Sequence record: OK335775.1
Reading direction: 5' to 3' (one strand)
From: Escherichia phage PSD2002
DNA length: 64,000 nucleotides
Position numbers and translations under genes: made by a program. This document shows positions 1 through 64,000 of this stretch, piece by piece. Every line of letters begins with the position of its first letter. The stretch's first letter is position 1. The notes beneath the pieces are model-generated. The model saw only the letters and a program-made list of their open reading frames with translations, was not told the origin of the DNA and searched no databases.

Positions 1-1480
1 AACCTGCCGGAGACATCCAAGGCTGAGAAACATCATCAGTACGTGCACACAAACCAGCCATATCAGCGGCCAGAGGCACCCAACGGTTTACGTCATTATA
101 TTTGTCATACTGATATTTATAGTTACCGTCAATAGCAGCATAAGTGGTGCTAATGTTCATGTTGTTGGCATCGAAAGTACCTGCACCGGTACGCCAGTCG
201 ATAAGGTTATCTACTGCACGAGTCAATGGAACGTTAACCAACAGACCTTTAGGAGGAGAAATAAATGCCAAGCAATCCTGACGTTCATCAGCAATGCTCA
301 CAACATGTTTCTGGACGGTCGAAGCAACTTCGTCACCTTCACCGGCAACAGCACCTGCAATAAGAAGGTTGATGTGTAATGCTTCACGGTCGGCAAACAA
401 ATCCCAACCCTGCATCAAATCACCTGCAGTAACCTGGTCGTTAGCAGAAACACCGCCCATCAGATTAATGATACCACTGAAGCCTTTAGGCCAGTTCAGC
501 GAGGTAGCGAAGATATAGTTCGAAGTACCTTTAGCGAAATAGTCATCAAGATAAATGTTATTACCGTAAACGTCTTTTTCGCCTTCTTTGGTAGAAAGTA
601 CGACGGATTCTACGATTGCACCGTCACGGCGAACAATAATAGCATATTGGTCTTCTGTTTGAGGGCCGTAGTTGAATACCGCTTTAGCAACAGAAGCACG
701 CGTACCACCATTTGGATAAATATCCAACATTTTAGTAGAACCTGCATCATAAGCTGCTTTAGAAACAATTTCAACTTCCAGAGTACTACCAATTTCACCA
801 GGATAAAGAGCGACCACGCCTGGCATAGCGAATTGTTTAAGGGACGCCTGGAATTCCAGAGAAGTTATCGCTTCTTGACTATTCTCTGCTTCGGTCAACA
901 GAATACCTGAATCGGTTACAATTTTACCAACAGTAATGGTACCGGAAACACCGGAAGAGGCAGAAGTAACTTCAGCAGTCCATGCTGGTCCAAGGTCAGG
1001 ATATTGATTGATAGAACGGGCATAAGAAATAATCTTGGCCGTAGGAATAAACACCGATAGAATTTTACCGTCTGTATCAACCGAAGTTACACGCCCTTCA
1101 GATTCGACTACAGTTTGGTTATGTTTAATATTGATTTTATCGCCTACAGCATAGTTAGAACCTGCAGTAGTAATAGTGGTTTGGACGTTACCTGCTACCG
1201 GAGATGCGTTTTTAGCAAACTCACGACTAACAACACGAACTGTACGAAGGTCGTTACCGTACTGGAGGAAGTTCATACCAGACATAAAATAATCTGCTAC
1301 TTCGTTATTAGGGCCTCCAAACAAATCCACCAGTTCAACTTCGTTAGTAATTTGAGTTACCTGGAAAGCAGGGCCCCACTGGAATTTACCAACCAGCGCT
1401 GCACGACCCGTTGCGTTACGAACGACAGTACTCTGTACGGACGTTTCTTTGAGCTCAATGCCCGGTGATAATAAAGCCAT
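1..1480 (-). CDS. 18: tail sheath protein gp18, N-terminal part (3' end lies beyond window start)
   Basis: Minus-strand translation from ATG at 1478-1480 reads MALLSPGIELKETSVQSTVV...GKFQWGPAFQ, matching recalled T4 gp18 N-terminus; ORF runs off position 1. Confidence 0.9.
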   Translation of the reverse strand, partial: MALLSPGIELKETSVQSTVVRNATGRAALVGKFQWGPAFQVTQITNEVELVDLFGGPNNEVADYFMSGMNFLQYGNDLRTVRVVSREFAKNASPVAGNVQTTITTAGSNYAVGDKINIKHNQTVVESEGRVTSVDTDGKILSVFIPTAKIISYARSINQYPDLGPAWTAEVTSASSGVSGTITVGKIVTDSGILLTEAENSQEAITSLEFQASLKQFAMPGVVALYPGEIGSTLEVEIVSKAAYDAGSTKMLDIYPNGGTRASVAKAVFNYGPQTEDQYAIIVRRDGAIVESVVLSTKEGEKDVYGNNIYLDDYFAKGTSNYIFATSLNWPKGFSGIINLMGGVSANDQVTAGDLMQGWDLFADREALHINLLIAGAVAGEGDEVASTVQKHVVSIADERQDCLAFISPPKGLLVNVPLTRAVDNLIDWRTGAGTFDANNMNISTTYAAIDGNYKYQYDKYNDVNRWVPLAADMAGLCARTDDVSQPWMSPAG

Positions 1481-1509
1481 TTTGAATCCTCTTGGTTATG
1501 CTTTATTGT

Positions 1510-3819
<2,310 letters not shown>

Positions 3820-3823
<4 letters not shown>

Positions 3824-4686
3824 GGGTTTCTCCTTGGTGCTGGAGGCGCTGGCTCGACAGGCACTGGAATATCTTGTGAATATGTTTGAACGGAACTTCC
3901 ATCCCATTCTTTTTCTTCTACACCTCTAGGAACCACTTCGCTATCAACCGATTCAAAATTACCTTCGGGAGCGAGTTCCTTTGAGTTAGCAAAGAAATCA
4001 AGATAAATGGTTTTAATTTCGCCTTCCATTTCTTTAACCGGAGGATATAACCATCCGTTAACCTCAAACATCATAGACCATTCTAAGCGACGACGTGAAG
4101 TGGTATCGCCTTCTAATTGTTCGTCCATTGCAATAGACTGGAACACAATACGAATATCACGGTCAAATTTAATTTCGTTTGTATAGAGTTCAGTGATTGT
4201 TGTATTAAAGTGAGGTTGGAAATAAGGCATAATCTGTTCCACAATTTGGAACATATCATCTTGGGTTCTAGTGTAAATACCCAGTTCGAAAATCATTTTA
4301 ACCGGAGTAGGAGAATATTGGCTGACACGCTTACGTGGGTCGCCATTCTCAAATTGAATTTGTGTTCTGTTTTGAAGGGCTGTTTTATATTGTGAGTTGT
4401 AAAGCATATCAACCATTTGGAGGTTCATACGCGGAAGAACTGTTTCCACTTTAGCTTTTTGTTCGGCCCGTTCTTTAGCTGTCATATTAGGATTTGGAAT
4501 ATTCTGTACTGCCGTCCATTTACCTAAGTTAGCCATAAATCTTTCTTTAGAAGCATATGTAATAGGAACCTTAATAAATTTAAGTCCTGTATCTTCTCTT
4601 TGACGTGCTACTTGAACATGGGAAAATAAATCACCCATCAAAACAATATAGCGACGTAGCGAACTATTATACCAATGTCCAAACAT
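3820..4686 (-). CDS. 15: tail sheath stabiliser/completion protein gp15
   Basis: [22 protein letters not shown]... resembles recalled T4 gp15; synteny between 14 and 16. Confidence 0.85.
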
Positions 4687-4725
4687 CAAACCTCCTAAAA
4701 TGGCGCACCATGCGCCATGTATTAT

Positions 4726-5499
4726 TTAATCATCTAAAAAAGCATCATCAAATGCTGTAGGAGGAGCATCCTCTCCTCGTCCATTAATTACAACATAAGG
4801 ATGTACGAATTCCGCCGCTTCAGCATTAATCTCATTGACCTCTTCATATTGAATGTCTGAGATATCCGCCAATCCGTCGATATTCTTAACAGGCATTAAA
4901 TCAAGCTCACTAAACTCAGGAATATTAATACCTTCATTTCTCTGTAATTCGGGACGAAGTTCTTCACCATTGTAAATGAACTTGGTAGCAGTGATGCGAC
5001 GCTGGACGTTAGCTCCTACTTGATAGAATGGGTCATAAGGTTGTACCCAGTTAATTTCGAATAGGCTGTTGTCCATTGGGAAATAAATCAAATCGCCTGA
5101 AACAGGTTCAGTGCCATTGCATTGATGTTTAAAAAGGTTAGGGTTAATTGTGATTGTTACTTCATCATTAACCATCATACCTAACTTACTGAAATAAGTA
5201 TTGTCACCGGAATAACCTTCAAAGGAATCTAAATAACCTGCAAATTTCCAGGCTTTAGTAAATTTGTTCTGAAGGTCTTCGCCAAATAGCTGGTCTGGAT
5301 TAACGTATTCACGTGGTATATAATAAAGCTCAATACCACGCATTTGAATAGACTCAGCAACTAAAGCATCAGCCAATGTTTGGGTATTCTCATGCTTGTA
5401 GAAGTTGACAAAGGGATTGAGAATTTCGGCTTCGTTCGTATTAGCGTAACCTGTATTATTTTCTAGTTTGGCAAATAAACTCGAATCGAAAGTAGCCAT
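4726..5499 (-). CDS. 14: neck protein gp14
   Basis: 257-aa ORF, size and position as T4 gp14 (256 aa). Confidence 0.75.
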
Positions 5500-5501
5500 A
5501 A

Positions 5502-6437
5502 TTATCCAATTAAAATAGGTGTTGGTGGGTCGAGTAAATCTAATTCTTCGCGAAGGCGTTCTTTTTCTAAACGGGCTTCTTCAATCAATCGAATACCGTC
5601 TACAGTGGTTCCACCTGCAAGTTGCATGCCTTGGTGTTTGGCCAAAATATTACCATTGACTTCTTTAACCAATGCCGTGGCATAATCTTTGACCCAACGG
5701 TTATTATATGAACCATCTTGCAAACCAAGGTCTTCACCTGCTCTCATACCTGAAATACGACGAGCCGGGTTGTCCCAAATAGCTCCGGGGCTCCATTCAT
5801 TTTCGTCGCACCCACCAGAGGCATATCCATATCCTGCGGTATTTCCTACCATAGAATCGACCCCATTAAAAGAGCGAGTATAAACTTCAATTACAATAAA
5901 ATCGCCTTTAACAAAGTTACCCATTACCTTCAACTGCTCAGTGGCATCGTTATACCAATAATCAGGCAATGGAACCAAAAGGTCTTGCATCATAGAACGA
6001 TATTGCATTAATTGTGTAAAATAACCAAGGTCAGCACCGAAGGCATTAGGTCCAAAGCTATTACAAGAAGTTCCAAGACCACCATTAATACCGGCTAAAC
6101 CCAATACAAAATCAGTAAACCATGGATAAGTCGCTTGACCGTCCATAGATGTTAAAGAACCCACATTGGTTCTTAAAATTTGTGTCACCGCAAATATATT
6201 ACGACCTTTAAGGTCAAATACGCCGTTACGGAATTTTTCTTCGTCATCATGGCCTATATAAAAAGCCTGATAACCTTTGTTATAGCCGTTATAATGATAC
6301 TCACCGTAGAGCTCCAGGGCGCGCTGGATGCAATCGTATACTTGGTCTGTAGTTACTTCAATATTCGTAATCGGTGCACCCAGGCGGCGCAGGATTGCGT
6401 CCTTGAGTTGCTTAGGGTTATATGATTCACTTGCCAT
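5502..6437 (-). CDS. 13: neck protein gp13
   Basis: 311-aa ORF, size and position as T4 gp13. Confidence 0.75.
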
Positions 6438-6458
6438 GGTTTATTCCTCTAATAACCG

Positions 6459-6466
6459 TATTTATA
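6459..6466 (-). promoter_or_regulatory. late promoter (TATAAATA) upstream of gene 13
   Basis: Minus-strand TATAAATA about 22 nt upstream of gene 13 start, immediately after the wac terminator. Confidence 0.55.
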
Positions 6467-6490
6467 GCAAAAAAGGGCCGAAGCCCTTTT
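6467..6490 (-). terminator. rho-independent terminator downstream of wac
   Basis: Minus strand reads AAAAGGGC-UUCG-GCCC followed by UUUUUU; plus strand also shows hairpin plus U-tract. Confidence 0.75.
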
Positions 6491-6491
6491 A

Positions 6492-8561
6492 TTATGGTGC
6501 TGGGTTTAAAGTCACAAAATCTGACAATAGCACCCACGCATTATCAACAAGAACATATGGAAGTCCATCAGCAACTGGAGCCGCTGGTGGACGTTTACCA
6601 AGTTCAGTTTCTAGTGCAGTGATTTTAGCTTCAGCCGCAGTTAAACGGGTTCCTAAATCAGCAACTTTATCAGATTCAACTTTAACAGCAGCTAAACCTG
6701 TTTCAAGAGTACCAACTTCACCTTCAACTGTAGTGACTCGGACGGTCAAAGGAGCTATTTTAGCAGTGTCCAATTTAATATCAGCAATTTCACCTTCATT
6801 AGCAGCTACTCGTCCAGTTAAAGTAACGATATCGCCTTTGTTCTTAGTTATATCAGCTTTAATAGGAGTTAATTGTGATTCTATAGAACTCACATCTAAG
6901 GCCAAAGCAGTAACATCAGAATCAGTGGTATCGGTTTTAGATTCAAGTGCCGTTATTTTTCCATTAACGGTAACATCACTTTCTTCTAAAGCTGTGATAC
7001 GACTATCTTGCTCGGTGTCTTTAGATTTTAACAAAACGATATCGGCTTTAATTTCTCCTACTGAAGTGTTTAAAGCTCCGGTACGTGTATCAAGAGAAGA
7101 AATTGAAGCATCATTATCGTCGACTCTAGAAGTTAAGGCAGTTACTTTACCATTGGTAACAACTAAATCAGCCTTAATAGATTCTATTTCTGTAGAGTTA
7201 TTGAGAACTTCGGTCCATGTAGCATTACGACGAGCATAAAGCTTACCATCGGAAGGAGCATCATTTAACTTACCTAACATCTGGGTTTCTAAAGAAGTAA
7301 CCGCATTAATAAGACCACGTTCTTCTACAGTAGCACCGTTAGGGTTTGTCCCATCAACCTTATTGGTGAGTTTAAGTAAAGTACCCTTAATACCAGATTG
7401 GTTATTCCCAATTTCTACTTGAATATCCTGGATAGATGAAGTAGATTGGTTTGCTTGGATAATAACGTCATTTAAACGCTTATTAATGGTCCCAGCTGCC
7501 GGAGATACTTCACTACCTAAACGGCGGTTGATATCAGTAACTTGGAAACGTAAGCCATCACTTGAACTAACACCCACTATGGTTTTAAGGTCATTTACAT
7601 CAGTACGAAGACCGCTTAAACGTCCATTAATAGAAGTAGGAGTTGATTCAGAACCTATTTGGGTTTCAATTGATGTTACACGAGGTTTTAAATCAACGTT
7701 GACTGAATTTTCTAGGGTAAGAGTTTTGCTTTCTAAAGTAGTTACTCGGTCCTTTATAGGCATACCGGAGAAATCAATATTAGTCTTAATTTCGTCGATA
7801 GATGTATTGAAATTAATTGCAGCCGTTTCTAATACAGAAATTCGGGTATAAGCCTGTTGTTTACCTACCGTATCGGAATGGGGCCCGAGTTCAGCACGAA
7901 TTTCATTTAATTTAATACCTAGTTGCCCGACGTCAGAATCTTCATAATTCCTTTCAAGGGTATCAATGCGAAGACGATGGTCGACCAATTGAGTGGTATT
8001 ATCAATGATGCGACGTTTCATACCGGTGGCTTCGCTGGTTTCACCAGGAGGCAACGGATTACCATTTATATCCCGGTTTTCATAATGACCTATTTCGGTT
8101 TTAAGAAGAACAATATTTTCACGTACAGTTAAATATGGGCCATCTTGTAAAGGGTCATGGTAACCAACGTCTTCTTTTAGGTGGTCTAAATTTATGGTTA
8201 AATTGTTTAGCCCAGTAGTGGTTTCGCCTTCTACTCTCTTAAGCTCTACGATATCAACACGGTTTTTCTCAATTTGTTGGATGACGGAAATATCCGTAGC
8301 CATTTCTAAGGCATCATTGATATTATTAACGTTTTCTACCAGTTCGTTAACTTTATCTGCGGTTTTCAAATCATTCGCATCAAGAGCTTCAACGTTTTTC
8401 TGAACTCCTAAAGCAGCAGCGTTCAAATTACCTTCATTGCCGTATTTTGTTTTTGCTGCAGACATACAATCACCCTCGCGTATCCATTGGATACGCTTTT
8501 GAGGAGCATCAGGTACGCCGTCAACAAATGGTAACTCACTAAGTTCCAATTTGTTAATCAT
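6492..8561 (-). CDS. wac: fibritin (whisker) Wac, extended coiled-coil version
   Basis: 689-aa ORF between 12 and 13; N-terminus LPFVDG...IQWIREGD and C-terminal foldon-like ...YVLVDNAWVLLSDF; heptad-like repeats (KITALESK...). Confidence 0.8.
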   Translation of the reverse strand: MINKLELSELPFVDGVPDAPQKRIQWIREGDCMSAAKTKYGNEGNLNAAALGVQKNVEALDANDLKTADKVNELVENVNNINDALEMATDISVIQQIEKNRVDIVELKRVEGETTTGLNNLTINLDHLKEDVGYHDPLQDGPYLTVRENIVLLKTEIGHYENRDINGNPLPPGETSEATGMKRRIIDNTTQLVDHRLRIDTLERNYEDSDVGQLGIKLNEIRAELGPHSDTVGKQQAYTRISVLETAAINFNTSIDEIKTNIDFSGMPIKDRVTTLESKTLTLENSVNVDLKPRVTSIETQIGSESTPTSINGRLSGLRTDVNDLKTIVGVSSSDGLRFQVTDINRRLGSEVSPAAGTINKRLNDVIIQANQSTSSIQDIQVEIGNNQSGIKGTLLKLTNKVDGTNPNGATVEERGLINAVTSLETQMLGKLNDAPSDGKLYARRNATWTEVLNNSTEIESIKADLVVTNGKVTALTSRVDDNDASISSLDTRTGALNTSVGEIKADIVLLKSKDTEQDSRITALEESDVTVNGKITALESKTDTTDSDVTALALDVSSIESQLTPIKADITKNKGDIVTLTGRVAANEGEIADIKLDTAKIAPLTVRVTTVEGEVGTLETGLAAVKVESDKVADLGTRLTAAEAKITALETELGKRPPAAPVADGLPYVLVDNAWVLLSDFVTLNPAP

Positions 8562-8570
8562 TTTTTACCC

Positions 8571-10097
8571 TTATTCTACTTTAATAATAAAAAGAACGGA
8601 CATTGTCCATGGACGTGTTTCGTTGGCAATAAGACCTTCACTATTCAATGTGGTATGTCCATCACGGTTCCAAGGATCGGTGGTCTCAAAACCTTCGTTG
8701 GTATAATAACTACGGTTATCCCAGTCAAGGCCTTTACGAGTACCAACATATCCGGAGTTAGCGGTGTTACCAAAAGCGCCATAGTTATCATGTTCACCAA
8801 AACCACCAGCATGTTTATGATAACGTAATGCTTGGGCTTGAACGGAAGATTGCGGGAAAGAACCAACACCATTACCTAAACGGGCTTTACCTTTACCGTC
8901 TTCTCCTCGGTTACCGGCAATATGCGGGTTAACTTCGCCTTCAGAATATCCACCGACCATGTTAGCGCCACGAGGATATAATCCACGGAAATCTGGAATA
9001 GCACCCCACCATCCCCAACGCCCACCAACAGCATTTAAATATGCTCCACCAGTGTAAGTCCCACCTACACAAGCACGCCATTTACCAGGTATATTACCTT
9101 CATTGCCACCCCACATGCAAATAGTACCCACCGGAACGCTATCTGATAATTGGTCATGGGTAACAACATCAACACCATTACGACGTAATGCTCCATTAAC
9201 GTTTAAAGTACCCCATATTTCGCCGCCTGAAGTAGAAATAACGTTAGCATTATAAGCCAGCGCCGTATTACCATCGCCTTGGCCTACAGTAGTAGATAAA
9301 CGAACCAACCCAATACGTCCAGTATTACCTGTACGAGCTAACAAAGAAGCCGGTGTAACTGCGGCGGTATGGTCGGTACCATTAGATACCATATCCCAAC
9401 CTGCGAGTTTAATAATACCGCTTCGTTCTTCGGTGGAAGTTAATGTGGCTAATCCTGCCGGAGAAATAGCGATACCTACCGAAAGACTTCCATTACCAAC
9501 CTCTGCATTGGTCGCTAAACGAACTAAACCTTCATTTGTAGTCGTTGCTGTAGAATAAACCGGTAACGCGGCCGTCGCTGCACCAATTGCCTGAGATACT
9601 TTAAGTGGGGTCATTGCTGTGGTATCATCGGTACCAGCTAATGCGGCAGGTGTAGTTGAAATCTTGATAACGCCTGTGGCGTTCTCTGTTGATAAACGGT
9701 TCTCAAATGTATAATCCATTACCGCTTTCAAAGAAGTTGCTACGATTGCAGCCTGGGGCTCTGTGCCTGCTATAGCTTCAGCGTTAGTAGCATAACGGGT
9801 GATACCTACATAAGTTTCTGTTGCCTGAGTAGGAATATCTAAACGGGCTTTTAAAGTTGCCGGTGTCACTGCACTATAAGCATCCAGACCATCCATTACT
9901 TCTTGTGTTGTGGCAAGACGAATAATGCCTTGGGACGTTTCTGTAGCTGAAGGAACATTACCTGTGACGCCGATTAATGAAATAGTTGCCAATGCTTCTT
10001 GAACATTAGTAATATCAGGCGGGAAATTCGACCCAGTAGGGTCGAATGATTTGAATTCCGATTTATCACTAATGTGTTTTAGTGTGTTTGTTGACAT
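8571..10097 (-). CDS. 12: short tail fibre protein gp12
   Basis: 508-aa ORF; C-terminal ...YHKHAGGFGEHD...GTRKGLDWDNRSY...GNETRPW matches recalled T4 gp12. Confidence 0.9.
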   Translation of the reverse strand: MSTNTLKHISDKSEFKSFDPTGSNFPPDITNVQEALATISLIGVTGNVPSATETSQGIIRLATTQEVMDGLDAYSAVTPATLKARLDIPTQATETYVGITRYATNAEAIAGTEPQAAIVATSLKAVMDYTFENRLSTENATGVIKISTTPAALAGTDDTTAMTPLKVSQAIGAATAALPVYSTATTTNEGLVRLATNAEVGNGSLSVGIAISPAGLATLTSTEERSGIIKLAGWDMVSNGTDHTAAVTPASLLARTGNTGRIGLVRLSTTVGQGDGNTALAYNANVISTSGGEIWGTLNVNGALRRNGVDVVTHDQLSDSVPVGTICMWGGNEGNIPGKWRACVGGTYTGGAYLNAVGGRWGWWGAIPDFRGLYPRGANMVGGYSEGEVNPHIAGNRGEDGKGKARLGNGVGSFPQSSVQAQALRYHKHAGGFGEHDNYGAFGNTANSGYVGTRKGLDWDNRSYYTNEGFETTDPWNRDGHTTLNSEGLIANETRPWTMSVLFIIKVE

Positions 10098-10762
10098 TAA
10101 TATAATCTCTTATAGTAATATAAAGGAATCGTGCCGTTAACTGTACCACCTGCTAACGATTGGGTAGAGTTACCTAAGTATTCCCACTTACCGTATCCAG
10201 CCCTTGGCTGTTGGACTATAGTATGGGAAATTGTACAACCCGATTGTTTATATGGTGAAAAAATATGATTCTGATAGTCATTGTATTTAATATTCAAGGT
10301 AGATTGGTCTAAGGCATCAATAGCAGTTTCGGCCAAAATATAGCTATTAGCAATAGCGTCTAAAAACACATCATTTACTTTAGATGCAACCAATACAGAT
10401 GAATCGCCAACTAAGACCTCTACAGGAAGTCCGAACACTTTAATAATAACCGGGTCGCCAAGTTCACCGCCTGAAGAAATAGAACCGGTAAATGTAATTT
10501 TATCAGATTGCTGGATAAATCCAGGTGCTCTGTTTTCTGTGGTAATAATAACAGAGTTCACAGGAAGCTCTGTTCTAAATGCAATATCATCTATTGCACT
10601 TTGGACCGTAGGAAAATAAACACCCTTCTGGGTTTGGTTTGCAGAAGGACCACCAATAGGACGTTGGTCAGCGACAGCAGTAGGCTTGTCACTAGTGTAA
10701 GATAATTCCAAATAATCGGCTAAGCGGGATTTTAACCCGCTTTTCATTTCAGTTAAAGTCAT
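10097..10762 (-). CDS. 11: baseplate wedge protein gp11
   Basis: 221 aa; size and synteny with T4 gp11 (219 aa). Confidence 0.75.
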   Translation of the reverse strand: MTLTEMKSGLKSRLADYLELSYTSDKPTAVADQRPIGGPSANQTQKGVYFPTVQSAIDDIAFRTELPVNSVIITTENRAPGFIQQSDKITFTGSISSGGELGDPVIIKVFGLPVEVLVGDSSVLVASKVNDVFLDAIANSYILAETAIDALDQSTLNIKYNDYQNHIFSPYKQSGCTISHTIVQQPRAGYGKWEYLGNSTQSLAGGTVNGTIPLYYYKRLY

Positions 10763-12573
10763 TATGCAATCCTCATCCAGCGATGAACAGTTAAGTATGG
10801 TGGTAGAGTATTAACCGGGATAGGAGTGGTTCCTTGAGCCTTATTAATACTGGCTTTATCTTCACGATATTTTGTATAAGCCGGTCCTTGTGAATCAGGG
10901 TCAACTAAACATCCACCTACAAAAATAGGGCCATCGTTATCAGCAATAAGGACTTTATCATCGGTATTAAGTTCAGGGATATTCTCATATTTCAAATTAG
11001 CCACATGAGCGCCACCAGTACCGCCAGCAGTTGACTGTGGAATACCAGCAGAATTCAGATCGTTGTTATTTGCATTAAACAAAGAACTAGCGTCAGGAGA
11101 CCAACCTACCAAGAACACATCAGATAAACGCTTCCATGAACCAAAGCCCATATAAGTTTTAGGGTTATTAGGGTTCACTGTGTTCTCGTAGATAGTTCCT
11201 ACAGGGTAAATTAAATCAAAAAACGTTGCTGCTGTATCTATTGTAATATTGGACGCGGCGACCGGTTCAACGTTAGGTGCAAAAGGATTGTCTACATCAG
11301 TGATACGAACTTGACCTGTTATATCGATAGAAGGCCCTTTAGAAATATAGATGTTGTTGGTATAATCCAAAATCTCATCAATTTCCATGGTGGTACCGAT
11401 ATCATTATTGTACCAAATTACTGTAAGAATATCGCCGTGTTCAAAGTTACGTCCAAATTCAATAGATTCAATCTTGTCTTCAGGAGTCAAATTAAAAATA
11501 TAATCTGATTTAGATTGGGTCCATTGACCACCAGCATTAAAACACTCGGTAGCAGTACGACCATCAGCACCTTCACAATAAAACGAAGGAAGTCCTGCCG
11601 TACCAGCTTGATGAAGTAATGTGCTATTCAGCATAACTTGGCAAGCATTTGGGTTGATAGGACTATTAACAGAAATATTCAAATCTGCGGCCGATATAAC
11701 ATGCGAAGTATTCAAATCAGCCACGAAAGAAGAACCAGGAACAGAAACGTTTTTAGTCAATTCTGAACTTTGGATTGTTATATCACGGCGGTTATAAGAA
11801 CTGCGCCATTGAGCAAGCCCGTCATTATATGATTTGATAATAACAGTATCACCTGCTTCACAAGGATATTTTAAACGGATGTCTTTACCATTCAAGGCAA
11901 CCAATTCACCTGGTTGAGCACCCGGAGAACCGAATTCTGCAGTAGCCGCATCAAAAATATCATCAATACCGTAGAACAAATTGTTACCACGTTGCGAAAC
12001 GCTTAAACTTGCTACGTTATAAGAAAGCCCTGGGAAAATGTCTAGAAAGTCTGTTTGACCTTCAGTGGCAATAAACTGCTTAGTTGCTACAGTAGCGAGG
12101 TCGTTATTTGGAATACGGTTTACTTGCTTATTTTCAACATATTCCCAACGTCCTGGGGCACAATAAACTAATTCAAGGTCAGAGAAGTTGCGAGCAATTT
12201 CTACTTGAGTAGCTGAACCCTTAATGGTATCACCTGTGGCAGGGATTAGGGTTACAGGGTTAGCTTGCCATGAGGAATACACGTCACGTACACGGATAAC
12301 AAAGTTATATTCTTCAGGGGAGCCTTTAGGAAGCTGAACGTTAATACGCCCACCTTGAGTATTAAGGGTATAGCTATGACCCATTACAGCGTTCAACAAA
12401 GCACCATCTGCAGTAGAATGCTGTTTCCAAGCGCCCGCTGCATGCGGGTTGTTGCCATCACCTAATTGGTAATAAAGCTCATTGAAGTTGTTATTAATTT
12501 TAAGACCACCTGCACGCAGGTAATCACCGGACCCGTCATCAACAGCGGAACCTACTTTTAAGTCTTGTTTCAT
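10762..12573 (-). CDS. 10: baseplate wedge protein gp10
   Basis: 603 aa; size and synteny with T4 gp10 (602 aa). Confidence 0.75.
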   Translation of the reverse strand: MKQDLKVGSAVDDGSGDYLRAGGLKINNNFNELYYQLGDGNNPHAAGAWKQHSTADGALLNAVMGHSYTLNTQGGRINVQLPKGSPEEYNFVIRVRDVYSSWQANPVTLIPATGDTIKGSATQVEIARNFSDLELVYCAPGRWEYVENKQVNRIPNNDLATVATKQFIATEGQTDFLDIFPGLSYNVASLSVSQRGNNLFYGIDDIFDAATAEFGSPGAQPGELVALNGKDIRLKYPCEAGDTVIIKSYNDGLAQWRSSYNRRDITIQSSELTKNVSVPGSSFVADLNTSHVISAADLNISVNSPINPNACQVMLNSTLLHQAGTAGLPSFYCEGADGRTATECFNAGGQWTQSKSDYIFNLTPEDKIESIEFGRNFEHGDILTVIWYNNDIGTTMEIDEILDYTNNIYISKGPSIDITGQVRITDVDNPFAPNVEPVAASNITIDTAATFFDLIYPVGTIYENTVNPNNPKTYMGFGSWKRLSDVFLVGWSPDASSLFNANNNDLNSAGIPQSTAGGTGGAHVANLKYENIPELNTDDKVLIADNDGPIFVGGCLVDPDSQGPAYTKYREDKASINKAQGTTPIPVNTLPPYLTVHRWMRIA

Positions 12574-13433
12574 TATACTGGAACTCCAATAGTTTGGGTT
12601 TCTACGACCTTAATTGCAAGCCTCATAGGATTGACAGAAGAAGCGGTCGCGATAATATAGTTTGATGTATCGAATTTAAAATCTAGGGAATAAATTTCGT
12701 CATCATCTGAAGTTTGTCCACGTTTAATAACAGCGTATTCAGTGGAATAAATCTTTCTAGCTTGGTTGTCGATAAACACAAGGTATTCTGAAGCTTTGTA
12801 AATGGTTTCGTTGGCATTCACTGCCGTAACTAAAAGTTTGACCAATGAATACTGACCGGAATAAACCACCGGAATATCACGAGCGACAGAAGATATATTA
12901 TATGTCTTATTTAATGGAACTCGTTTATCACCAAACATACTTTCAATTGAATAATCCCATACTGCAACGCCGTTTGTATCCGATACACACCATAAAAGAA
13001 CTCGTGTATAAGGTGTTACGATACGCAAAGTCGAAGTTGAATGGCTTGCAAAAGTATCCAATATACGGATTTCAAGATAATTAGTGGAAGAAATACTCCC
13101 GTTAGAGTTGATAATCTCGATTCCTTCACCGACTGCACCTTTTACAGTGGTTAATACGATAGAACCGGTAGAAGCATCGATATCTACCAAAGAGCCTAAA
13201 TCAACTGAACTTGCTTGGTCCGTATCACCAAATTTTTGATAGTAGCCTGTAGCGTGTAATTTCTGACCTGTTAATTCGCCGGTTAAAGCAGTTTTACGTT
13301 GGTCACCGAAAGTATTATAAATGTTGTTTAAGTCAGTGTTCAGTTTAACACCGCCGTCATAAAGAATGTCGCCGGTGCTGGCATTACCAATTTCACCGAC
13401 GTCAATTAGTTCTTTACCAGTTTGCTTAATCAT
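12573..13433 (-). CDS. 9: baseplate wedge / long tail fibre socket protein gp9
   Basis: 286 aa; size and synteny with T4 gp9 (288 aa). Confidence 0.75.
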   Translation of the reverse strand: MIKQTGKELIDVGEIGNASTGDILYDGGVKLNTDLNNIYNTFGDQRKTALTGELTGQKLHATGYYQKFGDTDQASSVDLGSLVDIDASTGSIVLTTVKGAVGEGIEIINSNGSISSTNYLEIRILDTFASHSTSTLRIVTPYTRVLLWCVSDTNGVAVWDYSIESMFGDKRVPLNKTYNISSVARDIPVVYSGQYSLVKLLVTAVNANETIYKASEYLVFIDNQARKIYSTEYAVIKRGQTSDDDEIYSLDFKFDTSNYIIATASSVNPMRLAIKVVETQTIGVPV

Positions 13434-13478
13434 AGGTATGCCTCATTATTGATATACTGTATTTATTAAACCCCGAAA

Positions 13479-13492
13479 GGGCCTTGCGGCCC
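13479..13492 (-). terminator. terminator-like GC hairpin between genes 8 and 9
   Basis: GGGCC-nnnn-GGCCC hairpin immediately after gene 8 stop; U-tract interrupted (UUUCGGGGUUU). Confidence 0.35.
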
Positions 13493-13495
13493 TTA

Positions 13496-14500
13496 TTAGA
13501 ATTCGAAGATAATGTTAATTTCTTCTGTTTGGTCCATGGAACGAATAACCGGAGGACGGTTTTCCATATAAATCATTTCACCGGAATGGCGGGAGAGGTC
13601 TATAACATCATAGTACTCTTTTTCGGCTTTAATGATCGGATCGGATGGGTGAGCTTTAGCTTCTAATGGATTAGAGATTATCGAAAGCTGTCTAAATCCT
13701 TTGTTACCAGGAAGACTAAATTCAGGGAAGTAAACTGAATCTAAGAATGCTTTAAAACGAATGGTATTGCCTTTAATACGATAAATCAATCCATAATCGT
13801 CTTGCTGCCAAGTAAGGTTATTCTCGTATCCCCAACGTTCTGGGTCTTCAGCAATTTCTTCCGGCCATGGAACCACAATATATTCATTAGTGCAACGGTT
13901 GATACTTACATCAGGTGGAATCTCATACAAATATTCCCAGAGATATCCATCACCTGTATCAACCATACCTTCCGTATCGCCTTGTCCTGCAGGGGCTTTA
14001 ACCGATTGTACGTTTGAAGTCCATTTACCACCAAGTTTAATACACTCAGTTTTATTATCAAGGGACAAAATAGAACATGTACCCGATTCAGGAATATCTA
14101 CACAACGATAAACCATCCACCCAGCGCCGACATCAGTACGGTTTTGCGGCTGGCTGTTCGCCACTACAATTTCACCAATCTGGAAAGTAAATGGGTTAGG
14201 ATAAGAGGTATCGCCCCAGTCTTTGCGCGGGACAACACAATCCAACATGCTCTTATAAACCTTAACACAACCCATCATGTTTGTCCAGACGTCTTCTACG
14301 CCCTCAGAATCATCTACAGGATATGGTGGTGCAAAACCCGGGTCATTTTCGTTATCGGCCCATGGTCGGGCCCTTCCGAAAGATACATACATGGTGTTCT
14401 GGTCTTCACCATCACCTATTGTTCTGTAAAAGTTGTACATTTTTTCCGTTCTAAATTTTGAAGTAACAATAGAACGATAAACTACTGTAGAATTAATCAT
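13496..14500 (-). CDS. 8: baseplate wedge protein gp8
   Basis: 334 aa, identical length to T4 gp8; synteny. Confidence 0.75.
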   Translation of the reverse strand: MINSTVVYRSIVTSKFRTEKMYNFYRTIGDGEDQNTMYVSFGRARPWADNENDPGFAPPYPVDDSEGVEDVWTNMMGCVKVYKSMLDCVVPRKDWGDTSYPNPFTFQIGEIVVANSQPQNRTDVGAGWMVYRCVDIPESGTCSILSLDNKTECIKLGGKWTSNVQSVKAPAGQGDTEGMVDTGDGYLWEYLYEIPPDVSINRCTNEYIVVPWPEEIAEDPERWGYENNLTWQQDDYGLIYRIKGNTIRFKAFLDSVYFPEFSLPGNKGFRQLSIISNPLEAKAHPSDPIIKAEKEYYDVIDLSRHSGEMIYMENRPPVIRSMDQTEEINIIFEF

Positions 14501-17500
14501 TAATTTTTACCTGAGTTGGAACTTTAGGGTCTCTAGGATTTCCAATACCGTCTTTAAGACGCTTATCAACCAGTGCACGCCAATTGGCAAAGGTCACCAC
14601 ACTTTGGTCAAACAATGGACTATGCTTTTTAATACGTTCGTGTGGTAATTGACCTTGGAATACAGAGAAATCATTTTCTGCATCATAATCGGCAGGAATA
14701 TCAAACGGTTCTCCTGCTTTAGGTCCTACGTTGTACGTTGGAGCACCTGTACGAGGGTCTCGTTCTATATTACCATCAAAACCTATTACAGCAACTCTAT
14801 CATACCATTCAGATGGCAAACCTGAGTCCCATTTATAGTTCTTAAGGATATTAATAATAGTTTCTGTATGTTTTAGCGTTAAACCTACGTTAACAAACAT
14901 AGAAAGCAAAGTTATACCTACAAAGCCGAAACCTACTGGATGAACAAATCTCAAAACATCGTTGCGGTAACGAGAGGTAGGGAGATTAGACTTAATAGTC
15001 ATAACATAATAAGAACGGTTACGGTTGATATAGTCGATATTGTTACTCAAAAGCTCTTTACCACGTACACCCCGAACAATCATACCCTTGAACGAAGTAC
15101 GTTCAGATTTAATTTCCTGACCGACTATAAAACGACCTAAAAGGTTATGAATGGTTAAACGCCATTGCAGTTTACCTTGTTTATAGTTACGTTCAATATA
15201 AGTAACATTACTACGTCCTGTAGGAGTATAAATGGTTTGGCCGACAATATCTTCACTGATATTATCAGATTCTACGATGATATCATATTCGATAGAGTTC
15301 TTGGACTCGATATCAATTTCGACATCTTCGTTGTAAAGCAATTTAAACAGGAATTTATATGAAGCTTCGGTACCTTTAGTAGACCAAAAATCGCTTTGGC
15401 GCGCCTGGAAAAAACGAACAACTTCATCGCGTTTTTCCTTCGACAAATAGATATTACGCTTATAGATTTCTGACCACAAATATTCCCATGAATCTTCTTC
15501 ACGTGGGTATTGGTTACGAATAAGATTCAACAAATTATTATAGTGTGTACCAGAACCATCACTAATAAATTGGAGATAGTATTCACAGAATTTTTCAAAG
15601 TTAGAATCTTGAAGCAAATAACTATCTGGAATCATTTTAACCAGTAAAGGCTGGAGGTCTGGGTCCTGCTCACCAACTTCCTCTTTAGGTTTCCATGGGA
15701 TTTCATGTTCTTGGTTTTGCAATTCTGCCGTAAACATAATTTCTTTAGGCTTCCAAATAACACGGACTTCATCACGCACGCGATAGTCAAATTCAAAATA
15801 TCCAACCAATTCGCCTGTAGATTTGTGAATCATCATTCCGGAAGAATATTTCTTAAAGCCATTAAACTCTATATTAGGAGATGTGACTTTACAAAAACCT
15901 TTATTCCAAATCTCATGAACAATACGTTCAGGTGAAGAACCACTGTTCAGGTCGATAATTTTCTGGTATAAAGCATCATTATAAACAACCATCGCATGGT
16001 CGCCAGTAGTAATCCATGAACGGGTTCCATCACGACGAGACCAACTAAAGAATGGTTCGGCATAATAAGCCATACGCCCAGGTTTAAATTCTTTGAAATC
16101 GGATTTAGAGTTAGACCTAAAACTCATCATCAAATAATGTTTATCGTGAATCCATTGTTCATCTTTAACATATTTAACGGCGGAGGTGACAATTTCAGGG
16201 TATTCCAAAGGAAGCTCAGAATCAACCTCTACTTCATATCTAAAGTTGCTTGAACTGAAAAATAATTCCTCTCCGTCGGTAGACATGCTGGTATATCCAT
16301 GCTCTATACGACGACGTTCTTCTTCTGTGTTTCCAAATACACGAGTCCATGTATCAGTTGAAGTGTCTAACCAATAAACACCTTTGGATTCAGAATCAAC
16401 CACATTGGATTCGACCGTAGGGTCCATTTTTTCTTCTTTAACTTCACCTGTAATTAAAGCAAATGTATGGCCTTGGATAGAATCTAATTTATAACAAACA
16501 GCTTTAGGGTTCCCTGTGATAGTCGAATATCCGCTTTCAAATATCTTCTCTCCATAAGTCGGAGAACTAGGGTCGGTGTCTATAGGGGCTTCAGATGTTT
16601 TTGCTTTATAAACTCTGTCTCTACCGGCAACATAAATGAATTCATCAGATGCGCACATGGCCTCGGCAATAGTAGAAATAGGTAAAGGAAGCTTTGCATA
16701 TGAACCGAATATCTCAATTTCAAATGGAAGGTCGATATCGCTACCTATTTTAGCAAAAGTTACATCTTGGGAACTAAATCTAACGTCATCAGCAGACCAA
16801 CGAATATCACTTGATTTACGTCCGTAAAATATTTGGTCATAACCTAGAACATAAGTGGTCGTGTCGGTTTGGTAGTGTACCGTACGTGAAACAGGGTTAC
16901 CTACTCGGTCATTAAACAAACGGATATAATGCCAGTTCTGCCCTTTATCATTAGAAACCTTAGCGGTACTTTGGAATCTTTCTAAAAGGTAAAGTACGCC
17001 ACCGAGTTCCATTAAAATAGAACGTTTAGGGTCTTTACAAACCGCTTGGATGCTTCCTTGGATTTCATGGAAACGGTCAGCTTTTAAAACATAATTTGAT
17101 ATAGATGACAAATGCGAATATGCAGGGGTAAAGTTAAAATCTTCACTCATCAAAGAAGCCATAATGGCGTCAGTATTAAAGTTCACATAATTCTGATTAT
17201 TTTTTGTGAATTTTTCTTCAATAAATTTATTAGACAAAGTGAATTCGCGCATATGCTCAAATGTATATGCGTTGGTAGAGAAAGTTTCAAATTCTTCAGT
17301 GTAAACCCATTCGGACTGCTCAAACCCCTGGGCGGCCACCGCAACTCGCATTTTATAAAATGAATTAGGAGAAATGAATGCCTCTTCAAACCATTCGTTA
17401 TTAGGGGTGTAACCTAAATTTCTCCAAAATAATCTATCGTCGGGAATTTCTACACCCGCATCCTTCGTTTGGGCCAGTTCTACGAAATAATAGAAGTTGG

Positions 17501-17588
17501 CGCCTACGTCATCCCAAAGAATGCTCACATGGTTAGCCGAGAGTTTATCAATTCTCAGACTAGTAACATAAGGCGCTTGTACAGACAT
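14493..17588 (-). CDS. 7: baseplate wedge initiator gp7
   Basis: 1031 aa (T4 gp7 1032 aa); synteny. Confidence 0.8.
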   Translation of the reverse strand: MSVQAPYVTSLRIDKLSANHVSILWDDVGANFYYFVELAQTKDAGVEIPDDRLFWRNLGYTPNNEWFEEAFISPNSFYKMRVAVAAQGFEQSEWVYTEEFETFSTNAYTFEHMREFTLSNKFIEEKFTKNNQNYVNFNTDAIMASLMSEDFNFTPAYSHLSSISNYVLKADRFHEIQGSIQAVCKDPKRSILMELGGVLYLLERFQSTAKVSNDKGQNWHYIRLFNDRVGNPVSRTVHYQTDTTTYVLGYDQIFYGRKSSDIRWSADDVRFSSQDVTFAKIGSDIDLPFEIEIFGSYAKLPLPISTIAEAMCASDEFIYVAGRDRVYKAKTSEAPIDTDPSSPTYGEKIFESGYSTITGNPKAVCYKLDSIQGHTFALITGEVKEEKMDPTVESNVVDSESKGVYWLDTSTDTWTRVFGNTEEERRRIEHGYTSMSTDGEELFFSSSNFRYEVEVDSELPLEYPEIVTSAVKYVKDEQWIHDKHYLMMSFRSNSKSDFKEFKPGRMAYYAEPFFSWSRRDGTRSWITTGDHAMVVYNDALYQKIIDLNSGSSPERIVHEIWNKGFCKVTSPNIEFNGFKKYSSGMMIHKSTGELVGYFEFDYRVRDEVRVIWKPKEIMFTAELQNQEHEIPWKPKEEVGEQDPDLQPLLVKMIPDSYLLQDSNFEKFCEYYLQFISDGSGTHYNNLLNLIRNQYPREEDSWEYLWSEIYKRNIYLSKEKRDEVVRFFQARQSDFWSTKGTEASYKFLFKLLYNEDVEIDIESKNSIEYDIIVESDNISEDIVGQTIYTPTGRSNVTYIERNYKQGKLQWRLTIHNLLGRFIVGQEIKSERTSFKGMIVRGVRGKELLSNNIDYINRNRSYYVMTIKSNLPTSRYRNDVLRFVHPVGFGFVGITLLSMFVNVGLTLKHTETIINILKNYKWDSGLPSEWYDRVAVIGFDGNIERDPRTGAPTYNVGPKAGEPFDIPADYDAENDFSVFQGQLPHERIKKHSPLFDQSVVTFANWRALVDKRLKDGIGNPRDPKVPTQVKIND

Positions 17589-17615
17589 TAAATCTCCTTA
17601 AACCTCCGAAGAGGC

Positions 17616-19574
17616 TTATATTGTAATTGGTTCCAACTCTATAGTTGTGTACTGAGGACGAAGGTCATCTTCAAATACGATTAAAGAACCGTCTTTGGTA
17701 AAGATGTTGTCTTGGTCTGGCCCTGCATAAAGTTCAATAGACTGGACTTCAAAACGATCGGAAGTAAGGCCTATTGCGGCGATATCCCAGAAAATAAAGT
17801 CCGAGTAATAATCAATTTCGCCAATAACATAGTAGACCGATTGGTCTGCAGGCGCTGCCATTTTATCAAAGTCATCTCCGGTGTAAGGTTGGATGTATTG
17901 GTTTTCAATTACATCGCCAGGTCGGAAAGGACCTATAACCATTTTACCATCGCCTCGTTCGTCTTTATCTGTGGCAACAATACGTACGTTGTAAGATTTA
18001 ACAACATCAGATACGTTTGTTGGGACGAACTCAAATTCACTAGAAGTTACAGAACGGTTGGTGTATTGATTATAGTATTTAATACCCGCTTCAGGTGTTT
18101 TGAAGAAGTTTAATACCTCGCGAACCATTGTTACCGTAGCCGAAGAGCCAAGGATACTGTGGTCTGCATTATCAATATAAGTCAGCATTTTAGACTTGGC
18201 AAATCCGTGGTTGAATATTTCAACTTCGTTAATATAATAACGGTCTATTTGGGAAAGGATTTGGGCCGTTAACCATTGTTCGGATTCCTGTAATTTGTTC
18301 AGTGCATATGAAACCTTAATTTTATGCTTCAAGAACAAGTAGTCAGGAGAAATAACCGAAGGGGTAATAGGTGCCAAGTTAAATTCTGAAAGATAATTTT
18401 GGATATCTTCGCGTTGAACCGCAGTCAAATACAATCCTGATTTAGGTTTAATGGTAACAAAGGCATAACCTGGTTTATTTGGGTCTGTAAAGGTTTGTAC
18501 TGCTTGTACAATAGAACCAAATCGCTCCGAAACGAATGTATCATAATCTGTACCGGTTACAGCACGCATCTGGGCTTCACGTTTAACTACAGCAAGTTCA
18601 CGAATACGTTCAATATCTTCAGGGTCACCACCACCGTCAGCACCTACATAATCCGGGTTTTCATCGTAGTTTTCTGTAATTTTTTCAACCGTAATATATG
18701 CCAAAGAATCCGCATAACTAAAGTCCACTGCCCCGTTAGCAACTTCACCATCTGTACGAAGGTATTCTATAACAATGGTAGCATCTTTAACAGGTTTTAA
18801 ACCACCAATATAATTAGCTTCTAATACCCCACCTGCAACTGATTTTTCAGCAACACCTTCACCAAAGAAGAATTCAGTATTACCATCTACGGTTTCACGC
18901 ATATAGTAAATTGTTGATGTACTACCAGCATGAACCATGGATTTATTAGTCCAGTTAGTCCATTCTGCGCCATCGACATAAAGTTTAACTTCCTGTCTAT
19001 CAATATCCGGGTCACGAATAAGAATAGGAGTTTTAGGGTCATACTTAAGTTCAGTACGGATAATACGACCTTGTGCTAAAGATACGATAGGAAGATATTG
19101 GTTATTAACATCACGTACGGCAATAACGTTTTCCGTGGTAACAAAAGAATACGGGTCTGCTGAAGTATCACGGGCATAGGCCAAGAATTTAGTACCACGT
19201 GGGATACGAATATTCTTTTCATTCAGGGCTTGGGTACAGGTCAACATGATACTTGTTTTGGCTGCTGATTTAGAACTTGGCAAATAGCCGTTATCCTGTG
19301 CAGCCTGGACGACGGAGGAACGCAAGTTAGCAGTACCGATGAAAGATTCATATACCGCGGTATTAGCAAACTGCTGCATATACAGGGTGTTGTAAGCTAA
19401 CATGTCAATCAGGATATTCATTCGCGAACCAACGAAATCGTAATCCTTAAATTCGTCCTGGCTAGAAAGCCAATCGATAATATTCTTTTTAATCTCTTCA
19501 AACGTAGCTCCCACAAATACTTTTGGGATAGCGTTAACGGTTCTTGTTAATTGGTAATTCGTAGGAGTAGCCAT
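17616..19574 (-). CDS. 6: baseplate wedge protein gp6
   Basis: 652 aa (T4 gp6 660 aa); synteny. Confidence 0.75.
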   Translation of the reverse strand: MATPTNYQLTRTVNAIPKVFVGATFEEIKKNIIDWLSSQDEFKDYDFVGSRMNILIDMLAYNTLYMQQFANTAVYESFIGTANLRSSVVQAAQDNGYLPSSKSAAKTSIMLTCTQALNEKNIRIPRGTKFLAYARDTSADPYSFVTTENVIAVRDVNNQYLPIVSLAQGRIIRTELKYDPKTPILIRDPDIDRQEVKLYVDGAEWTNWTNKSMVHAGSTSTIYYMRETVDGNTEFFFGEGVAEKSVAGGVLEANYIGGLKPVKDATIVIEYLRTDGEVANGAVDFSYADSLAYITVEKITENYDENPDYVGADGGGDPEDIERIRELAVVKREAQMRAVTGTDYDTFVSERFGSIVQAVQTFTDPNKPGYAFVTIKPKSGLYLTAVQREDIQNYLSEFNLAPITPSVISPDYLFLKHKIKVSYALNKLQESEQWLTAQILSQIDRYYINEVEIFNHGFAKSKMLTYIDNADHSILGSSATVTMVREVLNFFKTPEAGIKYYNQYTNRSVTSSEFEFVPTNVSDVVKSYNVRIVATDKDERGDGKMVIGPFRPGDVIENQYIQPYTGDDFDKMAAPADQSVYYVIGEIDYYSDFIFWDIAAIGLTSDRFEVQSIELYAGPDQDNIFTKDGSLIVFEDDLRPQYTTIELEPITI

Positions 19575-19575
19575 T

Positions 19576-21663
19576 TTAATTCCTAGTAGGAGATTCTAAA
19601 CAAGGTATGCAAATGGAAAGGGATGGAAATGCAATCGTTAAACCGAATATTCCCAGCATCTTATTAATCCATTGTACCACCTTACTTAAGGATAATGTTG
19701 ATATTTGGTTATACATTGATTTGCACAAGTCTTTCATTGACCTGGAACCATCAGTAAATTCGTGATATAAAGATTTTGCTTTAGTTACTGAGTTCTCGTA
19801 TATAACCATGATATCATCTACAGTAGCTCCGAGCATACCGAGAAGTTCTTCCATTTGAGCCACAATAGGAAGTTTTTTGAATTCTTCTAAAGCCATATCT
19901 AATACATCAGAAACGGAGGTTTGACTTTCGGTAATAGAGTTCTTAATCTGATTATATTTATTCTTTAAAAGTTCGAGTGCAGCTTCAGCTTGTGCTAATG
20001 CGGCTTCCTTCTGAGCAGTTAGCTCGTCTGTAACTTTTTCGTACATTCCTGAAAGATATTGTTTAAATTCAATAGCTTGTTTTTGTACTTCTTGCTTTTT
20101 GAGCTTAATCTCATTCCACAGATTGAGTGCCTGGGTTTTAAGAGCCTCAATCATTGCATAAGCTTCGTCTATTTTCTGGTCTACCTTTTCCATAACCATT
20201 TGATAAACATCTGATGCTGTGAATCCTGGAAAGTTACCGCTCATTATCATGTCCAGTGGTTTAACTTGCTTCATCATTTCCTTGACCGCAGTAATAACGC
20301 TCCAAACTGGGTTCGGAACTATAGGAGGCATACTCCATATTTGAGCGAGGTCTACACACAGTTTTGATAATGCAACACCAGCCATAAGCAATTGAGACCA
20401 GGCCCAGTCATACAAGTCTGTAATTGCATCAATAAGGTCACGCGAATACATCTTGACGCGTTCAACCGAATAATCGTATGCAGACCCAATGGCAGAATAA
20501 ATCGATTGGATGGTTTCTTCTAAATTAAAGTTTTTCCATGCTTCTTTTAATTTCTGTACACCATCACCTGAAGTGCAGAGGTCTTCTAGGTCAATAGTCA
20601 TGCCCATAATAGTAATCGAGGGTAAAAAGCTTTTAAGTAAGTCCCACCCACCGCCAACAATATCCAAGACCTGTGATATGGCATCTTTAAATGCAAGAAA
20701 AGCCATTTGCTGAACATATTGACACATAGCAACAGCTGAGTTGCCTAGCTCTTCCATTGCGACCGATAGCTTACTATAACCAGAATCGAAGAATTTTTCC
20801 CAATCGGTTCCACCAGATGATGGCCATCCAGGGAGCATATCCCAATATAATTTGAATGAATTCCTAGATGTATTCCATGAAGCCATAATCGCATTGGTCA
20901 ATCCGTTGTAAGGGAATTCCGCTGTAAAAGGAACACAGCTTATTGCCCTGGCTCGCCCGGTTATTTCTGGCGGTAAAGACCCGATGGATACCGGTCCCGG
21001 AATCGGAGTTCCTGGGATACTCATATCAACATCTAGATTTAATACCAGTCCAACATAAGTACAAGGTTTTGTCTCATAGTACTTCAAATAAGCCCTGCGG
21101 GAGTCACCAAGGCCGTTAAAGTTGACATACATATGATAATCAGCCGTAACTGCAATCATCGTCCTGGGGTCCATTCTGGGGCCTTGTGATGTCCATACAC
21201 CGCCACAGTTTTCGATGCGATACATATCATATTCAATAGATGTTTTATACAATACAGATTTTGATAAATCAGCGCCGTACCAATCATTACCGGGCAAAAG
21301 AGTTGCACCAATCGATTCTACATAATTTTCTAAATCCAATTGCGTAATAAAGAATATTCCGAGTTTAGCACACCAGATACCTTGACTTGTTCCATCTTCC
21401 GGTGGGGGAGGTGCAGGAAAAGTTTCGGACTTATTACCAAATGGATTTTGTGTGTATAAATGTGTAGCTAGTGGAATAATCTCGGTATCCCATTCAACGC
21501 CATTCCCAGGTTGAATAAAAGCACCTGTTGGGTTATATAATTCCCATTTAACCCGGCGATATTCACCGGGTCCTACTGCGTCATCACAGGGACTTGTTAC
21601 AGTCCCTACCACTTCATCAACTTTATCGTAGTAATTCATATTAACCGACCTGTACGTTGCCAC
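19576..21663 (-). CDS. unrecognised 695-aa protein in the baseplate operon (Cys-containing N-terminal domain, long coiled coil, C-terminal hydrophobic segment)
   Basis: Long ORF; start overlaps gene 5 end by 23 nt and stop abuts gene 6; no match to any T4 core protein I can recall; occupies the slot of T4 5.1-5.4. Confidence 0.6.
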   Translation of the reverse strand: MATYRSVNMNYYDKVDEVVGTVTSPCDDAVGPGEYRRVKWELYNPTGAFIQPGNGVEWDTEIIPLATHLYTQNPFGNKSETFPAPPPPEDGTSQGIWCAKLGIFFITQLDLENYVESIGATLLPGNDWYGADLSKSVLYKTSIEYDMYRIENCGGVWTSQGPRMDPRTMIAVTADYHMYVNFNGLGDSRRAYLKYYETKPCTYVGLVLNLDVDMSIPGTPIPGPVSIGSLPPEITGRARAISCVPFTAEFPYNGLTNAIMASWNTSRNSFKLYWDMLPGWPSSGGTDWEKFFDSGYSKLSVAMEELGNSAVAMCQYVQQMAFLAFKDAISQVLDIVGGGWDLLKSFLPSITIMGMTIDLEDLCTSGDGVQKLKEAWKNFNLEETIQSIYSAIGSAYDYSVERVKMYSRDLIDAITDLYDWAWSQLLMAGVALSKLCVDLAQIWSMPPIVPNPVWSVITAVKEMMKQVKPLDMIMSGNFPGFTASDVYQMVMEKVDQKIDEAYAMIEALKTQALNLWNEIKLKKQEVQKQAIEFKQYLSGMYEKVTDELTAQKEAALAQAEAALELLKNKYNQIKNSITESQTSVSDVLDMALEEFKKLPIVAQMEELLGMLGATVDDIMVIYENSVTKAKSLYHEFTDGSRSMKDLCKSMYNQISTLSLSKVVQWINKMLGIFGLTIAFPSLSICIPCLESPTRN

Positions 21664-23428
21664 CAGATACTTTAGCTAATGAACCGCCATCCATATGCAC
21701 AGTATTTGATGCGTTTAAATTAATGTTCGTCGCTGCAAAATTTAAATCTTGTTCGACATTTACATCCATATTTTGAGCATTGATTGTGGCCTTTTGTTTA
21801 ACGCTTATATCTGCATTCTGGTTGACATTAACTGTTGTATCTTTTTCAACCGTAATATATGCTTCTTGTTCAACAGTTATATCAGCAGTACCCATAATAA
21901 CTATTTTAACATTTCCTTTAACAAGCAGAGTTCCATTACCTTCTACAGTTTTGGTTTCATTCCCTCGAATATGAATGCTTTCAGACCCATCAGTTTGACG
22001 GCGCACGTTTGCCATATTATAATAGGTTTCATCGCCACCAACGTTGACTTTATTATTACCACCAACATAAGTATTTGAATCGCCTTGGGTCATATAATAA
22101 CCATCGGCTACCGTCTTAGAAGTTTTACGTCCATCAGGAGCAACTTCTTCATAACTACCGGTAGGATGGATTAAACGGTATCGTTCTTGCCCTGGGGTAT
22201 TATCGAATTCTTGGATATGCCCGCCTTCAGTTTGCATGGTTTGGACATATGGATATTCGCCTTTATAACTAGAATCAGGTTCTTTAAAAAGAATCCTTGT
22301 GTCTTCTGGAGTCCACGGGTCGGCAGGGTCTGAATTTGTAGGGGCCACAAAGGTTTGAATCATTCTATACGAACGGCCATTAAATGACCTTTCTTTAGGG
22401 GCCATAATACCATATGATTCCATGTTACCTGTGAGGATAATCATTGACACCCTTGATGCGCGACCTTTAGTTTGGTTAAACCATACCGAATTACGGGCTT
22501 CTTCAAATGCCTTTTTATAATCGCCTATTAACATTGCACTAAGCATTCCACGGAATTTAGCAAGCCCACCTAATCCCATTTGGAAAGCCATGTTTTCAAG
22601 AGCCATTTGTCTCGAACGGTTTTCTTTATTATAAACAGGACCTACAACACTATGCAGGCCTATATCATTTTGGACTTTTTTAAGGTCGTCTTGGAATAAT
22701 TTAGAAACCTCGTCCATTGATATTGCACCAGGGTTACCTTTAACTTCTCGTCCTACCTGATTAGATAATATTTTGTTTATTTGATTCATATCTCTAATAG
22801 GTTGTGGCGTAATAAGGTGACCTATACCTATAGTAGGATAACCTTCGGTATCCCAATATACCTTCAGTCTAAGCCCTTCATCACGATGAAGCATGTTTTC
22901 TATTGTGAAATTAGGATTATCATCAGGCTTGACTTGGCTCAAATCCAAACCGTCTGGGTTAATACCTACATCGGTGTTTGCATCTTGTATTACGTTGGAA
23001 GTGGCATCATATCCAACTTCACCACCTCGGTTTAAAGCCGCGGCATCATTACCTAAATAAAGTGGGTATTGACCTGTCGGGTCGCTAAAACCTTCATTAG
23101 GATTAGCCTTTTGTCTTGAAGCGGAACCGTATGTACCAAGGACCAGTCCGTTTAATTTCCACTTATCAAGAAAATGCCCATAAACCTGTGTACCAGGAAC
23201 CATACCGGTCATGGCGGTTTGAATACCTGAAACAGAGGCTGAAGATGTAGGCATTAATACCGACATCCATGGTAAATCTTCTGTACGAAGGCCTTTTACT
23301 GGACCTTGCACTTTTTCGTATGGATGCATGCCCCATACGCGCACGCGTACTCGGCCTTGTTGGAGTGGGTCCATTCGGTCTTCAACTACGCCGACGAACC
23401 AACTGACATTATCAGACATGTTAATCAT
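21641..23428 (-). CDS. 5: baseplate hub / tail lysozyme gp5
   Basis: 595 aa; N-terminal NVSWFVGVVEDRMDPLQQGRVRVRVWGMHP and lysozyme segment YWDTEGYPTIGIGHLI match recalled T4 gp5. Confidence 0.9.
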   Translation of the reverse strand: MINMSDNVSWFVGVVEDRMDPLQQGRVRVRVWGMHPYEKVQGPVKGLRTEDLPWMSVLMPTSSASVSGIQTAMTGMVPGTQVYGHFLDKWKLNGLVLGTYGSASRQKANPNEGFSDPTGQYPLYLGNDAAALNRGGEVGYDATSNVIQDANTDVGINPDGLDLSQVKPDDNPNFTIENMLHRDEGLRLKVYWDTEGYPTIGIGHLITPQPIRDMNQINKILSNQVGREVKGNPGAISMDEVSKLFQDDLKKVQNDIGLHSVVGPVYNKENRSRQMALENMAFQMGLGGLAKFRGMLSAMLIGDYKKAFEEARNSVWFNQTKGRASRVSMIILTGNMESYGIMAPKERSFNGRSYRMIQTFVAPTNSDPADPWTPEDTRILFKEPDSSYKGEYPYVQTMQTEGGHIQEFDNTPGQERYRLIHPTGSYEEVAPDGRKTSKTVADGYYMTQGDSNTYVGGNNKVNVGGDETYYNMANVRRQTDGSESIHIRGNETKTVEGNGTLLVKGNVKIVIMGTADITVEQEAYITVEKDTTVNVNQNADISVKQKATINAQNMDVNVEQDLNFAATNINLNASNTVHMDGGSLAKVSGGNVQVG

Positions 23429-24030
23429 TAGAGGGCTTTCTCCATTTCTCTAATTAAAGCGGAAACAAAGGACTCGATGTCATTAGGGTCTATAATCTTT
23501 ATTTCGCGCTTATATTCATTTTTACGAATGGCGTCCTCGTAAATATCTACTGCAGCCAAAGGACCTTCATATTGAGGATAACGTTTTTCTGTATCACCTT
23601 TATCGTACCAAGTATAAGGATTTTCCGGAGTATTTACTAGATTCCAGAATTTCTCACCCTTTTCATTGACATGATAAAGGACTTGGTTTCCGCCTGCAGT
23701 AGCATAACGTTGAATAGCTGCTTGATACGCAGATTCTTGGCCTGTAATCCAGCCGTAATAAGGGTCATATACGTTATTACACATCAATAAAACCCAATAT
23801 AATTGCACGTTACCATAAAGTTGATGGGCTAATTCTTCTGGACGAGGGGCCCCACTGATATAATATGTTTTAAGTGTATAATTTTTAGCCACTTTATCAA
23901 AATATTCTTTATAGTTTCTAAATATATCAGTCATCGGTACGCTCAGTACATCGGCATCAGTTAATGAGCCGGAATCTGGCTTGACTGTTTTTGATTCGTA
24001 ATTTATAGGATCGAAAAATGAGAAGAGCAT
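23428..24030 (-). CDS. 53: baseplate wedge protein gp53
   Basis: 200 aa (T4 gp53 196 aa); immediately upstream of gene 5; SD GGAGG. Confidence 0.75.
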   Translation of the reverse strand: MLFSFFDPINYESKTVKPDSGSLTDADVLSVPMTDIFRNYKEYFDKVAKNYTLKTYYISGAPRPEELAHQLYGNVQLYWVLLMCNNVYDPYYGWITGQESAYQAAIQRYATAGGNQVLYHVNEKGEKFWNLVNTPENPYTWYDKGDTEKRYPQYEGPLAAVDIYEDAIRKNEYKREIKIIDPNDIESFVSALIREMEKAL

Positions 24031-24075
24031 AGTGCCTCCGAGTATAAATAATATTAATATTTATAAGGAGGCACT
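24031..24075. promoter_or_regulatory. palindromic divergent late-promoter region (TATAAATA on both strands) with mirrored GGAGGCACT-ATG ribosome sites for genes 53 and 4
   Basis: AGTGCCTCC GAGTATAAATAATATTAATATTTATAA GGAGGCACT: 9-bp perfect inverted flanks, plus-strand TATAAATA 24043-24050, minus-strand TATAAATA 24058-24065. Confidence 0.7.
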
Positions 24076-24525
24076 ATGGCCTACTCAGGGAAATTTAAAC
24101 CTACAAACTTACAAAAATATAAAGGTGATTGGAAGAAAATCCAATATCGTTCCTCTTGGGAAGCATGGCTTATGCGTTGGCTTGACAACCATCCTAATGT
24201 CGTCCAGTGGAACTCGGAAGAGGTTGTGATTCCATATTTTAGTAACGCTGATGGAAAGAAACGTCGGTATTTTATGGACTTCTGGGTGAAGTTCGACAAT
24301 GGTCAACAATTCTTTTTCGAAGTCAAACCTTTTAAAGAGACCCATCCTCCAGCGGCGCCTGCTAAAATGACTACAGCTGCTAAAAAGAGATATATCAACG
24401 AACATTATACATGGAGTGTAAATAAAGATAAATGGAAAGCTGCTAAAGCTACAGCAGATAAAATGGGAATTAATTTCAGATTGATTACCGAAAACTCACT
24501 GAAAAAATTAGGATGGAAAGGATGA
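24076..24525 (+). CDS. 4: head completion protein gp4
   Basis: 149 aa (T4 gp4 150 aa); synteny 53/4/2/3/1. Confidence 0.75.
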
Positions 24526-25349
24526 GTATATTTTCTTACATCAACGAGGCTACTGAAACTACAAAAGGTTCCAAGCCTACTCGTTCAGAACAACAATGGA
24601 TAACTTTAGGCGTTGAATATGCCAACGCTAAGGCTAAAGGTGTTTCGGCTAAGAAATTCGCTGAAGATAAAGGCATCAAGTATTCTAGCTTTACATCTGC
24701 GATGTCTCGATACTCGAGTCGAATTAAAACTGCTGTACAGGTTGAAAAACTTCAGAAGAAACCTGGCAATAAATTAACCAAAGCCGAACGTCAATTAATT
24801 TTGGTGAATAGTTTTAGAAAGAGTATTCGCGATAAGATTGCTAACGAAGGCGCTGCCGTAAACAATAAATCAGCTAAATGGTTTACAGAAACATTAAAGA
24901 AAGGAATTCGTGGACACCAGGTATCTAAACCGTCTCCTGGTAAGCTTTATGCTTATATCTATGATGCCAAACATAAGGATACCCTACCATACTGGGACAA
25001 ATATCCTTTAATAATTTATCTTGGGTTAGGTAAGCATAATTTAATGTACGGACTGAACTTACACTATATTCCACCTAAAGCACGTCAGCAATTTCTGGAA
25101 GAATTGCTGAAGCAATACGCGAGTACGCCTACCATTACGAACTCGACTAAATTAAAAATCGATTGGAGTAAGGTAAAAGGATTCGCTGGCGCCGACGTGA
25201 TGATTAAGGCTTATATCCCTGGAAATATTAAGGGACCTTTAGTAGAGATAAAACCGTCTGATTGGGCTAATGTCGTAATGATGCCGCTCCAACAGTTCAT
25301 GTCTAAAGGCAAGCGTTATTCAGCTCAGAAAGTATGGAAGAATTCATAA
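24522..25349 (+). CDS. 2: DNA end protector protein gp2
   Basis: 275 aa from the ATG with better-spaced SD (T4 gp2 274 aa); synteny. Confidence 0.75.
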
Positions 25350-25431
25350 TCTATTATCCCAGCCAGTTATTGAATGGAACAGACCTAGGACCATTATACA
25401 CTGTCTGGGACTTAAGCAATATAGGAACCCT

Positions 25432-26022
25432 ATGAACGGTTTATTTAACCAAACTAACACTACTAACTTTATCTTAGAGGTTAGTGACGCAGGAATGACG
25501 CAGGCATTCAAATTGAACGTACAAGATGTAACACTACCGGGTATCCATATTCCGGTCTCAGACGTCCCGGGATCGACCCAGGGCATACATCGTGCTAAGC
25601 TGCCAGGTTCTACGGTAGAATTCGATCCATTGATTGTGAACTTTCTTGTAGACCGTGAATTGAAATCATGGCTTGATGTTTATAAGTGGATGTTGTCATT
25701 AAACAACTATGTAACCCATGATTCAGAAGCCTGGCACCCTAAAGGACAACCGGAAGCTATCACCCTCCACATCCTTGATAACAACAAACAAAAAATCGTA
25801 ATGAGCATTCATTACTACGGTGGTTGGCCATCTGACCTCTCGGAAATCCAGTACTCTTATAAAGAGGATTCTGACCCGGCGATAATCGCCACAGCAACAT
25901 TCAACTTCAAATCGTTTGCTGTAGAAATAGATGGTACAATAGTTACAGGTCGTCCACAAATTGATTCGTATGCCGAACAACGAGTGGCTCGTATGTCTAT
26001 GCATCCATCTATGAGAAAATAA
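25432..26022 (+). CDS. 3: tail completion / tail tube terminator gp3
   Basis: 196 aa; synteny between genes 2 and 1; SD AGGAA. Confidence 0.7.
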   Translation: MNGLFNQTNTTNFILEVSDAGMTQAFKLNVQDVTLPGIHIPVSDVPGSTQGIHRAKLPGSTVEFDPLIVNFLVDRELKSWLDVYKWMLSLNNYVTHDSEAWHPKGQPEAITLHILDNNKQKIVMSIHYYGGWPSDLSEIQYSYKEDSDPAIIATATFNFKSFAVEIDGTIVTGRPQIDSYAEQRVARMSMHPSMRK

Positions 26023-26772
26023 TGAAACTAATATCAATTGTAGGAATCAAACGTAGCGGTAAGGATACCGTTGCTAACTATGTAATCGAAAATATGGATT
26101 CGGTAAAATTTCAGCTCGCAGGTCCTATTAAAAAGTATCTGGCTGAAGCCTATGAATACATCTCTGATGACCCTGTATTCGACCGTAGTTACATGCCTAA
26201 ACTAGATTTTAACTGTTTTGAAGGTATCGGTTACGACCGTGAAGAAATCCTTCCTTTAAAACCAGATGATGTGATTGATATCTTTGAACATGCTATTGTC
26301 AAACTGAATAATATCCTTCCTATTCCAGGAATTGATACCGTAACTACGTATCATTATGGTCCTACCATTCAATATCTGTCTGAAGAAACAAAAGACCAAC
26401 TGTTTGAAGTAATAAATAAAAATAACAATTGGTCAGTACGTCGTCTCATGCAGACCCTTGGGACTGATATTATTGTTAACCAATTTGATAAGATGTATTG
26501 GGTTAAGTTGTTCGCTTTAGACTATTTTGATAAAATATACTCTGATGCGAAATACTATGTCGTACCTGATGTTCGTCAAACACACGAAATTGATTCGCTC
26601 AGAGCGATGGGTGCTACGATTATTCATGTAGTTCGCGCTGAAACCGGTCAAGTACAAGACTCGCACATCACTGAAGCGGGTCTACCAATTTTACCCGGTG
26701 ACGTTGTTATTGAAAATAACGGCACTCTTTCTGAACTATACACCACTATTGATAAATTATTAGGAAATAAAA

Positions 26773-26780
<8 letters not shown>
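26022..26780 (+). CDS. 1: deoxynucleoside monophosphate kinase
   Basis: MKLISIVGIKRSGKDT...WSVRRLMQTLGTDIIVNQFDKMYWVKLFALDY...MGATIIHVVR matches recalled T4 gp1. Confidence 0.92.
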
Positions 26781-27473
<693 letters not shown>

Positions 27474-27480
27474 GAACAAA

Positions 27481-27810
27481 ATGAAAACATATAACGAATT
27501 TGTACAAACTGAAGCAATTAATGAAGTAGCCATCCCTAAACCGGCTAAAGCTGACGGTACTGAGTACTACCATATTGAAACATCTTTTGATGCAGCTTCA
27601 GATATGGCTAACGGGCTTGGTGATTTCATCCGTCAAGCTAAGTCCGACCTGGCTAAATTTACAAAGACCCTTGATAAAGAGCAAAAGAAACCTTTCTCGG
27701 ATCTGGCTAAAAAACTGGACGCGTTAAATGACAAGGTCTTTAAAGAAGTTTACCACGGTATGATTGGTCTTACCCGTGAATTCAATGCTGAAGTTAAAAA
27801 ACTTCCCTAA
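27481..27810 (+). CDS. ipI: internal protein with capsid-targeting leader (ipI locus)
   Basis: Begins MKTYNEFVQTE, the T4 internal-protein capsid targeting sequence (CTS); position after 57B as T4 ipI. Confidence 0.65.
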   Translation: MKTYNEFVQTEAINEVAIPKPAKADGTEYYHIETSFDAASDMANGLGDFIRQAKSDLAKFTKTLDKEQKKPFSDLAKKLDALNDKVFKEVYHGMIGLTREFNAEVKKLP

Positions 27811-27818
27811 GTACAGAT

Positions 27819-27841
27819 AAGGAGCCACAAAGCTCCTTTTT
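27819..27841 (+). terminator. rho-independent terminator after ipI
   Basis: AAGGAGC-cacaaa-GCTCCTT followed by TTTT. Confidence 0.7.
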
Positions 27842-27858
27842 GTATCTAAACAAAAGGT

Positions 27859-27905
27859 GTTTACTTTCCTGGATAGCCGTGATACTATAGCCCTATCAAA
27901 ACAAA
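27859..27905 (+). promoter_or_regulatory. early promoter cassette (PeSL-like): GTTTAC -35, TGATACTAT extended -10, CCTATCAA
   Basis: GTTTAC 27859-27864, 18-nt spacer, TACTAT 27883-27888; member of the reiterated cassette family. Confidence 0.6.
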
Positions 27906-27925
27906 CTAACCAAACGGAAATCAAA

Positions 27926-28150
27926 ATGAAAACTTATCAAGAATTTATTACCGAAGCTAAAAGACATGAAGATGAACTGCCAATTGTTACAAAAACCTTT
28001 GATGGCACACTGGCTGATTTTAAAAAAGTCCCTAGTGATAAGCTTGCTAAATTGACTGGCTCTATCAATGAAAAAGGTGGCAAGGTCACATTTTCTGCTC
28101 AAGGCACTGCCAATCTTAAAAAACTTTTGAAAGCCGCAGGCGTAGAATAA
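27926..28150 (+). CDS. CTS-bearing small protein (predicted capsid-packaged internal protein)
   Basis: Starts MKTYQEFITEAK; 74 aa; ipI hyperplastic locus. Confidence 0.6.
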   Translation: MKTYQEFITEAKRHEDELPIVTKTFDGTLADFKKVPSDKLAKLTGSINEKGGKVTFSAQGTANLKKLLKAAGVE

Positions 28151-28151
28151 A

Positions 28152-28424
28152 ATGAAATCATACCAAGAATTTATCGCTGAATCTATTCTTAATGAAGAAG
28201 TAAAAATTAACAAATCTGTTAAGACCATGATTGATAATATAAATCATCTCTATAACATCGATTTGACTAATCACGTAACTTTAGGCAATAAGCGAAACTT
28301 TTTTGTATTTGATACTTCAGAACTTGACCAGAATCAAATTAACAATATTGAACGTTTTGCTAATGAAAAAGGGCTGCGCCACGAGACAGCCGGTTATAAA
28401 AAGTATGCAATTTATTTAAAATAA
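28152..28424 (+). CDS. CTS-bearing small protein (predicted capsid-packaged internal protein)
   Basis: Starts MKSYQEFIAESI; 90 aa. Confidence 0.6.
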   Translation: MKSYQEFIAESILNEEVKINKSVKTMIDNINHLYNIDLTNHVTLGNKRNFFVFDTSELDQNQINNIERFANEKGLRHETAGYKKYAIYLK

Positions 28425-28426
28425 TT

Positions 28427-28475
28427 GTTTACAACGGGCTTTAGCCGTGATACTATAGCCCTATCAAAACAAATG
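28427..28475 (+). promoter_or_regulatory. early promoter cassette (PeSL-like)
   Basis: GTTTAC 28427-28432; TGATACTATAGCCCTATCAA; SD GGAGA before ATG 28493. Confidence 0.6.
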
Positions 28476-28492
28476 AGTGAATGGAGAATAAA

Positions 28493-28678
28493 ATGAAACG
28501 TTGTGAATTAATTAGAAATGTTACTGCACTGGCCGCTGTTACTGCTTTTGGCTTTAGTATGTTTGCAGGATTCATGCTCGATATGCTTTCAACTTCCGAG
28601 AATATAATCTCTTTAGTAGTGGCATTTTTAATTGGTTCAATTTCTTTTGTTATGGATAAAATCTCTAAAGGTGAGTAA
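28493..28678 (+). CDS. small hydrophobic (membrane) protein
   Basis: Start trimmed to ATG after SD GGAGA; hydrophobic stretches. Confidence 0.5.
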   Translation: MKRCELIRNVTALAAVTAFGFSMFAGFMLDMLSTSENIISLVVAFLIGSISFVMDKISKGE

Positions 28679-28679
28679 A

Positions 28680-29060
28680 ATGTATAAAGTGTATGCAGAT
28701 TATCAGGCAAATCCATCTGAAAAACCAGATTGTCAAATTGGGTGGGCACACGACACCCTGCTTAAGGCGGTAGATAAAGCCCAGGAATTAGGGTATAGTT
28801 ATGTGGATATTGTTCAACCCAATGGGACCGTTATTACACTTGAAGAATTCAAGAATATCAAAACAAACTTTTTGCTCTTTGCGGGTGATAACTATTACCC
28901 TCGTGGCGGTTATGCCGACTTAATCGCAAAGGCCGCTACTGAAGATGAACTGCGCGATATCATTAAAGAAAATGAGAATAACCCTCTTTACGGTTCTAAT
29001 CGTTTTGACTGGTGGCAGATTGTTAATGCCAATACCCATACTATTGTAGACGAGGGTTAA
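28680..29060 (+). CDS. hypothetical protein
   Basis: ORF from MYKVYADYQ (start trimmed to ATG after SD GGTGAG). Confidence 0.5.
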   Translation: MYKVYADYQANPSEKPDCQIGWAHDTLLKAVDKAQELGYSYVDIVQPNGTVITLEEFKNIKTNFLLFAGDNYYPRGGYADLIAKAATEDELRDIIKENENNPLYGSNRFDWWQIVNANTHTIVDEG

Positions 29061-29351
29061 ATGTTATACGTTAAGGTTACTAATCCAGAGAATGGATATA
29101 ATTCAGACCAGGTTGCAGCAGAGCTACTGATTCGCAACTTTGGCAAAGGTGCTGTGCTTGATGTCCAACAGGTTAATATTGGTCGTAGTTCAAGCGACGT
29201 TAAACTAAAAGTTAACGGTCGCCGTTATAATTCTGTTAACTTTACTTTCTACACCGCAACTGAAAACGGGTTGGTCGAATACGACATCTTTAAAAATCCT
29301 TTGAAGATTGCTTCTATTAAACTTGATTACATTAATATGTGGCCACAATGA
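29061..29351 (+). CDS. hypothetical protein
   Basis: 96-aa ORF, ATGA-style junction with preceding gene. Confidence 0.5.
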   Translation: MLYVKVTNPENGYNSDQVAAELLIRNFGKGAVLDVQQVNIGRSSSDVKLKVNGRRYNSVNFTFYTATENGLVEYDIFKNPLKIASIKLDYINMWPQ

Positions 29352-29525
29352 ACCAAATTTGACCAGACTATTCCTAAAAATAGTAATATGCTTTAAGAGT
29401 AATGTGTTATTATTACTCTATCATTAATACCCTCTATTACCAAAGGTTCTTCCCTCAAAGAACCTTTCATAATAGACAAGGTCTATTAATCAAACTTACT
29501 TTACTTAATTTTATTTGAGGTGTTT

Positions 29526-29792
29526 ATGTTAGTATTAAAATTAGCTTTTTATGACCCGGCAACCAAGACAACAACAACCAAACGTTGTTCTATTTCATAT
29601 GAATGTCAATTTGGTGAAGTTGAGACCGACGGCGGGCCCTTTATGGCAATTGCCGATAGCACATTCGCTAAACCAAAAATAATTCCACTAGTTAACGCTG
29701 CGGCTTATCTGGTTGCTCCTGAAGAAATGACTTATCACACAATTCAGCACATGGCTAAAGATGATAATGCTCCTGCTGGATTTGTAGTTTAA
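29526..29792 (+). CDS. hypothetical protein
   Basis: ORF with SD GAGGT 5 nt upstream of ATG 29526; immediately precedes tRNA genes. Confidence 0.45.
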   Translation: MLVLKLAFYDPATKTTTTKRCSISYECQFGEVETDGGPFMAIADSTFAKPKIIPLVNAAAYLVAPEEMTYHTIQHMAKDDNAPAGFVV

Positions 29793-29797
29793 ATTAA

Positions 29798-29874
29798 GGC
29801 CCTGTAGCTCAATGGTTAGCAGCAGTCCCCTCATAAGGGAAAGGTTACCAGTTCAAATCTGGTCCGGGTCACCA
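29798..29874 (+). tRNA. tRNA, anticodon CAU (Met, or Ile if lysidine-modified)
   Basis: Hand-folded cloverleaf: acceptor GGCCCTG/CCGGGTC, D-loop AATGGTTAG, anticodon loop CU-CAU-AA, T-arm ACCAG-TTCAAAT-CTGGT, encoded CCA. Confidence 0.7.
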
Positions 29875-29879
29875 ACTAT

Positions 29880-29954
29880 GTCCCGCTGGTGTAATGGATA
29901 GCATACGATCCTTCTAAGTTTGCGGTCCTGGTTCGATCCCAGGGCGGGATACCA
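29880..29954 (+). tRNA. tRNA-Arg (anticodon UCU)
   Basis: Hand-folded: acceptor GTCCCGC/GCGGGAT, anticodon loop CU-UCU-AA, T-arm CCTGG-TTCGATC-CCAGG, encoded CCA; T4 also encodes tRNA-Arg(UCU). Confidence 0.75.
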
Positions 29955-30335
29955 AATGAAGACTATTATATAGTCAAGCCGTCGTATGAAGACTGATTAC
30001 CAGCATTCACCGGCGCAACAAACAAGAAACCGGGTCGCTACCGGTAAGTCGTCGGACTGATGTTCCCTGAGTAAGGACTGGCATTAACAAATCTTTACGA
30101 TCTGTTAACGTTCCCTTACATCACAGCAGAAACGGCGCACCGAATTATCGATTCGAGGAAATATCTTTGCCGTAAGCCGAGTAGCGTTTTTGACGGAACG
30201 TTCGGATATGGTCGAGATATGGCCTTTTAAAAATATTGAGTGGCGTCAACTACTTAATAACCGGGTTCGAATCCCGGCGTTTCGTACAAACACTTGCCTA
30301 GCAGGTGGAACCCCGACAAGGTTACCCTAGGTTAA
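29955..30335 (+). ncRNA. candidate structured stable RNA(s) downstream of tRNAs (contains an orphan tRNA-like T-arm)
   Basis: About 380 nt with no ORF of 60 aa or more in a gene-dense genome; perfect T-arm CCGGG-TTCGAAT-CCCGG at 30261-30277; ends at a terminator; T4 has stable RNAs C/D in its tRNA region. Confidence 0.3.
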
Positions 30336-30364
30336 AGGCCCTTCCGAAAGGTTGGGCTTTTTTT
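30336..30364 (+). terminator. rho-independent terminator (copy 1 of a duplicated terminator)
   Basis: GGCCC-ttCC-GAAA-GGtt-GGGC followed by TTTTTTT. Confidence 0.7.
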
Positions 30365-30399
30365 GTATAAATATGTAGTAAACTAACTTAGGAAATAAT

Positions 30400-30864
30400 A
30401 TGAAAACTTACAATGAATTTTTGACTGAACAATCTAGTTCAGATGTAAAAGCCGCTGCTATTGCAGCAATTCAAGCAGGTAAATATTCTTACAAAGACGC
30501 CTCTGATGAAGAACGTTTCCGTTTTATTAAAGATTTTAAAGCCGAAGGTTTTACTAATGCTAATACTGTTAGCCGAGTTTTTAAAAGCCTAGCTGCATCA
30601 GGTGAATTGTTCCAGAAAGCTACAGGTAAAGCACCTGCGTCAAAAGCGGACCCTAAAGCCGCTCAAGAAAAAAATATCGCCAAAGGAATTATTTCTAAGT
30701 ATGAAGCAATTCTTAAAGAGCTTTTAGTAATCAAAACAGAAGGCCAGAAACTGGCACGAGCACATAGCTTCAAAGATAATCCACATGCTCACGACTTAGA
30801 GTATGTTGAAGATATTCAGAAAATCATCAAAGACCGTATCTGGTCTGCTAAACAAATCAAATAA
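30400..30864 (+). CDS. CTS-bearing protein (predicted capsid-packaged internal protein)
   Basis: Starts MKTYNEFLTEQ; 154 aa, Lys/Ala-rich. Confidence 0.6.
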   Translation: MKTYNEFLTEQSSSDVKAAAIAAIQAGKYSYKDASDEERFRFIKDFKAEGFTNANTVSRVFKSLAASGELFQKATGKAPASKADPKAAQEKNIAKGIISKYEAILKELLVIKTEGQKLARAHSFKDNPHAHDLEYVEDIQKIIKDRIWSAKQIK

Positions 30865-30867
30865 CGA

Positions 30868-30888
30868 AAGCCCCAGATGGGGCTTTTT
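30868..30888 (+). terminator. rho-independent terminator
   Basis: AGCCCC-agat-GGGGCT followed by TTTT. Confidence 0.7.
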
Positions 30889-30978
30889 GGTTAACTTAGA
30901 GAAATATATGAAACTTTTAAAATAAAGCTATGTTAGCCTTCCACATAAACCCATTCCGGTTCTACAAGAACTGATTCT

Positions 30979-31007
30979 AGGCCCTTCCGAAAGGTTGGGC
31001 CTTTTTT
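30979..31007 (+). terminator. rho-independent terminator (copy 2, near-identical to 30336-30364)
   Basis: AGGCCC-ttccgaaaggtt-GGGCCT followed by TTTTTT. Confidence 0.7.
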
Positions 31008-31029
31008 GTTTCTAAAAAGTTTAAAAAGT

Positions 31030-31078
31030 TGTTTACACCTCCTTTAAACATGATACTATAGACCTATCAAAACAACAG
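31030..31078 (+). promoter_or_regulatory. early promoter cassette (PeSL-like)
   Basis: GTTTAC 31030-31035, 17-nt spacer, TGATACTATAGACCTATCAA, SD GGAGAG. Confidence 0.6.
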
Positions 31079-31094
31079 AGTGAAGGAGAGTAAA

Positions 31095-31358
31095 ATGGAT
31101 AATTATGGTGAATTGTTTAATTTCTTTATGAAATGCGTTCCGGAAGAATTTGGTGCTACAGTTAACGATATTAAAGTTATCGGTCCTGAACACCCGGTGT
31201 ATGAAACCTATGCAGTAATGGGTAATGAAGATGGACAGTGGTATACAATTAAAGTTGTGATTAATATGTTCTCAGCTGAAGGTTACGCCAAATCGTCTAC
31301 CAAAGTTTACCATGGTAATGATTTTGATGCAGAAAATTATTTCAATAATATGAAATAA
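31095..31358 (+). CDS. hypothetical protein
   Basis: ORF from MDNYGELFNFF after SD; 87 aa. Confidence 0.5.
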   Translation: MDNYGELFNFFMKCVPEEFGATVNDIKVIGPEHPVYETYAVMGNEDGQWYTIKVVINMFSAEGYAKSSTKVYHGNDFDAENYFNNMK

Positions 31359-31416
31359 AACGTTTACATGGGCTCATGATTAAGATATTATGAGCCCATA
31401 ATTTGAGGAGAACATA

Positions 31417-31815
31417 ATGAATATCGAAGATAAAGAAATGCAAGAGTTGTATAATTCATTAACACCTGAACAACAAAAATATGCCAAAGAACTAGAGAAA
31501 GCTCTTACTTTCAACTTGGCAAAAACTGATTGGGCCGCGATGTATGAAGAAAAAACTAGATTAGAAATTGAAGCTGCTGAGAGAAATGAATGGGTTGTCG
31601 AAACCAAGATTTCTGATGGTGGTTGCTCTGTTGAGGTGTCAGCTGTAGTTAAAGGTACCCATGGCGAAAAATCATGGGGCTGGCATAATGAAGCAAACAA
31701 ATGTATTGTTCTCTCAACGTCAAAAACTTATGGGCAAAGGGCTCCTGTATCCAAAGCTATTATTAAGCAAGCTCAATGGGAAGCCAATGAAATTTGCCTC
31801 GCAAAAATGAAATAA
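31417..31815 (+). CDS. hypothetical protein
   Basis: 132-aa ORF with SD GAGGAG; preceded by 10-bp perfect inverted repeat ATGGGCTCAT...ATGAGCCCAT (31368-31399). Confidence 0.5.
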   Translation: MNIEDKEMQELYNSLTPEQQKYAKELEKALTFNLAKTDWAAMYEEKTRLEIEAAERNEWVVETKISDGGCSVEVSAVVKGTHGEKSWGWHNEANKCIVLSTSKTYGQRAPVSKAIIKQAQWEANEICLAKMK

Positions 31816-31819
31816 AAAT

Positions 31820-31860
31820 GTTTACAACCCTCAGAGGACAGGGTATAATGTCCTCATGGA
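31820..31860 (+). promoter_or_regulatory. early promoter (GTTTAC -35, GGTATAAT -10) with inverted repeat GAGGACA/TGTCCTC flanking the -10
   Basis: GTTTAC 31820-31825; TATAAT 31844-31849; 18-nt spacing. Confidence 0.55.
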
Positions 31861-31891
31861 TTATAAATCTTAATCAACTGAAGGAAATACT

Positions 31892-32485
31892 ATGAACACT
31901 TTAAAGAAAATCGTTGAATTCATCCGTTCTAAACTGGGTACCGCAATGACTCAGAACCTGTCAATCGAAGACCAATACACCAAAGCGGCTTCTACCCTGA
32001 TTGATAAAATCACTGAACTCCAGACTGCTCATGTTAAGTCTGTGAATGAAGAAAAACGTATTCGTGCTTTGGCTAATGAAAAAGACCAGCTCGCTGCTTC
32101 TAAAGAACGTGAAATTCGTAAACTGATTGCCGAAGGCTCTGATGTCCAGGTACATGCTAAACTCGGCCTCCTTTATCGTCGTACGGCTACTCAACTTCGT
32201 AAGAAAGCTGATGATTATGTTGAAATGCGTAATGAAATTAAACTGAAGGTTAAGGAACTTGATGACTCTCGTCAGGAACTGGCTGTTAAGCTCGAGTACA
32301 TCCGTGAAACTCGTAATATGGCTGCCCTTGGTATTGCTACTGCCGATGATGTTGTTGAAATCGCTGCACTGACTAAGATTGATATTGAAGACACCCTACT
32401 GCGTGTAGAAACGTTTAAAGGCCCACAAGTTGGAATGGATACGACTTCTGCCGATATCGAAGACTACATTAATTCACTTAAGTAA
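31892..32485 (+). CDS. coiled-coil protein, possibly PspA/IM30-like
   Basis: 197 aa, largely heptad/helical (…[15 protein letters not shown]…[24 protein letters not shown]…); resemblance to PspA is by eye only. Confidence 0.5.
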
Positions 32486-32492
32486 TGTTACC

Positions 32493-32515
32493 GGGAGACT
32501 TCGGTCTCCCTATTT
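32493..32515 (+). terminator. rho-independent terminator
   Basis: GGGAGAC-ttcg-GTCTCCC followed by TATTT. Confidence 0.65.
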
Positions 32516-32533
32516 GGAGGAGAGGAGAATATT

Positions 32534-33070
32534 ATGAGTTTATATGATAACCTTATATCAAATATTGATTGGTTTAAAAATAGTGGTCTTTCCCATGAAA
32601 CCAATTCAGTTCTTTATAGAATTCGCCAAGACCTAGGCTATTCAAACGATTTCTTAAGCAGAACATCTAGCCGTGGGCATACTACCAAATTACCCTTTAT
32701 CTTTGCTTTAGCTGAGGACCTTTCTTTTGCAGATGCTTTAGAAATTATTGACCTTGAATTAGGTATACAACGTGTGGAGTTCGCTGGGCTACGCTATTCA
32801 GTATACTCTTTAAATGAACCAAGCGATTATAAACAGCTTGTTGATGCCGACGATGATTACCATTTAGTATGCTATTTGATGTTAGAAAATGGTGACCACT
32901 TTGGTATGGTCGACCGCCGCCCGAGTTATTCGGATATTAAAAATTACGATAAAGATGAGCTTATTATTTTAGCCAATGAGTATACATCAGAGATTCGTAA
33001 ACAACAACGTAAACTTAATCGTTTTATTACTGAATGTCGCGAATACGCTAAAGAGGTTCAAAATGCATAA
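32534..33070 (+). CDS. hypothetical protein
   Basis: 178-aa ORF; C-terminal ...RFITECREYAKEV shares junction motif with two downstream genes. Confidence 0.5.
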   Translation: MSLYDNLISNIDWFKNSGLSHETNSVLYRIRQDLGYSNDFLSRTSSRGHTTKLPFIFALAEDLSFADALEIIDLELGIQRVEFAGLRYSVYSLNEPSDYKQLVDADDDYHLVCYLMLENGDHFGMVDRRPSYSDIKNYDKDELIILANEYTSEIRKQQRKLNRFITECREYAKEVQNA

Positions 33071-33416
33071 GCCTAGTAAAACCGACCCTGGTTACGCATT
33101 AGCAGATTATGATATAGCTATTTCCTTATTCCTCGGCATTGCTACTAGTATGACTGCAGGGATAATTGGATTTCTTGTCGGTGGGATTATTAATGGTATG
33201 CCTCGCCATCCGTTTGAAGATATGAGCCTTGCATGGATTTGGGTTCCGGCTTTAATAGGATTTTTTATCCCATGGGTCTTTGATATTGCCCAAACTAATA
33301 AAATAAACAAGCCACGTAAAAAGAGATATGCTTTAGCTATGGCTAATTATAATGAGTATGTAAAACAAACTAAACGTAATGACCTTGAAACCTTTATTAA
33401 GGAATGTAAATCATGA
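33063..33416 (+). CDS. small membrane protein (two predicted TM helices), C-terminus ...FIKECKS
   Basis: ORF from MHKPSKTDP; hydrophobic segments; paralogous C-terminal half to 37287-37874. Confidence 0.5.
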   Translation: MHKPSKTDPGYALADYDIAISLFLGIATSMTAGIIGFLVGGIINGMPRHPFEDMSLAWIWVPALIGFFIPWVFDIAQTNKINKPRKKRYALAMANYNEYVKQTKRNDLETFIKECKS

Positions 33417-33703
33417 ATAAAATTGAAATTGAAATCCCGGAACACAATGACGAGAAATCTGCAGAAAAGGCTATATATGCTCTTCTGAATAAAGCGAATA
33501 CCATCGAATATGAATGTGAAGCTATTGCCGATAAGTATGGTATCCAATTCGGTACCGGTGGTTATGGTTCAGGCCGTACATATTATCCTGTCGGTTATGA
33601 ATGCTCCCAGTGGTTTAAAGATGAAATTGAAAACAACGGCGGTGAAGTTGAAAACGGTGTCGTTACAGTTGGTGCTTGGGTCTCCTCTTCGGCAATGTGC
33701 TAA
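33413..33703 (+). CDS. small protein, WxSSxxC-tail family member 1
   Basis: 96 aa ending ...GAWVSSSAMC; ATGA overlap with upstream gene. Confidence 0.55.
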   Translation: MNKIEIEIPEHNDEKSAEKAIYALLNKANTIEYECEAIADKYGIQFGTGGYGSGRTYYPVGYECSQWFKDEIENNGGEVENGVVTVGAWVSSSAMC

Positions 33704-33712
33704 GGAAACGCT

Positions 33713-33994
33713 ATGATGAATGATTACCGTAAAAATAAAGAGCTGGCTGACGCAGTAAATGATATCCATAAAGCTATTCGTCGTGCCGAGGAAATTGCTA
33801 ACAAATATGAGACTCATTTTAATATATACCCTGCTCGCGGTATGGGCGGTGACTATTATTCTCCTGGCGCCCTGAAAGCCGACCTTGCCCACTGGGAAGA
33901 ATACGGTGAAGCTCAGTACGCTATTGTAAACCAACATGATTACACTACCAGCCTAGAAAATGGTGGTTGGGTGTCCTCTTCTTCTGAATGTTAA
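33713..33994 (+). CDS. small protein, WxSSxxC-tail family member 2
   Basis: 93 aa ending ...GGWVSSSSEC; SD AAGGAAA formed by previous gene's Cys-stop codons. Confidence 0.55.
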   Translation: MMNDYRKNKELADAVNDIHKAIRRAEEIANKYETHFNIYPARGMGGDYYSPGALKADLAHWEEYGEAQYAIVNQHDYTTSLENGGWVSSSSEC

Positions 33995-34003
33995 GGAAAT
34001 AAA

Positions 34004-34216
34004 ATGACTATTGATGAAATTGAAAACCAAATCCGTGAATTAGTACGTAAAGGCCAGTCTGTGGCTGACGAAACGGGTGAAGAGTTCCGTGTTTCTGGTC
34101 GTGGAGAATACATTTCTCCAAAGAACCCGGAATATGATGATTACGAATGGGTCCGTGATGACTACGGTATTCCGGAAGGTGAAGGTTTCTGGTTTACATC
34201 CTCTATGTCTTGCTAA
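34004..34216 (+). CDS. small protein, WxSSxxC-tail family member 3
   Basis: 70 aa ending ...GFWFTSSMSC. Confidence 0.55.
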   Translation: MTIDEIENQIRELVRKGQSVADETGEEFRVSGRGEYISPKNPEYDDYEWVRDDYGIPEGEGFWFTSSMSC

Positions 34217-34227
34217 GGTGATAAAAA

Positions 34228-34452
34228 ATGTCTGATATTAATGAATTAGAAAAAGCTGCACTTGAACTGGCTGCACTGTATAAGAAAGTAAAAGATATGG
34301 CTTCTGCTCAAAGTTTTGGTGTTGAGCTCGACGATTATGACGGTGAAGTTCGTCTCGAAGATTGGCTGAATAGCTCGTGTTATGGCGAAGAAGCTGGTCG
34401 CACCTTCGTTGCTCAGGCCGATGGTAAAATCTGGTATCCGAGCTCATGCTAA
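34228..34452 (+). CDS. small protein, WxSSxxC-tail family member 4
   Basis: 74 aa ending ...KIWYPSSC. Confidence 0.55.
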   Translation: MSDINELEKAALELAALYKKVKDMASAQSFGVELDDYDGEVRLEDWLNSSCYGEEAGRTFVAQADGKIWYPSSC

Positions 34453-34673
34453 AATTAAAGAAAAGATACATTCGTAAAATAAATGGTCTTCGCGATTATG
34501 CCAAAGGTTGGCCGTTAAGTATTATTATGGCTGATAGACACCCGCGTTATAATACTGAGATGACTTATTACAAAAAGTACGATTCATATTGTCGGTCTAA
34601 AGCAGGTCGTTTAGATGGTTCTTATGAAGACTATTTCGGTAAAAAACCTACTCGTATTTCGTTAGGAAAATAA
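34446..34673 (+). CDS. hypothetical basic protein
   Basis: 75-aa ORF overlapping end of previous gene. Confidence 0.4.
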   Translation: MLKLKKRYIRKINGLRDYAKGWPLSIIMADRHPRYNTEMTYYKKYDSYCRSKAGRLDGSYEDYFGKKPTRISLGK

Positions 34674-34703
34674 TTTAACCACATGGATGTGGTAGGAGGA
34701 CTT

Positions 34704-35033
34704 ATGCATAAAGATTCAGTATTCAAATATCTTTTGAAAACAAATAAAGAATTCTATATGAATGGACAGGCCTTCTTGTTCGTTCGTGGTAAACGTGAGA
34801 TGTTTTACAAATGCGACCTCTCAATGCACCATCATATGTATCACACCCGCGGTGAGCCTATACTGGGGTTCTCTGGTGACGAGACTAGACACATAGCTAT
34901 GTACTACGACCATTTTAAGCTCAATGATTGTGGTGACAACGCTTTGGTCTGGAATCCATCTTGGTGTCGTTGGGATACGGTAGACAACGATAAATTATTT
35001 TTAGAATATTGCAGAAGCGATGTACAACTCTAA
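34704..35033 (+). CDS. hypothetical protein (His/Cys-rich)
   Basis: Start trimmed to ATG after SD GGAGGA; 109 aa. Confidence 0.45.
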   Translation: MHKDSVFKYLLKTNKEFYMNGQAFLFVRGKREMFYKCDLSMHHHMYHTRGEPILGFSGDETRHIAMYYDHFKLNDCGDNALVWNPSWCRWDTVDNDKLFLEYCRSDVQL

Positions 35034-35076
35034 AAATACGTGTTACTATTACCCTACACAAACATGAGGAGAACAT

Positions 35077-35316
35077 ATGTGGTATTACGCTCCGATGTCC
35101 GATAAGTCTAATGAACCGGTACGCATTACTCGCGCCAAGTTTAAAAAGATTTATGGCTTCTCTTATAAGAAGTCTGATTACGGTGTTCGTTTTGAAGATG
35201 CCCACTGTATCAATGACCCTTATGCTGAAGAAATCTCTAATGAGATAATTCCTATCATTAAGAATAATTCTGATGATATGTGGGAATTGCATAACGATTA
35301 CGTCGCTGAAATTTAA
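35077..35316 (+). CDS. hypothetical protein
   Basis: 79-aa ORF with SD GAGGAG. Confidence 0.45.
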   Translation: MWYYAPMSDKSNEPVRITRAKFKKIYGFSYKKSDYGVRFEDAHCINDPYAEEISNEIIPIIKNNSDDMWELHNDYVAEI

Positions 35317-35335
35317 GTTTACTGAGGAAAATATT

Positions 35336-36295
35336 ATGATGTTAGTTATTGGTTCTCGTGCACTGCACCACGCTGGTTTGATTGAAAGTAAGCATATCGA
35401 AAATTCTGATTGGGATTTCATTGCCGACCAAGGCTCATGGAATCACTTTAAAGCACGTATGTTCGGCGCCCATGTACACGTTGACAATCCTGATGTCCAG
35501 GCTTTTAAATGCATGTACAACGGTAAAGAAACCTATTTTGAAGCATATATCGTTCGTGCTCTGACTAACGTACGAGAAATTACCGGCGAGCTTCAAGACG
35601 AAGATTTCACTTCAAGCTATCGTCTCCTGAAATATGCTGAAAATCATATTAAAAAGGACCGTCTTACTGGTTTCTATTGGGCCACCCTTGATATCTGTCT
35701 GGCTATCAAAACCTCTCATCGTTTCCTTAAGAATAATCCGTTCTTCTTGAAAACTATGTCACACATCAAATACCTTCGTAATAAAGGTATCACCCTTAAC
35801 GAAGAACTCCAGGAAATTATGCTGCAACGTCAAAAAGAAACGTTGAGCTATTCTCACCCTAAATTGGACGTAAACAAATCATCGTTCTTTAATGATACCA
35901 TTTATACGCTGGACCATGACTCTATTCATGAAGCAGTGGCATTGGCAGGGCGCCCTGCATATACCTTTTATATGAAGGAAGGTTCTGAAGTCATGACCTC
36001 TCGTGAGAAGTTCGAGGCTTTGCCTGAAGCTATTAAACTGGCTGGTGTATATGAAGAAACTTGTGTCCTGGCACTAGAACGTTCACAGGTTCCTAATGAC
36101 TTCAATATTTCACCATCATTAAGTTTTTATATGGCTCTTGAGAAAGTGTGTACCTCAATCACTTCAGGTTGGTTCCGCGAGTACGCCTGGGAAAACTACC
36201 AAGCTGTAGTGAATATGTATAAGACTTTAGGTGAAAACGACTACATTGAACGGTTTAAGCGTAACCAACATTTAATTCGTCCTTTCGAAAAATAA
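35336..36295 (+). CDS. hypothetical protein with nucleotidyltransferase-like N-terminal motif and C-terminal R-x5-H
   Basis: 319 aa from MMLVIGSRALHH...NSDWDFIA (GS...DxD pattern); ...ERFKRNQH near C-terminus; assignment by motif only. Confidence 0.5.
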   Translation: MMLVIGSRALHHAGLIESKHIENSDWDFIADQGSWNHFKARMFGAHVHVDNPDVQAFKCMYNGKETYFEAYIVRALTNVREITGELQDEDFTSSYRLLKYAENHIKKDRLTGFYWATLDICLAIKTSHRFLKNNPFFLKTMSHIKYLRNKGITLNEELQEIMLQRQKETLSYSHPKLDVNKSSFFNDTIYTLDHDSIHEAVALAGRPAYTFYMKEGSEVMTSREKFEALPEAIKLAGVYEETCVLALERSQVPNDFNISPSLSFYMALEKVCTSITSGWFREYAWENYQAVVNMYKTLGENDYIERFKRNQHLIRPFEK

Positions 36296-36307
36296 TTGCA
36301 CAAAACA

Positions 36308-36352
36308 GTGTACAAGGTCTATAGGTGTGATACTATAGACCTATCAAAACAA
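36308..36352 (+). promoter_or_regulatory. early promoter cassette (PeSL-like) with 9-bp inverted repeat GGTCTATAG/CTATAGACC
   Basis: GTGTAC -35 variant 36308-36313; TGATACTATAGACCTATCAA; SD GGAGA. Confidence 0.55.
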
Positions 36353-36373
36353 CAGAGTGAAATGGAGAATAAA

Positions 36374-36586
36374 ATGAAACTTTCTAACCAAGCAATCAAC
36401 ATGTTAAACGAAGTTCGTGCAGCTGGTGCTAAATGCCTGATGGTTAACACTCGTGACGGTGACCTTCGTCAAGCATTTGGTGAATTGAAATCTGCTGACC
36501 TGGTTAAATGTTCAGTTGGTATTGGTAACGCACTTCGTGTATCCTTATCCCCTAAAGGTAAAATGTACTTTTTCAACAAAAAGTAA
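36374..36586 (+). CDS. hypothetical small protein
   Basis: ORF from MKLSNQAINML after SD; 70 aa. Confidence 0.5.
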   Translation: MKLSNQAINMLNEVRAAGAKCLMVNTRDGDLRQAFGELKSADLVKCSVGIGNALRVSLSPKGKMYFFNKK

Positions 36587-36600
36587 GTGAGGAAAATATT

Positions 36601-37287
36601 ATGAATAGTTCTAAAGTGTTTAATAGTCAAGCTCGTGCAGTAGGCGGTTTTGCTCATGCAATTAAAAACGACCAGATTAAAAACGAGCCTATGTTCTTTA
36701 ACTGCGATTTGAATTTTGCTTTTGATAATGGCGGCCCAATTACTCGTAGCTTTATCCAAAATCTTCCTGACGATTGGAAAGACTCGGATGTAGTATTTGA
36801 TTCCCGTGTACACATGTTAATGCCTGGCTGGTACCCTGCAATTCCAGGCTTCCACCATGATGATGTACCACGCCCGGATATTCCGGTGGGTCAACACTTT
36901 ATTACCGCAGGGCAACCTGATTATGATAATCCTCGATACCATTCTGAACATATTCTTGGTCTTGTTAACGCTGATGTGTGTCCTACTCATTTTGCAACCG
37001 GAACTGCACAGTTCAGTCAGATTCCTGAAGGCGAACTTATCTATCGCCAGTGGCATAAAGAAGTTCTGGAAAAAATTGAGTCCAATGAATTAACCAAGTG
37101 GAATGCTCCTGACCGCACGTTGCTCCAGTTTGATTGGCAGACATGGCATACAGGTTCTCGTGCAGTAAGTAATGGGTGGCGCTGGTTTGGTCGTGTGTCT
37201 CGTAATACAGACCGTGTTAAAAAGATTACAAATGAAATCCGCGTTAATGCTCAAGTATATCTGGAATTCCCTATGGAGGGCTGGTAA
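36601..37287 (+). CDS. hypothetical protein, possibly 2OG-Fe(II) oxygenase-like (HxD...H)
   Basis: 228 aa; motif GFHHDD followed by downstream His and Arg residues; assignment tentative. Confidence 0.45.
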   Translation: MNSSKVFNSQARAVGGFAHAIKNDQIKNEPMFFNCDLNFAFDNGGPITRSFIQNLPDDWKDSDVVFDSRVHMLMPGWYPAIPGFHHDDVPRPDIPVGQHFITAGQPDYDNPRYHSEHILGLVNADVCPTHFATGTAQFSQIPEGELIYRQWHKEVLEKIESNELTKWNAPDRTLLQFDWQTWHTGSRAVSNGWRWFGRVSRNTDRVKKITNEIRVNAQVYLEFPMEGW

Positions 37288-37874
37288 TGGCCCTTTATGA
37301 ACCTGGTTGTATGGGTATTGATACAAACTTCATCCGTCGGTCGGAAAATGCTGGAATTATTATCCCAAGTGGTGAGAATATGATTATTAAAAAGTCCTGG
37401 CGAAATATCGATGACGGTGATGAAGGAATTTCAGCCAGTACAATAGATTGGTCAGGTTGTACTGCCGAAATGAAACAGCTTTTAATTGAGGAATATAAAA
37501 TGGGCTATATCGTAAACGGCTGGCAAGCGGAACCACATAAAGAACAGACTCCAGACCCATTGATTTGTTATAGCAAAAAATACGGCTTCCGTGCCTGGAG
37601 TGATGAATACGACAAATTGGTGAGTTCTAGATTCTATGTTTGGATGGGTATATTATTTTTCCCACTCCTAGGGTTTTTCCTGACAACAGATAATGACCTG
37701 CCTATTTGTGTATTCGCTTCAGCGATGTCTGCTGCTATCTTAGGTCTTATCGCATCATTTTTATGGACCTCTGTTATCGAAGTACCTTTTCGTATTTCTA
37801 AAGTTAAAAAGGTATATGACGATATCACTAAGAAAAATACATTAAACTCTTTTATTAAGGAATGCCGTAAATGA
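37287..37874 (+). CDS. membrane protein (C-terminal TM helices), C-terminus ...FIKECRK
   Basis: 195 aa; hydrophobic segments VWMGILFFPLLGFFL and AILGLIASFLW. Confidence 0.5.
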   Translation: MALYEPGCMGIDTNFIRRSENAGIIIPSGENMIIKKSWRNIDDGDEGISASTIDWSGCTAEMKQLLIEEYKMGYIVNGWQAEPHKEQTPDPLICYSKKYGFRAWSDEYDKLVSSRFYVWMGILFFPLLGFFLTTDNDLPICVFASAMSAAILGLIASFLWTSVIEVPFRISKVKKVYDDITKKNTLNSFIKECRK

Positions 37875-38107
37875 GCATTGCAATTTATATTAAATCTGAG
37901 TCATGTGATTCTTATCTGTATTCCTATGATACCGGAACATCAGAAGAGAAAATTAAAGAAGACTTAGAAAGCGATATGGATATGTTCTGTCCTATTGGTG
38001 ACTATATGCTTCAAGTGTCTGATAGTGAAAGTCCATCATCAGAAAATAGACTTCAAATTATTATGCAAGATATTTTTAAACAATCATGGGAACGAGACGA
38101 TGAGTAA
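37871..38107 (+). CDS. hypothetical acidic protein
   Basis: 78-aa ORF, ATGA overlap. Confidence 0.45.
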   Translation: MSIAIYIKSESCDSYLYSYDTGTSEEKIKEDLESDMDMFCPIGDYMLQVSDSESPSSENRLQIIMQDIFKQSWERDDE

Positions 38108-38549
38108 GAAAGTGAAAGAACTATCTGCCGGTATTTTATTCATGACCGTTGATAAAGAACTGGTCATGGGCCGTGTAACAGGCTCTCGTAATCCAGAGAA
38201 TATGCGTCATAAATGGGACATTCCTAAGGGTCATGTCGAACCAGGCGAAGAGCCTATTCAAGCGGCAATGCGCGAAACCGAAGAAGAGATTGGATTCACA
38301 GCATACGATCCTGCGTTCCTGAAAGACCTAGGTGAGTTCAAATATTCAAGCAATAAGAATCTACATCTGTTCTTATATACAGTGCCTGTGGAACACGAGC
38401 AGTTCAAGGATTGCAAATGTACGGCTTACCATACGTTCCCTGATGGTCGTACTATTCCTGAATTCGATGCTTTTGCCTTGATTAAACGGCCACAATGGGA
38501 ATATGTCATGGGCCCGTCGATGTTTAAGGTTTTGGATTCACTCTTTTGA
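38100..38549 (+). CDS. nudE: NUDIX hydrolase (NudE-like)
   Basis: Nudix box GHVEPGEEPIQAAMRETEEEIGF; position immediately upstream of e as T4 nudE (e.1). Confidence 0.8.
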   Translation: MSKKVKELSAGILFMTVDKELVMGRVTGSRNPENMRHKWDIPKGHVEPGEEPIQAAMRETEEEIGFTAYDPAFLKDLGEFKYSSNKNLHLFLYTVPVEHEQFKDCKCTAYHTFPDGRTIPEFDAFALIKRPQWEYVMGPSMFKVLDSLF

Positions 38550-38577
38550 TATAAATACCTCCTATACTCAGGAGGTA
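38550..38577 (+). promoter_or_regulatory. late promoter (TATAAATA) overlapping a hairpin that sequesters the gene e ribosome-binding site
   Basis: TATAAATA 38550-38557; stem TACCTCC/GGAGGTA (38556-38562 / 38571-38577) contains the SD; same arrangement as described for T4 gene e. Confidence 0.7.
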
Positions 38578-38579
38578 TT

Positions 38580-39074
38580 ATGGATATTTTTGATATGTTA
38601 CGTCAAGACGAAGGTCTTGATTTAAATCTTTATAAAGACACTGAAGGTTATTGGACTATTGGCATTGGCCAATTGATTACTAAGAACCCTTCTAAAGATG
38701 TTGCTCGTGCTGAACTTGATAAGCTTATGGGTCGAGTTTGTAATGGTCGTATTACTATGGCTGAAGCTGAACAACTCTTTAACCGATCGGTTGAAAATGC
38801 TCGTAGAGCTATTCTGCGTAATCCTAAATTGAAACCTGTTTATGATGTACTGGACGAAGTTCGTCGTTGTGCTTTAATTAACATGGTCTTCCAAATGGGT
38901 GAAGCAGGCGTAGCAGGGTTCACCAACTCTTTACGTATGCTCCAACAGAAACGTTGGAACGATGCGGCAGTTAACCTGGCTCAATCCCGTTGGTATAAAC
39001 AAACTCCTAATCGTGCTAAGCGCGTGATTTCAACATTTAAAACAGGTACTTGGAAAGCATATGAAAACTTATAA
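38580..39074 (+). CDS. e: endolysin (T4 lysozyme)
   Basis: 164 aa; [25 protein letters not shown]...[31 protein letters not shown] matches recalled T4 lysozyme. Confidence 0.95.
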
Positions 39075-39459
39075 TGAATTTATCGCAGAGAATGTAATTC
39101 CTGCATCTAAAGAACTTTTGGCGATGTTTGAATCTGAAGAGTTCACTGAAGAACTGAATGAGAACTTGACCCAGGCCACTCCTCAGGTTATTCGCGTTCG
39201 TAATGCCCTTCAGACAGGCATGCAGGCTCGTGTATCTAAGACTATGAAGCTAGCATTCACCACTTCTAAAAATGAAGACTACGGTGATGGTATTGCAATG
39301 AACACTGGACAGTATTATGTTGAGTGGAATGGCGAAACCGGTACTGCTAAGATTCGCCAAACCAGAGCAGCGGGTGGTAAAATGTTGGACATTAAACTGA
39401 ACGTTAAAGAGAAAGACGTCGCGGCTTTGTTCAAGAATTGGATGAAGACCCATAAATAA
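39061..39459 (+). CDS. internal protein with capsid-targeting leader (ipII/ipIII locus)
   Basis: Starts [11 protein letters not shown]; position between e and denV as T4 ipIII/ipII. Confidence 0.65.
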
Positions 39460-39495
39460 GTTTACATCTCCTAGAATTGTGATAGTATATCTACA
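39460..39495 (+). promoter_or_regulatory. early promoter (GTTTAC -35, TGTGATAGTAT -10)
   Basis: GTTTAC 39460-39465, 17-nt spacer, TAGTAT. Confidence 0.5.
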
Positions 39496-39541
39496 GTTAC
39501 TTGAACAGACCAATTAAAATATTTACCTTTAAGGAACCCGT

Positions 39542-40138
39542 ATGAAAACGTATAAAGAATTTATCGCCGAAGCTTCTGTAGGAAAGGTCCAAGGCATTAA
39601 TAAAGATGAGTGGACTTACAAAGGAAACGGCGTTGACAACCCAGGAAACGGTTTTGACGCTAAAACAGCTCCTATTGAACGGTACTTGGCTACAAAAGCT
39701 TCCGACTTTAAAGCTTTCGCCTGGGAAGGACTTCGCTGGCGTAACGACCTAAATATTGAAGCTGATGGACTTAAATTTGCCCATATCCAAGATGTTGTTG
39801 CTAGTAACTTGGACGCAGCTTTTGTTAAAGCTGACGGTGACCTTCGTCGCTGGAATTTAAAACTGTTCTCTAAACAGAAAGGCCCGGTGTTTGTACCTAA
39901 AGCAGGTAAATGGACTATTGATAATAAATTGGCTAAAGCAGTTAACTTCGCCGGTCTTGAATTTGCCAAGCATAAATCCGCATGGAAAGGTCTTGATGCA
40001 ATGACTTTCCGTAAAGAATTTGCTGATGTTATGGTTAAAGGCGGCTTTAAGGCAGAGATAGATACCTCTAAAGGTACGTTTAAAGACGCTAATATTCAGT
40101 ACGCTTACGCCGTTGCTAATGCAGCCCGTGGTAATTAA
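39542..40138 (+). CDS. internal protein with capsid-targeting leader (ipII/ipIII locus)
   Basis: Starts MKTYKEFIAEAS; 198 aa. Confidence 0.65.
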   Translation: MKTYKEFIAEASVGKVQGINKDEWTYKGNGVDNPGNGFDAKTAPIERYLATKASDFKAFAWEGLRWRNDLNIEADGLKFAHIQDVVASNLDAAFVKADGDLRRWNLKLFSKQKGPVFVPKAGKWTIDNKLAKAVNFAGLEFAKHKSAWKGLDAMTFRKEFADVMVKGGFKAEIDTSKGTFKDANIQYAYAVANAARGN

Positions 40139-40162
40139 TAAAGCCTATACTTGATAAAAGTT

Positions 40163-40213
40163 GTTTACATCTCCTGTAGTCATGATACTATAGACCTATC
40201 AACTACAGGAGAT
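40163..40213 (+). promoter_or_regulatory. early promoter cassette (PeSL-like) with 12-bp inverted repeat ATCTCCTGTAGT/ACTACAGGAGAT enclosing the -10
   Basis: GTTTAC 40163-40168; TGATACTATAGACCTATCA; right arm of repeat supplies the SD GGAG for denV. Confidence 0.65.
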
Positions 40214-40218
40214 TAAAA

Positions 40219-40635
40219 ATGACTCGTATCAACCTTACCTTAGTATCTGAATTGGCTGACCAACACTTAATGGCTGAATATCGTGAATTACCACGTGTTT
40301 TCGGTGCAGTTCGTAAGCATGTTGCTAATGGTAAACGTGTCCGTGATTTCAAAATCAGTCCTACTTTTATCCTTGGTACAGGTCATGTTACATTCTTTTA
40401 CGATAAGCTTGAATTTTTACGTAAGCGACAAATTGAGCTTATAGCCGAATGTTTAAAACGTGGTTTTAATATCAAGGATACTACGGTCCAGGACATTAGT
40501 GATATTCCTCAGGAATTCCGTGGCGACTATACTCCACACGAAGCTTCTATTGCTATATCTCAGGCCCGTTTGGACGAAAAAATTGCACAACGCCCTACCT
40601 GGTACAAACATTATGGTAAGGCGATTTATGCATAA
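40219..40635 (+). CDS. denV: endonuclease V (pyrimidine-dimer DNA glycosylase)
   Basis: 138 aa; [50 protein letters not shown]... essentially identical to recalled T4 DenV. Confidence 0.95.
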
Positions 40636-40776
40636 GGGAGCAACCTGGACCTCATAATTCAGTGAGGGACTCCCGCCAACCTGTAATAAGGTCGAGCCCA
40701 AGTGCGGTAATGGGTAAATGCAGAAAGGGACGAATTATGTGCCAAGGAATGGCCCACAACTTAAAAAGAGACAATT

Positions 40777-41322
40777 ATGAAAACGTTTTTAACCGGTAGT
40801 TATCTATCCCTGATGAATGCTTTTGCAAACCATTCTGATGCTAGAGTAGAACACATTTGTAATAGTGGGTTTTATGTACCCGATTCACAAACCCTGTTTA
40901 AAGAATGCTGCACCTTAAAACTTGATGGTGGGCGCCAATCCGGTAAAACTAAAGCAGTATCCATTTTTGCGTCTGATTGGTTAGCTGATGGCGGCTCTAT
41001 TGTTATTTTGTCTAATTGCGCCGCGTATGCTAATGTTTCGGCTACTGCAATCCGAAAGGAATATTTTAATAACCATACAGAAAGTATTAAGTATCGTTTG
41101 TACACTGATTCTGTTCGTAGTTTTATTGGTAATACTGCATGCAAATTCCGTGGATTATCGCTTTCACGTGTTCTGTATATAATTGATGAGCCTGTTAAAA
41201 CACCCGATATGGATAAGATTTATGATGCCCATATAAAGGCGGTGCAACATTGCTGTCATGCATCATGTGTCGAAACCAATCAAACTGCACGTCCTCTGTT
41301 CTTTGTGATAGGAATGCAATGA
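40777..41322 (+). CDS. small P-loop NTPase
   Basis: Walker A GGRQSGKT and Walker B-like VLYIIDEP; 181 aa. Confidence 0.55.
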   Translation: MKTFLTGSYLSLMNAFANHSDARVEHICNSGFYVPDSQTLFKECCTLKLDGGRQSGKTKAVSIFASDWLADGGSIVILSNCAAYANVSATAIRKEYFNNHTESIKYRLYTDSVRSFIGNTACKFRGLSLSRVLYIIDEPVKTPDMDKIYDAHIKAVQHCCHASCVETNQTARPLFFVIGMQ

Positions 41323-41615
41323 TGACTGATGAAGAACTTTTTGAGTTCTGTTATTTCTCACGTAAGGTCCGAAGAGAGGACCTTACTGCAAATTTCGAGT
41401 ATGCTTATTTCTATCCATTAGAATATGTATTCATGACAGGCCCCTTTAAGGGCTCTCGTTTTAGATGTCATGCACCAAGCATCCGATTAATGAAACAGGT
41501 TCCTTACTTTACTCTGGAATTTATTTCTGGGCCGTGTAAGGGTATTATCACTCGCAGTCTCTTAACTTATGACCAAGAGATTCATATGATTTCTGACTGG
41601 AAAAAATATGTCTAA
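41319..41615 (+). CDS. hypothetical protein
   Basis: ORF from MMTDEELFEF; ATGA-type coupling. Confidence 0.45.
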   Translation: MMTDEELFEFCYFSRKVRREDLTANFEYAYFYPLEYVFMTGPFKGSRFRCHAPSIRLMKQVPYFTLEFISGPCKGIITRSLLTYDQEIHMISDWKKYV

Positions 41616-41826
41616 ATTGACAATTGAAGGCTCTGATGAAGCTCTGAAAAGATTTGTTGAATGGTTTAATGGACCAGGTGAACAAGACTTTCTGGAAGTC
41701 TGGGATGGCGGTCGGTGGAACGGTAAAGAAATGATTTACCCGACTACCTATATCTCCGTGCAAGGTTGGACTGAAGGCCTTCGTTTGGTAGAATATGATA
41801 TCGCAACTGGCGAGGAAGTGAAATGA
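41608..41826 (+). CDS. hypothetical protein
   Basis: 72-aa ORF. Confidence 0.45.
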   Translation: MSKLTIEGSDEALKRFVEWFNGPGEQDFLEVWDGGRWNGKEMIYPTTYISVQGWTEGLRLVEYDIATGEEVK

Positions 41827-42101
41827 TTGAAGATATAAAGGGTTATAAACCACATACCGACGATAAAATCGGTAAAGTGAATGCTATTAAAGATGCCGAA
41901 ATTCGGTTAGGGCTGATGTTTAAAGCTCTGGAAGAAGAACATGTTACTCATTATATGAACTTAGATACCGAAGAGGTTTCTGAACAAGAACTAGACCAGG
42001 CTCATGAACGCATCACCCAGATTCGTAATGCAATTGACCGTCTGAAAGAAGCAAGCATGTGGGCGTGTCGCTCTGTGTTCCAACCGGAAGAAAAGTACTA
42101 A
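41823..42101 (+). CDS. hypothetical helical protein (occupies the vs.3-vs.8 slot)
   Basis: 92-aa ORF between denV and regB. Confidence 0.45.
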   Translation: MIEDIKGYKPHTDDKIGKVNAIKDAEIRLGLMFKALEEEHVTHYMNLDTEEVSEQELDQAHERITQIRNAIDRLKEASMWACRSVFQPEEKY

Positions 42102-42107
42102 AGAGCA

Positions 42108-42160
42108 GTTTACATCTCCTGTAGACGTGGTACTATAGACCTATCAACTACAGGAGATTA
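42108..42160 (+). promoter_or_regulatory. early promoter cassette (PeSL-like), near-identical to the denV cassette
   Basis: GTTTAC-ATCTCCTGTAG-acgtgg-TACTATAGACCTATCAA-CTACAGGAGAT; GTTTAC 42108-42113. Confidence 0.65.
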
Positions 42161-42164
42161 CAAA

Positions 42165-42623
42165 ATGTCAGAAATTAATTCAGAAGTATTCATCCGCCGC
42201 AACAAATTACGTCGTCAGTTCGAAACCGAATTCCGCGAACTGAACACGTCCATCAAAAAAGCCGCCGTTAAGAGCGGAGTCCCGGCCTTCTTTATTAAGT
42301 ACTCTAATCACTTGTTGGACCGTGCTATCCAACGTGAAATCGACGAAAAATACGTTTTTGCTTTATTCAAGCAACTCCATAACCATGTTAAAGAAATCCA
42401 TGAATTTTTAATCCAGGAACCTCTGCCTGATGTAGAATCCGAAATTGTCCCTGGTAAAGTGTATCGTCCATTGCGTCTCGAAATTACCGATAAAACCTTA
42501 TGGCTAGGTATGACCGTAGACCGTAAACATCCTGATAAAGGATATTCCCTTAAATGTCGTATGGCATTTGTTAACTCTAAACGTTTAGAAGGTAAAACCA
42601 GCACGAAAGTAATTTACTTGTGA
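42165..42623 (+). CDS. regB: RegB sequence-specific endoribonuclease
   Basis: EVFIRRNKLRRQFETEFRE...HLLDRAIQREIDEKYVF...LRLEITDKTLWLG matches recalled T4 RegB. Confidence 0.9.
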   Translation: MSEINSEVFIRRNKLRRQFETEFRELNTSIKKAAVKSGVPAFFIKYSNHLLDRAIQREIDEKYVFALFKQLHNHVKEIHEFLIQEPLPDVESEIVPGKVYRPLRLEITDKTLWLGMTVDRKHPDKGYSLKCRMAFVNSKRLEGKTSTKVIYL

Positions 42624-42630
42624 GGACAGT

Positions 42631-43377
42631 ATGGAAACTATAAAATATCCATATGACTACTATAAAATAATAAATGACGCCTTATCTAGGGATACACCTA
42701 ATGATGCCTATACAGAAAAGCACCATATAATACCGAGTTGCGTTGGTGGTCCTGACACTCAAGACAATTTAGTTGAGCTTTATGCTGACGAACATTATTT
42801 GGCCCATATGTATCTAGCCAAAGCTAATCCAAACCACTATGGGTTGAATTTTGCTTGGCTAAATATGAGCTCTACTTCAAATTCAAAACAAAGGTCTTAT
42901 TTTGTAGATTCTGAAAATTATAAGTTGGCTAAAGAATCATTTTCAAAATTGCAATCTATTAATAAAATTTTATTTTTCTCTAAAAAGGAAAATAGGGCTG
43001 CTCATTCAATGGCTTTAATAAAGTATTTTGAAAAGGAAGGCTCTAAAGAACGGCTCAAAGAAATTTTAAATTCGCCAAAAGTAAAAGCTAAAATGTCTGA
43101 AAAACGGGTTAAGTATTTTGAAAATCCTGAAAATAGACAAAAATTTAAAGCCATACAAAATTCTAAAGAAACTATAGAAAGGAAAAAAGCCTCTTTGCGG
43201 AAATCCCCTATATGGCATGAACCGATGTATTCACAATTATATAAATTATGGGTAGATAATAATAAACTCAAGTGTGGAAGATTTAGTAAAATCGCAATTA
43301 AGAACGGCTTCCCTAATGTAGATTACCGAGGACTTATTGATTATGATTTTTCTAAAAAAAACTTAAATATTCTTTAA
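42631..43377 (+). CDS. free-standing HNH-family homing endonuclease (mob-like)
   Basis: HNH motif EKHHIIPSCVGGPDTQDNLVELYADEHYLAH; Lys-rich repeat region in C-terminus; AT-rich codon usage; inserted between regB and vs.1. Confidence 0.7.
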   Translation: METIKYPYDYYKIINDALSRDTPNDAYTEKHHIIPSCVGGPDTQDNLVELYADEHYLAHMYLAKANPNHYGLNFAWLNMSSTSNSKQRSYFVDSENYKLAKESFSKLQSINKILFFSKKENRAAHSMALIKYFEKEGSKERLKEILNSPKVKAKMSEKRVKYFENPENRQKFKAIQNSKETIERKKASLRKSPIWHEPMYSQLYKLWVDNNKLKCGRFSKIAIKNGFPNVDYRGLIDYDFSKKNLNIL

Positions 43378-43379
43378 TA

Positions 43380-43901
43380 GTGGCTATTATGTGTGGTTCG
43401 TTTTCTGTAAGTGCAGCAGAACCCGTATTTACAGAAACCCAGCTTGATAATTTACATTATGCGTATGCTTTCGGTGAACAATACCAAAAGTCGGGAAAGT
43501 TCAAAGAAAACCCTAATCAAAAAGGATTAGGATATATTATGGCCGGATTACTATGGCAGGAATCATCCGCCGGAATTAATCAGGGTTTAAATAAAGATAA
43601 GCACCATGCTTATGGCATGTTCCAAAATTACTTGCCTACTTTAAGAAGTCGTGTTCAACAGGTAGGTTGGAAGATGTCTGATAAAGAAATAATTCGTATG
43701 GTCCAAAAACGACAGAACAGTGCCTCTTGGGCCTACATTGAACTGTCTTATTGGATTGATGTTCACAAAGGTGACCTGAGAAAAGCGATTGCTTCTTATA
43801 ATGCGGGCTGGAACGTCAAAGTAGGCAGTAAATATGCTTCTGAAGTTCTAGAAAAGGCCAATTATCTAAAATCTAAAAAGATGTTTGAGGCGGTATATTA
43901 A
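43380..43901 (+). CDS. vs.1-like protein (lytic transglycosylase-like)
   Basis: 173 aa, GTG start per ORF track; position after regB as T4 vs.1. Confidence 0.5.
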   Translation: MAIMCGSFSVSAAEPVFTETQLDNLHYAYAFGEQYQKSGKFKENPNQKGLGYIMAGLLWQESSAGINQGLNKDKHHAYGMFQNYLPTLRSRVQQVGWKMSDKEIIRMVQKRQNSASWAYIELSYWIDVHKGDLRKAIASYNAGWNVKVGSKYASEVLEKANYLKSKKMFEAVY

Positions 43902-44258
43902 ATGATTAAGCAGATGACTATAGCGCTTATGTTGATTGCTCCGGGAGTATTAGCGTCACAAGTTTATGATAGTAATAATTCAATTGTCGAGTATGCTACC
44001 CGTACAGCAAAAGATTATTGTCATCCGAGTAATACTGAATGCATTATCGAATTCAGTTCAAAAATCACGGCTGCTTTTAAAGATGGGCAGAACGACGTAG
44101 AGCATCGACGAATGAAAGAGAAAACTCTTTCTAAAAGATACGAGCAACGTCTAAACGTTACTGAATGTATTCCATCTGATAAAAAGTACAAAGAAATGTG
44201 CGCGTCTATGGTAGACAGACTCGTTGACTCGTACAACCGAGGATTAAACTCTAAATGA
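43902..44258 (+). CDS. hypothetical protein with N-terminal signal/anchor segment (possibly vs by position)
   Basis: 118 aa; hydrophobic N-terminus MTIALMLIAPGVLAS. Confidence 0.4.
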   Translation: MIKQMTIALMLIAPGVLASQVYDSNNSIVEYATRTAKDYCHPSNTECIIEFSSKITAAFKDGQNDVEHRRMKEKTLSKRYEQRLNVTECIPSDKKYKEMCASMVDRLVDSYNRGLNSK

Positions 44259-44722
44259 TTATTGATTATATTAAGGGCGATATTGTCGCCCTGTTTCTTC
44301 AAGGTAATAATGTTGCACACGGGTGCAACTGTTTCCATACAATGGGTTCAGGTGTAGCCGGACAATTGGCTAAGGCTTATCCACCTATTCTCGCTATCGA
44401 TAAAACAACTTGTTTAGGTGATTTGGCAAAACTTGGCACGTTTACTCAAGCTACAGGTAATAATGGCCAAATTTGCTATAATTTATATACCCAATACGAA
44501 CCGGGCCCTAATCTTGATTACGGTGCTTTAGTAAACTGTATGATAGAATTAAACCGTACCGCAAAGGGTCTTTTGTTTAAACCAAGAATTTATATCCCTC
44601 GTATCGGTTGTGGTATTGCTGGTGGTGATTGGGACAAGGTTTATCAATTGATTAATTTGTTTACTCCTGATATTAATTTAGTGGTGGTAGATTATGAAAG
44701 CCCATTACCCGCATCCGTTTGA
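44255..44722 (+). CDS. macro-domain protein (ADP-ribose binding/processing)
   Basis: Motifs NNVAHGCNCFHTMGSGVAGQL and PRIGCGIAGGDW resemble macro-domain signatures. Confidence 0.6.
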   Translation: MIIDYIKGDIVALFLQGNNVAHGCNCFHTMGSGVAGQLAKAYPPILAIDKTTCLGDLAKLGTFTQATGNNGQICYNLYTQYEPGPNLDYGALVNCMIELNRTAKGLLFKPRIYIPRIGCGIAGGDWDKVYQLINLFTPDINLVVVDYESPLPASV

Positions 44723-44906
44723 CCCTAAAAATAAAGCGGAAATTATTCGACACTGGTCCGAAACCCGAGTAACTAAATGCCCTATAAAAAGTCAACACAA
44801 CACCGATAAATGGTATATCGGTGAATATGTTGAATATACTTTTATAGATAAAAATAAACGTAAGCAGCATGTAGAAGAATATTGCTTAAAGGTACAATGG
44901 TTATGA
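44694..44906 (+). CDS. hypothetical protein
   Basis: 70-aa ORF. Confidence 0.4.
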   Translation: MKAHYPHPFDPKNKAEIIRHWSETRVTKCPIKSQHNTDKWYIGEYVEYTFIDKNKRKQHVEEYCLKVQWL

Positions 44907-45088
44907 GCCTGAGTAAAGAACAGAAAGATAAATTGTTTGAGCTTATCCATGAACTTCTAGATGAGCATGCAGAAGCAAATTCTTTTTATGATGAATATGG
45001 CCCTATAGATGCCGAACACCAGGAAGAATTTGCTAATCGATTTGATGAGAAAGAAAATGAATTAATTGCTTATGTAAATAGTCTTTAA
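44903..45088 (+). CDS. hypothetical acidic protein
   Basis: ORF from MSLSKEQKDKLF, ATGA coupling. Confidence 0.4.
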   Translation: MSLSKEQKDKLFELIHELLDEHAEANSFYDEYGPIDAEHQEEFANRFDEKENELIAYVNSL

Positions 45089-45097
45089 GAAGGTAAT

Positions 45098-45670
45098 ATG
45101 GCTCAACTTTATTTTCACTATGCGGCGATGAATTCTGGGAAGACCGCTTCATTGCTAACAGCGGCTCATAACTACAAAGAACGCGGTATGGGCGTACTCC
45201 TTTTAAAGCCTGCGATAGACAATAGAGAATCAAGCCATAGCATTTCGTCTCGTATAGGGATTAGTCAAGAGGCTAATGCCGTGACTCCGGATATGGACCT
45301 ATACGAGTTCTATCGTTGGGCTGAATCTCAAAAAGATATCCACTGTGTATTTGTGGATGAAGCACAGTTCTTAGAACCTGCACAGATAAAACAACTGGCA
45401 AAGATAGTAGACAATTATAATGTTCCGGTTATGTGCTATGGGCTAAGAACTGATTTTCAGGGTAAACTGTTTCCTGGCTCTGCTGAATTACTCGCTACGG
45501 CAGATAAACTCGTTGAGTACAAAGGTGTGTGCCATTGTGGCCGTAAAGCTACTATGACTGCTAGGGTCCAGGATGGTATCGCAATTAAGGACGGCGCCCA
45601 AGTTTCTATAGGTGGCAACGATTCTTACGTGTCATTGTGCAGGAAGCACTGGATAGAAATAACGAGTTGA
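45098..45670 (+). CDS. tk: thymidine kinase
   Basis: FHYAAMNSGKTASLL...VFVDEAQFL...CHCGRKATMTAR; 190 aa. Confidence 0.9.
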   Translation: MAQLYFHYAAMNSGKTASLLTAAHNYKERGMGVLLLKPAIDNRESSHSISSRIGISQEANAVTPDMDLYEFYRWAESQKDIHCVFVDEAQFLEPAQIKQLAKIVDNYNVPVMCYGLRTDFQGKLFPGSAELLATADKLVEYKGVCHCGRKATMTARVQDGIAIKDGAQVSIGGNDSYVSLCRKHWIEITS

Positions 45671-45677
45671 GGGTATT

Positions 45678-45956
45678 ATGGACCTAAATTCAAAGATTTT
45701 AATTCTAGCGTTCGCTGTGGCTATTTCTTATATTGTTCTTTCGCCTATCATGGATGATGTGGCTTACAAAAGAGAGATAGAGGTTGTAGCAGCGACGTAT
45801 AATGCTAATAATAAAGAATGTCCTAATAAAAATGGGATGGATTTAATTAAAGCGCATTATATGCTTTCCATTAACTCGCCTATACAGAGGAATTGGGTTG
45901 AATATAATTTTAACGACGTGTTCTATTCTTATTGTCGTAAGCTTAAAAAGCTATAA
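45678..45956 (+). CDS. hypothetical secreted/membrane-anchored protein (tk.-1 position)
   Basis: 92 aa with N-terminal hydrophobic segment. Confidence 0.45.
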   Translation: MDLNSKILILAFAVAISYIVLSPIMDDVAYKREIEVVAATYNANNKECPNKNGMDLIKAHYMLSINSPIQRNWVEYNFNDVFYSYCRKLKKL

Positions 45957-46048
45957 ATAATAATACTAACCGTAGAGCTTTAGCTTTTGGTAATCGCTAT
46001 CGGTTAAGGCCGAAAGGCAAATAGTATAAAACAACAAAGGACTTTTGT

Positions 46049-46342
46049 ATGGATATTTTCCGTACAGCGGCTTGTATCCTTATGGCGGGATGTTTAAGCC
46101 CTACAGTTTCACTAGCAAATAATACTCACGATAAATTGATGGATGCATTTGCTAGTAGTGCGATGCCTGTTTATGCGCAAATGAGTAGACCTAGCATAAA
46201 GGCCTCCGAAGACTATTGGGCCTATGTTACGGCTTCCTGGAAGATTTCAAGTTGTCAGACTGTAGAAACATGCTCAATTGAAGGTCGTGCCATCGGAGAG
46301 CGTTATGTAAAACTAATGAAGGTGGAAGATGAAGTTCAATGA
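46049..46342 (+). CDS. rI: lysis-inhibition regulator RI-like protein
   Basis: 97 aa with N-terminal signal-anchor, Cys-x5-Cys...ERY C-terminal region; two genes from tk as T4 rI (tk.-2). Confidence 0.6.
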   Translation: MDIFRTAACILMAGCLSPTVSLANNTHDKLMDAFASSAMPVYAQMSRPSIKASEDYWAYVTASWKISSCQTVETCSIEGRAIGERYVKLMKVEDEVQ

Positions 46343-46712
46343 TTTCGTACCCGGTCGAGGGTCTGAAGTGGATTCTTATATTGGTTGGCTACTGGTTTCT
46401 TTAGCCTATTTTAAGTCAGCCCATTTAGAAACCAAAAGCTATGCAAGACACAAAGCATATGACTTCTATTATGTAGAAGTTCAAGGACCGCTGGACCAAT
46501 TTAGTGAGCAATATCTTGGATTCAGTGGCAAAGAATATAAAGCATCATTACCGTCTGCTTCAGACTTGCCTAAGGACCCGGTAGATTTTCTTGATGAGCT
46601 TCTTAAAGCATCTGATAAAATCTATGATACCCTTCCTAAGGCCATCCAGTCGACTTTGGACGATATCACTGGTGTCTTTTACCAGACTAAGTATTTGTTG
46701 ACGTTAGAATAA
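46329..46712 (+). CDS. hypothetical protein
   Basis: 127-aa ORF. Confidence 0.45.
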   Translation: MKFNDFVPGRGSEVDSYIGWLLVSLAYFKSAHLETKSYARHKAYDFYYVEVQGPLDQFSEQYLGFSGKEYKASLPSASDLPKDPVDFLDELLKASDKIYDTLPKAIQSTLDDITGVFYQTKYLLTLE

Positions 46713-46716
46713 TCAA

Positions 46717-46744
46717 AGGTCTCACTTCGGTGGGACCTTTTTTC
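46717..46744 (+). terminator. rho-independent terminator
   Basis: AGGTCTCAC-ttcg-GTGGGACCT followed by TTTTT. Confidence 0.75.
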
Positions 46745-46752
46745 GTTTAGGT

Positions 46753-46805
46753 GTTTACATCCTCTAGGAACATGATACTATAGACCTATCAACTAATGAG
46801 GAGAA
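46753..46805 (+). promoter_or_regulatory. early promoter cassette (PeSL-like)
   Basis: GTTTAC 46753-46758; TGATACTATAGACCTATCAA; SD GAGGAG. Confidence 0.6.
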
Positions 46806-46809
46806 CAAA

Positions 46810-47046
46810 ATGAAACTTACAAGTACTACGGTTTCATTAGAATATGAAATCAACGGTCGTATCCTTGAGATTAAGATATTCGACGACCGAAGTATCTTTG
46901 CCGATTATCGAGGATACAGAATTCGTCTAGAAAAGGACGAGCTCAAGGAACCCTGGCTCCTTAAAGACACATTAAAGGGTTGTGGATGTAAACTGAATAC
47001 AGCCCAGGCCCAAGAATTAATTTCTACTATCAACAAATACTGGTGA
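46810..47046 (+). CDS. hypothetical protein
   Basis: 78-aa ORF. Confidence 0.45.
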   Translation: MKLTSTTVSLEYEINGRILEIKIFDDRSIFADYRGYRIRLEKDELKEPWLLKDTLKGCGCKLNTAQAQELISTINKYW

Positions 47047-47050
47047 TATT

Positions 47051-47233
47051 ATGTTAACTACTGAACAGATTGAACAAATCCTTAAACTAGCTACTGCTAT
47101 TGAACGTGATTCTTATGATAGTGCAGTAGAACATTGCGAAGGCTATTCATATTCCGGAATAGAGCAGTGTAAACGAGATTTGGCTAATTCTAAAGCGGCC
47201 TTGGTTGAGTATCTGAATGGGTTGAAAGCCTAA
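47051..47233 (+). CDS. hypothetical protein
   Basis: 60-aa ORF. Confidence 0.4.
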   Translation: MLTTEQIEQILKLATAIERDSYDSAVEHCEGYSYSGIEQCKRDLANSKAALVEYLNGLKA

Positions 47234-47354
47234 TGGCTGTCGGCATAGGAGCATGAAGATGATTTATTACTTAGAACCCTGGGCTTGGTCAACAATGATT
47301 ATAGGCCCTATTTTAATCGGTTTATTCTTTTCATGGTTAGCGAGGAAATTGTAA

Positions 47355-47552
47355 ATGTTATACGATCCAAATGGTTGTTCTGAAGATGGTGTGATTGCCC
47401 TTTTAGCAGATGTTGAAGAATCTGACGATGACGTCTTTGTTAAAGATTGGGAAGAAAAAGGTGGAATTACGCTCCAACAAGAAAATGATATGATTTGTCT
47501 GAATGCAGACCAAGTCGAAGAGCTTTATAGTATTTTAAAACATAACCGTTGA
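47355..47552 (+). CDS. hypothetical acidic protein
   Basis: 65-aa ORF. Confidence 0.4.
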   Translation: MLYDPNGCSEDGVIALLADVEESDDDVFVKDWEEKGGITLQQENDMICLNADQVEELYSILKHNR

Positions 47553-47562
47553 GGAATAGAAA

Positions 47563-48123
47563 ATGATTATTGAAACAACTGAATTGTTTGGCGAACTGTC
47601 CGCTGAAGTAGTTAATAACGCAATTGAGCTTTCACAAGAAGACGATAAAATCGTACTGACTATCGCTGATATTAAACCGCTTTATGATTTAATGGTTTTA
47701 GATAGACACGATTATCTTAACGGTCGACATAGCGCTCCTATCGATATCAATGATGGTGTGTTTGCCTATATCTATAAAAATGAAACTGGGTTTAATCTGG
47801 AAAATGGTATTGAATGTCTGAGCATCAGCGATTCTGATAAATTCTTTGATTGTATTTTCAAACTGTTCCAGGAAGAATGCAAGCCAGAAGTTGAATGGAA
47901 AGTCCCAGGTCAAGATGCACTGATTCGTTCTAGTGAAACGTTTGAAGGCGATGAAGAGGAATTAGATTATAATACTGAACTGACTGTGCTTCAACATCAG
48001 GGTCGTGATTTGCTATCCTTGACCCAAAGACACGATGGTGAAAGTGAAGTGGTATTTACTAAGGATGAGCTCAAAGCTTTAGTCTCTTATCTGAACTCTG
48101 TTATCCCAACTATGAACTCTTAA
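47563..48123 (+). CDS. hypothetical acidic protein
   Basis: 186-aa ORF. Confidence 0.5.
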   Translation: MIIETTELFGELSAEVVNNAIELSQEDDKIVLTIADIKPLYDLMVLDRHDYLNGRHSAPIDINDGVFAYIYKNETGFNLENGIECLSISDSDKFFDCIFKLFQEECKPEVEWKVPGQDALIRSSETFEGDEEELDYNTELTVLQHQGRDLLSLTQRHDGESEVVFTKDELKALVSYLNSVIPTMNS

Positions 48124-48133
48124 GGAAAATATT

Positions 48134-48586
48134 ATGATTATCAATGCAAACTCTTGGCACGTTAAATTACACGACCGTTTTTATGACCGTCATTCTCGAC
48201 CACACTCTTTGTGTGCTTACTTCTGGAAAATGGTTTGGGCTTGTTTTGCTTGTGCTGTTGTTGCAGGTAGTACGCTTTTTGGATTAACTGTTGCAGGTGT
48301 TGGTGTATTAGAGCATTTCTTTGTATTAAGTACCCCTGTTCTGTTGAGTCTAGGGTTTGTTTTAGGATTGGTTGCAATAGCTCTTATTATTGCGCTATCC
48401 ATTGGTTTGGCATTCGGTGTGATGAATTTACACTCATGGTATGATTTACGTAAAGAAGAAAAGGAATGGCAACTAATTAAAGCTAAACGTGAAGGAAAGG
48501 AAATTAAAGAAAACATTGTTATCCAATATATCAAAGCTCGTAAATCTAAGGTCTGTCCGGTAATCCATTTTGAGGCGAAGAAATGA
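48134..48586 (+). CDS. membrane protein (multiple TM helices)
   Basis: 150-aa ORF with long hydrophobic core. Confidence 0.5.
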   Translation: MIINANSWHVKLHDRFYDRHSRPHSLCAYFWKMVWACFACAVVAGSTLFGLTVAGVGVLEHFFVLSTPVLLSLGFVLGLVAIALIIALSIGLAFGVMNLHSWYDLRKEEKEWQLIKAKREGKEIKENIVIQYIKARKSKVCPVIHFEAKK

Positions 48587-49593
48587 GAACAGTTGTTAAG
48601 GGCTACTTCGGTAGCCACCTTTATGGAACAAGTACTCCGGAATCTGATGTCGATTTTAAAGAAATCTTTGTTCCGCATCCGCGTGATATTCTGTTAGGTA
48701 CGGCTATGAACCATACCAACCTGAACACGAATAACACTGCTTCCAAAAACACTAAAGATGATGTTGACCATGAGCTTTATAGCCTGAAATATTTCTTTAA
48801 ACTGGCTGCTGATGGCGAAACCGTTGCTCTGGATATGCTCCACACTCCACCTGAACTGGTGGTTAAATCTGATTTACCTGATGTATGGAAATTTATCCAA
48901 GACAATCGTTCTCGGTTCTATACGACTAACATGAAAGCCTATTTAGGGTATGTCCGTAAGCAAGCTTCTAAATATGGTGTTAAAGGTTCTCGTCTGGCTG
49001 CTCTGCGTGGTGTACTGGCTATTGTTAACCAGATTCCTGAACAGTGGGTCGACTATCAAGAAGGAATCCCTGATAGACTTCGTCGTACTAAGGTAGAAGA
49101 TATCAAACATCGACTCCCTGAAAACGAATTCTGTGAATGGGTATTCCATAACCATGAGAAAACAGGCCCTCAAACGTTCTATACTGTTCTTGGACGTAAG
49201 TACCAAACTACTTTATCTTTAATCGAGCTCAAGCAATCTCTGAATAAGCTCGATGCGGAATATGGTGAACGGGCCCGTAAAGCTGAAGCTAACGAAGGTA
49301 TTGACTGGAAAGCTCTGAGCCATGCTTATCGCGCAGGGTATCAATTGTTGGAAATCTACCAAACAGGCGACCTGGTGTTCCCATTGCGCGAAGCCTCTAT
49401 CATTAAGCTGATTAAAGCCGGTGAATTACCATTTAAAGAAGTTCAAGAACTTCTTGAAGATACTGTTGATTTGGTTGAAGTCCTAGCCATCCAGGCATCT
49501 AAGAACGGTATGCCTGAGAAGGTAGACATGAAGTTCTGGGACAAGTTCGTTGAAGAGGTATACCTCGACAACCACAACTCGTATTATAAATGA
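48583..49593 (+). CDS. nucleotidyltransferase-fold protein (Pol-beta superfamily-like)
   Basis: N-terminal GS-x9-SDVDF motif (YFGSHLYGTSTPESDVDFKEIFVP); 336 aa. Confidence 0.55.
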   Translation: MRTVVKGYFGSHLYGTSTPESDVDFKEIFVPHPRDILLGTAMNHTNLNTNNTASKNTKDDVDHELYSLKYFFKLAADGETVALDMLHTPPELVVKSDLPDVWKFIQDNRSRFYTTNMKAYLGYVRKQASKYGVKGSRLAALRGVLAIVNQIPEQWVDYQEGIPDRLRRTKVEDIKHRLPENEFCEWVFHNHEKTGPQTFYTVLGRKYQTTLSLIELKQSLNKLDAEYGERARKAEANEGIDWKALSHAYRAGYQLLEIYQTGDLVFPLREASIIKLIKAGELPFKEVQELLEDTVDLVEVLAIQASKNGMPEKVDMKFWDKFVEEVYLDNHNSYYK

Positions 49594-49595
49594 TA

Positions 49596-49617
49596 AAAGG
49601 CCTTCGGGCCTTTTTTT
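49596..49617 (+). terminator. rho-independent terminator
   Basis: AAAGGCC-ttcg-GGCC followed by TTTTTTT. Confidence 0.75.
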
Positions 49618-49636
49618 GGGTTTAGTGCAAAAAAGA

Positions 49637-49680
49637 GTTTACACTCTCGTAGAGCATGTTATTATGGACCTATCAAATCT
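49637..49680 (+). promoter_or_regulatory. early promoter cassette (variant: GTTTAC, TGTTATTATGGACCTATCAA)
   Basis: GTTTAC 49637-49642; 17-nt spacer; TATTAT. Confidence 0.55.
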
Positions 49681-49702
49681 ACTGAGTGAAATGGAGAATA
49701 TA

Positions 49703-50683
49703 ATGTTAACTATCAAAATCAACAAAGGTATCTATCGCGGTAATGTAATCTCTGGTACGTTCATGAGTTCAGGTAAAACCTGGTTCCCTAATAAAATTCA
49801 TGAATCCGAAGCTCACCTAGGTGATGGCAAGGTATTCGTACAGATTGATGGTGTTGAACGTGGTGTATGGGTGTTCAAATGTGATATCGAAACCGAAGGT
49901 GCTGGAGCTCCTGCAATGGTTACTGAATCCGCTGAAGAAATGAAACATCGCATTAACAAACGTTTTAAAGTAATGAACATGATGACTAATGGAATCATCG
50001 ATGGTAAAATTCGTTCCCTTATCATCTCTGGTGCCGCAGGTATTGGTAAAACGTATTCTTTGGATAAAGCATTACAGAATGCCCACGAAAATGAAACTAT
50101 CGAATATAAATCAATCAACGGAAAGATTAGTGGAATCGGCCTTTACGAGCAGCTTTGGAATAACCGCGGCCCTAATAGTGTTCTTCTTATTGATGATGTT
50201 GATGTATTCTCTGATATGGATATCCTGAACCTGTTAAAAGCAGCATTGGATACTGGTGAAAAACGTAAGGTGTGCTGGAGCACTTCAAGTTCTTATCTTG
50301 ATGATAAAAATATCGATAAAGAATTTGAGTATGAAGGCACCATCGTGTTCATCACCAACGTTGATATCGACCGTGAATTAGAGCGTGGAACTAAACTTGC
50401 TCCACACCTCCAGGCTTTAGTATCTCGTTCAGTTTACTTAGACCTCGGAGTTCACTCTAACGAAGAGATTATGGTCCGTGTTGAAGACGTTATCCTGTCC
50501 ACTGATATGATGCAAAATCGAGGTCTGACTGATGCTGAGACTTATCAAGCACTGTCCTGGATGAAGGCTAATGTATCTCGTCTTCGTAACGTATCATTAC
50601 GTACAGCTCTTTATCTGGCTGACTTCATTGCCACCGATAAAAATGACTGGAGCGAAATCGCTGAAGTTACACTTCTGAAATAA
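49703..50683 (+). CDS. AAA+ ATPase
   Basis: Walker A ISGAAGIGKT, Walker B VLLIDDVDV, sensor-like VFITN; start placed at ATG after promoter and SD. Confidence 0.6.
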   Translation: MLTIKINKGIYRGNVISGTFMSSGKTWFPNKIHESEAHLGDGKVFVQIDGVERGVWVFKCDIETEGAGAPAMVTESAEEMKHRINKRFKVMNMMTNGIIDGKIRSLIISGAAGIGKTYSLDKALQNAHENETIEYKSINGKISGIGLYEQLWNNRGPNSVLLIDDVDVFSDMDILNLLKAALDTGEKRKVCWSTSSSYLDDKNIDKEFEYEGTIVFITNVDIDRELERGTKLAPHLQALVSRSVYLDLGVHSNEEIMVRVEDVILSTDMMQNRGLTDAETYQALSWMKANVSRLRNVSLRTALYLADFIATDKNDWSEIAEVTLLK

Positions 50684-50693
50684 AGGTGAAATT

Positions 50694-51035
50694 ATGTTTG
50701 AACAATTTATTTACAATCTTTATAAAGCAGGTCAGACTTTTTCCAAAGCTATGAAACAGTCTGTTGAAGACTATATTAATGAGTGTAGTACTAAGTTTTC
50801 TGAGAAATTCTATAAAAATCCGTGTAGTGGAGGAGACTTCAGGAGACTGCGCTTGGCCGTTAACACCCAGGCCTTAATAAATCTAGACCGCAAGCAGGTA
50901 AAGTTGGCAGGCGACTTCCGAGGTGAACTCTGCGCCATCAGGAATGAATATCGCATTCGTATTGAACATCAACGGAAAGAGAACACCCAATCAGCGTGGT
51001 TTAGTGGTCAAGCCGGTGAAAAAAGTTTCTATTAG
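50694..51035 (+). CDS. hypothetical protein
   Basis: 113-aa ORF. Confidence 0.45.
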   Translation: MFEQFIYNLYKAGQTFSKAMKQSVEDYINECSTKFSEKFYKNPCSGGDFRRLRLAVNTQALINLDRKQVKLAGDFRGELCAIRNEYRIRIEHQRKENTQSAWFSGQAGEKSFY

Positions 51036-51037
51036 TT

Positions 51038-51090
51038 GTTTACATCTCCAGTAGAAATGATACTATAGACCTATCAACTACTGGAGGTTA
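51038..51090 (+). promoter_or_regulatory. early promoter cassette (PeSL-like) with inverted repeat TCTCCAGTAG/CTACTGGAGG
   Basis: GTTTAC 51038-51043; TGATACTATAGACCTATCAA. Confidence 0.6.
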
Positions 51091-51092
51091 AC

Positions 51093-51617
51093 ATGAACGC
51101 TAAAGATATTTTTTCACTCATCAATTATAACAATGGTAATTTCAAATCCGAAAAACAAAGCAAGTTCTTTAACGACGTTGCTTGTGGTAATGAGATTACT
51201 GTATCTGGAGGAGAGATTTACAAAAGCCGTTGGAACTGGATTGTTGTCATCGATTCAGTCGGTATTGTAGAGCTCTATAAAAACACTAACAAAAAACGTA
51301 CTCTTCACTGGAGTCGTGAAACCAATCAAGCTTATCAAGCTGAACGTAACAAACGTTTAATGCCTACCGAATCTGACCTGGCAAACGTTAAATCTGATAT
51401 CGCTTATTTCGATAATCTGATTGCTGAACAACAAGCTGTTATTGATAAGTTTGACGAAATCAAAGCTTGTAAAGAGATTCCTGAATTCATGCGGGAATCA
51501 GTAAACGAACAGTACGCCCTCACTTCAGGTCGTATCGAGCAGTACAAATCACAACGAGCTGAACGCCAAGCTCTGCTTCAGAAATTTGAAGAGCGTTTAA
51601 AGACGGTTCTCGCATAA
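51093..51617 (+). CDS. hypothetical protein with C-terminal coiled coil
   Basis: 174-aa ORF. Confidence 0.5.
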   Translation: MNAKDIFSLINYNNGNFKSEKQSKFFNDVACGNEITVSGGEIYKSRWNWIVVIDSVGIVELYKNTNKKRTLHWSRETNQAYQAERNKRLMPTESDLANVKSDIAYFDNLIAEQQAVIDKFDEIKACKEIPEFMRESVNEQYALTSGRIEQYKSQRAERQALLQKFEERLKTVLA

Positions 51618-51643
51618 ACGCTTTATACCAAGGATGGTATAAT
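51618..51643 (+). promoter_or_regulatory. candidate MotA-dependent middle promoter (MotA-box-like CGCTTTA, 12 nt, TATAAT)
   Basis: GCTTTA 51620-51625; TATAAT 51638-51643; spacing typical of T4 middle promoters. Confidence 0.35.
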
Positions 51644-51680
51644 GGTTCTAGGTTCTTAATTACTTACTGAGGAAATTATT

Positions 51681-52520
51681 ATGTCACAGGCAATTAATCA
51701 AATTCGTTCTGAAGTTAAAAAAGTTGTTAAATTCGGACGTATTCCGAGTTCTAAAGAAGTGGTTGAAAAGGTTTTGGCCATGATGTGGGAAAAGTTTGAA
51801 GTTTGTATTTCTGTAGATGAATTCACTAAAATCTTTGACAAGACTAGGATGTTTACGTTAGAAGACCGAGTCATGAAATCTCTTCACAGGGCAGGTATGT
51901 TGACTCGTGCTAACGCCAGAATTATTCTTAGAAATTATAACAAAGGCTATGACCTCTATGGTCGTTTAATCCCGGCGATGTCATTTGATGAAGTTGTTAA
52001 AGACCTTCGTACTAACCAACGACGTTTACTAGCACTGGGTGCTCGTCTAGCTTTAGGTAAAGATAAGCAAATGCCATTTAAGACTAATGGTTCAGGCGAT
52101 TGGATTATCTTTAATATTGTCAACCAACCAGGTAACGAAAACGAGTATCTTACTTCAACTTTTAGTGGTTGTCAATATGACAACTGGAAATTCCATCTTC
52201 GATTGGCTTTGTCCGAACTCGAACGTAGCGGTATTCTTACCTTCGATAATGTTAATACCAGTACAGGCTGGCGTATTAAACTTGTTAAGCCGGGTAATGA
52301 AGTTAAGAGTCATTCAGAAGCTCCTAAACCGGAACCTGTACCAGTGCGCAGCAATGAGAAACATCAAGCCCAGATTGAGTATTTTAGCAATTTGCTTACT
52401 TGCTTGAATGTTACAATTCAGCAACAAGATGATGAGATTTTCCGACTCTCTGGTCTGAATGCTAAAGCCAAGGCTGAACGCCAGAAATATATCGATATCC
52501 TAAATCTTCTTAAGGATTAA
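51681..52520 (+). CDS. hypothetical protein with C-terminal coiled coil
   Basis: 279-aa ORF starting MSQAI; shared 5' cassette with 58948 ORF. Confidence 0.5.
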   Translation: MSQAINQIRSEVKKVVKFGRIPSSKEVVEKVLAMMWEKFEVCISVDEFTKIFDKTRMFTLEDRVMKSLHRAGMLTRANARIILRNYNKGYDLYGRLIPAMSFDEVVKDLRTNQRRLLALGARLALGKDKQMPFKTNGSGDWIIFNIVNQPGNENEYLTSTFSGCQYDNWKFHLRLALSELERSGILTFDNVNTSTGWRIKLVKPGNEVKSHSEAPKPEPVPVRSNEKHQAQIEYFSNLLTCLNVTIQQQDDEIFRLSGLNAKAKAERQKYIDILNLLKD

Positions 52521-52521
52521 T

Positions 52522-52737
52522 ATGGCTACTTTAATTATTGGTTCTATTTTTGGATACCTTGTGATAGGATTCATTACTACTGTATTAATCCACAAATTTG
52601 ACAGCTGTTTTGAAAAAGGTGATGAGTATGATGCAGTGTTCACTACTCTCGCCTGGCCTATATTCTGGGTTACAGGTATTGTTCTGGCTATAGTGTGGCC
52701 TATGGCTAAATTCTATAAAAAATTATTTGGACTTTAA
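52522..52737 (+). CDS. small membrane protein
   Basis: 71 aa, two hydrophobic helices. Confidence 0.45.
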   Translation: MATLIIGSIFGYLVIGFITTVLIHKFDSCFEKGDEYDAVFTTLAWPIFWVTGIVLAIVWPMAKFYKKLFGL

Positions 52738-52738
52738 T

Positions 52739-53608
52739 ATGAACATTAAAACACGTAAAGAATATTCCCGATATGATTTTGGTGTAACCAAGCGTATCGC
52801 TATCGATCGGCTGGCAGACTTTGGCCATATTTGTAATGGTAATTATACTTATGGTGTAGGTCGTAAAGGGACTTATATTAGTTCTTTAAATGATTATTGC
52901 CGAAGCCCAGCCCACCTGTTTGGTGCAACACTACGAGCTAATATCAAAGACCTCTTGGCTACTGCAGGACGTATTTCTACGGTTCCTGTCAATATCAAGA
53001 ATATTAATTTTACGGCTCGTAACCTAGTCATTAATATTCTGCCTGACGGTATTCAAGTTCGTTTCCGTCCTACCTCAAAAGGTAATAAGGCCCTTCGTGA
53101 AGCATTCGAAACCTTATTCAGAGAGGCAATGACCCGTATTAAGGCAGTAGAATCATATAAAGTTACAACCGATGAATATGCTGATTGTTTTGAGCGGGCT
53201 GATGCAGTGTATTTTAATGTTAAACTAACTCGTGAATATCTTTTGTCTTATGCCCCTTATCAATCCCAACAAAAGGACCCACAAATGGAACGTCGTATCT
53301 CTGCAGTATCATGTGACAGTGTAGGCCAGTATGCGGCCTATGACAAATTCAAAACCACTGCGGTGCCTAGTCCATTCAATTCCGAACCTTATCATTGGAA
53401 AATTAAACCTGATAATTCTTTGGTTGTTACTAACCCTACGATGAAACCTATCGAGAAGTATCATGAGGACCACCTCCAGGAATCAATCCACCGTTTAAAC
53501 GGCCAGATCGAAGATGAGAAAAAGAGTATTCAAGACGTATTGATTCGCATCAAGAACATGGAAATCCAGCGTGACAAGCTTAGCGCGGCAGTATTAGCTC
53601 TAAAATAA
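52739..53608 (+). CDS. hypothetical protein with C-terminal coiled coil
   Basis: ORF from MNIKTRKEY; about 289 aa. Confidence 0.5.
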   Translation: MNIKTRKEYSRYDFGVTKRIAIDRLADFGHICNGNYTYGVGRKGTYISSLNDYCRSPAHLFGATLRANIKDLLATAGRISTVPVNIKNINFTARNLVINILPDGIQVRFRPTSKGNKALREAFETLFREAMTRIKAVESYKVTTDEYADCFERADAVYFNVKLTREYLLSYAPYQSQQKDPQMERRISAVSCDSVGQYAAYDKFKTTAVPSPFNSEPYHWKIKPDNSLVVTNPTMKPIEKYHEDHLQESIHRLNGQIEDEKKSIQDVLIRIKNMEIQRDKLSAAVLALK

Positions 53609-53609
53609 T

Positions 53610-53639
53610 GTTTACATCCAAGGACGGATGGAGTATAAT
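53610..53639 (+). promoter_or_regulatory. early promoter (GTTTAC -35, GAGTATAAT -10)
   Basis: GTTTAC 53610-53615; TATAAT 53634-53639. Confidence 0.5.
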
Positions 53640-53666
53640 CTTTTTAAATCTACTGAGGAGAATATC

Positions 53667-54677
53667 ATGACTCGTACTGAATACATCAATGCCTTTACTA
53701 CGTATATCACTACCAACACCCCTCCGTTAACCCCATACGAGGTAATAGTTTCTAATATCAATAAATGGGTCGACCAAATTGATGATGCATTATCGCGCTG
53801 TTTCAAAGCTGAAATCGAAAAGATTGCAGGCCGTTTGTGCATTCATGATATCATTAAAACATTTAAAGGTTCTCGACTGCTTTCGCGCCTGGTCAATAAG
53901 GACATCCTTTCTGAGTTCGGTAAAGAGAAATATCCAGGTTCCAACCGTGTTGTTAGCTACAAATGGTTTGGTGATACCATAAAAGGTTATATCAAAATTA
54001 AAGGTATGGACCCTAATAGTTTATTTCCGCAACGTTGGGTTAGCGAATTCAAGGCTAACTCTGCATTAATTCTCAAAGCGGCCTCTAAAACTATAGTTTC
54101 CGGTGATTGTCGTACTATTCACCCGATGGCTAATTGCATGATTAAAACAAATAGTTATAAAGGAAAAGCTATTATTTCTGTTATTTGGTCACCTAATAGG
54201 AAACCTAAAGATGATGTGGAAGTTGTAAAGTATCAAGATATTGCTTACGATACCTTGAATACTATCGAACAAGCTTTAGCTCTGATGGATACCGTAGAGA
54301 AATATGAGACCCAAGAAGTTAAACACCACTTAGGCTGGAAAGGATATGAAGTCTTAGTAACAGTCCGTGAAATCAAATGTACCGTTCCAAAAACTGATGC
54401 TGAAATTTACCAAGAAAAATGTGAGGAAATTGTGAACACTGATAAAGAGCCTGCTACATTAGAAGACTTGATTAACGACTTGAACAGCCCTATCATGGCC
54501 CCTACACCAATTACTAAATCCAAGTTACCGGAAGTCGTTGCCTTGGAAAAAGCGTATAAAGATGCCCTTGCTATTAACAAAAAACTGACTGGCCAATATA
54601 CCGCCGCCAAGAAACTTTGGGAAGAGTCTACCAATCGTTTAGACCGTCTTGAACAGGCTCTGGGGCTGCTGAAATGA
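53667..54677 (+). CDS. hypothetical protein with C-terminal coiled coil
   Basis: ORF from MTRTEYINAF after SD GAGGAG; about 336 aa. Confidence 0.5.
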   Translation: MTRTEYINAFTTYITTNTPPLTPYEVIVSNINKWVDQIDDALSRCFKAEIEKIAGRLCIHDIIKTFKGSRLLSRLVNKDILSEFGKEKYPGSNRVVSYKWFGDTIKGYIKIKGMDPNSLFPQRWVSEFKANSALILKAASKTIVSGDCRTIHPMANCMIKTNSYKGKAIISVIWSPNRKPKDDVEVVKYQDIAYDTLNTIEQALALMDTVEKYETQEVKHHLGWKGYEVLVTVREIKCTVPKTDAEIYQEKCEEIVNTDKEPATLEDLINDLNSPIMAPTPITKSKLPEVVALEKAYKDALAINKKLTGQYTAAKKLWEESTNRLDRLEQALGLLK

Positions 54678-54985
54678 AACAACGTTTAGCTGAAGATATT
54701 GCTTCAGCATCTAATACTGGTTTATTGAAATTTATTAAAGCCGAGGATGTTGAAGCTGAATTGGTTGGTAAAATTCATGGTTGTGATGATTATGGTGATG
54801 CCGTTAATTGGGATGCTGTAATGGCTATGGTCGCACGACGAGAACAAGCTTCTAAGAATGTTCCTAACTGTCCTAAGTGCGGCACAGAACAGGTTCAATT
54901 GGTCCATTGGCAGACTAGTAATCTTCGTTACAAATGCCGCCATTGTAAACACCGATTTGAGCGAGACGAAAATGGCAAAGCGTAA
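54674..54985 (+). CDS. zinc-ribbon protein
   Basis: CPKCG...CRHCKH four-Cys motif; 103 aa. Confidence 0.5.
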
Positions 54986-55208
54986 AGAATATGTAGAGGC
55001 TGCCGATAAGGCGGTCCACGAACTTACCCTAGCTTATTATAAAGAGCATGGTAAATTCCCAGACAGTTATTCAGTTTTAAAATCTGCTTTAACTCGCTCG
55101 TATAATAATATACTATCTGATGTGTATAATTTAAAATATGAGCACATGGAAAAATATGGAACAGAACTCGACCGTTCTGAAGCATTCAAACAAATATTAG
55201 GAATTTAA
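54972..55208 (+). CDS. hypothetical protein
   Basis: ORF from [12 protein letters not shown]. Confidence 0.45.
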
Positions 55209-55209
55209 A

Positions 55210-55473
55210 ATGTTTAAAGTTTATGGTTATGATTCAAATATTCACCGTTGTGTTTTCTGCGATAATGCCAAACGTCTGCTTGATGTTAAGAAACAATCTT
55301 ACGAATTCATTAACGTGATGCCGGAAAAAGGCGTATTTGATGATGAGAAGATTGCTGAACTCTTGACTGCTCTTGGACGTGAATCTCAGGTAGGTTTGAC
55401 TATGCCTCAGGTATTTGCTCCTGATGGAAGTCATATTGGTGGCTTTGACCAACTGCGAGCATACTTCAAATGA
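55210..55473 (+). CDS. nrdC: glutaredoxin/thioredoxin NrdC
   Basis: MFKVYGYDSNIHRCVFCDNAKRLL...LTMPQVFAPDGSHIGGFDQLRAYFK matches recalled T4 NrdC. Confidence 0.92.
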   Translation: MFKVYGYDSNIHRCVFCDNAKRLLDVKKQSYEFINVMPEKGVFDDEKIAELLTALGRESQVGLTMPQVFAPDGSHIGGFDQLRAYFK

Positions 55474-55631
55474 TTGAATTATTGTTGGTTGTTTTGTATC
55501 TTATCATCGGTATTGGTTATGCTAAGACCCTAGCTAAATTAGATGATTCAGGTGACTTTTGTTGGTGGTTGACGTCTATGATTTGTTGGCCTTTATTTCT
55601 GGTTGGTGCTTCATTCTGGAACTTCAAATGA
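55470..55631 (+). CDS. small membrane protein
   Basis: 53 aa hydrophobic; start/stop junction CTTCAAATGATTGAATTA duplicated at both ends. Confidence 0.4.
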   Translation: MIELLLVVLYLIIGIGYAKTLAKLDDSGDFCWWLTSMICWPLFLVGASFWNFK

Positions 55632-55936
55632 TTGAATTAAACGAACAAACCATTTTTCTAGGTGATGGTACCGAAGATGACCTGGAATATAAACTATACG
55701 AATATATGGTTTGGTTAGCCAAAGCAGAAGGTATTGACTTTGTTGTAGCCCATCCATATGGCGAGAACACCGTTGTAATCGGTGGTACTGCTTATGAAGT
55801 CCAATGGCAATACGTTGGGCTTGAATCTGAAGAATTTGAAGAAGATGAACACGGCGATTGGCATCCAGTCGGCCCTTGGTACTGGGAACACGGTGAACCT
55901 GATTTTGAAGTAAGTAGTTGGTGGTGTGACCGTTAA
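55628..55936 (+). CDS. hypothetical acidic protein
   Basis: ORF from MIELNEQTIF. Confidence 0.45.
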   Translation: MIELNEQTIFLGDGTEDDLEYKLYEYMVWLAKAEGIDFVVAHPYGENTVVIGGTAYEVQWQYVGLESEEFEEDEHGDWHPVGPWYWEHGEPDFEVSSWWCDR

Positions 55937-55982
55937 GCCATGGTATACCGCTCGATGGGAAACTGTCGAGCCAGAGGAACCT

Positions 55983-56012
55983 GTTTACAACGATTCCGAA
56001 ATAGAGTATAAT
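55983..56012 (+). promoter_or_regulatory. early promoter (GTTTAC -35, GAGTATAAT -10)
   Basis: GTTTAC 55983-55988; TATAAT 56007-56012. Confidence 0.5.
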
Positions 56013-56058
56013 GAACCTTCAAACAATGATTTAATTGATATGGAGTTTGGGTTTTACT

Positions 56059-56235
56059 ATGAAAACTGAATTGATTTATACCGAAAAGTTAAACGGTGGT
56101 AAGGTCTGGAAACTTCTTATTAAAGGAAGTCCTACTGATCAGTTTATGGCCACTTGTGTAGGGTTATACACCCATCCTACTAAAAAGATGATTCGTCAAT
56201 TTAAACGTTTGCATCGTTCATTCTATGGGGTCTGA
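56059..56235 (+). CDS. hypothetical small protein
   Basis: ORF from MKTELIYTEK. Confidence 0.4.
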   Translation: MKTELIYTEKLNGGKVWKLLIKGSPTDQFMATCVGLYTHPTKKMIRQFKRLHRSFYGV

Positions 56236-56364
56236 TATGGAGGCTCTTATTACGGTATTTTGGGTAGGAGTTGTTTTATTCGGATTGTTGTTAGTGCTAA
56301 GTTACACTGCTAAACTATTAGGATATTAATAAATACCCTTATCTAATAATGGTAAGGGTTTATT

Positions 56365-56838
56365 ATGTTGTTGACCGGCAAATTATACAAAGAAGAAAAA
56401 CAAAAACTTTATGATGCACAATGTGGTAAGTGTTTGATTTGTAAACGTGAATTAAACCCTGATGTTCAAAGTAACCACCTTGACCACGACCATGAATTGA
56501 ACGGGCCAAAAGCCGGTAAGGTTCGTGGTTTACTATGTAACCTGTGCAATGCTGCAGAAGGACAAATGAAGCATAAGTTCAACCGTTCTGGTCTTAAAGG
56601 TCAAAACGTTGACTACCTCGAATGGTTAGAGAATTTGCTGGTCTATCTGAAAGCTGATTATACTGAAAACAATATTCATCCTAATTTCGTTCCTGATAAA
56701 ACCAAAGAGTTCAGCAGGTTAGGTAAGGAAGAAATGATTGCTGAAATGCTTTCACATGGAATGACTTATAATGAATCTGACACTAAGAAACAAATGGTCG
56801 ATTCATTTAAAAAACAACTGAGGAAATCGCTTAAATGA
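56365..56838 (+). CDS. 49: endonuclease VII (Holliday junction resolvase)
   Basis: 157 aa; MLLTGKLYKEEKQKLYDAQCGKCLICKRELNPDVQSNHLDHDHELNGPKAGKVRGLLCNLCNAAEGQ matches recalled T4 gp49. Confidence 0.95.
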   Translation: MLLTGKLYKEEKQKLYDAQCGKCLICKRELNPDVQSNHLDHDHELNGPKAGKVRGLLCNLCNAAEGQMKHKFNRSGLKGQNVDYLEWLENLLVYLKADYTENNIHPNFVPDKTKEFSRLGKEEMIAEMLSHGMTYNESDTKKQMVDSFKKQLRKSLK

Positions 56839-56944
56839 TTAATTTTTATGCCTTAACCGAATCCATGAATGATATTATCCGGCGCATGGGTGTTGAGTAT
56901 CCTGCTCAATGGTTATTTGTTGTAACTAATACGTGGACTATCGT

Positions 56945-57160
56945 ATGAACAAATTTCGTAATGCTGTTTCCGATATCCTGGCCAATATTACATTTGCCTT
57001 GTTTATCGTGTGCCTTTTAATCCTGGTCATCCCGTTTGGATTACTGTTTGTTATTATCGGTGCCCTGAGTACTGAAAAAGGTCTTGAAGGGTCTGAGTTC
57101 GAAAAACGAATCCAGTCTGTTCATGGTGTTATTTCTAAAATGATGAAGGTGAAAGAATGA
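56945..57160 (+). CDS. small membrane protein
   Basis: ORF from MNKFRNAVSDILANITFALFIVCLLILVIPFGLLFVIIGAL. Confidence 0.45.
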   Translation: MNKFRNAVSDILANITFALFIVCLLILVIPFGLLFVIIGALSTEKGLEGSEFEKRIQSVHGVISKMMKVKE

Positions 57161-57453
57161 AACGTTTTGAAGAATATGTAGCTTTGAATTGGACCGCTTG
57201 GGACAAGTTTGGTGATGATTGGTACTTCCATGACTGTGACCTGAACCCGGAATTCTTTAAAGGTAAGGAAGACGACCTCAAGGACATCTATGCTCTGTCA
57301 GAGATTCATGGTATTAAACCTACTGTCTATTTCTCTTTTGATGATACTGGGTTCCTTGTACAGGTTTACGTTCCATACGGAACTAATGAAGACGAAGTTC
57401 TAAAAACCTGGGACTACCAAGGAGTTATTTCCTGTGGACCAAAAGTTAACTAA
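57157..57453 (+). CDS. hypothetical protein
   Basis: 98-aa ORF. Confidence 0.45.
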   Translation: MKRFEEYVALNWTAWDKFGDDWYFHDCDLNPEFFKGKEDDLKDIYALSEIHGIKPTVYFSFDDTGFLVQVYVPYGTNEDEVLKTWDYQGVISCGPKVN

Positions 57454-57751
57454 AATTGAGATTTACGGTATCCCTGAGACAGTCATGCGCTGTCCAGGGT
57501 GCATTGCTGTTCTATCGCTCCTAAATTCCCTTTCTATCCCACATACTTTCTATCCTGTGATTAACCAGACGCCGTCAGGCGCAGTATATGACAAGCCTCT
57601 TATAGTATCATTGGCCAAACGTGCAGGCTTCAAGAGCTTAGCGATACGCTATCCTGTCATATTTGTCGATAATAAGAAAATAGAAAATATTCCTGCCTTC
57701 AAATCGCTTTTGATTGAACTTGGTTATGACCGAGATTTAATTGAAGATTAG
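57434..57751 (+). CDS. glutaredoxin/NrdH-like redoxin (CPGC motif)
   Basis: KIEIYGIPETVMRCPGC; GTG start per ORF track. Confidence 0.45.
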   Translation: MDQKLTKIEIYGIPETVMRCPGCIAVLSLLNSLSIPHTFYPVINQTPSGAVYDKPLIVSLAKRAGFKSLAIRYPVIFVDNKKIENIPAFKSLLIELGYDRDLIED

Positions 57752-57752
57752 T

Positions 57753-57805
57753 GTTTACTTCCTCTCCTCACGTGTTATAGTCTATCCTATCAACACATGA
57801 GGAGA
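57753..57805 (+). promoter_or_regulatory. early promoter cassette (variant) with inverted repeat TCCTCACGTG/CACATGAGGA
   Basis: GTTTAC 57753-57758; TGTTATAGTCTATCCTATCAA; SD GAGGAG. Confidence 0.55.
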
Positions 57806-57810
57806 ACATT

Positions 57811-57993
57811 ATGACTATCCAAGATAAAGAAATTAAAGTCGACCAGTATTATTCAGTAAATGGCTACCCTGTTCAAGTAACAAAGGTAACAAATCTCGAT
57901 GTATGGTATCAACCTTTGACTCACCCTGATGCTCCATTGATGGTGTGCGACCGTTCTTTATTTTGTTCAGTAGCAAAGGAAATTAAATCATGA
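57811..57993 (+). CDS. hypothetical protein
   Basis: 60-aa ORF. Confidence 0.4.
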   Translation: MTIQDKEIKVDQYYSVNGYPVQVTKVTNLDVWYQPLTHPDAPLMVCDRSLFCSVAKEIKS

Positions 57994-58244
57994 GTCTGAA
58001 ATTACATTCAATGAAAAATATCATTACCCTTAATCTGGATGATGAGCGCCTGATTTTTCTCACTGTCACTGATAAGAATATTGAAATCGCCAACGGCCCG
58101 AAAACTTATTGCTGTCCTGTTAAGAATTGGAAACGTGTAACATTTCTTACTCTGGCTGAACGCCTGAAAGATATTAAGTTAGATTTGGATGTCAAAGATG
58201 TCCAATACATTAAAAATCTTATTGGATACAAACTGCTGAGGTAA
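57990..58244 (+). CDS. hypothetical protein
   Basis: 84-aa ORF. Confidence 0.4.
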   Translation: MSLKLHSMKNIITLNLDDERLIFLTVTDKNIEIANGPKTYCCPVKNWKRVTFLTLAERLKDIKLDLDVKDVQYIKNLIGYKLLR

Positions 58245-58246
58245 CT

Positions 58247-58540
58247 ATGGGTAAAACTATCCGTCGTAAAGAATTGTCTGTAAAAGATTTTTATTATTCC
58301 GGACGCCGTAAAGCACCTGACGGCGTAAGTCAGGATTTGGTTGAAGAAAATATCTTCCGTTCTGACAAGTGGAAACGTATGCGCGGTGTTGATTCTGAAG
58401 TTAAGAACGAAATGAACCGCCAGCTTCGTAAAGAAGTGAGAAAGCTGAAAAAAGATGTTTACAATGACGATGAACCTGATTACAATACTTCTCATCAAGT
58501 TGCAAAACGTAAATCAAACGAGTGCTATCGTTACAGCTGA
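58247..58540 (+). CDS. hypothetical basic protein
   Basis: 97-aa ORF, Lys/Arg-rich. Confidence 0.45.
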   Translation: MGKTIRRKELSVKDFYYSGRRKAPDGVSQDLVEENIFRSDKWKRMRGVDSEVKNEMNRQLRKEVRKLKKDVYNDDEPDYNTSHQVAKRKSNECYRYS

Positions 58541-58547
58541 GGAAAAT

Positions 58548-58679
58548 ATGAATATTAAACGAATGCTTTTTAAGCAAGGGTTATATACTTTAAATGTTAC
58601 TCCAAAAGGCGATACAACCAAGTGGTCAGTAAATGACTGGGTTAAATTCATTGATGAAAACGGTAACTGGAAAATTTAA
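58548..58679 (+). CDS. hypothetical small protein
   Basis: ORF from MNIKRMLFKQ after SD GAGGAA. Confidence 0.4.
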   Translation: MNIKRMLFKQGLYTLNVTPKGDTTKWSVNDWVKFIDENGNWKI

Positions 58680-58880
58680 ATGAACCCTGAATCTAAATTA
58701 TCACAGCGAATCGCCGAATCTCGTCGTCAGTTCTTTGAAAATATGATAGCCCAAGGTATTGATGACGAAGTTTTTCTGAACTGGTTTTGGAATCACAAAT
58801 ATTCAAGTTGCTCAGGTGCTTTGTTAATTTCCGCAGCAATGATGTACGAAGGTTGGAAAGGCGCCAAAGCACAAAAATAG
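58680..58880 (+). CDS. hypothetical protein
   Basis: 66-aa ORF. Confidence 0.4.
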   Translation: MNPESKLSQRIAESRRQFFENMIAQGIDDEVFLNWFWNHKYSSCSGALLISAAMMYEGWKGAKAQK

Positions 58881-58909
58881 TTTACAAACTCTTGGGACCA
58901 GAGTATAAT
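58880..58909 (+). promoter_or_regulatory. early promoter (GTTTAC -35, GAGTATAAT -10) with flanking GGACC/GGTCC inverted repeat
   Basis: GTTTAC 58880-58885; TATAAT 58904-58909. Confidence 0.5.
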
Positions 58910-58947
58910 GGTCCTACGGATTATAAATTTTAACTGAGGAAATTATT

Positions 58948-59277
58948 ATGTCACAAGCTATTAAAAACGTACTGAACTCTTTCGCTTTCGATAAAGTAAA
59001 TGAACTGATGAATACAGGTTTTGTGACTCCTGAAATTCTCGACCAATGGGTTGCTGAACTGTTACCAATCATGCACTCTAAAGACCAGAAAATTGGTAAG
59101 AATGGTATTCGTGAAATCCTGGTTCAATATATCCTTGATGAATTCGATGTCGCTGCCTTTGGTGTCGAATCCAAAGCTTGGCACCCAGGTGAAATCACGG
59201 ATAAAACTATCCGTCGTATGAAAAACCAACGTAAGAAAAAATTCGTTGACCTGAAAATTGTTAAGGCAGCGAAATGA
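58948..59277 (+). CDS. hypothetical protein
   Basis: 109-aa ORF starting MSQAI; 5' cassette shared with 51681 ORF. Confidence 0.45.
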   Translation: MSQAIKNVLNSFAFDKVNELMNTGFVTPEILDQWVAELLPIMHSKDQKIGKNGIREILVQYILDEFDVAAFGVESKAWHPGEITDKTIRRMKNQRKKKFVDLKIVKAAK

Positions 59278-59540
59278 TTAAAATAAAACTCTCTAATTAC
59301 GATAAAAACTTGGAAATGATTGCTATGAAAGAAGAACTCTTGAATGATGTCCGCTTTACAGGTTATGCAGTTCAATTTAATGGTGATGGGACTCTCCAGA
59401 TTGAGGGTGACCACTTTATCATCGAATACGAATTTAAACAGTATTGGCTGTATGCAAAAGATGAGGTTGGCGGTGTTGATTACGTCGACGAGTTCGATAA
59501 CCTAGATGATGCCTTGGAAGGAGCTCGATTCCTACAATGA
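59274..59540 (+). CDS. hypothetical protein
   Basis: 88-aa ORF. Confidence 0.4.
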   Translation: MIKIKLSNYDKNLEMIAMKEELLNDVRFTGYAVQFNGDGTLQIEGDHFIIEYEFKQYWLYAKDEVGGVDYVDEFDNLDDALEGARFLQ

Positions 59541-59800
59541 AACCCATATCCACCACCCTCGCCTACGAAGGTCTCGGATTTTTCTTAATAGATAACTGTA
59601 TGGATGTTGAGTTTGTTTGTGGTGAGACTTCTTTAGTATGGAAGTCTCATATTTCCAAATACAACCATCGTGAATATCCAAGTCTTTTTAAAGAATTTTG
59701 TGGATATATGTCTGAACACGGGTGTACTGATACAATTTCTTATTCCGAGTTCACACAAATCCTTGAAACAGTATTTCAGGCTTATTGCTTACTCCGTTGA
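59537..59800 (+). CDS. hypothetical protein
   Basis: 87-aa ORF. Confidence 0.4.
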   Translation: MKPISTTLAYEGLGFFLIDNCMDVEFVCGETSLVWKSHISKYNHREYPSLFKEFCGYMSEHGCTDTISYSEFTQILETVFQAYCLLR

Positions 59801-59866
59801 TGCTTTAAAAGGGTCTTCAAATACTATGATATAATAGACCTATGATTTGAGTTATCTGAGGTAACA

Positions 59867-60424
59867 ATGACCGAAATTAAACTGACTAAAAATAACTATG
59901 TAAATAATAAGGAGCTTCTGAAAGCTATTACCCAATGGAAAACAGAGCTCAGAGAAAATACCGATCCTAATAAAATAGTTCGCCAGAACGACGTTATTGG
60001 CTTGGCTATTATGCTCATTGCTGAAGGACTAAGTAAACGTTTCAACTTCTCAGGGTATACCCAATCCTGGAAGCAAGAAATGATTGCTGATGGAATCGAA
60101 GCTTCTATTAAAGGTCTTCACAACTTCGACGAAACAAAATACGACAACCCACATGCATATATCACTATGGCTTGTTTTAATGCCTTCGTTCAGCGTATCA
60201 AAAAAGAACGTAAAGAAATGGCAAAGAAATATAGCTACTTCGTCCATAATGTCTATGACAGTAATGATGACGACATGGTAGGTATTGCAGATGAAACCTT
60301 TATCCAAGATATCTACGACAAAATGACTCAGTATGAAACCTCTTTAACTAAAGCACCAGGGTCTGATAAGAGTGCCGAACCTAAAGTCGGTGAACTGGAT
60401 TTTTTATATGGAACATCAGATTAA
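59867..60424 (+). CDS. 55: late-transcription sigma factor gp55
   Basis: [19 protein letters not shown]...[54 protein letters not shown] matches recalled T4 gp55. Confidence 0.95.
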
Positions 60425-60638
60425 TATCACTCCACTTTTAGATGGAATGGAAGACTTCGAAGCACTCCCTTATTTTATTAAATTGATATTACGGGATGTT
60501 AAAGGTCTTCCTATTGATATTGACCCACTTAACGTCAGGAATATTGAATTCACTTCTCCTGACAATAACGTAGATTACCGTTATCATGTTGAGAACGCTA
60601 ATTTCTACTTCACTATTGAATTGACTCCAAAGGATTAA
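60408..60638 (+). CDS. hypothetical protein
   Basis: ORF from [10 protein letters not shown]. Confidence 0.4.
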
Positions 60639-60639
60639 T

Positions 60640-60951
60640 ATGCAAAGCCATGACATTTCTCAATTGACTGATGAGCAAATTGAAGAAGCCCAGCAACGTT
60701 TAGAAGAGCACAATATTAAAGAAGCTAATTCTCAAGCGGCTAAGATTCTTAAGAAGAATGCTCGTGAAATCCGTCGTTTAAATCTCCATGCCCAAGGCGC
60801 TGTACTTGAAAACAACTTTGAAGCATATAAGTACGCTTTAATTAAATTACGTGGTATTTACCGTCAACCTGTTACTGATGAACTTGTTCAATTGATGTGG
60901 GAATCTACCCGCAAACAAATTTGGGAAATCGTCAATGGCTCTAGTAAATAA
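60640..60951 (+). CDS. hypothetical protein
   Basis: 103-aa ORF. Confidence 0.45.
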   Translation: MQSHDISQLTDEQIEEAQQRLEEHNIKEANSQAAKILKKNAREIRRLNLHAQGAVLENNFEAYKYALIKLRGIYRQPVTDELVQLMWESTRKQIWEIVNGSSK

Positions 60952-61135
60952 ACCCTTTAAACGGCTTCTTATTGGAGCCGCCTTTAGACTTCGCTCATAC
61001 GGTAATATCTGTATTAAGCAGTCCGAAACCGAATACAAAATGGTCGGCCAGTATTCCGATGGAATTTTTCGGATTGAGCCCGTAGCCAAGGTTTGGGTAG
61101 ATTCTCATCAACTTAAGAAATGGTGGCAGAGATGA
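60935..61135 (+). CDS. hypothetical protein
   Basis: 66-aa ORF. Confidence 0.35.
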   Translation: MALVNKPFKRLLIGAAFRLRSYGNICIKQSETEYKMVGQYSDGIFRIEPVAKVWVDSHQLKKWWQR

Positions 61136-61356
61136 TAACATGGACTGCAGGCTAATGAATGACGAATACGAAAAAGTTTAAGAGGTTGTATGAATGACGA
61201 ATTCGATGGATTTTGATAAGATTAAATCTGACAAAAATGAGATGATACTTCAATTTGAAGCCGCTCGTATTAAAGCAGAAAATGAAGGTACTATTACCTA
61301 TAAGCCTATCAAGTTCAGGTCTAATCACGAACCTCTGTACGGTGTATTAGTTGGTA

Positions 61357-61378
61357 AAGGAGCTTAGGCTCCTTTTTT
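61357..61378 (+). terminator. rho-independent terminator
   Basis: AAGGAGC-ttag-GCTCCTT followed by TTTTT. Confidence 0.7.
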
Positions 61379-61421
61379 GCTTTATATTTGGATGATAAAA
61401 TGAACCAACTGAGGAGAACAT

Positions 61422-61565
61422 ATGGAACTACTTTTAGGATATGTCGTGTTATTCATGGCATTCTACACATTCACACGAGCTTGTTGGATAGGATTCTTTT
61501 CCACTCCTGACGGGTTCATTTCAATAATTTTATTTTGCATTGCAATAACGGCGCTTGGCTTATGA
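61422..61565 (+). CDS. possible small membrane protein
   Basis: 47-aa hydrophobic ORF with SD GAGGAG, ATGA overlap with gene 47. Confidence 0.3.
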   Translation: MELLLGYVVLFMAFYTFTRACWIGFFSTPDGFISIILFCIAITALGL

Positions 61566-62584
61566 AAATATTAAACACAGGTGACTGGCACCTTGGAGTG
61601 AAGGCCGATGATGTGTGGGTACAAAATATCCAACGTCAAGGTATCCAAGACGCTATTAATTATTCTAAAGCAAATGGCATTACTGTGTGGATTCAATACG
61701 GTGATATCTTTGACGTTCGTAAAGCAATTACCCATAAGTGTATGGAATTCGCTCGCGAAATCTCCGATTTGCTTAAAGCCAACGGCATTACCATGTATAC
61801 GGTCGTTGGTAACCATGATATGCACTACAAAAACACATTGACTCCGAACGCTGCTTCTGAAGTTCTGGGTAAATATGACCATATCAAGGTTATTGAGAAA
61901 CCTACTACTGTTAATTTTGATGGCACTGAAATTGATTTGATTCCATGGATGTGTGAAGAAAACACGACCGATATCATGGACCATATCAAAAATACCACAG
62001 CAGATTTCTGTATTGGCCACTGGGAATTAAATGGTTTCTATTTCTATAAAGGAATGAAATCACATGGTTTAGAACCTGATTTCCTTAAGAAGTATAAGCA
62101 AGTATGGTCTGGTCACTTCCACACCATTTCTGATGCAGCAAACGTTAAGTATATTGGTACGCCATGGACCCTGACTGCTGGTGATGAGAACGACCCTCGC
62201 GGCTTCTGGATTTTCGATACAGAAACTCATAAGATGGATTTTGTCATCAATGAAACCTGTTGGCACCGTAAGATTCATTATCCAAATGCGACTATCGATT
62301 ACAAAGATTTTACAAATATCGCAGTTCGTGTTATAGTCGATAAAATCGATGATGGCCTTACTAAGTTCGAATCTGAACTTGAAAAGGTTGTCCACTCTTT
62401 ACGTATTGTGTCTAAGGTAGATAACAGCGTTGATATCGATGATTCTGAAGAGGAAGATGAAGTTAAGTCCCTCTTGGATATGATGTATGATTATATCGAT
62501 GCCCTTCCTGATGGCCACACTGAAGACGATGTTAAAGCCCTTAAGACTATGGCTGCACAACTTTATAATGAGGTTACACGATGA
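61562..62584 (+). CDS. 47: recombination endonuclease subunit gp47 (Mre11-like)
   Basis: MKILNTGDWHLGVK...WIQYGDIFDVRKAITHK...VVGNHDMHYKN matches recalled T4 gp47; start trimmed to MKIL. Confidence 0.95.
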   Translation: MKILNTGDWHLGVKADDVWVQNIQRQGIQDAINYSKANGITVWIQYGDIFDVRKAITHKCMEFAREISDLLKANGITMYTVVGNHDMHYKNTLTPNAASEVLGKYDHIKVIEKPTTVNFDGTEIDLIPWMCEENTTDIMDHIKNTTADFCIGHWELNGFYFYKGMKSHGLEPDFLKKYKQVWSGHFHTISDAANVKYIGTPWTLTAGDENDPRGFWIFDTETHKMDFVINETCWHRKIHYPNATIDYKDFTNIAVRVIVDKIDDGLTKFESELEKVVHSLRIVSKVDNSVDIDDSEEEDEVKSLLDMMYDYIDALPDGHTEDDVKALKTMAAQLYNEVTR

Positions 62585-62844
62585 CTTTAGATGAATTCAA
62601 AAAATCAGGCCTTGAACTAGAACACGACTGTATCGTTATTGATGACGATAACCAAACGAATATCATTAAGTTCTGGTTTGAAGCCGTGAGCACTCGCGAT
62701 ACCAACGAGCTTATTAAAGTTTATGTTGCTACCGATTGGGCTGTGGAATTTAGCTTTAATGTAATGGTAGATGATACTCCAGAAACATTAATCCATATGG
62801 CTGAATCATGCATCAAGGATGCTTATAATGATGAAAATGTATAA
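62581..62844 (+). CDS. hypothetical protein (46.1/46.2 position)
   Basis: 87-aa ORF between 47 and 46. Confidence 0.45.
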   Translation: MTLDEFKKSGLELEHDCIVIDDDNQTNIIKFWFEAVSTRDTNELIKVYVATDWAVEFSFNVMVDDTPETLIHMAESCIKDAYNDENV

Positions 62845-63043
62845 ACATGATTTTCATATTGGCGATGGCCGGTTCGGTAATGTAGAATGGGACGTGGATG
62901 GTTCTTGGTATACCGGAACTATGTATGCCACTTCTGAATATTCTGAAGGTGTTTCATGGGCCATGGAACTTGACGACGTGTTTGCTTCTTCCGAAGAAAT
63001 GCTAGAATATGTTGAACAAACAATTCGTGAGAACAATACATGA
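62819..63043 (+). CDS. hypothetical protein (46.1/46.2 position)
   Basis: 74-aa ORF between 47 and 46. Confidence 0.45.
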   Translation: MLIMMKMYKHDFHIGDGRFGNVEWDVDGSWYTGTMYATSEYSEGVSWAMELDDVFASSEEMLEYVEQTIRENNT

Positions 63044-64000
63044 AAACGTTTAAGTTAAAGAAAGTAACGTATAAAAATATTATGTCTGTAGGCCAGCAAC
63101 CTATTACAATCCAACTTGATAAGGTCCAAAAGACCTTAGTCACCGGTAAAAATGGCGCTGGGAAATCTACGTTCCTTGAAGCGGTAACATTTGCTCTGTT
63201 TGGTAAGCCTTTTCGTGATGTTAAGAAAGGGCAATTAATTAACTCAAGTAACAAGAAAGACCTTTTGGTCGAACTGTGGATGGAATATGATGGCAAAGAA
63301 TACTATATCAAACGCGGGCAAAAACCCAACGTTTTTGAAATCTCTTGTGGCGGTGAACGTCTTGATGAATCTGCCAGCAGTAAAGACTTCCAAGCAGAAT
63401 TTGAACAGCTTATCGGAATGTCATATGCCAGTTTCAAACAGATTGTCGTACTTGGTACAGCAGGGTATACCCCTTTCATGGGTTTGTCGACCCCTGCGCG
63501 CCGAAAGCTTGTGGAAGACCTGTTAGAGGTTTCTGTATTAGCGGATATGGACAAGTTGAACAAATCTTTGATTCGTGAGACTAATAGCCAAATCCAGGTA
63601 ATCGACGTTAAACAGGATTCTATTACCCAGCAAATTAAAATTTATAATGACAACGAAGAACGTCAGCGTAAATTATCCGGCGAGAACGCAGCACGTCTAC
63701 AGTTAATGTACGATGAGCTAGTTAAAGAAGCCAGGACTGCGAAGGGCAATATAGAAAAACTGACTGATGAATTACTCAATGTCATCGTCGATGATGACCC
63801 TAGCAACTCTATGAGTGACCTGAGCAATAAAGGATTTGCAATCAAGAATGATATGGCAACCTTTACTAAGGTCGTGAAATTATACGAAACCGGTGGTAGT
63901 TGTCCTACATGTATGCAAGGATTGGAAGAACATGGAAACATCCTTACTAAAATTAAGGATAAGAACTTTGAGCTTCAAAAATCTTTGGATAAGATTAATG
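63040..64000 (+). CDS. 46: recombination endonuclease ATPase subunit gp46 (Rad50-like), N-terminal part
   Basis: MKTFKLKKVTYKNIMSVGQQPITIQLDKVQKTLVTGKNGAGKST... matches recalled T4 gp46; continues past window end. Confidence 0.93.
   Translation, partial: MKTFKLKKVTYKNIMSVGQQPITIQLDKVQKTLVTGKNGAGKSTFLEAVTFALFGKPFRDVKKGQLINSSNKKDLLVELWMEYDGKEYYIKRGQKPNVFEISCGGERLDESASSKDFQAEFEQLIGMSYASFKQIVVLGTAGYTPFMGLSTPARRKLVEDLLEVSVLADMDKLNKSLIRETNSQIQVIDVKQDSITQQIKIYNDNEERQRKLSGENAARLQLMYDELVKEARTAKGNIEKLTDELLNVIVDDDPSNSMSDLSNKGFAIKNDMATFTKVVKLYETGGSCPTCMQGLEEHGNILTKIKDKNFELQKSLDKIN

Follow-up and report, generated by a model that had tools for sequence, protein, structure and literature searches.

Gene content of the 49-55 and 55-47 intervals

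The region studied, positions 56839-61561 of the stretch of DNA analysed here (the window, 64 kb of a ~170-kb genome), is bracketed by genes 49 and 47 and divided by gene 55. The following features were assigned; E-values refer to the family or protein named beside them.

56365-56838, plus strand: gene 49, endonuclease VII, left anchor (88% to T4 gp49 over 157 aa; Pfam Endonuclease_7 and Endonuc-dimeris)
56835-56948, plus strand: conserved 37-aa ORF of the RB32 ORF074c / SP18_gp076 type (phrog_3350, E 8e-24)
56945-57160, plus strand: 55.8, predicted membrane protein (42% to T4 55.8, E 2e-12; phrog_1930; alternative GTG start at 56933)
57157-57453, plus strand: RB69 ORF082c-like small gene, lacking in T4 (phrog_2749, E 5e-48; JS98 orf73)
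57434-57751, plus strand: nrdH, glutaredoxin/thioredoxin-like redoxin (61% to T4 NrdH over 103 aa, E 9e-38; CPGC motif; phrog_22 thioredoxin domain)
57811-57993, plus strand: 55.6 (phrog_2283, E 2e-32; JS98 55.6)
57990-58244, plus strand: RB69 ORF079c-like, DUF7290 (Pfam PF23962, E 4e-43)
58247-58540, plus strand: 55.5, DUF5499 (Pfam PF17603, E 2e-45)
58548-58679, plus strand: 55.4, DUF5484 (Pfam PF17583, E 9e-35)
58680-58880, plus strand: 55.3, DUF5490 (Pfam PF17593, E 4e-36)
58948-59277, plus strand: 55.2, DUF7570, 109 aa, the largest in the 49-55 interval (Pfam PF24454, E 9e-39)
59274-59540, plus strand: 55.1, DUF5495 (Pfam PF17599, E 3e-20)
59537-59800, plus strand: RB69 ORF072c-like, DUF7200 (Pfam PF23830, E 8e-33)
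59867-60424, plus strand: gene 55, late sigma factor, middle anchor (79% to T4 gp55 over 186 aa)
60408-60638, plus strand: a-gt.5, DUF5491 (Pfam PF17595, E 2e-14; phrog_1169)
60640-60951, plus strand: a-gt.4, DUF2654, 103 aa (Pfam PF10849, E 4e-23)
60935-61135, plus strand: a-gt.3 (phrog_1648, E 3e-29)
61194-61367, plus strand: a-gt.2, DUF5486 (Pfam PF17588, E 2e-19)
61368-61421, no strand: 54-bp spacer, by comparison with T4 the site of mobB and a-gt (~2.1 kb)
61422-61565, plus strand: 47.1, small predicted membrane protein (phrog_6693, E 2e-30; JS98 47.1)
61562-62584, plus strand: gene 47, SbcD-like recombination nuclease subunit, right anchor (70% to T4 gp47 over 341 aa)

The 49-55 interval (56839-59866, 3028 bp) holds 12 plus-strand genes that cover 2827 bp (93%) and encode, in order, products of 37, 71-75, 98, 105, 60, 84, 97, 43, 66, 109, 88, and 87 aa, and the 55-47 interval (60425-61561, 1137 bp) holds five genes (76, 103, 66, 57, and 47 aa) that together occupy 1024 bp (90%). 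Each plus-strand ORF of the two intervals has a match among Pfam DUF or PHROG families, and only the 37-aa ORF is without a counterpart annotated in phage JS98 (T4 55.x, nrdH, a-gt.2 to a-gt.5, 47.1, and RB69-type genes). The only longer ORFs, two antisense ones of 130 aa (58106-58498, minus strand) and 96 aa (59124-59414, minus strand), were considered spurious because they lie opposite genes with family support. A promoter scan placed a sigma-70-like match (11/12 matches) at 58881-58909, 5' of 55.2, and a terminator scan placed a terminator-like hairpin at 61356-61375, after a-gt.2. The similarity to T4 NrdH and the CPGC motif bear out the possible NrdH-like redoxin of the initial annotation, and a Pfam search with this gene returned nothing at E ≤ 0.01.

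The T4 gene order given in the initial annotation was correct when checked against T4: 49, nrdD (I-TevII intron), mobC, nrdG, 55.8, nrdH, 55.6-55.1, 55, a-gt.5-a-gt.2, mobB, a-gt, 47.1, and 47. T4 (Tequatrovirus) and the window share the three anchors as well as 55.8, nrdH, 55.6-55.1, a-gt.5-a-gt.2, and 47.1, with no difference in order or orientation. Between 49 and 55.8, T4 further carries nrdD (which has a group I intron and I-TevII), mobC, and nrdG; between a-gt.2 and 47.1, it carries mobB and a-gt. The ORF082c-, ORF079c-, and ORF072c-like genes of the window, all of RB69 type, are absent from T4. Thus nrdD, nrdG, and a-gt are indeed missing at their T4 positions, where the ORFs span 37-109 aa (49-55) and at most 103 aa (55-47).

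Relationship to Dhakavirus and Gapriverviruses

In nucleotide comparisons, both the window and its segment 56365-62584 are 92-97% identical to phages WG01, LHE83, JS98, JS10, and IME08, and the gene order of the window is collinear with the JS98 annotation. Judged by this identity and collinearity, the source of the window is a JS98-like T4-type coliphage of the genus Dhakavirus (Tevenvirinae). The same five relatives have the gene list and order of the window from 49 to 47, and the relatives share both its cassette-less 49/37-aa-ORF/55.8 junction and its empty a-gt slot; in some relatives, but not in the window, the gene 49 slot or the a-gt slot holds additional GIY-YIG endonuclease genes. 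Positions 56839-61561 carry the T4 "55.x" and "a-gt.x" small early gene clusters in their standard Dhakavirus form. The window is mosaic with respect to database relatives: positions 19400-21800 match phage E33 at 100% identity, and at 56-62 kb the best identity to any database record is at most 97%, with none identical.

In the sister genus, the Gapriverviruses SP18 and UPEC07 resemble the window in their flanking genes (76-91% identical) and in equal small-gene order, but differ in having nrdD-nrdG at the 49 site. The cassette is polymorphic in this genus, being absent from VR5, VR7, and VR26. The gp49-nrdD-nrdG-37-aa-ORF block of SP18 is 91% identical to that of RB69, whereas most alignable downstream neighbours are at ~70% (78% at gene 55), a pattern that fits either cassette exchange by recombination or simply stronger conservation.

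Cytosine modification

RB69 (Mosigvirus) resembles the window in having ORF072c, ORF079c, and ORF082c and no a-gt between a-gt.2 and 47, which are separated by only 69 bp; it differs in retaining nrdD-nrdG at the 49/55.8 site. The alpha-glucosyltransferase gene, together with the neighbouring homing-endonuclease gene mobB, is missing from the window; it is a Tequatrovirus-specific addition, absent from RB69 too. The initial annotation proposed a different hydroxymethylcytosine modification scheme; a different scheme for cytosine holds, but the base is probably not hydroxymethylcytosine, as Dhakavirus relatives lack a T4-type gene 42 and encode a homologue of RB69 gp48.

In RB69, the 5-hydroxycytosine/arabinose cluster sits between uvsX and 43. 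Homologues of it occur in the Dhakavirus relatives: JS98 and WG01 encode counterparts of gp48 (79-80% identity), gp46:47 (63-70%), gp45, gp51, and gp52:53. The gp48 homologues, JS98 orf39 and WG01 ORF43, carry RSQN (D169N) and the N177D equivalent, as does RB69 gp48, whereas T4 gp42 has RSND and is only 24-25% identical to them. RB69 gp48 was shown experimentally to make 5-hydroxy-dCMP (5hodCMP) with oxygen taken from O2, as established by 18O2 labelling; D169N was proposed as a potential diagnostic residue, and Dhakaviruses are among the predicted makers of 5-hydroxycytosine (PMC13326640). Pfam assigns JS98 orf39 to Thymidylat_synt and orf42 to NTP_transferase and APH. Of six contigs with exactly the gp46.2 of the window, five have a 557-aa NTP_transferase/APH gene beside imm and gene 43; in the sixth, the locus stops short of this gene. 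By analogy with these relatives, we infer an RB69-like 5-hydroxycytosine cluster in this particular genome, which would lie between uvsX and gene 43, ~12-16 kb past the right end of the window.

Because the relatives' homologue is so close to the RB69 5-hydroxy-dCMP synthase and has D169N, the phage DNA probably contains arabosylated 5-hydroxycytosine rather than glucosyl-hydroxymethylcytosine. No hydroxymethylcytosine would then be glucosylated, and cytosine would most likely be replaced by 5-hydroxycytosine, as in RB69. In the proposed route, a thymidylate-synthase homologue that depends on flavin and O2 would synthesize 5-hydroxy-dCMP, one glycosyltransferase would arabinosylate 5-hydroxycytosine on DNA, and a bifunctional kinase/nucleotidyltransferase would supply NDP-arabinose. 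RB69 gp3 (second arabinosyltransferase), gp50, and gp55 (arabinose-5-phosphate isomerase) lack counterparts in JS98 and WG01, so the sugar pattern of Dhakavirus DNA, or even the sugar itself, may differ from that of RB69. The searchable literature yielded no study in which the DNA of a Dhakavirus was chemically analysed.

The origin of the 5-hydroxycytosine oxygen in O2 offers a possible reason for the loss of nrdDG: anaerobic replication would be impossible and a class III ribonucleotide reductase (RNR) useless, and Dhakaviruses do pair a 5hodCMP-synthase homologue with nrdDG absence. However, RB69 makes 5-hydroxycytosine yet retains nrdD-nrdG, and the Gapriverviruses, reported to have no gene 42 homologue (PMC12115623), are polymorphic for the cassette; across genera, the two traits are therefore uncoupled, and we regard this explanation as unlikely.

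The analysis of Petrov et al. (2010) left room for plain, unglycosylated hydroxymethylcytosine: the thymidylate-synthase homologue of JS98 was scored there as an allele of gene 42, and glucosyltransferase homologues were not found in this phage; JS98 also has alc, denB, and gene 56. The much greater identity of that thymidylate-synthase homologue to RB69 gp48 than to T4 gp42, its D169N, the demonstrated product of gp48 (5hodCMP, not hmdCMP), and the retention in the relatives of a gp46:47-like transferase and a gp52:53-like sugar-activation gene make this alternative very improbable.

Absence of nrdD, nrdG, and glucosyltransferase genes

Homologues were sought by tblastn (E ≤ 0.01) with T4 and RB69 NrdD and NrdG, T4 a-gt and b-gt, and RB69 gp3 as queries. 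None had a match in the 64-kb window, the whole JS98 genome, or positions 1-36000 and 96001-169936 of WG01, the segments of WG01 that fall outside the window, a result that is blind to very distant or non-homologous glycosyltransferases. The window spans gp17 to gp46, and we infer from the relatives that the other ~106 kb of this phage are like theirs. No remnants of nrdD, nrdG, or a-gt were detected in the window (best tblastn E ≥ 0.036, at unrelated positions or on the wrong strand), and Pfam searches of ten larger ORFs in the early region of the window (181-377 aa) revealed neither a glycosyltransferase nor a glycyl-radical domain. These are observations of presence and absence, not statistical ones. 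The JS98 and WG01 annotations include nrdA, nrdB, nrdC, and nrdH and lack nrdD and nrdG; in an independent HMM survey, JS98 and IME08 had class I RNR only (nrdB-nrdA), whereas T4 and RB69 had classes I and III (Dwivedi 2013; PMC3653736, supplementary table). The suggested lack of anaerobic dNTP synthesis genes is thus supported. The other suggestion, that nrdD, nrdG, and the glucosyltransferase gene were relocated to non-syntenic sites, appeals to the extent of sequence beyond the window, the mosaic genome, and cassette gain by recombination in the sister genus; we consider it highly unlikely, given the searches of JS98 and WG01, the class I-only survey result, and the fact that nrdDG, where present in the examined Tevenvirinae, is always at the 49/55.8 site, which is here intact and empty.

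The gene 49 stop overlaps an ATGA from which the 37-aa ORF begins; in T4 and RB69, nrdD begins at exactly this point. The window reads TTAAATGATTAATTTTTATG at this junction; in RB69, SP18, and UPEC07, the 49/nrdD junction reads AAAATGA and the nrdG/37-aa-ORF junction CATGATTAA, and their nrdD-nrdG is located at exactly the 49/37-aa-ORF site. In these three phages, the ORF overlapping the nrdG stop equals the 37-aa ORF in length and shares 12/37 identities with it. The class III cassette nrdD-nrdG is absent as an exact unit, with breakpoints in the shared ATGA stop/start overlap, and the gene next to 49 is the conserved ORF that comes after nrdG in cassette-bearing phages. With or without the cassette, the upstream stop overlaps the ATGA start of the next gene, which preserves translational coupling at the junction. 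Although the 4-nt ATGA repeat is microhomology of the sort deletions use, the idea that this one genome underwent a recent private deletion or was misassembled deserves almost no credence and is refuted by the same junction in 47 independent phage records (coverage ≥80%), the 32% amino-acid identity of the 37-aa ORF to the cassette-bearing version, which points to an old arrangement, and the equally empty a-gt site of RB69 and JS98.

Implications for nucleotide supply

Taken as a whole, the evidence is best explained by a JS98-like phage without the T4 nrdDG and a-gt modules and with likely 5-hydroxycytosine modification, a reading that we hold with high confidence; a phage without its own anaerobic RNR and with a different cytosine modification scheme is the right reading of the locus. 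None of this is new: the literature on this phage group already covers the missing nrdDG and a-gt as well as the probable modification (Petrov 2010; Dwivedi 2013; Lee 2026). Deoxynucleotides would be provided by the phage's own aerobic NrdAB, encoded elsewhere in relatives, and by salvage from degraded host DNA; under anaerobic conditions, the phage would presumably rely on the host NrdDG to supply them.

Genome type and layout

The 6.2 kb spanning genes 49 to 47 show 96.9% identity to the Dhakavirus LHE83, 96.5% to the Dhakavirus WG01, and 92.5% to the Dhakavirus JS98, and the 25-kb segment upstream of gene 49 matches the identical set of relatives at 93-96%. To judge from these identities, the window represents the Dhakavirus (JS98-like) genome type of the Tevenvirinae (Straboviridae). 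Its gene-by-gene correspondence with JS98 is intact and collinear, and its G+C content, like that of JS98-type phages, is about 39%. The plus strand of the window is the inverse of the usual orientation of T4 and JS98 records, and its gene set extends from 17 (terminase) to 46, with the baseplate genes followed by the early region in between.

The genome has a mosaic structure composed of known Dhakaviruses: at 19400-21800 the window and phage E33 are 100% identical, yet at 53-64 kb neither E33 nor any other record exceeds 97% identity. Gp46.2 is identical to that of the window in six relatives, none of which is more than 97% identical to the window tail. A 695-aa ORF (19576-21663, minus strand; phrog_5296) is located between gp5 and gp6, at the spike-tip position, a place taken in JS98 by the small genes 5.1 and 5.4; the gene is found at full coverage in only 11 records, including E33 (100% identical), Bp7, WG01, LHE83, and SP18. 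Rfam and ARAGORN identified only two tRNA genes in the window, Met-CAT and Arg-TCT (29798-29954), compared with three (Arg, Asn, and Met) annotated at the corresponding spot in JS98.

Gene content of the 49-55 and 55-47 intervals

The gene order of T4 in this region is 49, nrdD, mobC, nrdG, 55.8, nrdH, 55.6-55.1, 55, a-gt.5-a-gt.2, mobB, a-gt, 47.1, and 47, which bears out the placement of nrdD and nrdG between 49 and 55 and of a-gt between 55 and 47 in the initial annotation; T4 nrdD is split by the I-TevII intron. Three genes of the window delimit the corresponding intervals.

Genes delimiting the studied intervals, identified by tblastn
56365-56838, plus strand: gene 49, 88% identity to T4 gp49
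59867-60424, plus strand: gene 55, 79% identity to T4 gp55
61562-62584, plus strand: gene 47, 70% identity to T4 gp47

Tblastn and synteny with T4 show that nrdD, nrdG, and a-gt are indeed missing at their T4 positions, and that neither interval holds any large gene, as had been proposed. The 49-55 interval (3028 bp) contains twelve plus-strand genes of 37 to 109 aa, and the 55-47 interval (1137 bp) contains five, of 47-103 aa; coding coverage is 93% and 90%, respectively, which leaves no space for a concealed large gene or a sizeable pseudogene. All of these small genes belong to curated families, either from Pfam (DUF7290, DUF5499, DUF5484, DUF5490, DUF7570, DUF5495, DUF7200, DUF5491, DUF2654, and DUF5486) or, for the rest, from PHROG. 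With the exception of a 37-aa ORF, they correspond one-to-one to JS98 genes, namely 55.8, nrdH, 55.6-55.1, a-gt.5-a-gt.2, 47.1, and three RB69-type ORFs. The suspected NrdH-like redoxin at 57434-57751 was confirmed: it shares 61% identity with T4 NrdH (E 9e-38), carries a CPGC motif, matches the thioredoxin domain family phrog_22, and occupies the syntenic site between 55.8 and 55.6; a Pfam search of this protein gave no match at E<=0.01. Antisense ORFs of 130 and 96 aa overlap family-supported genes and were taken as spurious. Rfam, promoter, and terminator scans of the region revealed nothing unusual: promoter-like sites occur at shuffle expectation, and one good terminator-like hairpin was found 3' of a-gt.2.

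Search for nrdD, nrdG, and glucosyltransferase genes

As tblastn queries we used both T4 NrdD exons, RB69 NrdD, T4 and RB69 NrdG, T4 a-gt, T4 b-gt, and RB69 gp3; the targets were the entire window, the JS98 genome in full, and WG01 1-36000 and 96001-169936, that is, all of WG01 outside the window counterpart. No query reached E<=0.01 in any of these targets. The approximately 600-aa glycyl-radical subunit NrdD was detected in none of them (the largest ORF of the 49-55 interval has 109 aa), the approximately 156-aa radical-SAM activase NrdG gave no match at this threshold with either the T4 or the RB69 query, and T4 a-gt and b-gt (GT-B, 350-400 aa) had, in JS98 as in the window, no match under E=0.06. 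The suggestion that the missing genes are carried elsewhere thus finds no tblastn match in the rest of the window, in JS98, or in WG01 outside the window counterpart. The best subthreshold matches were attributed to chance, one of T4 NrdD exon 2 at 61158-60973 on the minus strand (E 0.036), which is antisense to a-gt.3, and one of T4 a-gt inside gene 5 (E 0.066). A Pfam search of ten larger early-region ORFs of the window (181-377 aa) detected no glycosyltransferase or glycyl-radical domain, and six contigs encoding a window-identical gp46.2 have no nrdD or nrdG within the 20 kb shown.

The annotations of JS98 and WG01 include nrdA, nrdB, nrdC, and nrdH and lack nrdD and nrdG. In an independent HMM-based survey, JS98 and IME08 are entered under 'nrdB-nrdA, class I', whereas the entry for T4 and RB69 is 'class I+III' (PMC3653736, supplementary table), and JS98-type phages have been described as having no glucosyltransferases (Petrov et al. 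2010); the papers on IME08 and LHE83 are silent on DNA modification and ribonucleotide reductases. The observed gene content is normal for JS98-type phages and has been published: the absence of glucosyltransferases was reported in 2010, class-I-only reductases were tabulated in 2013, and a prediction of 5-hydroxycytosine was published in 2026. The sole additions made here are a nucleotide-level boundary of the nrdD-nrdG cassette and a count of the genomes sharing it, and past correct annotation the finding has little significance.

Boundary and distribution of the nrdD-nrdG cassette

The RB69 order 49, nrdD, nrdG, 55.8, ORF082c, and nrdH is that of the window with two reductase genes added. 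In RB69, SP18, and UPEC07, the ATG of a 37-aa ORF overlaps the nrdG stop codon, CATGATTAA; in SP18 this ORF is SP18_gp076, 'similar to RB32 ORF074c', and only some records annotate such an ORF. The window counterpart (56835-56948, phrog_3350) has equal length and 12/37 identities, and its start, ATGA, overlaps the gene 49 stop at the exact nrdD start site of T4 and RB69 (AAAATGA). An origin of this ORF as an nrdD or nrdG remnant is ruled out, since it is the conserved small ORF found 3' of nrdG elsewhere. Because it abuts gene 49 here and nrdG in the other phages, the difference between the two arrangements is exactly nrdD plus nrdG; the breakpoints fall within the shared ATGA, with translational coupling kept. 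The 37-aa ORF is unannotated in the JS98, RB69, and T4 records, and the homologous T4 frame is apparently broken by a one-base difference (TTTTC vs. TTTTTC in RB69).

The cassette-less junction was identified in 47 phage records (at least 80% coverage), comprising Dhakaviruses and the Gapriverviruses VR5, VR7, and VR26, while other Gapriverviruses, SP18 and UPEC07, have the cassette. In SP18, the segment that begins with gene 49 and ends with the 37-aa ORF is 91% identical to RB69, in comparison with approximately 70% for most of the aligning genes downstream and 78% at gene 55. Recombinational exchange of the cassette is consistent with this pattern, but so is a higher degree of conservation in the enzyme genes. 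Because Tequatrovirus, Mosigvirus, and a part of Gaprivervirus share the site of the cassette, a loss of nrdDG in the Dhakavirus lineage is the more parsimonious reading, and the cassette-less arrangement is arguably old, given how strongly the 37-aa ORF has diverged. The nrdD-nrdG pair behaves as a cassette that can be cleanly excised; stop/start overlaps mark its edges, and its presence varies between sister genera.

In several Dhakavirus relatives, the gene 49 slot is instead occupied by a gene for a 357-aa SegE-type GIY-YIG protein, and tblastn did not find gp49 in those 6-20 kb loci.

SegE-type genes in the gene 49 slot of relatives (locus coordinates)
L018 (E33), 3278-4351
L013 (LQ5), 2557-3630
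L014 (another relative), 2495-3568
L011 (Bp7), 1930-2745

In T4, gene 49 (endonuclease VII) is essential for packaging.

The a-gt slot

The spacer between a-gt.2 and 47.1 is 54 bp long in the window, including the terminator-like hairpin at 61356-61375, as opposed to approximately 2.1 kb in T4, where it contains mobB and a-gt; the RB69 slot, between a-gt.2 and gene 47, measures 69 bp. Two relatives encode GIY-YIG-like proteins at this site, whereas the window has 47.1 only between a-gt.2 and gene 47.

GIY-YIG-like ORFs in the a-gt slot of relatives (locus coordinates)
L015 (QL01), 8378-8995: 205 aa, weak Pfam match (E 0.003)
L013 (LQ5), 8131-8985: 284 aa, weak Pfam match (E 0.02)

The slot is a recurrent insertion site, of which a-gt is a Tequatrovirus-specific occupant; a-gt has been reported in 'T-even type phages only' (Petrov et al. 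2010).

Cytosine modification in related phages

The modification genes are located between uvsX and gene 43, past the right end of the window, and the prediction of the modified base therefore rests on relatives.

Modification clusters of relatives (locus coordinates)
L001 (JS98), 22069-26804
L007 (WG01), 21952-26663

Both phages lack a T4-type gene 42 and encode a thymidylate-synthase homolog that is 79-80% identical to RB69 gp48 and 24-25% identical to T4 gp42. In alignment, these proteins (JS98 orf39 and WG01 ORF43) have the RSQN motif, with the D169N substitution of RB69 gp48, and the LDF motif; the corresponding motif is RSND in T4 gp42 and RSVD in true thymidylate synthases, and Asp occupies the N177 position in all aligned dCMP-specific enzymes. 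RB69 gp48 converts dCMP to 5-hydroxy-dCMP using oxygen from O2, RB69 DNA contains arabinosylated 5-hydroxycytosine and not arabinosyl-hmC, an Asn in place of E. coli ThyA D169 has been put forward as a potentially diagnostic residue of such synthases, and Dhakaviruses are included among the predicted producers (Lee et al., PMC13326640). The proposal of a different hydroxymethylcytosine modification scheme thus holds with respect to a different scheme and not with respect to the base, which, judging from the gp48 homologs of the relatives, is probably 5-hydroxycytosine rather than hydroxymethylcytosine. No measured arabinosyl-5-hydroxycytosine in Dhakavirus virion DNA was found in the literature.

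The JS98 and WG01 clusters also encode homologs of RB69 gp45 (nucleotide kinase), gp46:47, gp51 (phosphatase), and gp52:53. The putative arabinosyltransferase 1 (gp46:47 type) is 63-70% identical to that of RB69 and has no Pfam domain, and the gp52:53-type sugar kinase/nucleotidyltransferase (41-44% identity) contains the Pfam domains NTP_transferase and APH. A 557-aa NTP_transferase/APH gene is located beside imm and gene 43 in five of the six contigs with a window-identical gp46.2, the sixth locus ending short of this position. A 166-aa ORF adjoins imm in the Dhakavirus modification cluster. Homologs of RB69 gp3 (second arabinosyltransferase), gp50, and gp55 (arabinose-5-phosphate isomerase) are absent from JS98 and WG01, hence the sugar decoration may be simpler than in RB69, and host isomerases may supply arabinose-5-phosphate. 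For the choice of restriction enzymes, sequencing chemistry, and CRISPR tools, the DNA is not to be presumed to contain glucosyl-hmC.

Deoxynucleotide supply and oxygen

The synthesis of 5-hydroxycytosine uses up O2, and an O2-consuming 5-hydroxy-dCMP synthase might have rendered a class III reductase useless, resulting in the clean loss of nrdDG. We regard this scenario as improbable: RB69 holds both the synthase and nrdDG, and Gapriverviruses, which are reported to have no gene 42 homolog (PMC12115623), are polymorphic for nrdDG, a distribution that speaks against a simple coupling between oxygen use and cassette loss. Similarly doubtful is the joint reading of Dhakaviruses as obligate O2-dependent replicators, whose full substitution of cytosine would hinge on this synthase, with a simpler, mono-pentosylated 5-hydroxycytosine, the latter in view of a single RB69-type arabinosyltransferase and a missing arabinose-5-phosphate isomerase.

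The relatives encode the aerobic reductase NrdAB, thioredoxin NrdC, NrdH, dCTPase, dCMP deaminase, thymidylate synthase, dNMP kinase, and host-DNA nucleases; nrdC (55210-55473), like nrdH, is found in the window. In the window, nrdH is kept although nrdDG is missing, which suggests that the redoxin does not serve the anaerobic reductase exclusively. The expected lack of phage-encoded anaerobic dNTP synthesis agrees with the absence of tblastn matches to nrdD and nrdG in the window, JS98, and the searched parts of WG01. By analogy with the established nucleotide metabolism of T4, the phage would rely on host NrdDG and salvage under anoxic conditions; under the anaerobic conditions of the gut, for instance, its dNTP supply would hinge on the host reductase.
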